Assembly (NCBI RefSeq): GCF_003334765.1
Contig: NZ_QOWT01000005.1
Origin: Escherichia coli
GTDB taxonomy: Bacteria; Pseudomonadota; Gammaproteobacteria; Enterobacterales; Enterobacteriaceae
Reading direction: 5' to 3' (one strand)
Length of the DNA stretch: 64,000 nucleotides
Part shown: piece by piece, positions 1 through 64,000 of the stretch
Layout of the letters: each line of letters opens with the position of its first letter
Numbering within the stretch: position 1 is the first letter of the stretch
Made by a program: the position numbers and the translations under genes
Notes under the pieces: model-generated
Told to the model about the DNA's origin: nothing
The model's database searches: none
The model's input: the letters and a program-made list of their open reading frames with translations, nothing else

Positions 1-1
1 C

Positions 2-979
2 ATCAAGTCTTTCATCGATAAACTGAGCGACTTTGTTGAGCAGGTTTACAAGGTTGATACCGCGGTTATCGCCGCGTTCTACCCGGAATGGCTGACGCGT
101 GGTAAAGGTGCGGTGAACTACCTGAGCGTGCCGGAATTCCCGACCGACAGCAAAAACGGCAGCTTCCTGTTCCCGGGCGGCTACATTGAGAATGCGGATC
201 TGTCCTCGTATCGCCCGATCACTTCCCACTCCGATGAATACCTGATTAAAGGCATTCAGGAGAGCGCGAAGCACTCCTGGTATAAAGACGAAGCGCCGCA
301 GGCACCGTGGGAAGGTACCACCATTCCGGCTTATGATGGTTGGTCTGACGACGGTAAATACTCCTGGGTGAAATCACCGACTTTCTACGGCAAAACGGTA
401 GAAGTGGGTCCGCTGGCTAACATGCTGGTGAAACTGGCGGCAGGACGCGAGTCTACCCAGAACAAACTGAATGAAATCGTTGCGATTTATCAGAAACTGA
501 CTGGCAACACGCTGGAAGTGGCGCAGCTGCACTCCACGCTGGGCCGTATTATTGGTCGTACCGTTCACTGCTGTGAATTGCAGGATATCCTGCAAAATCA
601 ATACAGTGCACTGATCACCAATATCGGCAAAGGCGATCACACCACCTTTGTGAAGCCGAACATTCCGGCAACGGGTGAGTTCAAAGGCGTAGGTTTCCTC
701 GAAGCACCGCGCGGTATGCTCTCTCACTGGATGGTTATTAAAGACGGTATCATCAGCAACTACCAGGCGGTTGTTCCATCAACCTGGAACTCTGGTCCGC
801 GTAACTTCAATGATGACGTCGGTCCTTACGAGCAGTCGCTGGTGGGTACACCGGTTGCCGATCCGAATAAACCGCTGGAAGTGGTGCGTACCATTCACTC
901 CTTCGACCCGTGCATGGCCTGTGCGGTACACGTAGTGGATGCCGACGGCAACGAAGTGGTTTCAGTGAAGGTTCTGTAA
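2..979 (+). CDS. hybC: [NiFe] hydrogenase 2 large subunit, 5' end cut by window edge
   Basis: Frame is open from position 2 with no stop. The C-terminus HSFDPCMACAVH plus a 15-aa tail is the Ni-binding/protease-cleavage motif of hydrogenase large subunits. I recognise the sequence as E. coli HybC, and hybDEFG follow. Confidence 0.95.
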   Translation: MKSFIDKLSDFVEQVYKVDTAVIAAFYPEWLTRGKGAVNYLSVPEFPTDSKNGSFLFPGGYIENADLSSYRPITSHSDEYLIKGIQESAKHSWYKDEAPQAPWEGTTIPAYDGWSDDGKYSWVKSPTFYGKTVEVGPLANMLVKLAAGRESTQNKLNEIVAIYQKLTGNTLEVAQLHSTLGRIIGRTVHCCELQDILQNQYSALITNIGKGDHTTFVKPNIPATGEFKGVGFLEAPRGMLSHWMVIKDGIISNYQAVVPSTWNSGPRNFNDDVGPYEQSLVGTPVADPNKPLEVVRTIHSFDPCMACAVHVVDADGNEVVSVKVL

Positions 980-1473
980 TGCGTATTTTAGTCTTAGGGG
1001 TCGGCAATATTTTGCTGACCGATGAAGCCATCGGTGTGCGGATTGTTGAAGCGTTAGAGCAACGATACATTCTGCCGGATTATGTTGAGATCCTCGATGG
1101 CGGCACGGCGGGAATGGAGCTGCTTGGCGACATGGCAAATCGCGATCATCTGATTATTGCGGATGCCATTGTGTCGAAAAAGAACGCGCCGGGAACGATG
1201 ATGATCCTGCGGGATGAAGAAGTTCCGGCGTTGTTTACCAACAAAATCTCTCCGCATCAGCTTGGCCTGGCCGACGTATTGTCGGCCCTGCGCTTCACCG
1301 GCGAGTTTCCGAAAAAGCTGACCCTGGTCGGCGTGATCCCGGAATCGCTGGAGCCGCACATCGGCTTAACGCCGACGGTCGAAGCGATGATTGAACCTGC
1401 GCTTGAGCAGGTTCTGGCTGCGCTGCGCGAATCTGGCGTGGAAGCCATCCCACGGGAGGCGATTCATGACTGA
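979..1473 (+). CDS. hybD: hydrogenase 2 maturation endopeptidase (164 aa)
   Basis: ATG overlaps the hybC stop (TAATG). MRILVLGVGNILLTDEAIG is the HybD/HyaD protease N-terminus. The ORF-track upstream extension (910) lies inside hybC and is rejected. Confidence 0.93.
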   Translation: MRILVLGVGNILLTDEAIGVRIVEALEQRYILPDYVEILDGGTAGMELLGDMANRDHLIIADAIVSKKNAPGTMMILRDEEVPALFTNKISPHQLGLADVLSALRFTGEFPKKLTLVGVIPESLEPHIGLTPTVEAMIEPALEQVLAALRESGVEAIPREAIHD

Positions 1474-1954
1474 AGAGATAACAGGTTTCCAGACCTCCCC
1501 GAAGGCGCAAGTACAGGCAGCGTTTGAAGAAATTGCCCGGCGTTCGATGCACGATCTCTCTTTTCTGCATCCTTCAATGCCGGTGTATGTTTCTGACTTT
1601 ACGCTGTTCGAAGGTCAGTGGACGGGGTGTGTGATCACCCCGTGGATGCTGAGTGCAGTTATCTTCCCCGGCCCGGATCAACTCTGGCCGCTGCGCAAAG
1701 TGAGTGAAAAAATTGGTCTGCAACTGCCGTATGGCACTATGACCTTTACTGTTGGTGAACTGGACGGTGTTTCGCAATACCTCTCCTGCTCGCTGATGTC
1801 GCCGCTTTCGCACAGCATGTCGATTGAAGAGGGCCAACGGCTGACGGATGACTGCGCCCGAATGATCCTTTCGCTGCCAGTCAGCAATCCGGATGTACCA
1901 CACGCAGGGCGTCGTGCCCTGCTATTTGGCCGCAGGAGTGGCGAAAATGCATGA
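1466..1954 (+). CDS. hybE: hydrogenase 2-specific chaperone (162 aa)
   Basis: Starts MTEEITGFQTSPKAQ and overlaps the hybD 3' end. Position and length match HybE. Confidence 0.9.
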   Translation: MTEEITGFQTSPKAQVQAAFEEIARRSMHDLSFLHPSMPVYVSDFTLFEGQWTGCVITPWMLSAVIFPGPDQLWPLRKVSEKIGLQLPYGTMTFTVGELDGVSQYLSCSLMSPLSHSMSIEEGQRLTDDCARMILSLPVSNPDVPHAGRRALLFGRRSGENA

Positions 1955-2288
1955 GTTGTCGCTTTGCCAGAGCGCCGTTGAAATTATCCAACGGCAGGCG
2001 GAGCAGCACGATGTTAAGCGCGTCACCGCCGTGTGGCTGGAAATTGGTGCACTCTCCTGCGTTGAGGAGAGCGCCGTCCGTTTTAGTTTTGAAATTGTCT
2101 GCCACGGAACGGTGGCGCAAGGGTGCGATTTACATATCGTCTATAAACCCGCCCAGGCCTGGTGCTGGGATTGCAGCCAGGTGGTGGAGATTCATCAGCA
2201 CGATGCGCAGTGTCCGCTCTGTCATGGCGAGCGGTTGCGTGTCGATACCGGCGATTCGCTGATCGTCAAAAGTATTGAAGTTGAATAA
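1947..2288 (+). CDS. hybF: hydrogenase nickel-incorporation protein, HypA paralogue (113 aa)
   Basis: Starts MHELSLCQSAVEII. Paired CxxC motifs (CWDC ... CPLC) are typical of the HypA/HybF zinc site. Overlaps the hybE end. Confidence 0.92.
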   Translation: MHELSLCQSAVEIIQRQAEQHDVKRVTAVWLEIGALSCVEESAVRFSFEIVCHGTVAQGCDLHIVYKPAQAWCWDCSQVVEIHQHDAQCPLCHGERLRVDTGDSLIVKSIEVE

Positions 2289-2300
2289 CTGGAGTTAACA

Positions 2301-2549
2301 ATGTGTATTGGCGTTCCAGGCCAGGTGCTGGCTGTCGGTGAAGATATTCACCAGCTTGCGCAGGTTGAAGTATGTGGTATCAAGCGCGACGTGAATATCG
2401 CCCTGATTTGTGAAGGTAACCCTGCCGATCTGCTGGGCCAGTGGGTACTGGTACACGTCGGATTTGCCATGAGCATTATCGATGAAGACGAAGCCAAAGC
2501 CACATTAGACGCACTGCGCCAAATGGATTACGACATTACCAGCGGGTGA
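2301..2549 (+). CDS. hybG: hydrogenase maturation chaperone, HypC family (82 aa)
   Basis: [10 protein letters not shown]-terminus (the essential Cys2 of HypC/HybG). Last gene of the hyb operon. Confidence 0.93.
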
Positions 2550-2557
2550 TGATTAAA

Positions 2558-2590
2558 GCCGGATGCGGCGTAAATGCTTTATCCGGCTAC
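2558..2590. repeat. REP (palindromic unit) element
   Basis: gccggatgcggcgtaaatgctttatccggctac matches the classic GCCGGATG...CATCCGGC-type REP consensus, located between convergent hybG and yghU. Confidence 0.7.
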
Positions 2591-2618
2591 ATAGCGATAA
2601 GCCTGCCAATGTTGCGAC

Positions 2619-3485
2619 TTACCCCTGACGCTTATCTTCCGTATTCGTCTCGAAATCACTGGCGTCATGGCGCTCATGCAACTGCTCGTTCAGCGGCCCG
2701 TTGGTGCGGTTAACAATACGCCCACGCTTCACCGCCGGACGTTCGCCCACTTCTTTCGCCCAGCGTTGTACGTGTTTATAACTTTCCGCATCAAGAAACT
2801 CTGCGGCATCATACACGCCGCCTAACACCACGTTGCCAAACCACGGCCAGATCGCCATATCCGCAATGGTGTACTCATCGCCCGCAACAAACTTGTGCTG
2901 CGCCAGTTGCTTATCCAGCACGTCGAGCAGGCGCTTGGCTTCCATGGTAAAGCGGTTGATGGCGTACTCAATTTTCACCGGCGCGTAATGGTAAAAGTGA
3001 CCAAAACCACCGCCGAGGAACGGTGCCGCGCCCTGTAACCAGAACAGCCAGTTCAGCGTTTCAGTCCGTTTTGCCAGATCCTGCGGCAGGAAGTAGCCAA
3101 ATTTCTCCGCCAGATAAAGCAGAATCGATCCAGACTCAAACACGCGGATCGGTGGATTATGGGTATGGTCGCGCAATGCCGGGATCTTCGAGTTTGGGTT
3201 CACTTCGACAAAGCCGCTGGAGAATTGATCGCCATCGCCAATACGAATCAGCCAGGCGTCATACTCTGCACCAGTAACACCCAGCGCCAGCAGCTCCTCA
3301 AGCATAATCGTTACTTTCTGTCCGTTTGGCGTTCCCAGCGAATAGAGTTGCAGCGGATGTTTGCCCACCGGCAGCGTTTTTTCATGCGTCGGACCAGAAA
3401 CCGGGCGATTGATATTGGCGAACGCGCCGCCAGCGGATTTATCCCACGTCCAGACTTTCGCGGGCTGATAAGTATTGTCTGTCAT
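2619..3485 (-). CDS. yghU: nu-class glutathione S-transferase-like disulfide reductase (288 aa)
   Basis: Starts MTDNTYQPAKVWTWDKSAGGAFANINRP, recognised as YghU. The ATG at 3485 is chosen over the ORF-track start at 3533. Confidence 0.9.
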   Translation of the reverse strand: MTDNTYQPAKVWTWDKSAGGAFANINRPVSGPTHEKTLPVGKHPLQLYSLGTPNGQKVTIMLEELLALGVTGAEYDAWLIRIGDGDQFSSGFVEVNPNSKIPALRDHTHNPPIRVFESGSILLYLAEKFGYFLPQDLAKRTETLNWLFWLQGAAPFLGGGFGHFYHYAPVKIEYAINRFTMEAKRLLDVLDKQLAQHKFVAGDEYTIADMAIWPWFGNVVLGGVYDAAEFLDAESYKHVQRWAKEVGERPAVKRGRIVNRTNGPLNEQLHERHDASDFETNTEDKRQG

Positions 3486-3689
3486 AGTGAGTTGCCTTCT
3501 GAGTGGTAGTGTTGAAGCAGTGTAGCAGGTCACTTGCTGTACAGAATGTGAATTTTTTAACCCTTTGCGCCAGCCGCTGCGTTGAGGTGTATGATAAGTC
3601 AGACCTCTGTCCGGTTAATGTCGCTGAGCAGGTAATCAGAGCACAACAATTACGCCAACTGCTTAGGTTGTATTGTTAAAGGTAAAGTG

Positions 3690-5549
3690 ATGAGCAAAGG
3701 AACGACCAGCCAGGATGCCCCGTTCGGGACATTATTGGGCTACGCCCCAGGTGGGGTAGCAATCTACTCTTCAGATTACAGTTCTCTCGATCCGCAGGAA
3801 TACGAAGATGACGCCGTATTCCGTAGCTATATCGACGATGAATATATGGGCCACAAATGGCAATGCGTTGAATTTGCTCGCCGTTTTCTCTTTCTGAATT
3901 ACGGTGTGGTCTTCACTGACGTGGGTATGGCGTGGGAGATTTTCTCGCTGCGCTTCCTGCGTGAAGTGGTTAATGACAACATCCTGCCATTGCAGGCATT
4001 TCCTAATGGCTCGCCGCGTGCACCGGTCGCGGGCGCGCTTCTTATCTGGGATAAAGGCGGTGAATTTAAAGACACTGGCCATGTCGCCATCATTACTCAA
4101 TTGCATGGCAACAAAGTCCGTATTGCGGAACAGAACGTGATTCATTCCCCGTTGCCGCAAGGGCAACAGTGGACACGCGAGCTGGAGATGGTGGTCGAAA
4201 ACGGCTGCTATACCCTTAAAGACACGTTTGATGACACCACCATTCTGGGCTGGATGATCCAGACGGAAGATACCGACTACAGCTTACCGCAGCCGGAAAT
4301 TGCAGGCGAGCTGCTGAAAATCAGCGGAGCGCGTCTGGAAAACAAAGGTCAGTTTGACGGTAAATGGCTGGATGAAAAAGATCCGCTACAAAATGCCTAC
4401 GTGCAGGCCAACGGTCAGGTGATCAATCAGGATCCGTATCATTACTACACCATTACCGAGAGCGCAGAGCAGGAGCTGATTAAAGCCACCAACGAGCTGC
4501 ACCTGATGTATCTTCACGCCACCGACAAGGTGCTAAAAGATGACAACCTGCTGGCGCTGTTCGACATTCCGAAAATCCTCTGGCCACGTTTGCGTCTCTC
4601 CTGGCAGCGTCGCCGTCACCATATGATCACCGGTCGTATGGATTTCTGCATGGACGAACGTGGCCTGAAGGTCTACGAATACAACGCCGATTCCGCCTCC
4701 TGTCATACCGAAGCGGGCTTGATCCTCGAACGTTGGGCGGAGCAGGGCTATAAAGGCAACGGCTTCAATCCTGCGGAAGGGCTGATTAACGAACTGGCTG
4801 GTGCCTGGAAACACAGTCGTGCACGTCCGTTTGTCCATATCATGCAGGACAAAGATATCGAGGAAAACTATCACGCGCAGTTTATGGAGCAGGCGCTGCA
4901 CCAGGCGGGCTTTGAAACGCGTATCTTGCGTGGGTTGGATGAACTGGGCTGGGATGCTGCCGGGCAACTGATTGATGGGGAAGGGCGACTGGTTAACTGC
5001 GTGTGGAAAACCTGGGCGTGGGAAACCGCGTTTGATCAGATTCGTGAAGTCAGCGACCGTGAGTTTGCTGCGGTGCCGATCCGTACCGGTCATCCGCAAA
5101 ATGAAGTGCGTCTTATCGACGTATTGCTGCGCCCGGAAGTGCTGGTCTTTGAACCTCTGTGGACTGTGATCCCCGGCAACAAAGCGATTCTGCCGATCCT
5201 CTGGTCGCTGTTCCCGCACCATCGTTACCTGCTGGATACCGATTTCACTGTTAATGATGAACTGGTAAAAACAGGTTACGCAGTGAAACCGATCGCCGGT
5301 CGCTGTGGCAGTAACATCGACCTCGTCAGCCATCATGAAGAGGTGCTGGACAAAACCAGCGGTAAATTTGCCGAGCAGAAAAACATCTATCAGCAACTGT
5401 GGTGTTTGCCGAAAGTGGACGGTAAATACATTCAGGTATGTACCTTCACCGTTGGCGGCAACTACGGTGGGACGTGTTTGCGCGGTGATGAATCACTGGT
5501 CATCAAAAAAGAGAGTGATATTGAACCGTTAATTGTGGTGAAAAAGTAA
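3690..5549 (+). CDS. gss: bifunctional glutathionylspermidine synthetase/amidase (619 aa)
   Basis: MSKGTTSQDAPFGTLLGYAPGG..., with an N-terminal CHAP amidase (KWQCVEF) and a C-terminal ATP-grasp synthetase. Recognised as Gss/Gsp. Confidence 0.95.
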   Translation: MSKGTTSQDAPFGTLLGYAPGGVAIYSSDYSSLDPQEYEDDAVFRSYIDDEYMGHKWQCVEFARRFLFLNYGVVFTDVGMAWEIFSLRFLREVVNDNILPLQAFPNGSPRAPVAGALLIWDKGGEFKDTGHVAIITQLHGNKVRIAEQNVIHSPLPQGQQWTRELEMVVENGCYTLKDTFDDTTILGWMIQTEDTDYSLPQPEIAGELLKISGARLENKGQFDGKWLDEKDPLQNAYVQANGQVINQDPYHYYTITESAEQELIKATNELHLMYLHATDKVLKDDNLLALFDIPKILWPRLRLSWQRRRHHMITGRMDFCMDERGLKVYEYNADSASCHTEAGLILERWAEQGYKGNGFNPAEGLINELAGAWKHSRARPFVHIMQDKDIEENYHAQFMEQALHQAGFETRILRGLDELGWDAAGQLIDGEGRLVNCVWKTWAWETAFDQIREVSDREFAAVPIRTGHPQNEVRLIDVLLRPEVLVFEPLWTVIPGNKAILPILWSLFPHHRYLLDTDFTVNDELVKTGYAVKPIAGRCGSNIDLVSHHEEVLDKTSGKFAEQKNIYQQLWCLPKVDGKYIQVCTFTVGGNYGGTCLRGDESLVIKKESDIEPLIVVKK

Positions 5550-5564
5550 TACATGTTGTAGCAA

Positions 5565-5599
5565 CCCCGTACTGATTATGAAGAATAATCAGCACGGGG
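5565..5599 (+). terminator. hairpin downstream of gss
   Basis: ccccgtactgattat...ataatcagcacgggg forms a long inverted repeat 16 nt after the gss stop. There is no clear U-tract. Confidence 0.5.
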
Positions 5600-5836
5600 A
5601 TTAATCAAAACATTCAACATTTATATATTCCAATATTTATTTAATATATGAATATATTAACCAGTGGAATACCTGTGTTTTGATTATTTCTAAAGATTTT
5701 GAATGAATGCTTATTGTCTGATACACAAGAAATAACACGCTTTTTATCGTTAAAAAATGATATTTCACTTTGCCCATGCCGTTAAAGTCACTGATAATGC
5801 GTCCGTTCGTAAATTCAAAATGGCGTAATCTAATAT

Positions 5837-7336
5837 ATGCTAAATTTATTTGTTGGCCTTGATATATACACAGGGCTTTTGTTATTACTTGCTCTGGCAT
5901 TTGTGTTGTTCTACGAAGCAATCAATGGTTTTCATGACACGGCGAATGCGGTGGCAACCGTTATTTATACTCGTGCCATGCAACCACAACTTGCTGTGGT
6001 GATGGCGGCATTTTTTAATTTTTTTGGCGTGTTATTGGGCGGACTTAGCGTTGCCTATGCCATTGTCCATATGTTGCCAACCGATTTGTTGCTGAATATG
6101 GGGTCAACCCACGGTCTGGCGATGGTCTTTTCCATGCTGCTGGCGGCGATTATCTGGAACCTGGGAACGTGGTTCTTTGGTTTACCGGCCTCCAGTTCGC
6201 ACACCTTGATTGGTGCGATTATCGGCATCGGTTTAACCAACGCGCTGTTAACCGGCTCATCGGTGATGGATGCGTTAAACCTGCGTGAAGTGACCAAAAT
6301 TTTCTCCTCGCTGATTGTTTCCCCTATCGTCGGCCTGGTCATTGCGGGTGGTCTGATTTTCCTGCTGCGCCGTTTCTGGAGCGGGACGAAAAAGCGTGAC
6401 CGTATTCACCGCATTCCGGAAGATCGCAAAAAGAAAAAAGGCAAACGTAAGCCGCCATTCTGGACGCGTATTGCGCTGATTGTTTCCGCTGCGGGCGTGG
6501 CGTTTTCGCACGGCGCTAACGACGGGCAGAAAGGGATCGGCCTGGTGATGCTGGTACTGGTGGGGATTGCCCCTGCTGGCTTCGTCGTCAATATGAACGC
6601 GTCCGGCTATGAAATTACCCGTACCCGCGATGCCGTCACCAACTTCGAACACTACCTGCAACAGCATCCTGAACTGCCGCAGAAGTTGATTACGATGGAA
6701 CCTCCATTGCCTGCGACATCGACTGATGGCACGCAAGTAACAGAGTTTCACTGTCATCCGGCAAATACCTTTGATGCGATTGCGCGCGTTAAAACGATGC
6801 TGCCAGGCAATATGGAAAGTTACGAGCCGTTAAGCGTGAGTCAGCGCAGCCAGCTGCGCCGCATTATGCTGTGCATCTCTGATACCTCCGCGAAGCTGGC
6901 GAAACTGCCAGGCGTCAGTAAAGAAGACCAGAACCTGCTGAAAAAACTGCGCAGCGATATGTTAAGCACCATTGAGTACGCACCGGTGTGGATCATCATG
7001 GCGGTAGCACTGGCGCTCGGCATCGGCACCATGATTGGCTGGTGTCGTGTAGCGATGACCATCGGTGAGAAGATTGGTAAGCGCGGCATGACGTATGCGC
7101 AAGGCATGGCGGCACAAATGACGGCGGCAGTGTCTATCGGCCTTGCCAGTTATATTGGGATGCCCGTCTCCACAACACACGTCCTCTCGTCTGCAGTAGC
7201 AGGGACGATGGTGGTGGACGGCGGTGGGTTACAGCGTAAAACGGTAACCAGCATCCTGATGGCGTGGGTGTTTACTTTACCGGCGGCGATTTTTCTTTCT
7301 GGTGGGTTGTACTGGATAGCATTGCAGTTGATTTAA
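5837..7336 (+). CDS. pitB: low-affinity inorganic phosphate transporter (499 aa)
   Basis: PiT-family sequence ([11 protein letters not shown] ... [10 protein letters not shown]). Synteny with gss matches PitB. Confidence 0.93.
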
Positions 7337-7345
7337 CCTTCCTGA

Positions 7346-7382
7346 AAATGCCCGGTCCTGGCGATCGGGCATTTCCATTTTT
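7346..7382. terminator. bidirectional rho-independent terminator between pitB and yghT
   Basis: aaatgcccg / cgggcattt stem, flanked by an A-run upstream and a T-run downstream. Lies between convergent stops. Confidence 0.7.
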
Positions 7383-7384
7383 GA

Positions 7385-8077
7385 CTAGTGATAACCACGC
7401 GCGGTCATAAAATCCGTAATCGCTTTTTCTGCATCAATCAGCACCTTTTCCAGTGGCTGATTAGCATCGATATCAACCAGTTGTGCACCACCAAAGGTTA
7501 ACTGTGGCGTTATGGCTATCTTTCTTGCCAGCGATTCCCTTTTGTGGTCAGGCTTACGCGCGCAGGCCACGTCTAGATCGACATTGAGTTTGATGACCAG
7601 ATCAGGTTTATGGCTCGCCATCCAGTGAAACGCTTTACGTTCCTGGCTTGCCAGCCATGAGACAAAACGACCACCTTCAATGTTAGGTGGGAACACTGTA
7701 CCATCGTAAGCGCCAGGAATTTGGTCCTGAGGATAACGGTCGGTTAGAACAATTAACCCGCGACGACGACAGGCAAGCATATGACGAAAGCGCAGTAAGC
7801 GACGGGCGACAAACGCTGTAATTACCAGCGCCGGAACAGGGCCAGGCAATTTTTTTGCTGTTTTCACCTGATTTCGTTCAATTGTTTTATGTAAGGATTT
7901 TCCCATGAACGGTAATTTTGTCACTGCACGACCGACATTTCCGGCCTGTTTTCCTAAATGAACTCTTTCGGCAGCACCATATTTTTCGACAACGGTAATG
8001 AGATGTTCACACACCGTTGACTTGCCTGAACCATCGCTACCAATAACGGCAATTAATGGAGGTGTTATTGACTGCAT
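7385..8077 (-). CDS. yghT: P-loop NTPase/kinase-like protein (230 aa), paralogue 1
   Basis: Walker [10 protein letters not shown], plus DRYPQ and ARKPDH motifs shared with the next two genes. Position matches yghT. Confidence 0.85.
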
Positions 8078-8250
8078 GAATATATCCTTTAATTTAAATA
8101 TCCATTAAAAATATTTATTTGGTTAATATGTTTTTATGAAAGCGTAATTCAGGTCAATGTCACAATTAACCATTGTCACAATAAGGTTGAACGGATATTC
8201 TGAGCACGGACCACGTAATATTCAATACATTATTTGCTGCCGGGTTTTTC
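8078..8250. promoter_or_regulatory. AT-rich divergent promoter region yghT / yghS
   Basis: 173-bp AT-rich spacer between divergent start codons. No sites were mapped. Confidence 0.35.
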
Positions 8251-8964
8251 GTGAATCAACGTAATATGTCAATAATTAATTCCACGCCAGTGCGTGTTAT
8301 TGCCATTGTAGGATGTGATGGTTCAGGTAAATCGACCCTCACGGCAAGCCTGGTAAATGAACTGGCAGCAACAATGCCAACAGAACACATTTATCTCGGG
8401 CAATCGTCCGGGCGAATTGGCGAATGGATTTCACAGCTCCCTGTTATTGGCGCACCTTTTGGGCGTTATCTGCGAAGTAAAGCGGCACATGTGCACGAAA
8501 AGCCCTCCACACCGCCTGGCAATATGACTGCGCTGGTTATCTATCTGCTTTCCTGCTGGCGGGCGTACAAGTTTCACAAAATGTTGTGTAAAAACCAGCA
8601 AGGCTATCTGCTCATCACCGACCGCTACCCGCAGGTTGAAGTGCCGGGTTTCCGCTTTGATGGCCCGCAATTGGCAAAAACCACGGGCGGTAACGGTTGG
8701 ATAAAAATGTTAAGGCAGCGCGAGCTGAAGCTGTACCAATGGATGGCGTCTTATTTGCCCGTATTGTTGATTCGTCTTGGCATTGATGAACAAACCGCGT
8801 TTGCGCGTAAACCTGACCACCAACTGGCAGCGTTACAGGAAAAAATCGCCGTTACGCCGCAACTGACATTCAATGGCGCAAAGATCCTTGAACTGGATGG
8901 TCGGCAACCAGCCGATGAAATTCTGCAAGCGTCACTACGCGCAATTCACGCTGCGCTTTCCTGA
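8251..8964 (+). CDS. yghS: P-loop NTPase/kinase-like protein (237 aa), paralogue 2
   Basis: GTG start. Contains GCDGSGKST, DRYPQ and ARKPDH motifs. Confidence 0.85.
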   Translation: MNQRNMSIINSTPVRVIAIVGCDGSGKSTLTASLVNELAATMPTEHIYLGQSSGRIGEWISQLPVIGAPFGRYLRSKAAHVHEKPSTPPGNMTALVIYLLSCWRAYKFHKMLCKNQQGYLLITDRYPQVEVPGFRFDGPQLAKTTGGNGWIKMLRQRELKLYQWMASYLPVLLIRLGIDEQTAFARKPDHQLAALQEKIAVTPQLTFNGAKILELDGRQPADEILQASLRAIHAALS

Positions 8965-8995
8965 TCACCAAAATGGATAGGGGATGATTTAACGA

Positions 8996-9754
8996 ATGGA
9001 CGCACTACAAACACAAACTGTTAATAGTACAACCGCGCCGCAGCCCAACTACATTCCGGGGCTGATTGCGGTGGTCGGGTGTGATGGCACCGGTAAATCC
9101 ACACTGACCAATGACCTGGTGAAATCGCTGCAACAACACTGGCAAACCGAGCGGCGCTATCTGGGGCTGCTCTCCGGCGAAGACGGCGACAAAATCAAAC
9201 GATTGCCGTTGGTTGGTGTCTGGCTCGAACGGCGACTGGCGGCCAAATCCTCGAAAACCCAAAGCATGAAAACCAAATCTCCGGCGCTATGGGCGGCGGT
9301 GATTATGTACTGCTTCTCGCTGCGAAGAATGGCGAATCTACGCAAGGTTCAGCGACTGGCGCAAAGTGGCGTTCTGGTGGTCAGCGATCGCTTCCCGCAG
9401 GCTGAAATTTCGGGCTTTTATTATGACGGACCGGGGATCGGCGTCGAACGTGCGACCGGGAAAATCAGCATGTTTCTGGCGCAGCGCGAACGGCGTTTAT
9501 ACCAAAAAATGGCGCAATACCGTCCTGAATTAATTATTCGTTTGGGGATTGATATTGATACTGCCATCTCCCGCAAGCCTGACCATGACTATGCCGAGCT
9601 GCAGGACAAAATCGGCGTCATGTCGACGATTGGCTATAACGGCACAAAAATTCTTGAGATTGATTCCAGAGCGCCCTACAGCGAAGTGCTGGAACAGGCA
9701 CAGAAGGCGGTTTCTCTGGTTGCCATCGTTTCTGACCGCCGAAGTTTAACTTAA
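8996..9754 (+). CDS. yghR: P-loop NTPase/kinase-like protein (252 aa), paralogue 3
   Basis: Contains GCDGTGKST, DRFPQ and SRKPDH motifs. Lies 31 nt after yghS. Confidence 0.85.
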   Translation: MDALQTQTVNSTTAPQPNYIPGLIAVVGCDGTGKSTLTNDLVKSLQQHWQTERRYLGLLSGEDGDKIKRLPLVGVWLERRLAAKSSKTQSMKTKSPALWAAVIMYCFSLRRMANLRKVQRLAQSGVLVVSDRFPQAEISGFYYDGPGIGVERATGKISMFLAQRERRLYQKMAQYRPELIIRLGIDIDTAISRKPDHDYAELQDKIGVMSTIGYNGTKILEIDSRAPYSEVLEQAQKAVSLVAIVSDRRSLT

Positions 9755-9799
9755 GGCTGGCGGGATACTTTTTACTATCAACGATAAGGTCAGGCTGAA

Positions 9800-11149
9800 T
9801 TGGCGGGTTTTAACATCAAACATTGGTTTGCAGATGGCGCGTTTCGCACCATTATTCGCAATAGCGCCTGGTTAGGCTCCAGTAATGTCGTGAGCGCTTT
9901 ACTGGGTCTGTTGGCGCTCTCGTGTGCCGGTAAAGGGATGACGCCCGCCATGTTTGGCGTACTGGTGATTGTACAATCGTACGCCAAGTCGATCAGCGAT
10001 TTTATTAAGTTTCAGGCATGGCAGCTGGTGGTTCAGTACGGAACACCAGCATTAACCAACAATAATCCGCAGCAATTCCGCAATGTCGTCTCATTTTCCT
10101 TCTCGCTGGATATCGTCAGCGGCGCGGTGGCGATTGTCGGCGGCATTGCCTTACTCCCTTTTCTTTCCCATTCATTAGGTCTGGATGACCAAAGCTTTTG
10201 GCTGGCAGCGCTGTATTGCACGCTCATTCCTTCAATGGCTTCCTCCACGCCGACCGGCATTCTGCGTGCGGTAGATCGCTTCGATCTAATTGCTGTACAG
10301 CAAGCGACGAAACCTTTTCTGCGCGCAGCGGGGAGCGTCGTAGCCTGGTATTTTGACTTTGGTTTTGCGGGTTTTGTTATTGCCTGGTACGTGTCGAATC
10401 TGGTTGGCGGCACCATGTACTGGTGGTTTGCCGCGCGCGAATTACGCCGCAGAAATATCCATAACGCCTTCAAATTGAATCTGTTTGAGTCTGCCCGACA
10501 CATTAAAGGCGCGTGGAGTTTTGTCTGGTCAACCAACATTGCCCACTCCATCTGGTCGGCGCGTAACTCGTGCAGCACAGTGCTGGTGGGGATCGTGTTA
10601 GGACCCGCTGCCGCCGGGTTATTTAAAATCGCCATGACATTCTTCGACGCCGCCGGAACGCCAGCGGGTTTACTGGGCAAAAGTTTTTACCCAGAGGTGA
10701 TGCGTTTAGATCCGCGCACCACCAGACCGTGGTTGTTAGGCGTGAAGTCAGGTTTACTGGCGGGCGGAATCGGTATTCTGGTGGCGCTCGCGGTGTTGAT
10801 CGTCGGCAAGCCGCTTATTTCGCTGGTGTTTGGCGTTAAGTATCTCGAAGCGTATGACCTGATTCAGGTGATGCTGGGCGCAATTGTGATTTCGATGCTG
10901 GGCTTCCCACAGGAGTCATTGCTATTGATGGCGGGAAAACAGCGCGCTTTTCTCGTGGCGCAAACCATCGCCTCAATCGGCTACATCGTATTGCTGTTCA
11001 TGTTCTGTCATCTGTTTGGCGTGCTGGGAGCAGCGTTTGCTTATTTCGGTGGGCAATGTCTGGATGTGGTGCTCTCGTTAATTCCGACCTTAAAGGCATT
11101 TTTTCAGCGCCATTCCTTGCTTTATAACGCAGCCGGAGAGAAATCCTGA
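9800..11149 (+). CDS. yghQ: MOP-superfamily (Wzx/MurJ-like) polytopic membrane flippase, full length (449 aa with TTG start; start uncertain)
   Basis: Highly hydrophobic multi-TM protein. Position after yghR matches yghQ. It is longer than the K-12 product as I recall it. Confidence 0.75.
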   Translation: MAGFNIKHWFADGAFRTIIRNSAWLGSSNVVSALLGLLALSCAGKGMTPAMFGVLVIVQSYAKSISDFIKFQAWQLVVQYGTPALTNNNPQQFRNVVSFSFSLDIVSGAVAIVGGIALLPFLSHSLGLDDQSFWLAALYCTLIPSMASSTPTGILRAVDRFDLIAVQQATKPFLRAAGSVVAWYFDFGFAGFVIAWYVSNLVGGTMYWWFAARELRRRNIHNAFKLNLFESARHIKGAWSFVWSTNIAHSIWSARNSCSTVLVGIVLGPAAAGLFKIAMTFFDAAGTPAGLLGKSFYPEVMRLDPRTTRPWLLGVKSGLLAGGIGILVALAVLIVGKPLISLVFGVKYLEAYDLIQVMLGAIVISMLGFPQESLLLMAGKQRAFLVAQTIASIGYIVLLFMFCHLFGVLGAAFAYFGGQCLDVVLSLIPTLKAFFQRHSLLYNAAGEKS

Positions 11150-11973
11150 TGATGAGAAAATATTTCCCGCTTGAGGCGAGCGAGCGTCTATTTGTTGCAG
11201 TTGAAGAAGATGATGTCGTTGATGCACAGGTCAGTTTGCCGCCGACTATCGCACTAAGTTGTACCACCGAAATCATCCATGATAATTACGCGTTATGCCT
11301 GCAATTCTGGCTCAATGGCGTCAATCGCCAGGAGTTACTGCGTTTAATATGCAAACAGGCCAAAGGCGATGAGTTGACTGCTGATGAGCGCAAACAATTT
11401 AAATACATGCGAGCGCGCTACAAGCACCTGCGTTTTGCGCAACGGCTGTATTTAAAGAAGCATCAGGCCGGATTTTTATTCGGCAAAACGACCGTTTTTT
11501 TGGGGCGTTTTCAGGACGGTTTTCGTAACGGTAAGAAAAATATTGTGTCGTATTACGGCAACTTGTTACGGGTTTATTTAAGCTCTCCGGTCTGGTCGTT
11601 GGTGAACTATTCATTACGCCATAGCCAGTTAGAAAGCGTAAGCGGTTTTATTGCCTATCGGCAAAAGCAAATGCATACCCTGAAAGAGATAATTGCCAAA
11701 CCGCGACTAACCGGCAGGGAATTTCATGATGTGCGAAAAATCATCAGCCAGCAGGTTTCTTATTACGACACCTTAAGATCGCTTGATCCTGAAAATAAAG
11801 AGGCGTTACAGATTTCCCGCTTCCTCGCCGCCATTAATGGCCTGATGGGGGATAAACACGACGACATGGTGGCGGATGATATGGAAAACCGCCAGTCGTA
11901 TGATGCACCGGTGGCGCTGGATAGCGATATTCGCCAGCGCTTAGAGCTGCTGATTTCGCGTTTTCCGCTATAA
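11149..11973 (+). CDS. hypothetical soluble protein (274 aa), no recognisable family
   Basis: The ATG overlaps the yghQ stop (TGATG), suggesting translational coupling. Codon usage looks typical. I recognise no motifs. Confidence 0.6.
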   Translation: MMRKYFPLEASERLFVAVEEDDVVDAQVSLPPTIALSCTTEIIHDNYALCLQFWLNGVNRQELLRLICKQAKGDELTADERKQFKYMRARYKHLRFAQRLYLKKHQAGFLFGKTTVFLGRFQDGFRNGKKNIVSYYGNLLRVYLSSPVWSLVNYSLRHSQLESVSGFIAYRQKQMHTLKEIIAKPRLTGREFHDVRKIISQQVSYYDTLRSLDPENKEALQISRFLAAINGLMGDKHDDMVADDMENRQSYDAPVALDSDIRQRLELLISRFPL

Positions 11974-11981
11974 CCGGAGCA

Positions 11982-12545
11982 ATGATGTCATCTCGTTTGA
12001 TTATTGCGCTGATTATCATGCTCTTAGCCCAGGGTGTGCAGGCACACAATTTCGTCACTGGCAAAACGGTTACCCCCGTTTATATCCAGGAAGGCGGCGA
12101 GCTGCTTCTGAATAGCGACGACGAAATTCACTACCAAAAGTGGAACAGCACACAGCTGGCGGGAAAAGTCCGCATTATCCAGTATATCGCCGGGCGTAAG
12201 TCGGCGAAGAAAAAGAACTCACTGTTAATTAAAGCGGTTGAAGCGGCAAACTTTCCGCAGGATCGTTTTCAGCCCACCACCATTGTGAACACCGATGATG
12301 CCATCTTTGGTACTGGCTATTTTGTCGTTGGCAAAATCGAAAAAAATAAACGCCGCTATCCGTGGGCGCAATTCGTTATTGACGGCAATGGACTGGGACG
12401 CGTTGCCTGGCGGTTGCCGGAGCAGAGTTCAACCATTCTGGTGCTGAATAAAGACGGGCAAATTCAGTGGGCAAAGGACGGCAGCCTGACGCCGGAAGAG
12501 GTAGATCATGTCATTGCGCTGGCGCAGAAACTGATCAATGAATAA
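11982..12545 (+). CDS. YtfJ-family periplasmic protein (187 aa) with signal peptide
   Basis: Signal peptide MMSSRLIIALIIMLLAQGVQA|HN. Long collinear similarity to E. coli YtfJ as I recall it (WNS.QL.GKVR..Q.IAGR.SAK, TTIVNTDDAI, DKDG..QWAKDG.LTPEEV). GGAG SD 5 nt upstream. Confidence 0.8.
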   Translation: MMSSRLIIALIIMLLAQGVQAHNFVTGKTVTPVYIQEGGELLLNSDDEIHYQKWNSTQLAGKVRIIQYIAGRKSAKKKNSLLIKAVEAANFPQDRFQPTTIVNTDDAIFGTGYFVVGKIEKNKRRYPWAQFVIDGNGLGRVAWRLPEQSSTILVLNKDGQIQWAKDGSLTPEEVDHVIALAQKLINE

Positions 12546-12575
12546 AAAATTCAAAGGATTGAGGGTGTTAGTGAG

Positions 12576-13646
12576 ATGAAGCTGGTTGAACACTACATCA
12601 TGCGTGGTACGCGCCGTCTGGTGCTGATTATCGTCGGTTTTCTGATCTTTATTTTCGCCAGCTACTCCGCACAGCGTTATCTGACCGAAGCGGCAAATGG
12701 GACCTTAGCTCTTGATGTTGTGCTGGATATCGTTTTCTACAAAGTGCTGATTGCACTGGAGATGTTGTTACCTGTTGGTCTGTATGTGTCAGTTGGCGTG
12801 ACGCTAGGGCAGATGTATACCGACTCGGAAATTACCGCTATCTCTGCGGCGGGGGGCAGTCCGGGACGCTTGTACAAAGCCGTTCTTTATCTGGCGATAC
12901 CGCTAAGTATTTTTGTCACCCTTCTGTCGATGTATGGTCGGCCGTGGGCTTATGCGCAGATTTATCAACTGGAGCAACAGTCGCAGTCGGAGCTGGATGT
13001 TCGCCAGTTGCGGGCAAAGAAATTTAACACTAACGATAACGGACGAATGATCCTTTCGCAGACGGTTGATCAGGATAATAATCGCCTGACTGACGCGCTG
13101 ATTTATACTTCTACTGCCAATCGAACCCGCATTTTCCGCGCCCGTTCGGTTGATGTGGTTGACCCATCACCTGAGAAACCGACCGTTATGTTGCATAACG
13201 GGACCGCCTATCTTCTCGATCATCAGGGGCGTGACGACAACGAACAGATCTACCGTAATCTGCAATTACATCTGAATCCGCTGGATCAAAGCCCTAACGT
13301 CAAACGCAAAGCAAAATCGGTCACGGAGCTGGCGCGCTCCGCCTTTCCTGCCGATCATGCCGAACTGCAATGGCGACAAAGCCGTGGCCTGACAGCATTG
13401 TTGATGGCGCTGCTGGCCATTTCATTAAGTCGGGTAAAACCGCGGCAAGGGCGATTTTCAACGTTATTGCCACTGACGTTGCTGTTTGTTGCCATTTTTT
13501 ATGGCGGCGACGTCTGCCGTACGCTGGTGGCTAACGGTGCGATTCCCCTCATTCCTGGTTTGTGGTTAGTACCCGGACTCATGCTAATGGGCCTGCTGAT
13601 GCTGGTCGCACGCGACTTCTCTTTGCTGCAGAAATTTTCCCGATGA
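12576..13646 (+). CDS. LptF-like permease (YjgP/YjgQ family, 356 aa)
   Basis: Collinear with E. coli LptF: LGQMYTDSEITAISAAG vs LGKLYTESEITVMHACG, and AELQWRQS...SLSRVKPRQGRFSTLLP vs AELNWRIT...PLSVVNPRQGRVLSMLP. Confidence 0.85.
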   Translation: MKLVEHYIMRGTRRLVLIIVGFLIFIFASYSAQRYLTEAANGTLALDVVLDIVFYKVLIALEMLLPVGLYVSVGVTLGQMYTDSEITAISAAGGSPGRLYKAVLYLAIPLSIFVTLLSMYGRPWAYAQIYQLEQQSQSELDVRQLRAKKFNTNDNGRMILSQTVDQDNNRLTDALIYTSTANRTRIFRARSVDVVDPSPEKPTVMLHNGTAYLLDHQGRDDNEQIYRNLQLHLNPLDQSPNVKRKAKSVTELARSAFPADHAELQWRQSRGLTALLMALLAISLSRVKPRQGRFSTLLPLTLLFVAIFYGGDVCRTLVANGAIPLIPGLWLVPGLMLMGLLMLVARDFSLLQKFSR

Positions 13647-14722
13647 ATGTTTTCAGTCGCTATTTAATCCGTCATCTCTTTCTCGGTTTTGCCGCCGCCG
13701 CAGGGCTATTGCTGCCGCTTTTTACCACCTTCAACCTGATTAACGAACTGGATGATGTCAGCCCGGGCGGTTATCGCTGGACTCAGGCGGTGCTGGTGGT
13801 GCTGATGACCTTACCGCGTACACTGGTCGAACTTTCGCCGTTTATCGCATTATTGGGAGGGATTGTTGGCCTGGGGCAGTTATCGAAAAACAGTGAGCTT
13901 ACCGCCATTCGCAGCACTGGGTTTTCTATCTTCCGTATTGCACTGGTGGCGCTGGTTGCCGGGATATTGTGGACTGTTTCGTTAGGCGCGATAGATGAGT
14001 GGGTGGCGTCGCCATTGCAGCAACAGGCGCTGCAAATCAAATCGACTGCCACCGCGTTGGGGGAGGACGATGACATTACCGGCAATATGCTTTGGGCCAG
14101 GCGCGGTAATGAATTTGTGACGGTGAAATCGCTGAACGAGCAGGGCCAGCCTGTGGGCGTGGAGATATTTCATTATCGCGACGATCTCTCGCTCGAATCC
14201 TACATTTTTGCACGCAGTGCCTCCATTGAAGACGACAAAACGTGGATCCTGCATGGTGTGAATCATAAAAAATGGTTGAATGGCAAAGAAACGCTGGAAA
14301 CATCAGATAATCTTGCCTGGCAATCGGCCTTCACCAGTATGGATCTTGAAGAGTTATCGATGCCGGGGAATACTTTTTCTGTCCGTCAGCTTAATCATTA
14401 CATCCATTATTTGCAGGAAACCGGACAACCCAGCAGCGAATACCGCCTTGCACTGTGGGAAAAACTGGGGCAACCGATCCTGACCCTGGCGATGATTTTG
14501 CTGGCTGTGCCGTTCACCTTTAGCGCCCCGCGCTCGCCAGGGATGGGTAGCCGTCTCGCTGTAGGCGTCATCGTTGGCTTACTCACCTGGATCAGCTATC
14601 AAATCATGGTCAATCTGGGGTTGCTATTTGCGTTGAGTGCACCTGTTACCGCGCTCGGTTTACCGGTAGCGTTTGTGCTGATGGCGTTGAGCCTGGTGTA
14701 TTGGTATGACAGACAACATTAA
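13643..14722 (+). CDS. LptG-like permease (YjgP/YjgQ family, 359 aa)
   Basis: ATGA overlap with the preceding gene. KNSELTAIRSTGFS resembles the LptG coupling-helix QRSELVVMQASGF. The ORF-track upstream extension is rejected. Confidence 0.85.
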   Translation: MNVFSRYLIRHLFLGFAAAAGLLLPLFTTFNLINELDDVSPGGYRWTQAVLVVLMTLPRTLVELSPFIALLGGIVGLGQLSKNSELTAIRSTGFSIFRIALVALVAGILWTVSLGAIDEWVASPLQQQALQIKSTATALGEDDDITGNMLWARRGNEFVTVKSLNEQGQPVGVEIFHYRDDLSLESYIFARSASIEDDKTWILHGVNHKKWLNGKETLETSDNLAWQSAFTSMDLEELSMPGNTFSVRQLNHYIHYLQETGQPSSEYRLALWEKLGQPILTLAMILLAVPFTFSAPRSPGMGSRLAVGVIVGLLTWISYQIMVNLGLLFALSAPVTALGLPVAFVLMALSLVYWYDRQH

Positions 14723-14723
14723 A

Positions 14724-14750
14724 CCCGCCGTGGCGCAACACCACGGCGGG
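14724..14750. terminator. bidirectional terminator hairpin between convergent operons
   Basis: Perfect 10-bp GC stem cccgccgtgg / ccacggcggg with a 7-nt loop, placed exactly between the stops at 14722 (+) and 14757 (-). Confidence 0.75.
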
Positions 14751-14756
14751 CTCACA

Positions 14757-15929
14757 TTACTGCTTCAGAGTAGCAAATGCCTGAATGATGGCATCGATTT
14801 GCTCATGACTGTGGGCAGCGTTTACGCTACAGCGCAGCAGAGTGATGCCTGCAGGCGCGGCAGGTGGCAGGATAAGATTCACATAAACGCCCAGCGAAAT
14901 AAGCTCGCGCCAGATGCGTAAACCGTCCTCTTTCGAACCGATTATTACCGGCACTACCGGGCTAATATGTGAACTTAACTCATAACCCAGTTTTTGCAGA
15001 CCGTCATACAGATGGTTGGCGTTATCCATCAGCTTTTGCCGCAGCTCTGGTTGTGAGGCAATGGTTCTTAACGACGAGCGCACGGTCGCAATGCAGGACG
15101 GAGAAGGAGAGGCGGTAAAAATATACGGGCGGCTGCCGTAGCGCAACACTTCCATCGCTTCCGAACCGACAGCAAAACCGCCAATCGAGGCCAGACTTTT
15201 ACTGAAAGTACCAACGATAATATCCACATCATCTTCAACGCCAACGGCTTCAGCCAGTCCGCGCCCCGTTGCGCCTAACACGCCAAACGAATGCGCTTCA
15301 TCGACAATCAAATAACCACCGAGACGACGTTTGATATCAACAATTTCCGCTAACGGCGCAACGTCACCGAGCATGCTGTAGATGCCCTCAACGATGATAA
15401 TCGCCTCTTTCGCCCGTTCACCGAGGCGAACCATGCGCCGTTCCAGATCTTTAGCATCGTTATGGCGGAAACGAATAATTTCCGCGCCACCGAGAGAACA
15501 GGCGTCATAAATACTGGCGTGGCTGTCGGCATCCAGTAACACCACGGCGTTATGGTCGGCAAGTGCGCTGATGACGCCTAAATTAGCGGTATAACCGGTT
15601 GAAAAAACGATAGCGGTAGGGCGATTGAAAAACTCGGCAATCTCTTTCTCTAACGCCAGGTGCGGCGCATAACTGCCGTTTGCCATACGAGAACCGGTGG
15701 TGCCGGTGCCTTGGGCCGCTAACGCTGCCTGACCTTCGGCGATGGCATCATGATTAAAGGTTAAACCGAGATAATTATTGGTCCCGGCCAGAATCACTTT
15801 TTTATTGCCGATCCGACCTTCGGTGGCGGAATACACTTCATCAATACAGGTGCCAAACGGTGTTAACCCGTTGTCACTAAATTGCAGTCGCTCGCCAGCA
15901 AGGCGCGCATATTTATCGTATAGCCCCAT
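14757..15929 (-). CDS. PLP-dependent alpha-oxoamine synthase, serine-palmitoyltransferase-like (390 aa)
   Basis: VDEAHSFGVLGATGRG and GTFSKSLASIGGF (PLP lysine) are hallmark AOS-family strings. As I recall them, they are closest to bacterial Spt. Confidence 0.85.
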   Translation of the reverse strand: MGLYDKYARLAGERLQFSDNGLTPFGTCIDEVYSATEGRIGNKKVILAGTNNYLGLTFNHDAIAEGQAALAAQGTGTTGSRMANGSYAPHLALEKEIAEFFNRPTAIVFSTGYTANLGVISALADHNAVVLLDADSHASIYDACSLGGAEIIRFRHNDAKDLERRMVRLGERAKEAIIIVEGIYSMLGDVAPLAEIVDIKRRLGGYLIVDEAHSFGVLGATGRGLAEAVGVEDDVDIIVGTFSKSLASIGGFAVGSEAMEVLRYGSRPYIFTASPSPSCIATVRSSLRTIASQPELRQKLMDNANHLYDGLQKLGYELSSHISPVVPVIIGSKEDGLRIWRELISLGVYVNLILPPAAPAGITLLRCSVNAAHSHEQIDAIIQAFATLKQ

Positions 15930-16177
15930 TATTTATTCTCCAGCCATGGAAGTAGAGTTTCCATTAATTGCGCAGGGGTTTTGACATCCAGCAGAATATT
16001 AATAGGAATGGAAATATCGAATCTGTCTTCCAGCATCATTAAGAGATCCATCACTTTGATCGACTCCAGGCCAAGATCGTTGACGAGATCGCTGTCGGGC
16101 TTAATTTCCACACCGTTTTCGACCAAATCCTGTAAACAGGAAAGGATGTAATCCATTACTATTTCACGATTTACCAT
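15929..16177 (-). CDS. acyl carrier protein (82 aa)
   Basis: DLGLESIKVMDLLMMLEDRF is a phosphopantetheine-attachment motif. Its stop overlaps the downstream start (TAATG). Confidence 0.85.
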   Translation of the reverse strand: MVNREIVMDYILSCLQDLVENGVEIKPDSDLVNDLGLESIKVMDLLMMLEDRFDISIPINILLDVKTPAQLMETLLPWLENK

Positions 16178-16208
16178 AGAAACGTTAACACACCTTTAAA
16201 CAAGACAA

Positions 16209-17123
16209 TCAAAATAGCCCGTTGCGTAATGCGTGTTCCAGGCTAATCCCGGGAAACCAATTAATATCTTCAGAAATACGGTTATTACTTGCCGACCAGT
16301 CGGCATGGGTTAATTCACGGATTTTCGAACGAGTCAGCATCGGTTCTTTACCCGCCAGACGGCTCAACGCGGTACTGATATCCGCAAGGCAGGTGAGTAG
16401 CGGCAGAGGAATACCGACCATCCGCACGGAACCACAGCGGACATCGGCAACAAGCTGTTGGACACGTTGCCAGTCATAGCCTCCGGCGACGCCATCGCAT
16501 AATTCATAGGTTTGCGTCTGTACAGTTTCGGCGCTTAACCACTGACCCACTGCTTGCGCAAAATCGGTGACGTGCAGGAAAGAGAGCTGTGTCTCTGGCG
16601 TGCCAAGTCGTGGCAGCAGACCGCGCAGCATCCAGTCAAACAGCGGTTTTAACTCTTTATCGCCGGGACCATACACGGCTGTCGGGCGAAAAACGCCCAA
16701 CGTAATTTCGTCAGCCATTGCAGTCAGCCGTTGTTCGGCGACGTGTTTGGAATTTGCGTACCAGGAGAGTTCGGGATGGCGCGCCGCCAGCGAAGAGATA
16801 AACAGAAAACGTTGGCAAAAGCCGCTCTCTTTTGCCGTTTGCATCAGGCGCAGGCTGCCGTCAACGTTGCAGCGGGTAAAAATCTCTTCTTTGTGCCCGC
16901 GCACTTGCCCGGCGCAATGGACCACCGCGCTGGCTCCGGTAACCAGTTCGCTAAGCGAATGTGTATCTTCCAGCGAACCGCGCACCCAAGTGAGATTATC
17001 ATTGACGTGAGCGCGGGCAGTACGCGTCAATGCGCGAACGTGAAAGCCGCGGGCGAGCAGGTTATCAATAATATATTTACCGATAAACCCGGTAGCGCCC
17101 GTCACCGCGACAGTTTGATTCAT
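16209..17123 (-). CDS. NAD(P)-dependent epimerase/dehydratase-family (extended SDR) reductase (304 aa)
   Basis: Rossmann motif VTGATGFIGKYI and catalytic YANSK (YxxxK). Confidence 0.85.
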   Translation of the reverse strand: MNQTVAVTGATGFIGKYIIDNLLARGFHVRALTRTARAHVNDNLTWVRGSLEDTHSLSELVTGASAVVHCAGQVRGHKEEIFTRCNVDGSLRLMQTAKESGFCQRFLFISSLAARHPELSWYANSKHVAEQRLTAMADEITLGVFRPTAVYGPGDKELKPLFDWMLRGLLPRLGTPETQLSFLHVTDFAQAVGQWLSAETVQTQTYELCDGVAGGYDWQRVQQLVADVRCGSVRMVGIPLPLLTCLADISTALSRLAGKEPMLTRSKIRELTHADWSASNNRISEDINWFPGISLEHALRNGLF

Positions 17124-18844
17124 GCCAGGGACTCCTGCACATGAAGACTGGCAGCATAAGCCTTCTGATAACGTTTTTTCGCTTCCGCACGGGCAGGCTT
17201 GCCGGAGGATGTTCGGGGAATACTGTGGGGCGGCAACAGATCGATATCCGCGGTAACGCCAAATTCGCTTTGGATCCGTGCTGCCAGCGCGTGGATAAGC
17301 TGCCCGCGACGTTCTTCATCGCTGATCCGACACTGGATCTGCAAAATGATTTTTTCTTGGGCGGTAACAAAAGCAATCGCATCGCCAGAATGAATTTCCG
17401 GTTCCTGTTCCGCAATATATTCAATATCCTGCGGCCAGATATTACGGCCACGAATAATAATCAGATCTTTAATGCGTCCGGTGACATACAGATAACCGTC
17501 CAGCAGATAACCGAGGTCGCCGGTGTCTAACCAGCCCGTCGCGGCAATCTCGTCTTGTGAAATCTGGTCGCCAAAGTAACCGCTCATCAGGCTAGGGCCG
17601 GAGATGCAAATATGGCCTACCACACGTTCCGCGACAGGTATACCTGCTTCATTGCGGATTTCAATGCCATGTTCCGGCAACGCTTTACCGCAGTTGACGA
17701 AAGTCGATACGGCGCGTGTTTCAGCATCCGGCGCGACGGCTTTGCCCTGATATTCGAGGATGTCGCGATCCACTTCGTTAACCACAACCCCGGAAGCTTC
17801 ATCAGAGAAGCTGACAGCCAGCGCATTTTCTGCCAGTCCGTAGCACGGCATGAAAGTTTTATCGTCAAAGTTGACCTGACGGAAACATTCAGCGAATTGA
17901 TGGAGTTGTTCTGCGGAGATGGGTTCTGCACCAATACCAGCGACGCGCCAGCAGGAAAGATCCAGTTCAGCGAGATCTTTTTCATTCACGCGGCGCTGGC
18001 ACAATTCATAGCCAAACGGCGGCGCAACGGAAACGGTGCCGCGATTTTTACTGATCAATTTAAGCCATTGCAGAGGACGCATGGCAAAATCCTGAGTGCG
18101 CAAATAATCTACTGAGAGTTGCGTGGCGACGGGGGTCAGGAGAAAGCCGACCAGTCCCATATCATGGTAGAAAGGCAGCCAGGAGACGCAGCGGTCGCCA
18201 GGGCGTAATTTTATGCCATCGTGGCTTATAGCACGTAGATTAGCCATCACTTCGCGATGGGTGATAATGACGCCACGGGGAAAACGGGTGCTGCCGGAGG
18301 TGTACTGGAGGTAGGCGATATCGTTCGGAACTGGACGCTGGAGCGCAACATCGGCTTCCGGTAATGCCTTAAACCAGGCGTGGCTTAAAACATGTAATTC
18401 GGGGTTGTTGTTATGCGTCGCGGCATTGACCAGTGGCAACCACTCATCACCAGTGATAATGGCTGCGGGCTGGCAACTTGCCAGTAAACCCTGCAGCTTG
18501 CCGCTCCAGGAATCCCGCTGACCGACGCCCATGGGAATCGCCAACGGGACGGCGACTAAGCCGGCATACTGGCAGGCAAAAAAAGCCTCTACGAACCCGC
18601 TACTGGTTTCGGCAATCAGTGCCACGCGATCGCCTTTTTTCAGGTTTAGCGATAACAACCGCTTCGCACCAGCTTCGGCACGCGCTTTTAACGTCTGATA
18701 TTCCAGTTGATCTTCAAGTTGGCAACGTCTGTCATAAAAATTCATTCCAGCGCTACTCAGAGCGGCATAGTCCAAAGCATCAACCAGCGTTGGAAAATCG
18801 GCATAGCGCATAGGTAGGGAATGCGTAAAGATTTTATTAGACAT
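17120..18844 (-). CDS. fatty acyl-AMP ligase / acyl-ACP synthetase-type adenylating enzyme (574 aa from ATG 18844; TTG alternative at 18871)
   Basis: AMP-binding core LQYTSGSTRFPRGV and GRIKDLIIIRGRNIWPQDIE. ATGA overlap with the SDR gene. Confidence 0.85.
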   Translation of the reverse strand: MSNKIFTHSLPMRYADFPTLVDALDYAALSSAGMNFYDRRCQLEDQLEYQTLKARAEAGAKRLLSLNLKKGDRVALIAETSSGFVEAFFACQYAGLVAVPLAIPMGVGQRDSWSGKLQGLLASCQPAAIITGDEWLPLVNAATHNNNPELHVLSHAWFKALPEADVALQRPVPNDIAYLQYTSGSTRFPRGVIITHREVMANLRAISHDGIKLRPGDRCVSWLPFYHDMGLVGFLLTPVATQLSVDYLRTQDFAMRPLQWLKLISKNRGTVSVAPPFGYELCQRRVNEKDLAELDLSCWRVAGIGAEPISAEQLHQFAECFRQVNFDDKTFMPCYGLAENALAVSFSDEASGVVVNEVDRDILEYQGKAVAPDAETRAVSTFVNCGKALPEHGIEIRNEAGIPVAERVVGHICISGPSLMSGYFGDQISQDEIAATGWLDTGDLGYLLDGYLYVTGRIKDLIIIRGRNIWPQDIEYIAEQEPEIHSGDAIAFVTAQEKIILQIQCRISDEERRGQLIHALAARIQSEFGVTADIDLLPPHSIPRTSSGKPARAEAKKRYQKAYAASLHVQESLA

Positions 18845-19214
18845 ATACACCACGAAAAAATTGGATATCAAAAATAAAATGACAATAATGCGGTGGATTA
18901 TATAGGCATAAAAGATAAATGAGATAGTATTTTCATCAGTGTGAAAATGAACATTGATTTAAATAATGAATTTGAGTTTTTTGTTTTTATTGTGAATGAT
19001 ATTTAATTTATGAATATATTAAGAAGGAGCCTTGTCCGGTCGCCTTAAATCGACAAAAGGCATTGTGGCGCTTCTGTGTAGTCTCTGACCTTATCGTAAT
19101 CATTAATAAATACTATTTATTCGTCGTTTGTATTCATTGGGTTGATTATTAAGGTGCCGTTCGTTGCTGTTGCAACCTGTTTGTCACCGTTAATTATTTG
19201 TTACCCACAGAACT
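18845..19214. promoter_or_regulatory. AT-rich divergent promoter region (lipid operon / yghO)
   Basis: 370-bp strongly AT-rich spacer between divergent starts. No sites were mapped. Confidence 0.4.
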
Positions 19215-40901: not shown

Positions 40902-42124
40902 TGGCACTGTTTTACTATCAGGCGCTGGAGCGTAATGGTCGCAAAACCAAAGGCATGATTGAGGCGGATTCCGCGCGTCATGCCCGCCAGTTGTTGCGTG
41001 GTAAAGAGCTTATCCCCGTGCACATTGAAGCCCGGCTGAATGCTTCGACTGGGGGAATGTTGCAGCGTCGGCGGCATGCACATCGTCGCGTGGTGGCGGC
41101 AGATTTGGCGCTGTTCACACGCCAACTGGCAACGCTGGTGCAGGCAGCAATGCCGCTGGAAACCTGCTTACAGGCGGTCAGTGAGCAAAGTGAAAAACTG
41201 CATGTAAAAAGCCTCGGAATGGCGCTGCGCAGCCGGATTCAGGAAGGTTATACCCTGTCGGACAGCCTGCGCGAACATCCCCGCGTCTTTGACTCCCTGT
41301 TTTGTTCGATGGTCGCTGCCGGAGAAAAATCCGGACATCTCGACGTGGTGCTCAATCGCCTGGCGGATTACACCGAACAGCGGCAGCGTCTGAAATCACG
41401 CCTGCTGCAGGCCATGCTCTACCCGCTGGTACTGCTGGTGGTGGCAACGGGCGTGGTCACTATTTTGCTGACGGCAGTAGTGCCGAAAATTATCGAACAG
41501 TTTGATCATCTCGGACACGCGCTGCCTGCCTCCACCCGAATGCTCATCGCCATGAGCGACATGTTACAGACCAGCGGCGTGTACTGGCTGGCGGGTTTGC
41601 TGGGGCTTCTGGTGCTGGGGCAACGGCTACTCAAAAATCCTGCGATGCGCCTGCGCTGGGATAAAACCTTGCTGCGTTTGCCCGTGACGGGGCGTGTTGC
41701 GCGCGGACTGAATACGGCGCGTTTTTCCCGCACATTAAGCATCCTCACCGCCAGCAGTGTTCCGCTGCTGGAAGGTATTCAGACCGCCGCCGCCGTGTCG
41801 GCAAATCGTTATGTCGAGCAACAACTGCTGCTGGCGGCAGATCGCGTCCGCGAAGGAAGCAGCCTGCGCGCCGCGCTGGCGGATCTGCGCCTGTTCCCGC
41901 CGATGATGCTGTACATGATCGCCTCCGGCGAACAGAGCGGCGAACTGGAAACCATGCTTGAGCAGGCCGCAGTCAACCAGGAACGGGAATTTGATACCCA
42001 GGTGGGGCTGGCGTTAGGGCTGTTTGAACCGGCGCTGGTGGTGATGATGGCGGGCGTGGTGCTGTTTATCGTCATCGCCATCCTCGAGCCGATGCTGCAA
42101 CTGAACAATATGGTTGGAATGTAA
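40901..42124 (+). CDS. gspF: T2SS inner-membrane platform protein (407 aa)
   Basis: GspF-type duplicated domains. The start overlaps the gspE stop. Confidence 0.93.
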   Translation: MALFYYQALERNGRKTKGMIEADSARHARQLLRGKELIPVHIEARLNASTGGMLQRRRHAHRRVVAADLALFTRQLATLVQAAMPLETCLQAVSEQSEKLHVKSLGMALRSRIQEGYTLSDSLREHPRVFDSLFCSMVAAGEKSGHLDVVLNRLADYTEQRQRLKSRLLQAMLYPLVLLVVATGVVTILLTAVVPKIIEQFDHLGHALPASTRMLIAMSDMLQTSGVYWLAGLLGLLVLGQRLLKNPAMRLRWDKTLLRLPVTGRVARGLNTARFSRTLSILTASSVPLLEGIQTAAAVSANRYVEQQLLLAADRVREGSSLRAALADLRLFPPMMLYMIASGEQSGELETMLEQAAVNQEREFDTQVGLALGLFEPALVVMMAGVVLFIVIAILEPMLQLNNMVGM

Positions 42125-42140
42125 TTTACGGAGTTATCAC

Positions 42141-42596
42141 ATGAATTCGTTATCCCGCACACAAAAACCACGGGCAGGTTTTACCCTGCTGGAAGTGATG
42201 GTGGTGATTGTTATTCTTGGCGTCCTGGCAAGTCTGGTGGTGCCTAACCTGTTGGGCAACAAAGAGAAAGCCGATCGGCAAAAAGCCATCAGCGATATCG
42301 TGGCGCTGGAGAATGCGCTGGATATGTACCGACTGGATAACGGGCGTTATCCGACTACCGAACAGGGGCTGGAGGCGCTGATCCAGCAACCGGCCAATAT
42401 GGCGGATTCCCGTAACTACCGTACCGGTGGATACATTAAACGACTGCCAAAGGATCCGTGGGGCAATGATTATCAGTATCTCAGCCCGGGTGAAAAAGGG
42501 CTGTTTGATGTTTATACCCTGGGAGCAGATGGTCAGGAAAACGGGGAGGGCGCTGGCGCAGATATCGGTAACTGGAATTTGCAGGAGTTTCAGTAA
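42141..42596 (+). CDS. gspG: T2SS major pseudopilin (151 aa)
   Basis: Prepilin leader plus GFTLLEVMVVIVILGVLA. The ORF-track start at 42114 is rejected. Confidence 0.93.
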   Translation: MNSLSRTQKPRAGFTLLEVMVVIVILGVLASLVVPNLLGNKEKADRQKAISDIVALENALDMYRLDNGRYPTTEQGLEALIQQPANMADSRNYRTGGYIKRLPKDPWGNDYQYLSPGEKGLFDVYTLGADGQENGEGAGADIGNWNLQEFQ

Positions 42597-42599
42597 TCA

Positions 42600-43163
42600 G
42601 TGCCTGAACGCGGATTCACACTTCTGGAAATCATGCTGGTGATTTTCCTTATCGGCCTTGCCAGTGCGGGCGTGGTGCAGACTTTTGCGACAGATTCTGA
42701 ACCGCCTGCGAAAAAAGCAGCGCAGGATTTTCTGACTCGCTTTGCGCAGTTTAAGGACAGGGCAGTGATCGAAGGGCAAACACTCGGTGTGCTAATCGAC
42801 CCGCCTGGCTATCAGTTTATGCAGCGTCGTCACGGGCAATGGTTGTCCGTTTCTGCGACCCGGTTATCGGCACAGGTTACGGTGCCGAAACAGGTGCAGA
42901 TGCTGTTACAACCCGGAAGTGATATGTGGCAGAAGGAATATGCGCTGGAGCTGCAGCGTCGTCGCCTGACGCTGCATGATATTGAACTGGAGCTGCAAAA
43001 AGAGGCGAAAAAGAAGACGCCGCAGATCCGTTTTTCGCCTTTTGAACCCGCCACGCCGTTTACGCTGCGTTTCTACTCAGCGGCGCAAAACGCATGTTGG
43101 GCGGTAAAACTGGCACACGATGGCACGTTATCCCTCAGTCAATGTGATGAGAGGATGCCATGA
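42600..43163 (+). CDS. gspH: T2SS minor pseudopilin GspH (187 aa, GTG start)
   Basis: GFTLLEIMLVIFLIGL prepilin N-terminus. Confidence 0.88.
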   Translation: MPERGFTLLEIMLVIFLIGLASAGVVQTFATDSEPPAKKAAQDFLTRFAQFKDRAVIEGQTLGVLIDPPGYQFMQRRHGQWLSVSATRLSAQVTVPKQVQMLLQPGSDMWQKEYALELQRRRLTLHDIELELQKEAKKKTPQIRFSPFEPATPFTLRFYSAAQNACWAVKLAHDGTLSLSQCDERMP

Positions 43164-43531
43164 AGCGCGGATTTACTTTGCTGGAAGTGATGCTTGCGCT
43201 GGCGATTTTTGCGCTGGCTGCCATGGCGGTGTTACAGATTGCCAGCGGTGCGCTGAGTAATCAGCACGTTCTTGAGGAGAAAACGGTAGCGGGCTGGGTA
43301 GCTGAAAACCAGACCGCGCTGCTCTATCTGATGACCCGCGAGCAGCGGGCGGTCAGCCACCAGGGCGAGAGCGATATGGCAGGAAGCCGCTGGTACTGGC
43401 GAACCACACCGCTGAGTACAGGCAACGCGCTGCTCCAGGCAGTGGATATTGAAGTCAGCCGTCACGAAGACTTTTCGTCGGTGATTCAGTCACGACGCGC
43501 CTGGTTTAGCGCCGTGGGAGGCCAACAGTGA
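43160..43531 (+). CDS. gspI: T2SS minor pseudopilin GspI (123 aa)
   Basis: GFTLLEVMLALAIFALAA. ATGA-type overlap with gspH. Confidence 0.88.
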   Translation: MKRGFTLLEVMLALAIFALAAMAVLQIASGALSNQHVLEEKTVAGWVAENQTALLYLMTREQRAVSHQGESDMAGSRWYWRTTPLSTGNALLQAVDIEVSRHEDFSSVIQSRRAWFSAVGGQQ

Positions 43532-44133
43532 GAAGGACTTGCGCTGGTTTCACGTTACTGGAAATGCTGGTGGCGATAGCCATTTTTGCCTCACTGGCAC
43601 TGATGGCGCAGCAGGTGACAAACGGCGTTACACGCGTGAATAGCGCCGTCGCCGGACACGATCAAAAACTAAACCTCATGCAGCAAACGATGAGTTTTTT
43701 GAACCACGATCTGACACAAATGATGCCGCGTCCGGTAAGAGGCGATCAGGGCCAGCGTGAACCAGCGTTACTGGCGGGCGCTGGCGTGCTGACGTCTGAG
43801 AGTGAAGGGATGCGTTTTGTACGTGGCGGCGTGGTTAATCCGTTGATGCGTCTGCCGCGCAGTAATCTGCTCACCGTCGGTTACCGCATTCATGGTGGTT
43901 ATCTCGAACGGTTAGCCTGGCCACTGACCGATGCGGCAGGCAGCGTGAAGCCAACAACGCAAAAATTAATCCCGGCAGATTCGCTCCGTTTGCAGTTCCA
44001 CGACGGCACGCGCTGGCAGGAGAGCTGGTCATCAGTGCAGGCGATTCCTGTGGCAGTACGCATAACCCTGCATTCGCCGCAATGGGGCGAAATTGAACGC
44101 ATCTGGTTGTTACGCGGGCCGCAATTATCATGA
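43528..44133 (+). CDS. gspJ: T2SS minor pseudopilin GspJ (201 aa, GTG start)
   Basis: GFTLLEMLVAIAIFASLA. Overlaps the gspI stop. Confidence 0.88.
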   Translation: MRRTCAGFTLLEMLVAIAIFASLALMAQQVTNGVTRVNSAVAGHDQKLNLMQQTMSFLNHDLTQMMPRPVRGDQGQREPALLAGAGVLTSESEGMRFVRGGVVNPLMRLPRSNLLTVGYRIHGGYLERLAWPLTDAAGSVKPTTQKLIPADSLRLQFHDGTRWQESWSSVQAIPVAVRITLHSPQWGEIERIWLLRGPQLS

Positions 44134-45110
44134 TGATCACCTTGCCACCAAAACGCGGAATGGCACTGGTCGTGGTGCTGGTATTGCTGGCGGTTATGAT
44201 GCTGGTGACCATCACGCTTTCCAGTCGGATGCAGCAGCAACTTGGGCGAACGCGCAGCCAGCAGGAGTACCAGCAGGCGCTGTGGTACAGCGCCAGTGCA
44301 GAAAGCCTGGCGCTGAGCGCGCTCAGTCTGAGCCTGAAAAATGAAAAGCGTGTGCATCTGGCACAACCGTGGGCTTCTGGCCCGCGTTTTTTCCCACTGC
44401 CGCAGGGGCAAATTGCCGTCACTCTGCGTGACGCACAGGCCTGCTTTAACCTGAATGCCCTCGCTCAGCCGACGACGGCGTCGCGTCCGCTCGCGGTACA
44501 ACAACTGATTGCCCTGATCTCGCGCCTTGATGTACCTGCTTATCGGGCCGAACTGATAGCCGAAAGCCTGTGGGAGTTTATTGACGAAGACCGCAGCGTG
44601 CAGACGCGTCTGGGGCGTGAAGACAGCGAGTATCTCGCCCGCTCGGTGCCGTTCTACGCCGCTAATCAACCGCTGGCGGATATCAGCGAGATGCGCGTGG
44701 TGCAGGGAATGGACGCCGGGCTTTATCAAAAACTGAAACCGTTGGTCTGTGCGCTGCCGATGGCCCGCCAGCAAATCAACATCAATACATTAGATGTCAC
44801 GCAAAGTGTGATTCTTGAGGCGCTGTTTGACCCGTGGTTAAGCCCTGTTCAGGCGCGGGCGTTATTACAACAACGTCCGGCGAAGGGCTGGGAAGATGTC
44901 GATCAGTTTCTTGCTCAGCCGCTACTTGCAGACGTCGATGAGCGTACTAAAAAACAGCTAAAAACCATCCTGAGCGTGGACAGCAATTACTTCTGGCTGC
45001 GTTCAGATATCACCGTGAATGAGATTGAACTGACGATGAATTCGTTAATTGTCCGCATGGGCCCACAACACTTTTCTGTTCTCTGGCATCAGACAGGAGA
45101 AAGTGAGTGA
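44130..45110 (+). CDS. gspK: T2SS minor pseudopilin GspK (326 aa)
   Basis: N-terminal TM RGMALVVVLVLLAVMMLV. Size and position match GspK. Confidence 0.88.
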   Translation: MMITLPPKRGMALVVVLVLLAVMMLVTITLSSRMQQQLGRTRSQQEYQQALWYSASAESLALSALSLSLKNEKRVHLAQPWASGPRFFPLPQGQIAVTLRDAQACFNLNALAQPTTASRPLAVQQLIALISRLDVPAYRAELIAESLWEFIDEDRSVQTRLGREDSEYLARSVPFYAANQPLADISEMRVVQGMDAGLYQKLKPLVCALPMARQQININTLDVTQSVILEALFDPWLSPVQARALLQQRPAKGWEDVDQFLAQPLLADVDERTKKQLKTILSVDSNYFWLRSDITVNEIELTMNSLIVRMGPQHFSVLWHQTGESE

Positions 45111-46285
45111 GTTCCATGCTTGAGATTTTTTTCCCGCTTTGCGCCGCTGATCCCATCCGTTGGCAGCGCCATACACCCGACGTGGAGCACGGTATCTGGC
45201 CTGACGTTGCTGACGAACGTCTCCAGCAATGGCTGCAAACTGATGCGATTCGACTCTACATTCCCGGCGAATGGATCAGCGTCTGGCAGGTTGAACTGCC
45301 TGATGTGCCCCGCAAGCAGATACCGACGATTCTGCCCGCCTTGCTGGAAGAAGAGCTGAACCAGGATATCGATGAACTGCATTTCGCCCCGTTGAAAATC
45401 GACCAGCAACTGGCAACCGTAGCTGTGATTCACCAGCAGCATATGCGCAACATTGCGCAGTGGTTGCAGGCAAACGGCATCACCCGCGCTACCGTCGCGC
45501 CGGACTGGATGTCTATTCCTTGTGGGTTTATGGCTGGCGATGCGCAACGGGTTATCTGCCGCATCGATGAATGCCGGGGATGGAGCGCCGGGCGGGCGCT
45601 GGCTCCGGTCATGTTCCGCGCACAGCTCAATGAGCAGAATTTACCGATTTCACTAACCGTGGTCGGCATTGCACCGGAAGAACTGTCTGCATGGGCTGGT
45701 GCGGACGCCGAACGCCTGACCGTTACGGCTCTGCCCGCCATTACCACTTATGGCGAATCGGAAGGGAACCTGCTAACAGGGCCGTGGCAGCCTCGTGTCA
45801 GCTACCGAAAACAGTGGGCGCGCTGGCGGGTGATGATTCTGCCGATATTGCTTATTCTGGTTGCGCTGGTAGTGGAACGGGGCGTGACGTTATGGAGCGT
45901 CAGCGAACAGGTGGCGCAAAGCCGCACCCAGGCGGAGAAACAGTTCTTAACGCTATTCCCGGAGCAGAAGCGGATTGTGAATTTACGCTCGCAGGTGACG
46001 ATGGCGCTGAAAAAATATCGCCCACAGGCTGATGATACCGATCTGCTTGCCGAGTTGTCTGCGATCGCCAGTACCCTGAAATCCGCATCACTTTCCGACA
46101 TTGAGATGCGTGGTTTCACCTTTGATCAAAAACGCCAGACGCTTCACCTCCAACTGCGGGCTGCGAACTTTGCCAGCTTCGACAAACTGCGTAGCGCACT
46201 GGCGGCAGATTATGTTGTGCAACAGGACGCGTTACAGAAAGAGGGTGATGCGGTTTCCGGCGGCGTAACGTTGCGGAGGAAATAA
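45107..46285 (+). CDS. gspL: T2SS inner-membrane protein GspL (392 aa; GTG 45107 or ATG 45116)
   Basis: Cytoplasmic domain, a single TM (WRVMILPILLILVALVV) and a periplasmic domain. Position matches GspL. Confidence 0.88.
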   Translation: MSSMLEIFFPLCAADPIRWQRHTPDVEHGIWPDVADERLQQWLQTDAIRLYIPGEWISVWQVELPDVPRKQIPTILPALLEEELNQDIDELHFAPLKIDQQLATVAVIHQQHMRNIAQWLQANGITRATVAPDWMSIPCGFMAGDAQRVICRIDECRGWSAGRALAPVMFRAQLNEQNLPISLTVVGIAPEELSAWAGADAERLTVTALPAITTYGESEGNLLTGPWQPRVSYRKQWARWRVMILPILLILVALVVERGVTLWSVSEQVAQSRTQAEKQFLTLFPEQKRIVNLRSQVTMALKKYRPQADDTDLLAELSAIASTLKSASLSDIEMRGFTFDQKRQTLHLQLRAANFASFDKLRSALAADYVVQQDALQKEGDAVSGGVTLRRK

Positions 46286-46286
46286 C

Positions 46287-46823
46287 ATGTTACGCGATAA
46301 ATTTATTCACTATTTTCAGCAATGGAGTGAACGCCAGTTAAGCCGTGGCGAACACTGGCTGACACAACACCTGGCGGGGCGTTCTCCGCGTGAAAAAGGC
46401 ATGTTACTGGCAGCGGCGGTGTTCCTGTTTAGCGCCGGATATTACGTCCTCATCTGGCAGCCGTTGAGCGAACGGATTGAGCAACAGGAGACGATGTTGC
46501 AGCAGCTGGTGGCGATGAACGCGCGACTGAAGAGTGCCGCGCCGGATATTATTGCGGCGCGAAAATCCGGCACGACAACGCCAGCACAGGTATCGCGGGT
46601 CATCAGCGACAGTGCTTCGGCGCATTCAGTGGTCATTAAGCGAATAGCCGAGCGCGGGGAGAATATTCAGGTCTGGATAGATCCGGTGGTGTTTAATGAC
46701 CTGCTGAACTGGTTAAAAGCACTGGATGAAAAATATGCGCTGCGAGTGACACAAATTGATGTCAGTGCTGCTGAGAAGCCTGGGATGGTGAATGTGCAGC
46801 GACTGGAATTTGGGCGGGGGTAG
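46287..46823 (+). CDS. gspM: T2SS inner-membrane protein GspM (178 aa)
   Basis: Single TM (MLLAAAVFLFSAGYYVLIW). Last gene of the gsp block. Confidence 0.88.
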   Translation: MLRDKFIHYFQQWSERQLSRGEHWLTQHLAGRSPREKGMLLAAAVFLFSAGYYVLIWQPLSERIEQQETMLQQLVAMNARLKSAAPDIIAARKSGTTTPAQVSRVISDSASAHSVVIKRIAERGENIQVWIDPVVFNDLLNWLKALDEKYALRVTQIDVSAAEKPGMVNVQRLEFGRG

Positions 46824-47039
46824 GTATTGCCATTTCCTTAACCCCACCTGATAACCCTTAGCCCAATGGTGAGTGCGGAACTGTCAAACCCGCTCACCGG
46901 GCTGAGTTTCGATGTAGCAAGAATTATCTCCCTCCAGACCACCACGGAATATTCGGTAACACTGAAGGAACCTGTTTTTCACCATGTAGCCTTCGTTAAT
47001 CGACACCTTTCTAAGACTGTAAAGATGCTTAAGTGTTTT

Positions 47040-47879
47040 GACACATTATGATTATTAATAGTTGTAATAAATCATTGAGTAACAATTGATAGGTCAAAAC
47101 ATATAGGATAATTCTTATGTGATCTGTATTTTGTGTAGCCTGGAAATTAGTAAAATTACTGGAGATAATCAGAAAGGGAATTTCAAATAAGCATAATAAT
47201 TTCCAGGGAAACTATTCGTCGATTTTAAGAAATGTCTGCTCAGGTATATCTACTGAGGGATAATGCTGGCTGTAACGCTGGTTAAAATAAATGCACAAAA
47301 TAATCAAGATGTATATTTTAATTGACGAAAATAATTACTCACGGAATTATTAATGGGGCTTAAATAACACCGTTTAAATGTGATGTAAATCACAAATGTG
47401 ACTGTAAAGAGGGTGCTGTAGATATAAATAAGAAGTACATGAGTGAATTTTAAATAGGGAAATAGTTTCTCGCTAAACAATTTATTGGTAATCAATCGCA
47501 TGCGTTCTGGTTTGAAACAGATTGCAGGTATTGTTACGCATAAAATCCATAGGGGGTATTATAATCAAGTAGTTAACAGTAAGAACAAAAAATAATTTCC
47601 TGAGAAATTAACTCTACATTCTAAAACGGCCAGTTTTCTGAAATTACCAGAAGACCGAATACATTCATGCCTGAAGAATGGATTAGAAGAAACGAGACGG
47701 AAATAGATCTATTTATCCCTGCGGAAATAATTTCTGCTGAAATTTTTTGCGGCTATTAAAAAGGTCAAACCGTCTGAGTAAATTTTATCCAGTTACAAAT
47801 AAGCATTACCTCCAGTGTATTGGTAGCTGTTAAGCCAAGGGCGGTAGCGTACCTGAAGAGATTAGGATCACATCATCAA
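47040..47879 (+). promoter_or_regulatory. kps region 3 promoter and long untranslated leader
   Basis: About 840 bp of strongly AT-rich non-coding DNA upstream of kpsM. In characterised group 2 loci the region 3 promoter lies roughly 740 bp upstream of kpsM. The exact transcription start was not mapped here. Confidence 0.55.
47840..47847 (+). promoter_or_regulatory. ops element (GGCGGTAG) within JUMPstart, RfaH loading site
   Basis: Exact GGCGGTAGCGT 32 nt upstream of the kpsM ATG, the position described for group 2 capsule loci. Confidence 0.85.
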
Positions 47880-48656
47880 ATGGCAAGAAGTGGATTTGAA
47901 GTCCAGAAAGTCACCGTAGAGGCATTATTTCTACGAGAAATACGAACACGCTTTGGTAAGTTCCGTCTGGGATATCTGTGGGCGATTCTCGAACCCTCTG
48001 CGCATTTGCTGATACTGTTGGGCATTTTTGGTTACATTATGCACCGCACGATGCCAGACATCTCATTCCCGGTGTTTTTACTTAATGGCCTGATTCCCTT
48101 TTTTATCTTTAGCAGTATCAGCAATCGTTCTGTAGGTGCTATTGAAGCGAATCAGGGGCTGTTTAATTATCGACCAGTAAAACCCATCGATACGATCATT
48201 GCGCGTGCATTGCTTGAGACACTGATTTACGTTGCTGTTTATATATTGCTTATGCTTATCGTCTGGATGGCAGGCGAATATTTCGAAATAACAAACTTTT
48301 TACAACTTGTGCTCACCTGGAGTCTGCTGATCATTCTTTCATGTGGCGTCGGCTTAATATTCATGGTCGTTGGCAAAACCTTCCCTGAAATGCAAAAGGT
48401 CCTGCCGATACTGCTTAAGCCGCTGTATTTCATCTCCTGCATCATGTTCCCTTTACACTCGATTCCAAAGCAATACTGGTCATATCTACTCTGGAACCCA
48501 TTAGTGCATGTCGTAGAGTTAAGCCGCGAGGCAGTTATGCCTGGCTATATCAGCGAAGGCGTGAGTCTGAACTACCTTGCAATGTTCACTCTGGTCACCC
48601 TGTTCATCGGTCTGGCGTTATACCGAACGCGTGAAGAGGCAATGCTGACATCATGA
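47880..48656 (+). CDS. kpsM: capsule ABC transporter permease (258 aa)
   Basis: MARSGFEVQKVTVEALFLREIRTRFGKFRLGYLWAILEP is recognised as KpsM. The ORF-track extension to 47820 would cover the ops site and is rejected. Confidence 0.95.
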   Translation: MARSGFEVQKVTVEALFLREIRTRFGKFRLGYLWAILEPSAHLLILLGIFGYIMHRTMPDISFPVFLLNGLIPFFIFSSISNRSVGAIEANQGLFNYRPVKPIDTIIARALLETLIYVAVYILLMLIVWMAGEYFEITNFLQLVLTWSLLIILSCGVGLIFMVVGKTFPEMQKVLPILLKPLYFISCIMFPLHSIPKQYWSYLLWNPLVHVVELSREAVMPGYISEGVSLNYLAMFTLVTLFIGLALYRTREEAMLTS

Positions 48657-49330
48657 TTAAAATTGAAAATTTGACGAAGTCATATCGCACGCCAGCGGGT
48701 CGACATTATGTCTTTAAGAATTTAAATATTGAAATCCCTTCAGGAAAAAGTGTTGCCTTTATTGGTCGCAACGGAGCGGGTAAATCAACGTTACTGAGAA
48801 TGATTGGCGGCATTGACCGCCCCGACAGTGGAAAGATCATCACTAATAAAACAATATCATGGCCAGTCGGCCTCGCAGGTGGATTTCAGGGAAGTTTAAC
48901 CGGACGCGAAAACGTAAAATTTGTTGCCCGGTTATACGCGAAGCAAGAAGAACTAAAAGAGAAAATTGAGTTTGTCGAAGAATTTGCCGAACTCGGTAAG
49001 TACTTCGATATGCCGATTAAAACTTACTCATCTGGTATGCGATCGCGTTTAGGCTTTGGTTTAAGCATGGCATTTAAGTTTGATTATTATATCGTCGATG
49101 AAGTAACCGCAGTCGGTGATGCCAGGTTTAAAGAAAAATGCGCTCAATTGTTTAAAGAAAGGCATAAAGAGTCTAGTTTTTTAATGGTTTCACATAGTTT
49201 GAATTCATTGAAAGAGTTTTGTGATGTGGCCATTGTGTTTAAGGATGATAATGCGGTTGGTTTTTATGAGGATGTTCATGAGGGGATAAAATCATACCAA
49301 ATAAATGAAAATACAACTATTAAGATTTAG
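48653..49330 (+). CDS. kpsT: capsule ABC transporter ATPase (225 aa)
   Basis: Walker A GRNGAGKST, signature YSSGMRSRL, Walker B YYIVDE. ATGA overlap with kpsM. Confidence 0.95.
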   Translation: MIKIENLTKSYRTPAGRHYVFKNLNIEIPSGKSVAFIGRNGAGKSTLLRMIGGIDRPDSGKIITNKTISWPVGLAGGFQGSLTGRENVKFVARLYAKQEELKEKIEFVEEFAELGKYFDMPIKTYSSGMRSRLGFGLSMAFKFDYYIVDEVTAVGDARFKEKCAQLFKERHKESSFLMVSHSLNSLKEFCDVAIVFKDDNAVGFYEDVHEGIKSYQINENTTIKI

Positions 49331-49516
49331 GCCATTACGTGAAGATATAATTTACACTCCCCAAGTTAATACATATAAGTAATTATATTAATAAATATTT
49401 ATAAAAGGCATCTAAAGAATAGATGCTTAGAGCCACTTAAACTGCTGTATTGTCTAAATGTAAGAAATAACGAAATGGGTTTTTGGTGATTACTGTACTC
49501 AAAAGGAGTCAAGAAT

Positions 49517-52500
49517 ATGAAATCAATATTGTATTATTTAGAGCCACGTACAGAATTAAATGACAAATTATTTCGCTATGCAACACTACGCTCTTATCTA
49601 CTACCTGAAATTGATGGCCTTAGGATAGCTGATAAGAGCCTCGATTTTAAAATGATCGTTTCTCGTACGATTTATAATAAAGCAAAACAAAATAATTTAA
49701 AAATGGAGGGTATCGATTTTATAATTATTGATGAAGATGTATTTGAAAAGAACTCATATCTGAAGAATATTAATGTTAGTAATGAATTATATCATGGGAA
49801 TTTAAATATAAAGGCTAATGAAGAACTAAAATCAATCATATCTGCTTGCCTTCCTGTTGATTATAAACCAGATATTATTATTTCATATGAAAGCCCAGCT
49901 CCATTTTTTAAAGAGATATTTCCATCATCTTTACTTTTAAACGCTATGTTTGGAATTTTTTCAAGGGCACCATTTCCTGCATATGGTTTATTAGACCCAT
50001 GTGGTTTGTATGAATATTCATATCAATATAAATATGCTGATAAAATTCGTGCTGAGGAGATTTCAGAAGAAGAAAAGGAAGTTATAAAATTACTCAGAAG
50101 ACAAAGTTCAAGAGCACTTGCTGCTTATCATCCTCTCAAGAAATATATTTCATCATTATATGAAAAATATGATCGACTTGTTGTATTAGCATGTCAAGTG
50201 GATAACTATTTTTCTTATAATAGTTGTACCAATTATCCATCACAATATGCGATGGTGGAAGATGTTCTTTCTCAAGTTCCATCAAATATTGGTGTTATAG
50301 TTACAGAACATGGCTATAAAAGACAAATAAGTGACGAGCAAATTGAGTCTTTAAATGAAAAATACAGTAATTTTATATATTTTTCTAAAAAAGATGTATT
50401 CACACCAAGTCAATTTATTCTTCCTTATGTAGATGGTGCTTTATCAGTCTCGTCATCGATTGGTTATCAGGCTGCTTTATGGCAGATTCCATATTTTGGT
50501 CTTGGAAAATCACAAGTCGATGTACTCTGTTCAAATACATCATTAATGAGCTTCGTTAATGATGTTGAAAAAGGCATAAAGATTGATCGTGATAATATTC
50601 TTTATGTTTTACTTTCAAAAGTTCACTTATCACATAAAAATGATTTGTTTAATGGAAAATCTTATCTAAATAAGTTGAAGGATTTATTTAATAAGTTTAC
50701 CTCTAATTGCGACGAATATGAGTATTTTAACACTAAAAAAAGTATTGATGAAGTTCGAAAAGATATCATCTGTGGCAACAGAGAATGGTTACTGAAAAAA
50801 AACTTTATTGACTCAAAATTAGTTCCTGAAGTAGACCATTTACGTGTTGCAATGTCGCATTCAAAAGCGATCTCTTATGATCTTTTTGATACTCTTGTTG
50901 AACGTGATTTTGTTGAACCTCATGAATTATTTAATCTAATTGAATCCCGTGTACGTAATGAGTTAAACAATAAAAACTTCCCTTTCTATTATGTAAGACG
51001 ACAAGCCGAAATTGACTTGCGCAGAGAGACAAGAGGTGAGTTTGAAATTACTCTCGATGAAATTTACGAAAGATTTCCAAGATACTTTGATCTTACTTTA
51101 GAACAACTAGAGAAGATAAAAAATATAGAAATAGATGCTGAAGTCGAACTCGTTCATCCGAAAAAAGAAATGGTTCGTGAATTTTATTTTTCTCAAATGA
51201 TTTGTGAAAGTGTATCTATCATTACAGATATTTATCTTTCTCAGAATGTTATTGAGCGTATTTTACAAAAAGTAAAAATTAGTGGTTACAATAAATTATT
51301 GGTTTCAGCAGAAACTAAAACAAGAAAACATAACGGAACTATTTATCCTGAATATTTGAAATATATAAGAGATAATTTTGATATTAATGCAGGACAGGCT
51401 CTTCATGTCGGTGATAATAAACAAGCTGATGGTGATATGGCTAAAAAACATGGCATAAAAACATATGTATTTCAAAAAGCGATTGATAATTACAAAAAAT
51501 CTTTAATTGCTGATATTTTACGTTCCAGTATTAATCATCCAGGTATTTCGAGTTCTGTTATTAATGGTTTGTTTGCTAACAAATATCACGCAGGACACTG
51601 GTTTAAAATTAACAAGGAATCAATTTTTAATGCTGACGAATATAATTATGGCTATATGGCAATAGGGCCTCTTGTTGTTGGCTTTACTCAGTGGTTGTAT
51701 CGGCGGGTTAATAAATTAGGTATCAAAAAATTATATTTCTTATCCCGCGATGGATGGATTCTTAAAAAAACATTCGATTATTTTTATCCTGAATCATCAT
51801 CTGGCATCAAGACCGAATACCTGTACAGCTCTCGTCGAACTGCAATGGTAGCATCGTTAAGAAATATTGATGATATTATTGAAGTTGCCTCTCAAAACTT
51901 CAATGCTAGAAAGCTAAGTGACTTTTTATCTACTCGTTTTGGGCTGGATGTGGATACTGTTAAAAAATCTGTTCTTGAAAAATATAATTACAAGCATGAC
52001 ACTATTGTTTCTCCTTATTTTGAATTTGGAAAGCTGATTGGTTTTTTAAAAGATATTCATCATACAATATTGTCTAATGCAAAAAATGAACGTGAAAGCT
52101 ATATCGATTATTTACGAGAAACTGGATTTGAAAATGATTGCTTAAATGGCGGTGCTACTGTTGTTGATATTGGTTACAGTGGTTCCATGCAATATTATTT
52201 AAAAAAAATACTGCAATGCCCTTGTGTGAACGGATTTTATTTTTTAACACATCACCATAGTCGTGATTATTTTTCAAATGATCATTTTGAAGGTTTCTTG
52301 CAAAATCTTGATGATCATAAGATCGCTTATAGACATGGATTAAATGATCATGTGTTTATTTTTGAAGCAGCATTAAGTTCCCCTGAAGGAAGTCTGATTA
52401 AAATGGAAGGGAAAGGTCAAGAAAGAGAAATGATTTTTCTCGAGGCAGAAGAAGAGATTGTAAGAAAAAATGCTCTATTAGGAACACATCGTGGCGTAAT

Positions 52501-53026
52501 GGACTTTGTTCATGATATCAAAACTCGTTTTGGTTCTTACTTTAAATACATTGAATTTTCTCCTATTCTTTCTTCTCAACTTATTTTGAATTTTGCGAAT
52601 AATCCCAACGGTATAGATGCAGGGATGTTTGCTTCTCATGAAGTCGAAAATGTTTTTGGTGGGGGGTCTGTATGCTTAATTTCGCCTTTACTAGATTGCT
52701 ATAAGGACTCTAATGGCACCATTAACCCTAAAATTATCGATGAGTTATTAAAAGCATCTAAATGGAAGAGAGGTGCCAGTGCTTATTATAACTTAGTCAA
52801 TGGAACTCAACCGCGAGTTAATCCTGCTAAAATGCCAGCGCCATCTGTTAACCCAGTTGTTGTGAAGCAAACGCCACAAACTACTTATGCACATCCTTTA
52901 AAGACAACTACGCAGCGTAAACTTGCTAAGTTAAAAAAAGACCCATATTTATTCTTTAATGATTCCCAAAAACCTCTTTTAAAAAGTTTACGATTGTTCT
53001 TCAAAAATACATCAAAGCTTAATTAA
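49517..53026 (+). CDS. serotype-specific region 2 multi-domain protein, putative capsule polymerase (1169 aa): N-terminal KpsC/KpsS-like domain, central HAD-phosphatase domain, C-terminal domain of unknown fold
   Basis: Strong AAGGAG SD. About 30% GC by eye. HAD motifs ISYDLFDTLVERD (D455) and HVGDNKQADGDMA (D633). N-terminal VIVTEHGY...SVSSSIGYQAALW parallels the KpsC/KpsS motifs in this window. Confidence 0.7.
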   Translation: MKSILYYLEPRTELNDKLFRYATLRSYLLPEIDGLRIADKSLDFKMIVSRTIYNKAKQNNLKMEGIDFIIIDEDVFEKNSYLKNINVSNELYHGNLNIKANEELKSIISACLPVDYKPDIIISYESPAPFFKEIFPSSLLLNAMFGIFSRAPFPAYGLLDPCGLYEYSYQYKYADKIRAEEISEEEKEVIKLLRRQSSRALAAYHPLKKYISSLYEKYDRLVVLACQVDNYFSYNSCTNYPSQYAMVEDVLSQVPSNIGVIVTEHGYKRQISDEQIESLNEKYSNFIYFSKKDVFTPSQFILPYVDGALSVSSSIGYQAALWQIPYFGLGKSQVDVLCSNTSLMSFVNDVEKGIKIDRDNILYVLLSKVHLSHKNDLFNGKSYLNKLKDLFNKFTSNCDEYEYFNTKKSIDEVRKDIICGNREWLLKKNFIDSKLVPEVDHLRVAMSHSKAISYDLFDTLVERDFVEPHELFNLIESRVRNELNNKNFPFYYVRRQAEIDLRRETRGEFEITLDEIYERFPRYFDLTLEQLEKIKNIEIDAEVELVHPKKEMVREFYFSQMICESVSIITDIYLSQNVIERILQKVKISGYNKLLVSAETKTRKHNGTIYPEYLKYIRDNFDINAGQALHVGDNKQADGDMAKKHGIKTYVFQKAIDNYKKSLIADILRSSINHPGISSSVINGLFANKYHAGHWFKINKESIFNADEYNYGYMAIGPLVVGFTQWLYRRVNKLGIKKLYFLSRDGWILKKTFDYFYPESSSGIKTEYLYSSRRTAMVASLRNIDDIIEVASQNFNARKLSDFLSTRFGLDVDTVKKSVLEKYNYKHDTIVSPYFEFGKLIGFLKDIHHTILSNAKNERESYIDYLRETGFENDCLNGGATVVDIGYSGSMQYYLKKILQCPCVNGFYFLTHHHSRDYFSNDHFEGFLQNLDDHKIAYRHGLNDHVFIFEAALSSPEGSLIKMEGKGQEREMIFLEAEEEIVRKNALLGTHRGVMDFVHDIKTRFGSYFKYIEFSPILSSQLILNFANNPNGIDAGMFASHEVENVFGGGSVCLISPLLDCYKDSNGTINPKIIDELLKASKWKRGASAYYNLVNGTQPRVNPAKMPAPSVNPVVVKQTPQTTYAHPLKTTTQRKLAKLKKDPYLFFNDSQKPLLKSLRLFFKNTSKLN

Positions 53027-53034
53027 TATAATGT

Positions 53035-53062
53035 GAGTCGCACTATGGTGTGACTCTTTTTT
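53035..53062 (+). terminator. rho-independent terminator-like hairpin between the two region 2 genes
   Basis: gagtcgcac-tatg-gtgtgactc followed by tttttt, 9 nt after the stop at 53026. Confidence 0.6.
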
Positions 53063-53144
53063 ATATGTCAGTGATAGTTATTAATGAAATATTTAATGCG
53101 CGAAGGTGTACGATTTTTACAATATTTAGAGACTGGTGGGTCAA

Positions 53145-54134
53145 ATGAGTATTTCTTTGAAAAATATTGATTTTGCTAAAGGTCCTGTTGATTCCCTCCA
53201 TCATGATTATTACTTATGGCGAGGGAAGAACATTGAGGATAAAAGACTTTTTCTCGTTTTCTCATCTCGGGGAGCAGGTCCTGGAGAATTTAGTTTTTTC
53301 AAAACTTTTGATGCGCTTAATGTAAATGTTTTGCATGTTACACCCTCTGATTTTTCATGGTACCAAAAAGGGTTAGTCGGTTTAGGGAGTGATTTGCCTT
53401 CTGCATTTAAAGCCCTATCTGACCGAATAGATAATTTCTGTATTTATCATAAAATAAAACAAATTATCTGTGTAGGGGCTTCCATGGGAGGATATGGTGC
53501 TTTAATTTATGGGGCTTTATCTAGTAGAAAAATAAAAACAACACTTATTCTTTTTGGCACCGAAACAATATTAAAACTTCCTTATTCTAAAAGTTCTGAG
53601 AGTGAATTTGATATTCTCAAAAAATTTAAAGATGTAAGGTTTCTAGATTATTCTGATCTTGATGTGAATATGATATTTGGTGAGTTTGATATTGTAGATA
53701 CTTATTGTGCTTTATCGATGCGACATGATCGAAATTTTTCATTTTTTTCATGCACTAGCGCCTCACATGTTGTTCCGGAATACTTAAATAGACAAATTGG
53801 AATTGTTAATTTTTTTACAGACTTCTTATCGGGTGGAAGATCTTTTATTGGAAGAGGCCACATTGCTTCTGAGCTTTATCCTGAGGATATTTCTCCTCTT
53901 CTGTTCTCGAAACAATTTACTGAGGAATACAATAATGCCCTCCTCTGTTGCTTGAAAAAATATCCTTCATTTGGGTTTGCATGGAATAGATTAGGCGTAT
54001 ATTTACACAATATAGGAGATCTGGCTGGGTCTTTAGCAGCATTAAAAAGAGCATTTTTCATCAACCCTGATTATCCAAATACAATTGAGCATCTTAACTC
54101 GGTAAGAAATAAACTAAAAACTAAAAACTTTTAG
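53145..54134 (+). CDS. region 2 alpha/beta-hydrolase-fold protein with C-terminal TPR-like repeat (329 aa from ATG 53145; GTG alternative 53136)
   Basis: Nucleophile elbow GASMGGYG, followed in order by a candidate Asp (GEFDIVD) and His (SASHVVPE). The C-terminal AWNRLGVYLHNIGDLAGSLAALKRAFFINPDYPN is TPR-like. Confidence 0.65.
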   Translation: MSISLKNIDFAKGPVDSLHHDYYLWRGKNIEDKRLFLVFSSRGAGPGEFSFFKTFDALNVNVLHVTPSDFSWYQKGLVGLGSDLPSAFKALSDRIDNFCIYHKIKQIICVGASMGGYGALIYGALSSRKIKTTLILFGTETILKLPYSKSSESEFDILKKFKDVRFLDYSDLDVNMIFGEFDIVDTYCALSMRHDRNFSFFSCTSASHVVPEYLNRQIGIVNFFTDFLSGGRSFIGRGHIASELYPEDISPLLFSKQFTEEYNNALLCCLKKYPSFGFAWNRLGVYLHNIGDLAGSLAALKRAFFINPDYPNTIEHLNSVRNKLKTKNF

Positions 54135-54211
54135 TTTTTATGTATACTTGTGTGAGGAATGAATAGCAATATATCTCAATATCTAAGAGCTGGTTTTTAT
54201 ATCGTTCATAG

Positions 54212-55420
54212 TTATAATTTTTTTACTTTTATTTGTTTTCTTACTCTATCCCCATAATAAACCCCATTAACCTGCGTCTTCACCAATAAATACCCCCGAA
54301 ACTTCTTAAACAGTTTCATATCCGGTTTAAAATCGGCCTGCCAGAACTGGTGCAAATGCCCTTGATACGTCAAGCCTTTGATGTCGTACAGGGCATTGCC
54401 CATCACTTTGAGTGGTTTGTTGTGAATCAGCGCAGATATCCCCGCCGTACTGTTAATTGTCACCACCGCTTTTGCGTGGCGTAACAATTCCGGCATCGGG
54501 AGATCGTGCACATAAATGACTCGTTCCCCTAAGCCATATTCCTTACTCAACCGCTTAATTAATGGTCGATAGAGTCTGTGACCACGATCCATTGGATGGT
54601 GCTTGATCACCAAATAACTTTCTTTCGGTGCTTTACGTGAAAATGAGTACATGACTTCATTAATATAGTCACGCACATCGTTATAATTGCTGTGGTTACG
54701 AATCTGGCTATCGTTATACACCTGCAAAACGGCAAGATAATAACGCTGATCCAGCTCATTCATTAACCTCGGCAATACCTTACGCTGTGTTACCTTGTAA
54801 AGTTGCTTGCGCCAGTATGCACGAACCCAGCAACGTGCTTCATACCAGGGGGAAAACGATTTATGGTGGCGGTAGCGAGGGAACTCATGGCGGTAATGCC
54901 AGCCCATCAGGTAATACCACATCGCATGACCTATACGTTTCATCGTTGAAGGTTTTAAGTTCTCAACGTGCGGCGCAGGCATATCTGGTAACTTACGATA
55001 AAAATCCGGATCGCGCGGTAGCGATGAATATGCGTTTACTCCGCCTTCTTCAACGGTTATAAATTGCGGGCGTAAATATCCTTCTTCAAATGCCAGAAAG
55101 CGGAGCCCTTTCGACTTTGCCCAGCGTTTTGCTTCTTTATGCAATGGGCGACAGTCACCAAAACAGAGGATGGTATCAAAGTCATATTGCCGGTGGAGAT
55201 CCCGTAACCATCCGGGGAACTCTTTCGGCGTTTGGTAGTAGGCCAGGTATTGTCGATGGCGGCAGTAAAAACGATCCCCACCGTTGAATACAACATTCAC
55301 AGCGTTACGTCCTAATGACTCTAACCATTCGGCGACGTCATTGAAAAAAGGTCCCATCGGCCCCTGCAATAGCAGATATTTTTTACCGGATAATAAAACG
55401 GTTAGTGCATTACCTTGCAT
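54212..55420 (-). CDS. kpsS: capsule beta-Kdo linker transferase KpsS (402 aa)
   Basis: MQGNALTVLLSGKKYLLLQGPMGPFF... and VIKHHPMDRG are recognised as KpsS. Confidence 0.92.
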   Translation of the reverse strand: MQGNALTVLLSGKKYLLLQGPMGPFFNDVAEWLESLGRNAVNVVFNGGDRFYCRHRQYLAYYQTPKEFPGWLRDLHRQYDFDTILCFGDCRPLHKEAKRWAKSKGLRFLAFEEGYLRPQFITVEEGGVNAYSSLPRDPDFYRKLPDMPAPHVENLKPSTMKRIGHAMWYYLMGWHYRHEFPRYRHHKSFSPWYEARCWVRAYWRKQLYKVTQRKVLPRLMNELDQRYYLAVLQVYNDSQIRNHSNYNDVRDYINEVMYSFSRKAPKESYLVIKHHPMDRGHRLYRPLIKRLSKEYGLGERVIYVHDLPMPELLRHAKAVVTINSTAGISALIHNKPLKVMGNALYDIKGLTYQGHLHQFWQADFKPDMKLFKKFRGYLLVKTQVNGVYYGDRVRKQIKVKKL

Positions 55421-55454
55421 AAATAATTTGCGTAATAGTCAACTATGAAATTGT

Positions 55455-57482
55455 TTAGCCAAATCTGACCTTGCAGAACATAATTAATTTGCGGTAATAG
55501 CGTATTACCCGTCCCGCTTTTTTTCGGGTAATAAACATCGGCTTACGCGGCGTCTGGATTAAATATTCCGCAGCTTCCTCAACCGTAATAGGCTGTAGCC
55601 GTGTTGGGTGAATATATGTTGGGTAAACAATCAACGCCTGATAGATCAAGTCTGCTATCGTTAATTTTTGCTCGCGGCGCGGGCAATGATGTTCATCAAC
55701 GGTTAAACCCCAACCGGCATAGAAGGGCAGGCCGTAACAATGAACTTGCTTGCCATGTAATAACGCTTCAAACCCGGACAATGATGTCATGGTGTGCACT
55801 TCATCTGCGCGCTGAATGCATTGAATAATATCGGCGCCCAGTGCCTGATAATCAGCGAGTTCAGCAGTCAGTTCTGCCGGAATATCGCCCTTGCGATTCC
55901 CCACCAGTACATCCGGGTGCGGTTTATAAACAATGTAGGCGTGCGAATTGCGCTCGCGTACTGTGCGTAATAACTCAAGGTTGCTCTTAATCGAGACAGT
56001 GCCTGTTTTAATGGAGGCATCGTCCTCTACCTGACCCGGCACCAGGATAACTTTTTTATCTTTGGCTTCGGCTGGTAGAGAGAAATCGGCTCCCAGGTTG
56101 TACTTACTCAGTTTGCTTTCAACCAGTCGCTGGCGTAATTTTTCAGCTCGCATCTTCTGCGCCAGCGTTAGCTGGCTATGATTCAGCAGCACTTCCAGAT
56201 CGCTGGGGCGTGTGGCGTCATAGTAAATACCGCGTTTATCCAGCACCAGCGATAGCGGCGGCAGCAGGTCAGAGCCAAGTCCGGATGAACGCAGAAAACC
56301 ATCTTCCATTCGCCATAACGGCAGTGATTTTCGCTGCGCTTCGGCTCGCCATTGCTGTTCTCCCTTTACACCCCATACCACGCAGGCGCTCGCCGCAGTA
56401 CAGCGACGTGAAAAACTCAGCCGGTTTGTTGCCGTTTGCAAGAAAGGTTTCAGGATCGCTGACTTCCACAGCGTTAAGCCTGGCGCCCATAAATAACCAT
56501 CACGCTGTTGCAGATGTCGACGTTGTAATTGCAGCCATTGCAGCACGGTAAATAGATCGCTTACTTCTCCCGTTTGCGGATCGATATAGCGACAGTAACG
56601 CAGGTATGCAGCGGCAAAAAGTTCCTCCAGCGTGGCAGAACCGCGTCGGGCAGATAACAAAGCGGACTGTGGATGACGATCGTCGGTTAAACCCCAACCT
56701 GCATACCAAGGCTGGCCGAAACATGTTACTGGTTTTCCTGCCAGCAAGGCTTCAAAGCCGTACTGGGAGGTCACGACGTAAACCTGGGAAACGTGTCGCA
56801 ATAGCGACTGCGGGCTGACATTCTCGGCAATCAAACGTACTCGTTGCGTGGCACGCAGATCAGCGAAATAACCTGTTTTCTTTCCTTCCAGTACATCTGG
56901 GTGCACCTTCACCCAAATTTCGGCTTGAGGATTTTCCGCCATCGCGGCTTCCAGCATGGCAGCAAACTCATGCGGGCCAGCATTGCCATACGTCACTGAC
57001 ATATCATTAAATGTCTGATCGACAACCAGAACGATGTCTGCACGTTCTGACTCATCAGCCACAAACGCAGGTGCCAGGTTATATTTCGACAAATCTCCGG
57101 TCACGATGGTGTGCATCGCTTCTCTGGCCTGGCTTATCAGAGCTGTATTTCCGGCTTTATCCTGTACCAGTTTCTCCAGTGCTGAAGGCTTGCTGGCATC
57201 GTAGTAAATGCCACAATCATCCACCACCAGAGAAAGCGGCGGCTCGCCATTGACGCCAAGATCCAGCGAACGCACAAATCCATCTTCCAGACGAATGACG
57301 GGTTTTCCCGCTGCTTTGGCGATGGCGACTGGTTTCGCCGCGCTGGGACGATGTCCCCACACGGCGATAGCATCAACTTCTTGCGGAACAGGGCGCAGCA
57401 GAGAAAGTTTCTGGCACGGTTGCGCCAGAAATTTCTCCAGATGCGGAATACGCCAGATGCCAGGCGAGTAAATGCCAATCAT
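55455..57482 (-). CDS. kpsC: capsule beta-Kdo linker transferase KpsC, duplicated domains (675 aa)
   Basis: Two repeats, each with (V/Y)K(V/P)HPDV ... TS(Q/L)(Y/S)GFEALL ... YAGWGLT. Confidence 0.93.
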
Positions 57483-58219
57483 GCGTTTTCAGCCAGTTCC
57501 TGTGCCATCAGGGCGCGCACTTTTTCCAGGCATGCTGGGGTGTCGACGCCCGGACCGGTTGCGGCAACCTCAAATGTGCGGATGTTGATCCCTGCGCTCA
57601 TCAACCGCAGCTGCTCCAGTGATTCTGCCTGCTCTGGCATGGACTCCGGTAACTGACTGTAGTTTTGCAGCACATCGCGACGATAAGCGTAAATACCAAC
57701 GTGTTTCAGGTAGCGCGCTTTTTCAGCATTACGCGGATAGGGAATCGGCGAACGGCTGAAATAAAGCGCATCCTGGCGGGTATTTACCACCACTTTTACC
57801 GTGCTTGGCTCGGTCGCTTCTTCGGCAGAAATCGCGTGGCATAGCGTTGCCACTGGCAACGCGGGATCATCACGCATTCCTTGTAACAGCGTTTCTACAT
57901 CCCGCGGGCGAATCATTGGTTCATCGCCCTGCAGGTTAATGTAGATATCTGCCTCGACTTTATGCATCACCTCGACCAGCCGATCGGTGCCGGATTCATG
58001 ATCGTTGCGCGTCATGATGGCTTTCCCGCCAAACGCCTGCACGGCCTTTTCAACACGCGGGTCGTCTGTTGCCACCCAAACTTCCGCAACGCCCGCCACC
58101 TGTAACGCACGCTCGTAAACATGCTGGATCATCGGTTTACCAACAATATCGAGCAGTGGCTTACCCGGCAGGCGCGAGGAGCCATAGCGAGCCGGAATGA
58201 CAATAACTGCTTTGCTCAT
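57479..58219 (-). CDS. kpsU: CMP-Kdo synthetase, capsule-specific (246 aa)
   Basis: [22 protein letters not shown] is KdsB-like. ATGA overlap with kpsC. Confidence 0.95.
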
Positions 58220-58228
58220 TTCAACTCC

Positions 58229-59905
58229 TTACAAAGACAGAATCACTTTTGCACCCACCGCCAACTGGTAAAGGATGGTGGAAATACCGCGAGTAACTTC
58301 AATGTTTTTCGATTCATATTTCGGCAGAACCATAATCTCATCGCCCGGTTTGAGTGAATCCACATCTTCTGCGTTGACGGCTGCACCGTTCTGACGAATG
58401 ACGATAATTCTGGCGTTACCCGATTTCTGCGTCAGGCCACCACATTTCTCGATGTAATCCTCGGTGGTCATACCCTTCTGCCAGCTCACCGCGTTCGGGA
58501 ACAGCACTTCGCCATGAACCATAACCAGCGATGTTTTCTCCGGAATATTGATGACGTCGCCATCTTCAAGCAGAACAGAATCAATATTGGATTCGTTGAG
58601 GATCACTTCACCTTTCGGAACAACGGTGCGTGCTTTCGCCACAAAGCGGCTGATCAGTTGTGCTTCCTGCATTCGCAGGCTGGCTTCTTCTTTGGTGGAT
58701 GACTGGGCAGAAAGTGATGCTTCCTCCAGCTTTTGCAGCGAGAGATTCAGCATCTCTTTCTGACGCTGAGCCACTGATGGGCGATAAAGCTGAACTGCGT
58801 TCATCTGCGACATGCTGTTCGGGCGGACTTTTTCCAGAACCGCACGCATAGTGGAACCATAAGGCAGTACCATGGCATGTTCACCGGAGTGTGCGCCTTC
58901 AACCCGCACCTGAATGGTGCCGGCATAGCGGTCAGTGCTCACGATTAAGGTATCGCCATTTTGCAACATACGGCCTGGCGCAGAACTGATCGGATAGTAT
59001 TCGCTGCGTTTTTGCAGCCCCTGTTTACGCATAATCGTAATGTGAGTCGCGCCAGGCTTAGGGCGCGCCCAGCTCAACGCTTCCGTTACGGGAATGCTGC
59101 TTTCGCGGAACTCAAAGTCGTAGCTGTTAAAGACATCGCCCTGAACGCTGAAAGTATGCTGACGCGGCCCGACGATGATGGTGTCACCATCGGCGAACTG
59201 CGAAAGCCCCAGTTTGCCGTTCAGCAGGAAGTCGTACAGGTTGACGTTGGAGCGCACGCGGTTACCGCGCTTGACCACAATATCAACGTAACTTCCGCGC
59301 TCTGGATCAACGCCGCCAGCCTTGATCAGATAATTGAGTAACGAATCAGACGTCACACCGCCATACAGACCAGGATTACGCACAAATCCGGTCACGTACA
59401 CTTTTACTGGCTGCGCCTGTAATAAGGAGGCGTAGACGTTGACGTTGGACTGGTATACTTCCTTCACTTTGGATGTGACCAGGGCATTTAGCTGACTATT
59501 ACTGACGCCAGCAACTTTCACCGGACCAACGTTCGGCAGGAAAATATTACCTTTGGGATCAACCTGTAACGCACCATCAAAGGTGAACGCACCCCACAAG
59601 CGAACCTGAATGCTATCACCCGGATTCAGAATATAGTCAGGGTTGAATCCTACCGTCGCACCGCTATCTGCGCTGGTGCCGTTGAAAAGTTGAGCACCAA
59701 ACATACGGCTCATTACCACCGGCGGTGCGGGCGGCGGGGTATTGTCGAAGCCGCTCATGTTTTGCGTATCCGACTGTTGCCCGTTCAGAATACCGGTAAG
59801 CGGCGCGGCTCCTGTAAGGTTTGGGTCGGCGTTAATATCAATGGCCGCGCTGGCCTGCGCCGCGTGACAGGCGGCAATCAGTAAAATTGATTTAAATAAT
59901 TTCAT
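58229..59905 (-). CDS. kpsD: capsule export OPX-family periplasmic/outer-membrane protein (558 aa)
   Basis: MKLFKSILLIAACHAAQASA signal peptide. Recognised as KpsD. Confidence 0.93.
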   Translation of the reverse strand: MKLFKSILLIAACHAAQASAAIDINADPNLTGAAPLTGILNGQQSDTQNMSGFDNTPPPAPPVVMSRMFGAQLFNGTSADSGATVGFNPDYILNPGDSIQVRLWGAFTFDGALQVDPKGNIFLPNVGPVKVAGVSNSQLNALVTSKVKEVYQSNVNVYASLLQAQPVKVYVTGFVRNPGLYGGVTSDSLLNYLIKAGGVDPERGSYVDIVVKRGNRVRSNVNLYDFLLNGKLGLSQFADGDTIIVGPRQHTFSVQGDVFNSYDFEFRESSIPVTEALSWARPKPGATHITIMRKQGLQKRSEYYPISSAPGRMLQNGDTLIVSTDRYAGTIQVRVEGAHSGEHAMVLPYGSTMRAVLEKVRPNSMSQMNAVQLYRPSVAQRQKEMLNLSLQKLEEASLSAQSSTKEEASLRMQEAQLISRFVAKARTVVPKGEVILNESNIDSVLLEDGDVINIPEKTSLVMVHGEVLFPNAVSWQKGMTTEDYIEKCGGLTQKSGNARIIVIRQNGAAVNAEDVDSLKPGDEIMVLPKYESKNIEVTRGISTILYQLAVGAKVILSL

Positions 59906-59928
59906 CACAAACTCATTCAGCGACAGCG

Positions 59929-61077
59929 TTAGTCTCGGTGATCTTCAATAACAGCCAGCAACAGTTTCAGGGTGCCGAATAGCAGGCAGCACACCAGTAA
60001 CCAGCAGGCGATCAAATAAGGGATATTTGGAAAAGACGATTCCTGCGGCAACTGTGGCGAACTGATCACTGACAGCACCTTGAGCTTACGAGCCGCTTCT
60101 ACACGGGTCTTTTCAATGGAGGTCAGGGTCAGTTTGTACAGCTCGGTGTTGAACTCTACTTTTGATTTGATTTCTTCAAAATCCACCGCCATACGGTTTA
60201 GCTTGTCACCCTGCGGCGCTGTGATTTTGCTTTTTTCTTCGTCAATTTGTGCCTGCAATGACTGAATCGCATTACGCGCACTCACAACTTGCGGGGCGTC
60301 TTCACGCAGATACGTCAGCAAGTTCCGCAGGTCCGCTTCCATCTGGATCTTCTGGCCCATCAGCGTATTGACTAACGTGCTCGCCGCCTGTGCCTGTGCC
60401 TGTGGATCCAGAACGTTGTTGTTGTCCTGATAAGAGAGCAATTCCGCTTTGCTGGCGTCCAGACGCTGGCGTGCCTTTTCCATCTCCGTTTCTGCAAAGG
60501 CAAGCTGGTCACGCGCGATGCGATGTGACATCTCATTGATAAAGCGCTCTGACTCTTTCAGCACGGTCTGGTTAAACTTAAGCGCAAACTCCGGGCTAAA
60601 GCCCTGCGTCTGAATATTCAGTAATCCGGTTTTATCGTCATACGAGACGTTGATACGGTCCTTGTAGTACTTCAGGAAGCCTTCTGCAGTTTCATCCTTG
60701 CTAAGATGATTAAGAAAATCGAGCCCGCTGTGGCTAAACGCTTCACGAAAATTTAGTTGCTTATCCAGTGCCGCCAGCATATCCGGCGAGTTGATGTACT
60801 CTTTCAGATACAACGCATCTTCTGCGGAACTGGGGTTAGAGGCACCCAGAAGCAGACCAAAATTCAGGCTGCCGCTGTTTAAATCATCCGAGCGTTTAAT
60901 GGCGACTTTCGACTCGCTCATATAGCGAGGCTGGCTGAAGATAGCCAGATAGATCAGCAGCACCGCCATCGGTGCCAGAATGATGATTTTCGCCAGGTGT
61001 TTTTGGATATCTGCCAGTGAGATGGCAGACAGACGAGCACGCATCCAGGATACGGCAGACTTCACTTTTATCAACAT
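59929..61077 (-). CDS. kpsE: capsule export PCP-3 inner-membrane adaptor (382 aa)
   Basis: N- and C-terminal membrane segments flanking a coiled-coil periplasmic region. Recognised as KpsE. Confidence 0.93.
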   Translation of the reverse strand: MLIKVKSAVSWMRARLSAISLADIQKHLAKIIILAPMAVLLIYLAIFSQPRYMSESKVAIKRSDDLNSGSLNFGLLLGASNPSSAEDALYLKEYINSPDMLAALDKQLNFREAFSHSGLDFLNHLSKDETAEGFLKYYKDRINVSYDDKTGLLNIQTQGFSPEFALKFNQTVLKESERFINEMSHRIARDQLAFAETEMEKARQRLDASKAELLSYQDNNNVLDPQAQAQAASTLVNTLMGQKIQMEADLRNLLTYLREDAPQVVSARNAIQSLQAQIDEEKSKITAPQGDKLNRMAVDFEEIKSKVEFNTELYKLTLTSIEKTRVEAARKLKVLSVISSPQLPQESSFPNIPYLIACWLLVCCLLFGTLKLLLAVIEDHRD

Positions 61078-61148
61078 GTAACGATTATCAAAGTTTCAGT
61101 GGGGCGCAAACTCAATGAGAGACTAACCTCTCGCACCCCGTTGCTTAA

Positions 61149-62132
61149 TTAGTCGAAAATGCGCACAAGGCCAGTGACTTTATTTGCCTTGTTGGTCACC
61201 AATAACGTTGAGACGCGGTGCTTTTGCATTTTTTCTTCCGCTTCAATGATCATGGTGTCTTCCGGTAGCGTCAGCGGTTCACGTGTCATCATCTGCGCAG
61301 CCGTGGCGGATGTCAGAGAATCCTCTTTTTCCATAAAGCGACGCAGGTCACCGTCGGTGATAATGCCCGCTAGCCCACCTTCTGCGTCTTCTACCATCAC
61401 CATTCCCTGGCATCCGCTGGTGATACGTTGAATCACGGTTTTAAATGACGCATCCAGCTGTACCGCAGGAACATCATGCTGCATGACATCAGCAACGCGG
61501 GTCAGCAGGCGACGACCTAATGAACCGCCCGGGTGATAGCGCGCAAAATCATTCGGCATAAATTTGCGTTGGTGGATCATGGCAATCGCCAGCGCATCGC
61601 CGATCGCCATCGTCAGCGTGGTAGACGTTGTTGGTGCAAGATTATTCGGGCAGGTTTCATTCGCCATGTGGAGTTCCAGCACGGCATCAGCATTTTTCGC
61701 CAGCGTGGAATTTCCATTATTGGTAATGGCGATAATTCGGTTGCCGAAATTTTTCAGTGAAGGAACTAGCTTGAGGATTTCATCCGTTTCACCGCTGGCA
61801 GAAATAAGGATCAGAAGATCGTAAGGCGTAATCATGCCCAGATCGCCATGGAAAGCTTCTGCAGGATGAATAAAGAAACTAGGCGTACCCGTAGAGGCCA
61901 GCGTCGCTGACATTTTACGACCGACATGCCCTGATTTACCCATTCCCGAAAGAATAACGTGCCCTTTACAGTTCATTATCAAATTAAGGACACGCTGGTA
62001 CTGCCCGGAATCCAGTTGTTTAGACAAGTTTTGTAATGCTGCGCCTTGTTCTGCCAGAGTCTGGCGAACAGAGGTAATTAGATATGGATCGATAGTACTG
62101 CTCTGGTCATCAGGTAAATGTCTTTCAGACAT
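61149..62132 (-). CDS. kpsF: arabinose-5-phosphate isomerase, capsule-specific (327 aa)
   Basis: MSERHLPDDQSSTIDPY. SIS domain (GMGKSGHVG) plus tandem CBS domains. AAGGAG SD before the ATG at 62132. The GTG at 62168 is rejected. Confidence 0.93.
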   Translation of the reverse strand: MSERHLPDDQSSTIDPYLITSVRQTLAEQGAALQNLSKQLDSGQYQRVLNLIMNCKGHVILSGMGKSGHVGRKMSATLASTGTPSFFIHPAEAFHGDLGMITPYDLLILISASGETDEILKLVPSLKNFGNRIIAITNNGNSTLAKNADAVLELHMANETCPNNLAPTTSTTLTMAIGDALAIAMIHQRKFMPNDFARYHPGGSLGRRLLTRVADVMQHDVPAVQLDASFKTVIQRITSGCQGMVMVEDAEGGLAGIITDGDLRRFMEKEDSLTSATAAQMMTREPLTLPEDTMIIEAEEKMQKHRVSTLLVTNKANKVTGLVRIFD

Positions 62133-62760
62133 ATCAGCTCCTTTGCACGGAAATAATGCCACAGTCACAACAAACCCGAACCCACTATAATTTATTTATG
62201 CTAAATCAATGGGTTGTAACAAAATTTTTAATGAATATAAAACCATGGTCAGTCCATGCTTATATGCAGGACTTATCACCTTCTTATTAAGTCGCAATGT
62301 CTCATGGAGGTGCGAAGATGCTGCAATATTACAGGCGAGAAGGGGAACCAAATTTTGCCCACCTATTTAACACACCCCTACATTATGAACAAGGAATTTA
62401 GGATTTTTATCATTTATTAAAATGTTTCCTACTTGACTATTAAACCAAAAAACAATTTATCAATTGATTATTTCCTTGTAAAAAAAGAACGTATGACCAT
62501 GTTATTAATAAATAAAACACGTAAATAATGGTGATGTTGTTTTGTGATTAACTATTTAAGAGTGGCATAATAAACAAGTTGACAATTTCTATGTAAAGAA
62601 GAAGAAAATAATAAAATTTTAGCGGTGACTATTGAATGATATGATAGTTGTGGTGTTGATTATTTCTGGTAATGAATGCGGAATTAAATCTGGCCGGATT
62701 GTATTTTTGCTATATCTATTTTTCAGGAGATTATTATTAAATATAAAAATAACAATGGTG
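62133..62760 (-). promoter_or_regulatory. kps region 1 promoter/leader region
   Basis: Very AT-rich about 600 bp upstream of kpsF. The characterised thermoregulated (H-NS/SlyA/IHF) promoter lies about 225 nt upstream of kpsF in group 2 loci. Sites were not mapped here. Confidence 0.5.
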
Positions 62761-62930
62761 ATTATCTCCGGTTGACCTGGAGTCACGTATGCCAGCGAGT
62801 GCTTTCTTCCGGGCCTTCCTTCACTTCAGAGAAAAAGAGGCAATCATCAGGCTCTTTTTGAGTCATATGCGCCGATAATCAACTGTCTTGAACGTAAAAA
62901 TTATGGAGCAACATGATGCTACGATTCATT

Positions 62931-63140
62931 TCACTCTTCGTTCTTTCTGAGCATTGCGTTCAGGATGGTCAGCAATTTACGCATACTGTCAACCAGCGCC
63001 ACTTTTTTGGTTTTTCCGGCTGCTGACAGATGCATGTAAAATGCCTTTATCACCGGATTAAACCAGGTTACCACAAGCGCTGCCATGTGCAGGGCTGCTC
63101 TTGCCTCCGTACGCGCACTGGCGTCGTTCGGCCAGCAGAT
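62931..63140 (-). mobile_element. 3' remnant of an IS110-family transposase gene (pseudogene fragment)
   Basis: Minus-strand translation ...ARAALHMAALVVTWFNPVIKAFYMHLSAAGKTKKVALVDSMRKLLTILNAMLRKNEE* matches the conserved C-terminus of IS110-family transposases (YMAAL...NP..K.FY.RL...GK.KKVALVA.MRKLL.ILNAML). There is no upstream catalytic domain. Confidence 0.6.
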
Positions 63141-63270
63141 ATGTGTGGGATAACAGGGATGTTATGTGAACTGAACTGTGTTTTGTTAGCGGGGGGATGT
63201 TTATTGATGATTCGGGAGTGTTTAAGACCTGATGGCGTTATGCTCCCAAGTTTATTTTATATAAAGATCC

Positions 63271-63299
63271 AAAAGCAAAAACCCGCCTTGTGGGCGGGT
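63271..63299 (-). terminator. rho-independent terminator, probably the native pheV terminator
   Basis: On the minus strand: acccgcc-cacaa-ggcgggt followed by ttttgctttt, 13 nt downstream of the tRNA-Phe-like CCA end. Confidence 0.6.
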
Positions 63300-63311
63300 T
63301 CTTTAGAATAG

Positions 63312-63333
63312 TGGTGCCGGAATCGGAATCGAA
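63312..63333 (-). repeat. degenerate copy of the 3' end of tRNA-Phe (pheV), genomic-island attachment direct repeat
   Basis: Minus strand reads TTCGATTCCGATTCCGGCACCA, against the E. coli tRNA-Phe 3' end TTCGATTCCGAGTCCGGGCACCA (one substitution, one deletion). The rest of the tRNA is absent. Confidence 0.75.
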
Positions 63334-63443
63334 AATTTCTTTTATCATATTGATATTAATATAATTTGTTTGGTTTGATTAAAAATGTACCCTCAATTAT
63401 ACCCGCAGTCCCTTTTGATATCGAAAGGGAATCACACTCGGGA

Positions 63444-64000
63444 TCAGGCTGAGAGCACAGAAGGAAAGTACCTGGCTATTATATCGTTAATTCTGTCAAT
63501 CAGTTCCAGCCTTTTGAAAGTGATGTGTGCAGATCCCTTCTTAAAGTATTTAATGATGAACATCTCGTCTTCATAGCGCTCTTTACCCTGAACGGACTGG
63601 ATGTGACCATCCAGACGAATAGTGATGTTTTCCCGGTTGTCGGGGATCGGTTTGCCGCTGAACAGATGTAGCATTCTTTCCAGGTCGACGAGTCGGTCAG
63701 TCTGTTGCCCGGTGATAAGATGAAACCCCCACCGGTCCCACCTCACCAGGTTGTTGACGATAATTTTACTGCCAAATTTGCAGGGGCAATTGGTTTTGTA
63801 ATTCCAGCTCAGTCCCCTGAAGACGTTGATCACCCCTCGCTCAAACACCTCATCCTTATTCTGGTGTAGTTGTTCAAATGTGATCAGAATGTTCGCTTCA
63901 CTGATTTCCGGAAAATTATCGTACTCCAGTGACCGGTACCATGTATCACGGGCCTGTGCATCCATTAAGGAAAGCATCCCTGAACGTTGCATCAGGTCAC
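63444..64000 (-). CDS. DUF4942-type island protein, possibly 5'-truncated by window edge
   Basis: Frame is open to the window end (ATG at 63992 is possible). VFERGVINVFRGL...KFGSKIIV...LVDLERMLHLFSGK...KKGSAHITFKR aligns, as I recall it, with DUF4942 proteins that end CP4-like/pheV-type islands. Confidence 0.6.
   Translation of the reverse strand, partial: DLMQRSGMLSLMDAQARDTWYRSLEYDNFPEISEANILITFEQLHQNKDEVFERGVINVFRGLSWNYKTNCPCKFGSKIIVNNLVRWDRWGFHLITGQQTDRLVDLERMLHLFSGKPIPDNRENITIRLDGHIQSVQGKERYEDEMFIIKYFKKGSAHITFKRLELIDRINDIIARYFPSVLSA

Follow-up and report, generated by a model that had tools for sequence, protein, structure and literature searches.

Gene content of the locus

The window analysed here is a 64,000-nucleotide stretch of an Escherichia coli genome (contig NZ_QOWT01000005.1). 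Judged by its gene content, part of it is a lipid (ceramide) synthesis cluster that also carries paralogs of LptF and LptG, with the following features:

7385..8077, minus strand: yghT, thymidylate-kinase-fold P-loop kinase paralog, divergent from yghS
8251..8964, plus strand: yghS, second kinase paralog, probably the first gene of the plus-strand operon (motifs, profile)
8996..9754, plus strand: yghR, third kinase paralog (motifs, profile)
9800..11149, plus strand: yghQ, full-length MOP (Wzx-type, Polysacc_synt) putative lipid flippase, 449 aa, TTG start (Pfam, conservation)
11147..11151, plus strand: TGATG stop/start overlap from yghQ into the CHAD-like gene (read from the sequence)
11149..11973, plus strand: gene for a 274-aa soluble basic protein, a predicted divergent CHAD-fold domain (predicted fold, motifs, relatives' Pfam matches)
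11982..12545, plus strand: YtfJ-family protein with an N-terminal hydrophobic leader (Pfam YtfJ_HI0045, E 1.6e-59; NCBIfam TIGR01626)
12576..13646, plus strand: LptF paralog, second copy (Pfam LptF_LptG, E 2.3e-54)
13643..14722, plus strand: LptG paralog, second copy (Pfam LptF_LptG, E 1.1e-68; RefSeq coordinates)
14720..14754, no strand assigned: hairpin (16-bp stem) between convergent operons, resembling a terminator on the minus strand (pattern match only)
14757..15929, minus strand: spt, serine palmitoyltransferase (RefSeq name; Pfam Aminotran_1_2)
15929..16177, minus strand: acpR, specialised acyl carrier protein (RefSeq; PMC9386255)
16209..17123, minus strand: cerR-like reductase of the NAD-dependent epimerase/dehydratase family (Pfam Epimerase; PMC9386255)
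17120..18844, minus strand: aasR, acyl-AcpR synthetase, annotated as a fatty acyl-AMP ligase (Pfam AMP-binding; PMC9386255)
19215..20357, plus strand: yghO, candidate N-acyltransferase (ceramide synthase), as proposed in PMC9386255

All five genes of a rhodobacteria-type cluster (spt, acpR, aasR, cerR and cerS, for which yghO is the candidate) lie together here, four of the five with Pfam matches, and correspond to ECD_02850-02854 of BL21(DE3); yghO itself matched nothing in Pfam. Spt, AcpR and AasR from the E. coli cluster make 3-oxo-sphinganine experimentally, the spt ortholog of BL21 (ECD_02854) is active, and ECD_02850 has been put forward as the N-acyltransferase (PMC9386255). An earlier reading made from the DNA letters alone (hereafter the sequence-only reading) had described a lipid-synthesis locus with Lpt-like export, and the Pfam and RefSeq assignments, together with the demonstrated Spt, AcpR and AasR activities, bear out the ceramide-synthesis genes and the LptF/LptG paralogs. 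The cluster is carried by most E. coli, including BL21(DE3), and has been lost in K-12. On the plus strand, a promoter-like site (consensus match only) lies upstream of yghS at 8173-8201, and the start of the lptG-like gene overlaps the stop of the lptF-like gene. The YtfJ-family gene occurs only in Enterobacterales versions of the cluster, and its product is probably periplasmic given the N-terminal hydrophobic leader.

The conserved core of the locus is smaller, and consists of two to three kinase paralogs (YghR/S/T), which accompany the yghQ/CHAD-like pair everywhere, together with YghQ and the CHAD-like protein, encoded among or close to genes for ceramide synthesis. Sphingolipids are made or encoded in every lineage with this module, which lies among the ceramide genes in three of the four; in Sphingomonadales its kinases, yghQ and CHAD-like gene are on their own, with noisy ORF calls in the high-GC flanks.

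A conserved overlap between yghQ and the 274-aa gene

Read directly, the junction between the two genes is ...GAGAAATCC TGATG ATG AGA..., in which the TGA of yghQ (11147-11149) and the ATG of the 274-aa gene (11149-11151) share a single nucleotide, a further ATG follows at once at 11152, and a GGAG lies about 10 nt 5' of the start codon. On an identical E. coli chromosome RefSeq has these two CDSs as well, naming the first 'lipopolysaccharide biosynthesis protein' and the second 'hypothetical protein' (WP_000985005). Among 74 other loci, the spacing from the yghQ stop to the CHAD-like start is -4 in 45, -1 in 13, -8 or -11 in five, 0 in six and +1 to +13 in five, such that the two genes overlap in 63 and are never more than 13 nt apart. 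Since the overlap is kept across most of these loci it is not a chance feature of this genome, and both the TGATG overlap and the translational coupling read from it by the sequence-only reading stand.

Purifying selection on the downstream gene is strong (omega 0.06-0.10, with dS unsaturated), and conservation of the gene extends from Enterobacterales to Xanthomonadales and Sphingomonadales, with orthologs down to 39% identity that keep the same locus position in all three orders. The lack of conservation or of purifying selection against which the sequence-only reading had guarded is thus not what the data show. Its description of a soluble, charge-rich product was also accurate: hydrophobic segments are lacking (maximum KD19 0.82), the pI is 9.2 and 29% of the residues are charged (K, R, H, D, E). 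The family has 307 representatives among 1.84 billion proteins, and of 5426 complete E. coli genomes, 4134 (about 76%) carry the yghQ/274-aa pair with a coverage of at least 80%. A yghQ ortholog lies immediately 5' of the CHAD-like gene in 74 of 79 informative loci from the three orders. In Carnimonas the CHAD-like gene and kinases are present with yghQ not adjacent, and at two loci the CHAD-like gene occurs by itself, so that an obligate complex with YghQ is not certain. The gene context of two distant representatives (P0229 and P0184) had no clear pathway link, and contigs of other distant representatives were mostly too short to inform. A literature search for the 274-aa protein found nothing.

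The 274-aa protein resembles CHAD domains

The predicted structure of the 274-aa protein is all-alpha (pLDDT 91.9), with the two four-helix bundles and pseudo-twofold symmetry that characterize CHAD domains. When this model was compared with 48,164 chains, three CHAD entries occupied ranks 1-3 with a clear gap to the remainder and 186-210 residues aligned; Foldseek against the PDB put CHAD entries among its most probable matches (6qv5, probability 0.96), with non-significant E-values (0.19) and a TM-score of 0.43. At the sequence level the evidence comes from relatives. Pfam CHAD (PF05235) was matched by 13 of 52 family members (E <=0.1) and is the sole recurring family, no other being matched by more than two. 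Three members, each related to the query at E 1e-48 or better, exceed the PF05235 gathering score of 25.6 bits (P0158, 27.6; P0184, 40.9; P0218, 30.7) within or overlapping the segment homologous to the 274-aa protein. That protein itself matched nothing in Pfam (E <=1) or NCBIfam, staying below the CHAD gathering score, and so its membership is by transitive homology only. Searches of PDB sequences with two family profiles (A1 and A2) found no CHAD chain, and hhalign of A2 with the YgiF CHAD domain gave a probability of 0.1. The only match of these profiles, 'GKLQD' to coronavirus spike constructs, was set aside as spurious.

The pattern of conservation is consistent with the fold comparison. 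R88, K92, G119, D123, H193, R196, G234, H237 and D238 are invariant across the family, K85, R95 and K197 nearly so, and these residues fall into two repeats: K85/R88/K92-H93/R95 ... L118-G119..Q122-D123 in the first half and H193/R196-K197 ... M233-G234..H237-D238 in the second, the halves aligning weakly in that register (E 0.014). In CtCHAD and SsCHAD, residues of an H-x2-R-x3-R motif contact polyphosphate (PMC6537752), and by sequence the basic/His motif of the 274-aa protein resembles it. Independent fusions of an APH-type kinase with a CHAD-like domain occur in two members (P0229 and P0235). Taking predicted fold and relatives' matches together, the 274-aa protein most likely belongs, as a highly divergent member, to the CHAD family of polyphosphate-binding domains. 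The sequence-only reading had recognised no family and saw a candidate for a genuinely unannotated one, to be given up if the protein fell into a known, unrelated family; the CHAD placement leaves the first of these statements unsupported and weakens the second, although CHAD is not unrelated to the context of the locus because it binds phosphate chains.

The putative flippase and the kinases

YghQ exceeds the Pfam cut-offs for Polysacc_synt (PF01943, 41.6 bits against 28.2) and Polysacc_synt_3 (PF13440, 31.9 against 23), and has a weak full-length match to the NCBIfam 'MOP flippase family'. The Wzx type is characterised by 12-14 transmembrane helices; in YghQ a crude hydropathy scan finds eight segments with KD19 of at least 1.25, plus weaker ones, and at least eight are strongly hydrophobic. 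The TTG start is supported by an N-terminal KHWF.DG.FR.I.RN that is conserved as far as Novosphingobium, and identity between the E. coli and Sphingomonadales proteins is 49-57%. That YghQ is a full-length MOP protein here, as the sequence-only reading had it, sets it apart from K-12-type copies, in which the alignment ends at query nt 1069 and is followed by IS5, and for which RefSeq flags a missing C-terminus. The literature that we found on yghQ, yghO and yghRST consists of K-12 studies of the truncated allele, on chlorhexidine adaptation and in a silkworm screen, and a metagenome scan with the YghQ alignment matched near-identical E. coli contigs only.

The three kinase paralogs share an invariant Walker A (GxDGxGKS/T), DR(Y/F)PQ and ARKPDH, and since all of them keep these catalytic motifs there is no obvious division into catalytic and regulatory members. 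Their family profile found thymidylate kinases in the PDB at E 5e-6. This fold is of interest in light of PPK3 of Sulfolobus, in which the dTMPK paralogs saci_2019 and saci_2020 share an operon with a CHAD protein, saci_2021 (PMC12995831). Similarity of the kinase profile to a cPPK3 homolog is confined to the P-loop (E 0.025), and PPK3 is no nearer to YghR/S/T than are ordinary thymidylate kinases. Homology to ceramide kinases of the CpgB type was considered separately and rejected, as CpgB is of the LCB5/DAG-kinase type and YghR/S/T are P-loop kinases of another type.

A proposed role and its alternatives

We tentatively favour, at a little under even confidence, a reading in which the 274-aa protein is a cytoplasmic, divergent CHAD domain and a fixed partner of YghQ and YghR/S/T, in a module tied to ceramide synthesis. 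A CHAD-like partner of a flippase hints at a phosphate-rich lipid head group, and our best inference is that the protein would be a phosphate-chain-binding partner of both kinases and flippase, acting on the phosphorylated head group of a sphingolipid. YghR/S/T would phosphorylate the head group of ceramide, possibly repeatedly, or alternatively draw on, or produce, a donor that is an oligo- or polyphosphate. On the cytoplasmic side of the inner membrane, the CHAD-like protein would then bind the phosphate chain and, through contact with YghQ, present it to the flippase or hold it there; YghQ would flip the anionic lipid, which in Enterobacterales may be passed on to the outer membrane by the YtfJ-like protein and the LptF/G paralogs. 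Against this reading, a search of the literature for an E. coli sphingolipid with a head group of this kind found none reported. An accessory or specificity factor, as the sequence-only reading suggested, is a plausible description of such a protein.

It is tempting to speculate further that the product is a sphingolipid with an oligo- or polyphosphate head group, built on ceramide by the thymidylate-kinase paralogs, held by the CHAD-like protein, flipped by the MOP protein and, in enterobacteria, exported by the second LptFG, but we consider this specific form improbable. Were it true, its makers would include most E. coli (not K-12), many other Enterobacterales, and some Xanthomonadales and Sphingomonadales, and two or three exapted thymidylate-kinase paralogs would run PPK3-like chemistry on a lipid primer.

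Alternatively, the 274-aa protein may be a structural or assembly partner of YghQ (a cap, stabiliser or gate) on a CHAD-like scaffold that has lost phosphate-chain binding, with coupling serving 1:1 production. The conserved stop/start overlap, the adjacency to yghQ and the extreme divergence from canonical CHAD (no direct sequence match, TM-score about 0.43) would all be expected on such terms. We nonetheless think it unlikely, because the family-invariant residues are mainly basic, His or Asp in two CHAD-type repeats, and not a hydrophobic interface, because the protein stays beside the kinases even at loci lacking an adjacent yghQ, and because a kinase of an unrelated type also occurs fused to CHAD-like domains.

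A second possibility takes its cue from the kinases, which with the CHAD-like protein as a tether might form a bacterial PPK3-like system making or consuming polyphosphate, the sphingolipid genes being mere neighbours. The cargo of YghQ, or the factor that regulates it, would then not be a sphingolipid. This seems to us quite unlikely: ppx and sixA are missing from the locus, all three kinases keep their catalytic motifs and resemble cPPK3 at the P-loop alone, and the module keeps company with sphingolipid synthesis in every lineage, embedded among its genes in three of four. E. coli, moreover, already has PPK1.

We give similarly little credence to the view that the protein founds an unrelated helical family, its resemblance to CHAD reflecting convergent bundle geometry from which no function, whether of a regulator, a chaperone or an enzyme, could be predicted. 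Three CHAD entries would not readily head a list of 48,164 chains, over so many aligned residues, by geometry alone; nor would convergence readily account for close relatives that cross the PF05235 gathering score in the homologous segment, or for CHAD as the one Pfam family that recurs. Finally, the 'hypothetical protein' label might suggest a chance reading frame, a view already refuted by the purifying selection, by orthologs at the same position in three orders and by the confident fold prediction.

Implications

Sphingolipids are now recognised as widespread among bacteria, while their head groups beyond Caulobacter, Bacteroidota and Sphingomonas are largely uncharacterised, and according to a 2024 study of Caulobacter, neither a flippase nor a transporter had by then been found for these lipids (PMC11087976). 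Deletion of the present locus in K-12 is probably why it has been overlooked despite its presence in roughly three quarters of complete E. coli genomes. If the CHAD reading is correct, it would link the domain to a membrane lipid pathway, a setting not described in the CHAD literature that we searched (including PMC12995831 and PMC6537752), and would extend to common bacteria a pairing of dTMPK paralogs with CHAD so far shown only for archaeal PPK3. Even a merely structural partner would be a useful annotation for a conserved family of 307 representatives.

Comparison with known systems

Among characterized proteins, the closest to the 274-aa protein are CHAD domain proteins (with structures 6QV5 RcCHAD, 3E0S CtCHAD, 6RN5 PptA and 5A60 YgiF), and its best structural matches are CHAD structures. 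Like the 'long' CHAD type it is all-alpha and about 280 residues in length, with two repeats in which an LGxxxD-type motif comes after a basic helix, and just as many CHAD genes lie beside polyphosphate enzymes (PMC6537752), its gene adjoins those of P-loop kinases. It differs from the solved CHADs in lacking a direct sequence match and in the modest TM-score, and from CHAD genes tied to CYTH, PPX or PPK in being tied to a flippase and a lipid pathway. With the PPK3 operon the E. coli locus shares adjacent dTMPK-superfamily paralogs and a CHAD-type gene; it differs in its MOP flippase and ceramide genes, and neither kinases of the PPK3 clade nor ppx, sixA or phosphate-gene neighbours were found. 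As the locus also contains no ppk gene, a link to polyphosphate metabolism is by analogy only.

YghQ resembles Wzx/MurJ-type MOP flippases in its matches to Polysacc_synt and Polysacc_synt_3. What these flippases canonically move is a substrate with a lipid-linked diphosphate, and a phosphate-rich head group on the YghQ substrate would be in keeping with that. Unlike those systems, there are no glycosyltransferase, Wzy or Wzz genes near yghQ, and its likely lipid would be a ceramide derivative and not an undecaprenyl-PP-glycan. No MOP flippase is known to us that has a CHAD-type partner of its own, and literature searches for one found none.

A further parallel is the Caulobacter crescentus cluster CC_1152-CC_1168, with the head-group enzymes CpgABC, the putative flippase CC_1166 and LptC2/F2/G2. 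Export of head-group-bearing, anionic phosphosphingolipids has been hypothesised there for CC_1166, LptF2 and LptG2 (PMC11324152), so that a MOP flippase and second LptF/G exporting such a lipid is an already published hypothesis and not a new one. The two clusters share spt-acpR-aasR-cerR-cerS, a Polysacc_synt-family MOP protein (YghQ and CC_1166 being alike at the level of the Pfam family) and second copies of LptF and LptG; no LptC2 was seen at the E. coli locus, and no CHAD has been described for the Caulobacter cluster. Where they part is in the head-group genes, an LCB5/DAG-kinase-type CpgB in Caulobacter as against dTMPK-fold kinases and a CHAD-like protein in E. coli.

Results

The yghQ gene and the open reading frame (ORF) behind it lie in a compact locus with the following features (window positions):

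Gene order: pitB; yghT (opposite strand); yghS-yghR-yghQ-(274-aa ORF)-ytfJ-like-lptF-like-lptG-like (+)
9800-11149, +: yghQ, TTG start, 449 aa
11149-11973, +: 274-aa ORF, ATG at 11149-11151, RefSeq 'hypothetical protein' WP_000985005
14720-14754: hairpin, 16-bp stem (10 G-C pairs), exactly between the stops of the lptG-like gene and convergent spt
Beyond the hairpin: spt-acpR-cerR-aasR, convergent to the + operon, then yghO (19215-20357)

The plus-strand run from yghS to the lptG-like gene has gaps of at most 45 nt and two overlaps, and the hairpin is the strongest terminator-like site of the region. The last base of the yghQ TGA (11147-11149) is the first base of the ATG that opens the 274-aa ORF, and the RefSeq annotation has this very pair of coding sequences, bearing out the sequence-only reading of a stop that overlaps the start of a soluble, charge-rich protein; this product has a pI of 9.2 and 29% charged residues, and a hydropathy scan found no hydrophobic segment in it. 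The TTG start of yghQ is credible, since the N-terminal residues KHWF.DG.FR.I.RN are kept as far as Novosphingobium. YghQ exceeds the gathering cut-offs of Pfam Polysacc_synt and Polysacc_synt_3, which places it in the Wzx-type MOP flippase family.

The 449-aa product was also rightly called full-length, as RefSeq flags the C-terminus of K-12-type yghQ as missing. In K-12-type genomes (locus L166, 3501-5730; region equivalent to window 10865-19215) IS5 stands directly after yghQ nt ~1065, and the 274-aa gene, ytfJ-like, lptF/G paralogs, spt, acpR, cerR and aasR are deleted while yghO is retained. The 'yghQ' of the K-12 literature, which includes a chlorhexidine-adaptation study (PMC8170033), is thus a truncated remnant. 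Shigella flexneri SFBU1023 (L002, 10834-19150) has both genes of the pair intact (yghQ 99% and the 274-aa gene 97% identity), and its ytfJ-like gene through yghO appear as fragmented multi-frame tblastn matches without N runs, which could reflect gene decay or assembly indel errors.

The 274-aa ORF is a real, constrained gene. The 2174-nt pair (9800-11973) is 100% identical in E. coli strain PF9285 and is found at ≥80% coverage in 4134 of 5426 complete E. coli genomes; against other Escherichia lineages the 274-aa gene has a pairwise dN/dS of 0.06-0.10 at unsaturated dS (0.3-0.7), a level close to that of the neighbouring yghR, yghS and lptF paralog. A word-indexed search returned 344 relatives, and an exhaustive profile search of 1.84 billion proteins gave 307 representatives at E ≤1e-3. 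The idea that the ORF is not a gene is refuted by this conservation and purifying selection, the absence of which the earlier reading had named as grounds for discarding its own proposal.

A one-genome-per-species scan yielded 80 loci encoding relatives (39-97% identity) in Enterobacterales, Xanthomonadales (Luteibacter, Rhodanobacter, Dyella), Carnimonas and Sphingomonadales, whose neighbours were typed by tblastn of all window proteins. Co-occurrence with yghQ, proposed earlier as a check, proved extensive: of the 79 loci with sufficient flanking sequence, 74 have an ortholog immediately upstream in the same orientation, with stop-to-start distances of -4 (45 loci), -1 (13), -8 or -11 (5), 0 (6) and +1 to +13 (5). 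Translational coupling to YghQ is near-universal across three bacterial orders. At almost every locus the pair is accompanied by two to three genes of the YghR/S/T type, kinase paralogs of thymidylate-kinase (dTMPK) fold. Kinases, yghQ and the 274-aa gene form a stand-alone unit in Sphingomonadales; Xanthomonadales join this unit to aasR-cerR-acpR-spt, and Enterobacterales add ytfJ-like and lptF/G-like genes. The exceptions are two loci where the 274-aa gene is alone, and Carnimonas (L060 and L063, 8500-14500), where the ceramide genes are kept and it directly follows spt beside yghO and three kinase paralogs; no yghQ homolog was detected in these 20-kb Carnimonas loci, and the nearby LptF/G homologs are only distant (27% identity). 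From this pattern, kinases, flippase and 274-aa protein constitute a conserved functional unit, and every lineage with this unit makes or encodes sphingolipids. A role for the protein solely as a structural partner of YghQ would suit the tight coupling, and we consider it unlikely; in Carnimonas the gene keeps company with the kinases. In Luteibacter (L041, 10001-11757; L047, 9152-10816) it occurs in two tandem copies after yghQ.

The sequence-only reading recognised no family for the protein, and searching directly with the E. coli protein indeed finds none, nor does any solved structure match the family profiles by sequence; some of its relatives, however, match CHAD (PF05235, a polyphosphate-binding helical domain). 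Thirteen of 52 diverse full-length family members match Pfam CHAD at E ≤0.1 (best 3.4e-7), any other Pfam family appearing in at most two, and P0158, a single-domain member of 279 aa (family-profile E 2.6e-48), scores 27.6 bits (gathering score 25.6) within the homologous segment, with P0184 and P0218 likewise above the gathering score. The AlphaFold2 model (24 homologs; pLDDT 91.9, pTM 0.89) is all-helical, and Foldseek, also suggested earlier, ranks the CHAD structures 6qv5 (0.96), 3e0s (0.87) and YgiF (0.69) by probability, but with non-significant E-values and a TM-score of ~0.43. Family-wide invariant residues (R88, K92, G119, D123, H193, R196, G234, H237, D238) and nearly invariant ones (K85, R95, K197) fall into two repeats, in both of which a basic helix precedes an (L/M)Gxx(Q/H)D motif, and the two halves align weakly (E 0.014) in the exact register of these repeats. 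This layout agrees with the two pseudo-symmetric bundles of CHAD, and the conserved residues resemble its His/Arg polyP-contact motif (PMC6537752). Counting against the assignment, hhalign found nothing between the family and the short CHAD of E. coli YgiF. The E. coli protein falls outside Pfam CHAD by its membership test, and for that reason we speak of a divergent variant and not of an ordinary member. The fold class of the model is CHAD-like. Very probably the protein is a CHAD-type domain that has diverged so far that current sequence models barely detect it or no longer do so, and a truly new family with a merely convergent resemblance is improbable.

Within the CHAD-like family, a 564-aa metagenomic protein (P0122) carries two such domains fused in tandem. 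A distant branch (P0192, P0195, P0199-P0209, P0222, P0225, P0229, P0235) has signal-peptide-like N-terminal leaders, which suggests a possible periplasmic or secreted location for a CHAD-like domain. Two ~980-aa proteins (P0229, P0235) fuse an APH/choline-kinase-type kinase to a CHAD-like domain and a further canonical CHAD segment, independent support for a link between kinases and CHAD-like proteins.

Discussion

MOP flippases canonically carry diphosphate-linked lipids, and Caulobacter makes anionic phospho-sphingolipids and exports them to the outer membrane. Phosphate chains of tripolyphosphate length and longer are bound by CHAD domains (PMC6537752). Drawing on this family knowledge, we hypothesize that the kinases add phosphate to the ceramide head group, perhaps more than once, or draw on a polyP donor; that the CHAD-like protein, working with YghQ, would bind the phosphate-rich head group at the cytoplasmic face; and that YghQ would flip the phosphorylated lipid, which the YtfJ-like protein and LptF/G paralogs may carry onward in enterobacteria. 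The mechanism as a whole is tentative, with somewhat less than an even chance of being right, and a sphingolipid bearing an oligo- or polyphosphate head group is a long shot.

The ceramide-synthesis context is firm. Spt, AcpR and AasR of this cluster from E. coli BL21(DE3) were shown to make 3-oxo-sphinganine, and the reductase and YghO, a proposed ceramide-forming N-acyltransferase, are proposed to finish ceramide synthesis (PMC9386255); YghO itself has no Pfam match at E ≤0.01. The E. coli ceramide genes are thus partly characterised, and a flippase in a sphingolipid cluster is a known idea from Caulobacter, where the Polysacc_synt-family CC_1166, together with a second LptC, LptF and LptG, makes up a putative export route (PMC11324152); the earlier flippase reading agrees with that hypothesis. 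According to a 2024 paper, sphingolipid flippases and transporters had yet to be identified (PMC11087976). In the literature searched we found no prior identification of the 274-aa protein as a divergent CHAD-type domain, and no mention of its near-universal coupling to YghQ across three orders or of a kinase/CHAD pairing here resembling the archaeal polyphosphate kinase PPK3. Unlike the Caulobacter cluster with its LptC2, the window LptF/LptG paralogs (12576-14722) have neither an LptC-like gene nor an LptB-like ATPase beside them at the locus.

YghT, YghS and YghR (7385-9754) share an insert at residues ~40-100 that is absent from thymidylate kinases and in which a hydrophobic, arginine-rich helix comes after a conserved LG..SG..G..I..LP.(I/M)G stretch; AF2 confidence is low there (pLDDT <50 at residues 55-75 of YghT), and the insert could be a membrane- or substrate-binding element. 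PPK3, recently described, is built from two exapted thymidylate-kinase paralogs whose operon also encodes a CHAD protein (PMC12995831), 5h70 being the homolog of its catalytic subunit. A polyP system of the PPK3 kind, with only a loose tie to sphingolipids, seems doubtful: the window locus holds neither ppx nor sixA, the sequence data do not place the kinases in the PPK3 clade, and similarity to the PPK3-related structure 2plr stays within the P-loop (E 0.025). In composition, dTMPK paralogs together with a CHAD protein, PPK3 is strikingly paralleled here.

Follow-up and report, generated by a model that had tools for sequence, protein, structure and literature searches.

The ytfJ2–lptF2–lptG2 trio is predicted to be the transport end of a sphingolipid gene cluster carried by most non-K-12 Escherichia coli. 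In the favoured and likely reading, the permeases LptF2 and LptG2 borrow the housekeeping ATPase LptB to extract a sphingolipid, with the trio forming the export end of the sphingolipid locus. A second Lpt-like machine for a non-LPS lipid, possibly borrowing LptB, had been suggested by a sequence-only reading of this DNA, and it matches experiments on the LptF2/LptG2 pair of Caulobacter (bioRxiv 10.64898/2026.04.12.717747; PMC11324152).

The window (the whole 64,000-nucleotide stretch analysed) is a segment of the E. coli chromosome with the gene order hyb–gss–pitB–yghTSRQ … yghO–glcC. The trio lies inside a sphingolipid (ceramide) locus, where it converges on spt–acpR–cerR–aasR and adjoins yghO (Table 1); the proposed convergence of the permease pair on a lipid-synthesis operon holds. 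The gene boundaries claimed for the pair were reproduced, as were the ATGA overlap of the lptF2 stop with the lptG2 start and the 30-nt gap between ytfJ2 and lptF2. The PGAP annotation starts ytfJ2 at 11985, one codon later than the ORF call, and gives aasR a shorter start (17120–18844); a longer GTG-start ORF for lptG2 is spurious. The hairpin between lptG2 and spt scores as terminator-like (16 pairs), folds as RNA at −21.9 kcal/mol (z = −4.4) and is likely to be a bidirectional terminator. Intergenic gaps of no more than 45 nt from yghS through lptG2 suggest a probable seven-gene operon, yghS–yghR–yghQ–hyp274–ytfJ2–lptF2–lptG2, with yghS first and the trio distal. A σ70 promoter scan returned no more sites than in shuffled controls and was not used. 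The position of hyp274 is constant, with yghQ on one side and ytfJ2 on the other; yghQ is truncated by IS5 in K-12. The Spt, AcpR and AasR proteins of E. coli BL21 are enzymatically active (PMC9386255), and yghO (ECD_02850) is listed as aca in the same work.

Table 1. Features of the sphingolipid locus, in window coordinates.
Feature	Coordinates	Strand	Description
yghT	7385..8077	-	third dTMP-kinase-like P-loop paralogue; divergently transcribed
yghS	8251..8964	+	dTMP-kinase-like P-loop paralogue
yghR	8996..9754	+	dTMP-kinase-like P-loop protein; Walker A GCDGTGKST and DRFPQ
yghQ	9800..11149	+	full-length MOP-family flippase; Polysacc_synt 1.3e-10 (Pfam); MOP flippase match (NCBIfam)
hyp274	11149..11973	+	soluble all-helical protein, CHAD-like fold
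ytfJ2	11982..12545	+	187 aa; periplasmic YtfJ-family protein
lptF2	12576..13646	+	356 aa; LptF-type permease
lptG2	13643..14722	+	359 aa from ATG; LptG-type permease
GC-rich hairpin, 10-bp stem	14724..14750		between convergent lptG2 and spt
spt	14757..15929	-	serine palmitoyltransferase; Aminotran_1_2 1.2e-51 (Pfam); PGAP name 'spt'
acpR	15929..16177	-	specialised acyl carrier protein; PP-binding 1.3e-13 (Pfam); PMC9386255
cerR/epi	16209..17123	-	NAD-dependent reductase, ceramide pathway; Epimerase 5.9e-23; ECD_02852 in PMC9386255 Fig 9 legend
aasR	17120..18871	-	acyl-AcpR synthetase; AMP-binding 1.7e-58; PMC9386255
yghO	19215..20357	+	N-acyltransferase (aca, bacterial ceramide synthase); PGAP name YghO

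Both permeases match PF03739 (LptF_LptG) over the full length of the model (LptF2, 2.3e-54, 185 bits; LptG2, 1.1e-68, 232 bits; cut-off 27.9). The NCBIfam equivalog models separate them: LptF2 scores 319.8 bits with TIGR04407 (LptF; cut-off 230) and LptG2 305.1 bits with TIGR04408 (LptG; cut-off 240), each scoring far lower on the other's model. A sequence search of the PDB returned LptF chains as the best matches for LptF2 and LptG chains for LptG2, and PGAP names both genes as LPS export permeases. The claim that they are LptF and LptG paralogues, for which a PF03739 check had been proposed, is thus borne out at curated cut-offs, with one F-like and one G-like member. Identity to the K-12 proteins is 29% for LptF2 versus LptF (∼27% in the global alignment) and 28% for LptG2 versus LptG. 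In the hydropathy profiles of both, a hydrophilic insert of ∼170 residues is flanked by three hydrophobic segments on its N-terminal side and three on its C-terminal side, as in K-12 LptF and LptG, and the PF03739 match extends across this insert.

The coupling-helix glutamates quoted for the pair are real. In global alignments, YTDSEIT of LptF2 (Glu85) aligns with YTESEIT of K-12 LptF (Glu84), and KNSELTAIRSTG of LptG2 (Glu85) aligns with QRSELVVMQASG of K-12 LptG (Glu88), so that both residues sit in an SE(I/L)T context. This region is the best-conserved 20-residue window between LptF2 and LptF (12 of 20 positions identical, against ∼27% overall), and Lys82, Glu85, Leu86, Thr87, Ala88, Arg90, Gly93 and Ser95 of LptG2 are invariant among 23 orthologues. 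Within Escherichia, dN/dS is 0.04–0.08 for lptF2 and 0.04–0.05 for lptG2 (0.02–0.08 for yghQ, lptF2 and lptG2 together), showing strong purifying selection on these three genes. Lys34, Lys40 and Lys41 of LptG, which we take to be LPS-binding residues, are replaced by Asn, Asp and Asp in LptG2. The replacement was discarded as evidence for a substrate other than LPS, because the LptG of Pseudomonas aeruginosa also lacks these lysines.

The locus contains no ABC nucleotide-binding gene, as had been noted. The single ABC_tran domain in the window (∼48635–49327) lies outside the locus, 34 kb away, in a KpsT-like partner of a capsule ABC-2 permease. Searches with LptB and KpsT (tblastn) of the window and of 24 genome loci identified no dedicated ATPase gene, the sole ATPase being that of an unrelated type I secretion transporter in Pseudocitrobacter. 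This ABC ATPase domain, ∼7 kb off, was rejected as a dedicated partner; it is part of an ABC exporter fused to a C39 peptidase and accompanied by HlyD and an outer-membrane factor, a type I secretion system complete in itself. Homologues of LptB, LptC and LptA are absent from all surveyed sphingolipid loci. The description of the pair as an orphan holds in that no ATPase gene accompanies it, but is overstated as a peculiarity, because the housekeeping lptFG genes (4.486 Mb) are likewise unlinked from lptB (3.344 Mb), at a distance of ∼1.1 Mb. There is one full-length copy of lptB per genome in 5426 E. coli genomes by blastn, a DNA-level search that a paralogue as diverged as LptF2 or LptG2 would escape.

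The trio is present in 4148 of 5426 complete E. coli genomes (76%) and absent from the remaining ∼24%, including K-12, from which the locus was removed by an IS5-associated deletion; BL21(DE3) and uropathogenic strains are among the carriers. Housekeeping lptFG is present in all 5426, making lptF2G2 a second copy. The whole 13-gene cluster is kept, with intact reading frames and no dedicated ATPase gene, across at least ten genera of Enterobacterales. All 24 LptG2 loci examined (spanning Escherichia, Shimwellia, Pluralibacter, Acerihabitans, Pseudocitrobacter, Erwinia, Citrobacter and Pantoea) combine the sphingolipid genes with lptF2G2, ytfJ2, hyp274 and yghQ, and Serratia, Sodalis and Klebsiella indica have the same gene set. 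The linkage between lptF2G2 and the sphingolipid genes persists through three different gene arrangements; in these genomes, the co-occurrence of the pair with the Spt-like operon that the sequence-only reading proposed to survey is complete. Among the matches listed in a homology search with LptG2, all are from Enterobacterales, at 63% identity or more. A metagenome scan with the LptG2 alignment returned 80 loci, all 97–100% E. coli-like.

The closest parallel is Caulobacter crescentus LptF2/LptG2 (CCNA_01214/CCNA_01213; CC_1156/CC_1155), the LptFG paralogues of its sphingolipid locus. There, cells tolerate the loss of lptF2 and lptG2 only if they also carry Δspt or ΔcpgB, which abolish the synthesis of sphingolipid or CPG2 (bioRxiv 10.64898/2026.04.12.717747; PMC11324152). 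The two proteins purify together, and the sole LptB is pulled down with each of them, whereas an interaction of LptC2 with the pair was not detected (bioRxiv 10.64898/2026.04.12.717747). The Caulobacter and E. coli loci have in common a second LptF/LptG pair beside spt, acpR, cerR, aasR, a ceramide synthase gene and a putative flippase (CC_1166 is called a 'potential flippase'; PMC11324152). Neither contains an ATPase gene, the single housekeeping LptB being the demonstrated partner in Caulobacter and the proposed one in E. coli. LptC2 is missing from E. coli, and the head-group genes are different: where Caulobacter has CpgABC, CC_1152/1153 and others, E. coli has the kinases YghR/S/T, a CHAD-like protein and YtfJ2. 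The locus of E. coli UTI89 is drawn as homologous to that of Caulobacter in a 2026 preprint (bioRxiv 10.64898/2026.04.12.717747), and orthology of the two pairs, as opposed to convergent duplication, rests on the figure and text of that preprint.

Compared with E. coli LptB2FG(C) (PDB entries 6MHU and 6MI7), the pair shares PF03739 membership, a tandem F-then-G order with overlapping stop and start codons, six-transmembrane-segment hydropathy with a periplasmic insert, the coupling-helix glutamates (Glu85 in both LptF2 and LptG2; Glu84 and Glu88 in LptF and LptG) and permease genes unlinked from lptB. It differs in being accessory (76% of genomes) rather than essential, in its linkage to ceramide genes and in its predicted sphingolipid substrate. 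In Sphingomonas, which is free of LPS and rich in glycosphingolipids, LptFG homologues are likewise encoded next to the spt operon, and they are believed to transport sphingolipids along an Lpt pathway that is complete in other respects (bioRxiv 10.64898/2026.04.12.717747). The Sphingomonas pair is the only LptFG of its genome, whereas LptF2G2 of E. coli coexists with the LPS pair.

These observations are consistent with the following pathway, the first steps of which are established for close homologues. AasR would load a fatty acid onto AcpR, Spt would condense acyl-AcpR with serine, and YghO (ceramide synthase) and CerR would complete dihydroceramide on the cytoplasmic side of the inner membrane. 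Judging by gene association, the YghR/S/T kinases may add a head group and the MOP-type YghQ may flip the lipid across the inner membrane. An LptF2–LptG2 heterodimer would then extract it from the outer leaflet, energized by a dimer of the single housekeeping LptB docked through the coupling helices (Glu85 in each subunit), as in the Caulobacter pair. The lipid would probably pass through the periplasmic domains of LptF2 and LptG2 into the shared LptC/A/DE bridge towards the outer membrane. We infer that LptF2 and LptG2, at 28–29% identity to LptF and LptG, are compatible with E. coli LptB and LptC. YtfJ2 may be a periplasmic, redox-inactive accessory of the same pathway with a thioredoxin fold, again by association.

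The gene upstream of the pair encodes, as had been recognized, a signal-peptide paralogue of YtfJ. YtfJ2 matches PF09695 (YtfJ_HI0045) over its full length (1.6e-59, 200.6 bits; cut-off 24) and the equivalog TIGR01626 (216 bits; cut-off 151.1), and along its entire length shares 55% identity with housekeeping K-12 YtfJ (b4216; blastp). A hydrophobic N-terminus (residues 1–21) is followed by ..VQA|HNF, where the Sec signal peptide ends. Signal peptide and full-length similarity are shared with b4216 and the YtfJ/HI0045 family, but YtfJ2 is a separate paralogue confined to sphingolipid loci, whereas housekeeping ytfJ is a solitary gene flanked by ytfI and ytfK, present in 5418 of 5426 E. coli genomes. 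A sequence search of the PDB gave no significant match. The AlphaFold2 model (pLDDT 84.6) predicts a cysteine-free thioredoxin-like α/β fold, and a Foldseek search of the PDB with it identified Etrx2, ResA, TlpA and peroxiredoxin folds (1e-8 to 1e-6). No invariant cysteine occurs across 36 orthologues; a basic loop with invariant Arg72, Lys76, Lys77 and Asn79 lies in the model where thioredoxins have their active site. Similarity to K-12 LptC or LptA was not detected by blastp, and by its predicted fold YtfJ2 is not a bridge element of the LptC/LptA type (OstA-like β-jellyroll).

YtfJ2 could be a periplasmic partner of LptF2G2 that receives or presents the sphingolipid, replacing LptC2, but this is unlikely. 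In favour, a gap of 30 nt separates its gene from the downstream lptF2 in most loci, the gene is kept in every locus through the three arrangements, its product is exported to the periplasm, and it has the invariant basic loop. In addition, lptC2 is confined to Caulobacter (bioRxiv 10.64898/2026.04.12.717747) and the enterobacterial loci have no LptC or LptA homologue. However, lipid handover in LptC, LptA and LptF/G uses a β-jellyroll rather than a thioredoxin, TlpA or peroxiredoxin-like fold, and housekeeping YtfJ occurs in nearly all E. coli unlinked to any Lpt gene. In Sodalis and Acerihabitans, moreover, lptF2G2 is inverted and ytfJ2 stays with yghQ–hyp274, so that ytfJ2 travels most tightly with yghQ and hyp274 (CHAD-like) and not strictly with lptF2G2. 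Of the suggested coupling of YtfJ2 to the permeases, the shared operon and locus stand and the specific partnership does not. A broader proposal, only slightly less unlikely, is that the Enterobacterales-specific half of the cluster (YghT/S/R, the divergent CHAD-fold protein, YghQ and YtfJ2) makes and handles a phosphorylated sphingolipid head group unlike the CPG2 of Caulobacter, with YtfJ2 as a periplasmic head-group-binding accessory that takes the place beside LptF2G2 which LptC2 has in Caulobacter alone.

Energization by at least one of YghR, YghS and YghT instead of LptB appears extremely improbable, even though these proteins have Walker A motifs and are found in every surveyed locus, and in E. 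coli yghS and yghR seem to share a transcript with lptF2G2. As family signals the three proteins show only matches below threshold to the dTMP kinase models TIGR00041 and PF02223, together with a kinase-type DR[YF]PQ motif; only the Walker A region weakly resembles an ABC ATPase, with no LSGGQ-like signature, Q-loop or ABC_tran match, and a PDB sequence search with YghR gave no significant match. They are thus poor candidates for the unconventional energizer that had been entertained. In Sodalis, yghR/S/T lie ∼9 kb from lptF2G2, beyond the spt operon. Conservation in LptF2 and LptG2 is highest in the coupling helices, the docking elements for ABC ATPase domains, and the Caulobacter pair binds LptB (bioRxiv 10.64898/2026.04.12.717747). 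The equivalog scores and PGAP names could instead indicate a spare or specialized LPS extractor, for example for modified LPS, with an incidental spt neighbourhood. This too has very little probability given the linkage to spt–acpR–cerR–aasR in 24 of 24 loci and three further genera despite rearrangement, the low identity to the housekeeping LptF and LptG of the same species, the dispensability of the locus in about a quarter of E. coli including K-12, and the finding that the Caulobacter pair is essential only when sphingolipid synthesis is on (bioRxiv 10.64898/2026.04.12.717747). In E. coli the locus might also be a cryptic relic with next to no expression, and the pair currently functionless: K-12 lost the locus without obvious cost, about a quarter of complete genomes do without it, and a literature search found no report of sphingolipids extracted from E. 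coli cells. The strong purifying selection, the reading frames intact across at least ten genera and the activity of the BL21 enzymes (PMC9386255) make this very unlikely. Extraction of a sphingolipid by LptF2–LptG2 with borrowed LptB remains the favoured reading.

The core idea, that LptF2G2 borrows LptB, has already been published for Caulobacter, so that the finding here is confirmatory; the new part comprises the Enterobacterales-specific YtfJ2, CHAD-like protein and YghRST, and the E. coli lipid product. About three quarters of complete E. coli genomes hold a full, selectively maintained kit for sphingolipid synthesis and apparent export. If this kit is expressed, the outer membranes of most natural E. 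coli could hold a lipid class that K-12 cannot make, with a bearing on polymyxin and detergent resistance and on host recognition, and inhibitors of LptB would strike two export routes at once. If the reading of YtfJ2 as a head-group accessory is true, the YtfJ/HI0045 family, and with it the near-universal housekeeping YtfJ, would gain its first functional lead.

The products of lptF2 and lptG2, the two permease genes that converge on the sphingolipid genes spt, acpR, cerR and aasR, each matched PF03739 across the whole model in a Pfam profile search. On the NCBI equivalog models LptF2 scored 319.8 bits with the LptF model (cut-off 230) and LptG2 scored 305.1 bits with the LptG model (cut-off 240), each falling far lower on the model of the other. 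A search of PDB sequences likewise returned LptF chains as the top matches for the lptF2 product and LptG chains for the lptG2 product, with the P. aeruginosa chains scoring at least as high as those of E. coli. Identity to the K-12 proteins (taken, as was YtfJ, from the K-12 genome record) is 29% between LptF2 and LptF and 28% between LptG2 and LptG, and the hydropathy profiles have the expected layout, with three transmembrane segments towards either terminus flanking a long hydrophilic insert. The coupling-helix glutamates line up in the alignments (LptF2 Glu85 with LptF Glu84; LptG2 Glu85 with LptG Glu88); the surrounding segment is the best-conserved 20-residue window between LptF2 and LptF (12 of 20) and is invariant in 23 LptG2 orthologues. 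Both the assignment to LptF and LptG and the retention of the glutamate contexts, as proposed in the sequence-only reading from motifs that the alignments show to be real, are thus upheld.

No ABC ATPase gene is present within the sphingolipid locus of the window, as had also been claimed, and the sole ABC_tran domain of the window belongs to the capsule cluster. YghR, YghS and YghT were rejected as ABC ATPases, having only sub-threshold dTMP-kinase matches, a DR[YF]PQ motif and no ABC signature. An ATPase domain near the Pseudocitrobacter loci was rejected as a dedicated partner, being part of a complete type I secretion system. Homologues of LptB, LptC and LptA were found in none of the surveyed sphingolipid loci. 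The description of the pair as an unusual orphan did not survive comparison with K-12, in which the essential lptFG operon (4.486 Mb) and lptB (3.344 Mb) are also far apart; the lack of an adjacent ATPase gene is therefore not unusual for an lptFG-type pair. The housekeeping lptFG genes are present in 5426/5426 complete E. coli genomes, with one full-length lptB apiece, and the pair in the window, found in 4148 of these genomes, is therefore an accessory second LptF/LptG pair.

The window is part of the E. coli chromosome and an 8-kb core is present at ≥95% identity in 4259 of the 5426 complete genomes. The genes run in the order hyb–yghU–gss–pitB–yghT, yghS–yghR–yghQ–hyp274–ytfJ2–lptF2–lptG2, spt–acpR–cerR–aasR (convergent), yghO, glcC–glcD…, where yghQ encodes a MOP-family flippase, hyp274 a predicted CHAD-like protein and yghO a ceramide synthase. 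The open reading frames of ytfJ2, lptF2 and lptG2 agree in position with the sequence-only reading. Every intergenic gap from yghS to lptG2 is at most 45 nt, with 30 nt between ytfJ2 and lptF2 and an ATGA overlap of the lptF2 stop and lptG2 start codons, and a hairpin stem occupies the 34-nt gap between lptG2 and spt. The stem probably terminates transcription in both directions, despite poor T tracts. The short gaps and the separation of lptG2 from spt make the three genes look like the distal end of a seven-gene operon, yghS to lptG2. In K-12 MG1655 (3,129,043-3,132,408, compared with 9800-20357 of the window) an IS5 element (insH9) lies between yghO and a truncated yghQ (355-residue product versus 449 in the window), and hyp274, ytfJ2, lptF2, lptG2, spt, acpR, cerR and aasR have therefore been lost; BL21(DE3) retains all eight.

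Outside the locus, the initial 31 kb of the window are identical (100%) to strain B771 and the sslE–type II secretion region is 97.9% identical, a step that points to recombination with a boundary at about 30-31 kb. Conserved minus-strand genes lie 3' of the serotype-specific capsule block.

Features of the window and their coordinates
Feature	Coordinates	Strand	Description
yghT, yghS, yghR	7385-9754	-, +, +	three paralogues of ~230-250 aa; Walker A G-x-DG(S/T)GKST and DR[YF]PQ
yghQ	9800-11149	+	
hyp274	11149-11973	+	
ytfJ2	11982-12545	+	
lptF2	12576-13646	+	
lptG2	13643-14722	+	
GC-rich hairpin	14724-14750		between lptG2 and convergent spt; perfect 10-bp stem CCCGCCGTGG…CCACGGCGGG, -21.9 kcal/mol, z = -4.4
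spt, acpR, cerR, aasR	14757-18871	-	
yghO	19215-20357	+	
sslE–type II secretion region	~30364-46823		SslE (YghJ) lipoprotein metalloprotease gene, followed by pppA and the type II secretion operon gspC-M
Capsule (kps) cluster	~47820-62168		group-2-type
KpsM-like ABC-2 permease	47820-48656		kps cluster
KpsT-like ATPase	48653-49330		kps cluster
ABC_tran domain	~48.6-49.3 kb		sole one in the 64-kb window; beside ABC-2 permease in kps capsule cluster, 34 kb from the locus
Serotype-specific block	~49.5-54.1 kb		very AT-rich (GC 0.31-0.37), unlike strain B771

A species-level genome scan with LptG2 gave 24 loci, in Escherichia, Shimwellia, Pluralibacter, Acerihabitans, Pseudocitrobacter, Erwinia, Citrobacter and Pantoea. 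Mapping with tblastn placed yghQ–hyp274–ytfJ2, lptF2–lptG2 and spt–acpR–cerR–aasR in every locus with enough contig, such that the Spt-like operon always accompanies the pair there, and yghO and yghT/S/R in most of the mapped loci. The same gene set is carried by Serratia, Sodalis and Klebsiella indica. Among Escherichia sequences lptF2 and lptG2 have dN/dS values of 0.04-0.08 and yghQ has 0.02-0.03; such low values indicate that these genes are functional. Three locus arrangements occur among the surveyed genomes. In Sodalis and Acerihabitans lptF2–lptG2 is inverted away from yghQ–hyp274–ytfJ2, so the tightest partners of ytfJ2, a constant member of the locus, are yghQ and hyp274 and not lptF2. 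The proposed coupling of the YtfJ-like protein to the permeases thus stands as regards presence in the locus and adjacency in the window, but not as regards closest partnership. In Serratia liquefaciens (locus positions 12844-15791) genes for a MipA-family outer-membrane protein, an unannotated 266-residue protein and a PAP2 phosphatase lie directly 3' of lptG2 and may belong to the Serratia form of the locus as further lipid-modifying genes. In Sodalis sp. C49 (locus positions 18570-18929) the stretch between yghO and the homologues of yghR and yghS holds a gene of the prokaryotic diacylglycerol-kinase family (PF01219).

YtfJ2 belongs to the YtfJ family (PF09695, 1.6e-59; TIGR01626, 216 bits, cut-off 151), with 55% identity to K-12 YtfJ. 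Its predicted model (pLDDT 84.6) gave Foldseek matches to Etrx2, ResA, TlpA/DsbE and peroxiredoxins at 1e-8 to 1e-6, and this predicted thioredoxin-like fold argues against YtfJ2 being an LptC or LptA analogue. YtfJ2 contains no cysteine, none is conserved in the family, and an invariant basic loop, AGR-x-SAKKKN, is found at the position of the thioredoxin active site. The conservation of YghT, YghS and YghR in the surveyed sphingolipid loci makes them candidates for head-group kinases, not for ATPases of a transporter. Together with YtfJ2 and the MOP flippase, these three kinase-like paralogues suggest a putative Enterobacterales-specific head-group module.

Spt, AcpR and AasR of E. coli BL21 are active, and yghO has been listed as the N-acyltransferase gene of the pathway (PMC9386255). 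In the Caulobacter sphingolipid region, second copies of LptC, LptF and LptG and a putative flippase have been named as likely transport genes (PMC11324152). A recent preprint (bioRxiv 10.64898/2026.04.12.717747) reports that deletion of Caulobacter lptF2, lptG2 and lptC2 is tolerated only in a Δspt or ΔcpgB background, that LptF2 and LptG2 co-purify and that both pull down the sole LptB. According to the same preprint, many alpha- and gammaproteobacterial sphingolipid loci carry lptF2 and lptG2, unlike lptC2, which is confined to Caulobacter; the E. coli UTI89 locus is drawn in its Figure 2B, and YtfJ is not mentioned. The central idea is thus part of the published record, which includes the Caulobacter experiments and depicts the E. 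coli locus as homologous; the sequence-only reading reproduces a published model. By analogy with the Caulobacter results, its interpretation that the E. coli pair would form a second Lpt-like machine extracting a non-LPS lipid is supported.

Follow-up and report, generated by a model that had tools for sequence, protein, structure and literature searches.

A very probable distal attR of a pheV genomic island, with the native pheV terminator, forms the boundary between the island and the kps capsule locus in Escherichia coli

The 64,000-nt stretch of Escherichia coli DNA analyzed here (the window) carries, at positions 63312–63333 on the minus strand, a 22-nt sequence (pheV′) that imperfectly duplicates the 3′ end of the tRNA-Phe gene pheV and is very probably the distal attR of a GI-pheV/PAI V-family genomic island with a P4-type integrase. 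This core, together with the native pheV terminator beside it, is the boundary between the island and the group 2 capsule (kps) locus. The arrangement of kps and island at pheV is already published (PMC11537424; PMC10272209; PMC7387560), and what is added here is modest: an uncommon core that combines a T with a missing G, and an argument that the missing G is island-borne.

The minus strand reads TTCGATTCCGATTCCGGCACCA from 63333 to 63312. The corresponding nucleotides 54–76 of E. coli K-12 pheV, the 3′ end of which is ...GGTTCGATTCCGAGTCCGGGCACCA, are TTCGATTCCGAGTCCGGGCACCA. The window core matches 21 of these 23 positions, the differences being a substitution (G65>T, at 63322) and a deletion that leaves one G fewer in a run (GG for GGG, at 63318–63317). 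Alignments to the pheV genes of K-12, LF82, and D8 delimit the copy: the match ends exactly at T54, and the DNA 5′ of that point shows no resemblance to the rest of the tRNA. The fragment does not amount to a tRNA gene or pseudogene with a cloverleaf recognizable by a tRNA finder or covariance model, nucleotides 54–76 alone being present; ARAGORN identified no tRNA genes in the window, and Rfam identified no tRNA there even at E values up to 10. Nothing in the window exceeded an Rfam gathering score, and the weak matches all came from the terminator hairpin described below. The 22-mer occurs once within the window with up to three mismatches allowed, whereas zero occurrences are expected by chance and 0 of 100 shuffled sequences gave a match. 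Aligned with one another, the two repeat copies form an imperfect direct repeat of 23/22 nt, and the core is thus a direct-repeat copy of the pheV 3′ end in the 19–23 nt range expected of an attR. A preliminary description of this DNA had reported a 22-nt near copy with one substitution, one deletion, and no remainder of the tRNA, and the alignments bear it out on each point.

The DNA that follows the core on the minus strand (63311–63265) is native pheV-downstream DNA left behind by integration, as judged by a terminator scan, folding, and its match to K-12 and LF82. A spacer of 12 nt separates CCA from the first arm of a stem, close to the 13 nt past the repeat stated earlier for a clean terminator. 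The scan predicts an extended stem-loop at 63303–63277 with an 11-pair stem (six of the pairs being GC), a loop of 5 nt, and a T-run, all on the strand of the upstream gene, as in an intrinsic (rho-independent) terminator. In its core stem, ACCCGCC (63299–63293) pairs with GGCGGGT (63287–63281), so that the terminator reads ACCCGCC-CACAA-GGCGGGT and then TTTTTGCTTTT, with the T-run extending to 63271 and followed by GGATCT. An 86-nt segment that includes the terminator has a predicted folding energy of −22.2 kcal/mol (z = −2.9). The same terminator sequence stands after intact pheV in K-12 and LF82, and identity to both genomes reaches 48 nt beyond CCA; for K-12, where there are four differences in 71 aligned positions, it extends through the terminator to 63265 (...TTTTGCTTTTGGATCT) and then ends. 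A polymorphism directly after CCA, CT-ATTCTAAAG versus CTAATTCTTAAG, was considered as a correlate of kps and rejected because CFT073 has kps together with the K-12 form.

On its other side, the core is joined to the non-coding distal arm of the island (63334–63443, minus strand), which lies directly upstream of the repeat and was recognized by its similarity to the attR arm of O111:H− 11128. Beyond it is a DUF4942 gene (63444–64000, minus strand; Pfam DUF4942, E 1e-59; annotated as such by RefSeq in D8, TUM9803, and GF43) that is cut by the window end. This gene is the last of the CP4-type module of the island (DUF4942, DUF957, CbtA/CbeA, antirestriction, Ag43). The arm and the DUF4942 gene are nearly identical to the DNA that precedes the O111:H− 11128 attR, which has the same position and the same island arm as the window core. 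The window arm resembles that of the second TUM9803 island, described below, and is also found in Shigella flexneri and E. coli ECMA0423 beside a different terminator, where the downstream DNA runs into an IS4-family element; we suspect that these copies are located at pheU. Island-free K-12 and LF82 do not contain the arm. Of 5426 complete E. coli genomes, 1407 contain at least 80% of a 100-nt junction spanning arm, core, and terminator; only 42 records match it at 99% identity or more. As previously proposed, the DNA to the right of the repeat is island DNA, and the DNA to the left is beyond the repeat, continuous with native pheV-downstream DNA.

Only 667 nt of the island lie within the window; for the integrase and intact pheV, the evidence comes solely from near-identical strains. 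In D8, TUM9803, and GF43, the opposite end of the island, outside the window, has a P4-type tyrosine integrase beside the partner repeat. The preliminary description had looked to an intact pheV and an integrase further to the right, and both are present in D8 and TUM9803. D8 is 100% identical to the window over 62900–64000 and carries an island of 64 kb with the CP4-type module, Ag43, pgt, and pap genes. The island ends 64 kb to the right of the repeat in a P4-type tyrosine integrase adjoining intact pheV, yqgA, and speC, and the island's own terminator, GGACCTCCACGGAGGTCCGTTTTT, directly follows the rebuilt pheV (1570–1620 of the extracted D8 locus). The same post-pheV island arm also follows K-12 pheU (300–350 of the extracted locus), with the pseudogene yjdQ downstream; the arm behind K-12 pheU is an island remnant, and K-12 pheU is therefore not an empty site.

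The closest strains, TUM9803 and GF43, do not have a simple island but tandem arrays. TUM9803 is the closest match, with 100% identity over window positions 46800–64000, and its array (874947–1042046, 167 kb in total) consists of two P4-type islands, of 30 and 63 kb, separated by a conjugative element. At 30 kb to the right, the integrase of the 30-kb first island adjoins a 50-nt pheV fragment (nt 27–76). This fragment is the distal repeat of the conjugative element that follows it, which is 73.7 kb long and of the SPI-7/PFGI-1 type. After the conjugative element come a second attR, TTCGATTCCGAGTCCGGCACCA, and the 63-kb second island with ireA, papGII, and resistance genes; the second integrase and intact pheV are 167 kb from the window repeat. 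RefSeq calls a 78-nt tRNA-Ser at TUM9803 905243–905320 (31244–31321 of the extracted locus), but this interval is actually the pheV fragment plus unrelated DNA, and ARAGORN detected no tRNA in it. In GF43, two islands stand back to back and are joined by a CFT073-type attR, TTTCATTCCGAGTCCGGGCACCA. As a result of these tandem arrangements, the partner repeat is not the intact gene but the 50-nt pheV fragment in TUM9803 and the attR of the other island in GF43. Identity among the four integrases compared, from D8, CFT073, and the two TUM9803 islands, is 96%–97%. SPI-7/PFGI-1-type elements use the same tRNA-Phe gene, and one of them is part of the TUM9803 array, but they have a 50-nt repeat (pheV nt 27–76) rather than one of 22 nt and a different integrase and arms; the window repeat is not of their kind.

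No sequenced strain identical to the whole window was found. Window positions 1–25000 are 100% identical to B771 and PF9285 and 99.7% identical to TUM9803 and GF43; positions 25001–47000 are approximately 100% identical to GF43 and TUM9803 and 98.6% identical to B771. Such mosaic relatedness points to a recombination boundary within or close to the glc region. The annotation of near-identical strains places a gene cluster at approximately 6900–16000, between yghR and yghO, that includes a lipopolysaccharide biosynthesis protein, lptF and lptG paralogues, serine palmitoyltransferase (spt), an acyl carrier protein, an epimerase, and a fatty acyl-AMP ligase.

To the left of the native pheV-downstream DNA is a kps-linked flank (62169–63264, minus strand) that comprises the kpsF upstream region and an IS110-family transposase remnant (62931–63113; annotated in D8, LF82, CFT073, and TUM9803). 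Alignment to LF82 indicates that this flank is not island DNA. The group 2 capsule locus occupies 47820–62168, based on the open reading frame (ORF) list with names from RefSeq homologues in D8 and LF82: kpsM and kpsT (47820–49330) and region 2 (49517–54134) are on the plus strand, and kpsS, C, U, D, E, and F (54212–62168) are on the minus strand. In the ORF list, the last conserved chromosomal gene is yghD (gspM; 46287–46823, plus strand), and K-12 homology stops at its stop codon, which is TAA in K-12 and TAG in the window. The kps segment extends from this stop codon (46823) to 48 nt past the pheV CCA (63264/63265), a distance of 16.4 kb with sharp edges, and it replaces a spacer of the type found in K-12 and O111 11128, where approximately 100 nt lie between yghD and the pheV terminator. 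Except for short chance pairs, no direct or inverted repeats flank kps. With these edges, no integrase, and no flanking repeats, kps is a separate acquisition.

Region 2 of the capsule locus has a GC content of 30%–34% and only two ORFs. The first encodes 1169 amino acids, of which residues 424–786 match Bcs3, the capsule polymerase of H. influenzae type b (PDB: 8a0c/9h50, E 4e-28); this protein also gave weak HAD-phosphatase matches and no Pfam match at E values up to 0.01. The second encodes 332 amino acids with weak alpha/beta-hydrolase and TPR signals. At least 80% of window positions 46800–64000 is carried by only 22 complete genomes.

Comparison with island-free junctions fits the repeat as an island end. 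K-12 has neither island nor kps, and its order is pheV, terminator, yghD. LF82 and 208 other complete genomes have kps without the island; the order in LF82 is yqgA, intact pheV, terminator, IS110 remnant, kpsFEDUCS, region 2, kpsTM, and yghD. From T54 to window position 63100, LF82 differs from the window by the two core changes and 1 nt in a C-run, and LF82 and the 208 other island-free genomes cover window positions 62800–63311 at approximately 98% identity. A synthetic empty site, in which K-12 yqgA–pheV was joined to the window sequence after CCA, was covered end to end in 209 of the 5426 complete E. coli genomes. Island-free strains thus have one flank of the repeat, as their pheV-downstream DNA, but lack the other, as expected of an attR. 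O111:H− 11128 lacks kps, and yghD directly follows its island end, repeat, and terminator. Island and kps are found together in the window, D8, and TUM9803. All four combinations therefore exist, and kps is neither located between the island repeats nor bound to the presence of the island. From these junctions, we conclude that island and kps occur independently of each other and that the repeat lies between them. Two proposals made from the window sequence gain support here: that the capsule locus is outside the island repeats, since the repeat and native terminator lie in between, and that there were at least two separate acquisitions, given the island without kps in O111 11128 and kps without the island in 209 genomes.

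The window repeat agrees with described attR sites of GI-pheV islands (the PAI V536 family) in its locus and island family, with a P4-type integrase, CP4-type module, and Ag43, as well as in the 22/23-nt core starting at T54 of pheV and the position of kps immediately beyond. Table 1 of PMC11537424 gives attR for 41 islands, including a 23-bp type, TTCGATTCCGAGTCCGG-CACCA, and a 19-bp type, TTTCATTCCGATTCCGGGCACCA, and that paper places the island end before kps. The window core is one G short, like TTCGATTCCGAGTCCGG-CACCA, the commonest GI-pheV attR listed there, but it adds G65>T; among the attR sequences of that paper that were compared, the T is present only in the 19-bp intP4.1 type. The combination of the T with the missing G is uncommon in comparison with GI-pheV attR, with the 42 records given above. 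In CC95, both configurations were described downstream of kpsF, with 22-bp repeats and at least 14 excisions (PMC10272209), and a 22-bp pheV′ was reported upstream of the K15 kps cluster (PMC7387560). Older definitions and reviews treat the capsule as cargo of PAI V536 or PAI-CFT073-pheV (PMC7545054), which is not supported by the present data. Excision dependent on the integrase has been reported for the GI-pheV family (PMC10272209; PMC7545054, citing Hochhut, 2006).

The junction is also similar to those of phage P4 and CP4-type cryptic prophages, which have their attachment sites at the 3′ ends of tRNA or tmRNA genes: a tyrosine integrase stands beside the tRNA, the 3′ end is restored, and a short direct repeat marks the far end. 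In contrast to P4 and CP4, the element here is a virulence/fitness island without phage morphogenesis genes; its repeat is imperfect, and its crossover position is proposed below from junction sequences.

The origin of the imperfection was addressed by comparing cores among arms and hosts. When one genome per species was scanned for exact matches, the one-G-short core TTCGATTCCGAGTCCGGCACCA was present at 30 loci, in species representatives from across the Enterobacterales; the hosts include Shigella, Klebsiella, Enterobacter, Pantoea, Erwinia, Pectobacterium, Xenorhabdus, Yersinia, Edwardsiella, and Providencia. The left arms of these loci are of at least three kinds, including tRNA fragments of 47–50 nt, and one Pantoea locus is a full-length tRNA-Phe sequence with the G missing. 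The T variant (G65>T) was present in none of the 30 other species representatives. Occurrence of the 22-mer at unrelated loci had been raised as a possible objection to the attR reading, but at the other loci and in the other species the core is the attachment site of related tRNA-Phe elements and so does not refute it. Window-type arms and related GI-A-type arms have a GG core in each of four contexts (the pheV terminator, a different terminator, conjugative-element DNA, and the integrase arm of another island), whereas the CFT073-type arm has GGG beside both the pheV terminator and the integrase arm of another island. The CFT073-type core departs from the tRNA inside the T-loop (TTTCATT versus TTCGATT). 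The state of the G-run therefore follows the island arm and not the target DNA, and we regard the missing G as probably island-borne, not a product of decay. When the preliminary description called the tRNA end "degenerate," it was correct about the imperfection, but for this reason the term itself may not fit. On the basis of approximately 10 junctions, we consider the chances about even that the one-G-short core is the attP half of the island, common to widespread Enterobacterales tRNA-Phe elements, and that exchange takes place in the last 7 nt, GGCACCA, and not in the T-loop; a missing G that belongs to the island's own site would put strand exchange within those 7 nt. The literature searched gave no attP sequence or crossover site for GI-pheV.

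The usual picture for tRNA-integrating elements is that the fragment at the far end is the displaced 3′ end of the native gene. Applied here, it would make pheV′ the original pheV 3′ end, separated by exchange in the T-loop and decayed after integration through a later G>T change and loss of a G, which was the implicit model of the preliminary description. A GGG run is prone to slippage, and the T variant belongs to a small group only (42 records with at least 99% identity, 0 of 30 other species representatives), so the T could well be a local mutation. The same one-G-short core stands, with the same arms, beside four unrelated downstream sequences and recurs in 30 species representatives, however, and another arm type always has GGG; recurrent identical decay would not track the arm. 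The T-loop difference of the CFT073-type core also argues against an overlap in the T-loop for integrases that are 96%–97% identical. We therefore regard post-integration decay as possible but rather unlikely. If the core is instead island-borne, G65>T would be an attP/attR variant that may make excision less frequent and contribute to fixing the island beside kps, although it could equally be a local mutation.

Two other explanations concern the boundary itself. According to the definitions of an 80-kb PAI V536 and a 123-kb PAI-CFT073-pheV, kps would be part of one composite pheV pathogenicity island whose components were acquired together. Reviews count the capsule as pheV-island cargo (PMC7545054; PMC7387560), and kps does adjoin the island and has an atypical GC content, but the repeat and the native pheV terminator separate the two, kps stands beside an unoccupied pheV in 209 complete genomes, O111 11128 has the island end and no kps, and both states occur within CC95 (PMC10272209); a joint acquisition is very improbable. 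The match of the core to pheV could also be put down to chance, or to a generic T-arm/acceptor motif of many tRNAs next to an unrelated hairpin. TTCGATTCC is indeed a common T-loop motif. The shuffled sequences gave no match even with three mismatches allowed, however, and the match to K-12 and LF82 carries on for 48 nt beyond CCA, into their specific pheV terminator. The alignments already refute a chance resemblance, to which we assign almost no probability.

With the repeat taken as the distal attR, the island would have integrated when its own attachment site recombined site-specifically with the 23 nt at the 3′ end of pheV. This would leave the tRNA gene with a complete 3′ end beside the integrase, tens of kilobases to the right, and with an island-borne terminator behind it; at its far end, the island would carry a second copy of the core, joined to the original pheV-downstream DNA with its intrinsic terminator. 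The kps locus and the IS110 remnant would have been present before or have arrived independently, most likely by homologous recombination, because there is no integrase and there are no flanking repeats. The displaced terminator would now stop read-through from the DUF4942 module of the island towards kps region 1, since both of these and the terminator share the minus strand. The repeat may still be a substrate for integrase-mediated excision.

These data set the true boundary of the pheV island, and the capsule locus should therefore not be counted as island cargo. This explains how the island can be gained or lost without a change of capsule type and is relevant to the annotation of pathogenicity islands and to reconstructing how ExPEC acquired their virulence genes. 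The boundary itself has already been published for CC95, K15 strains, and 41 reference genomes; a repeat imperfection that follows the island rather than the target bears, in addition, on the position at which the integrase cuts.
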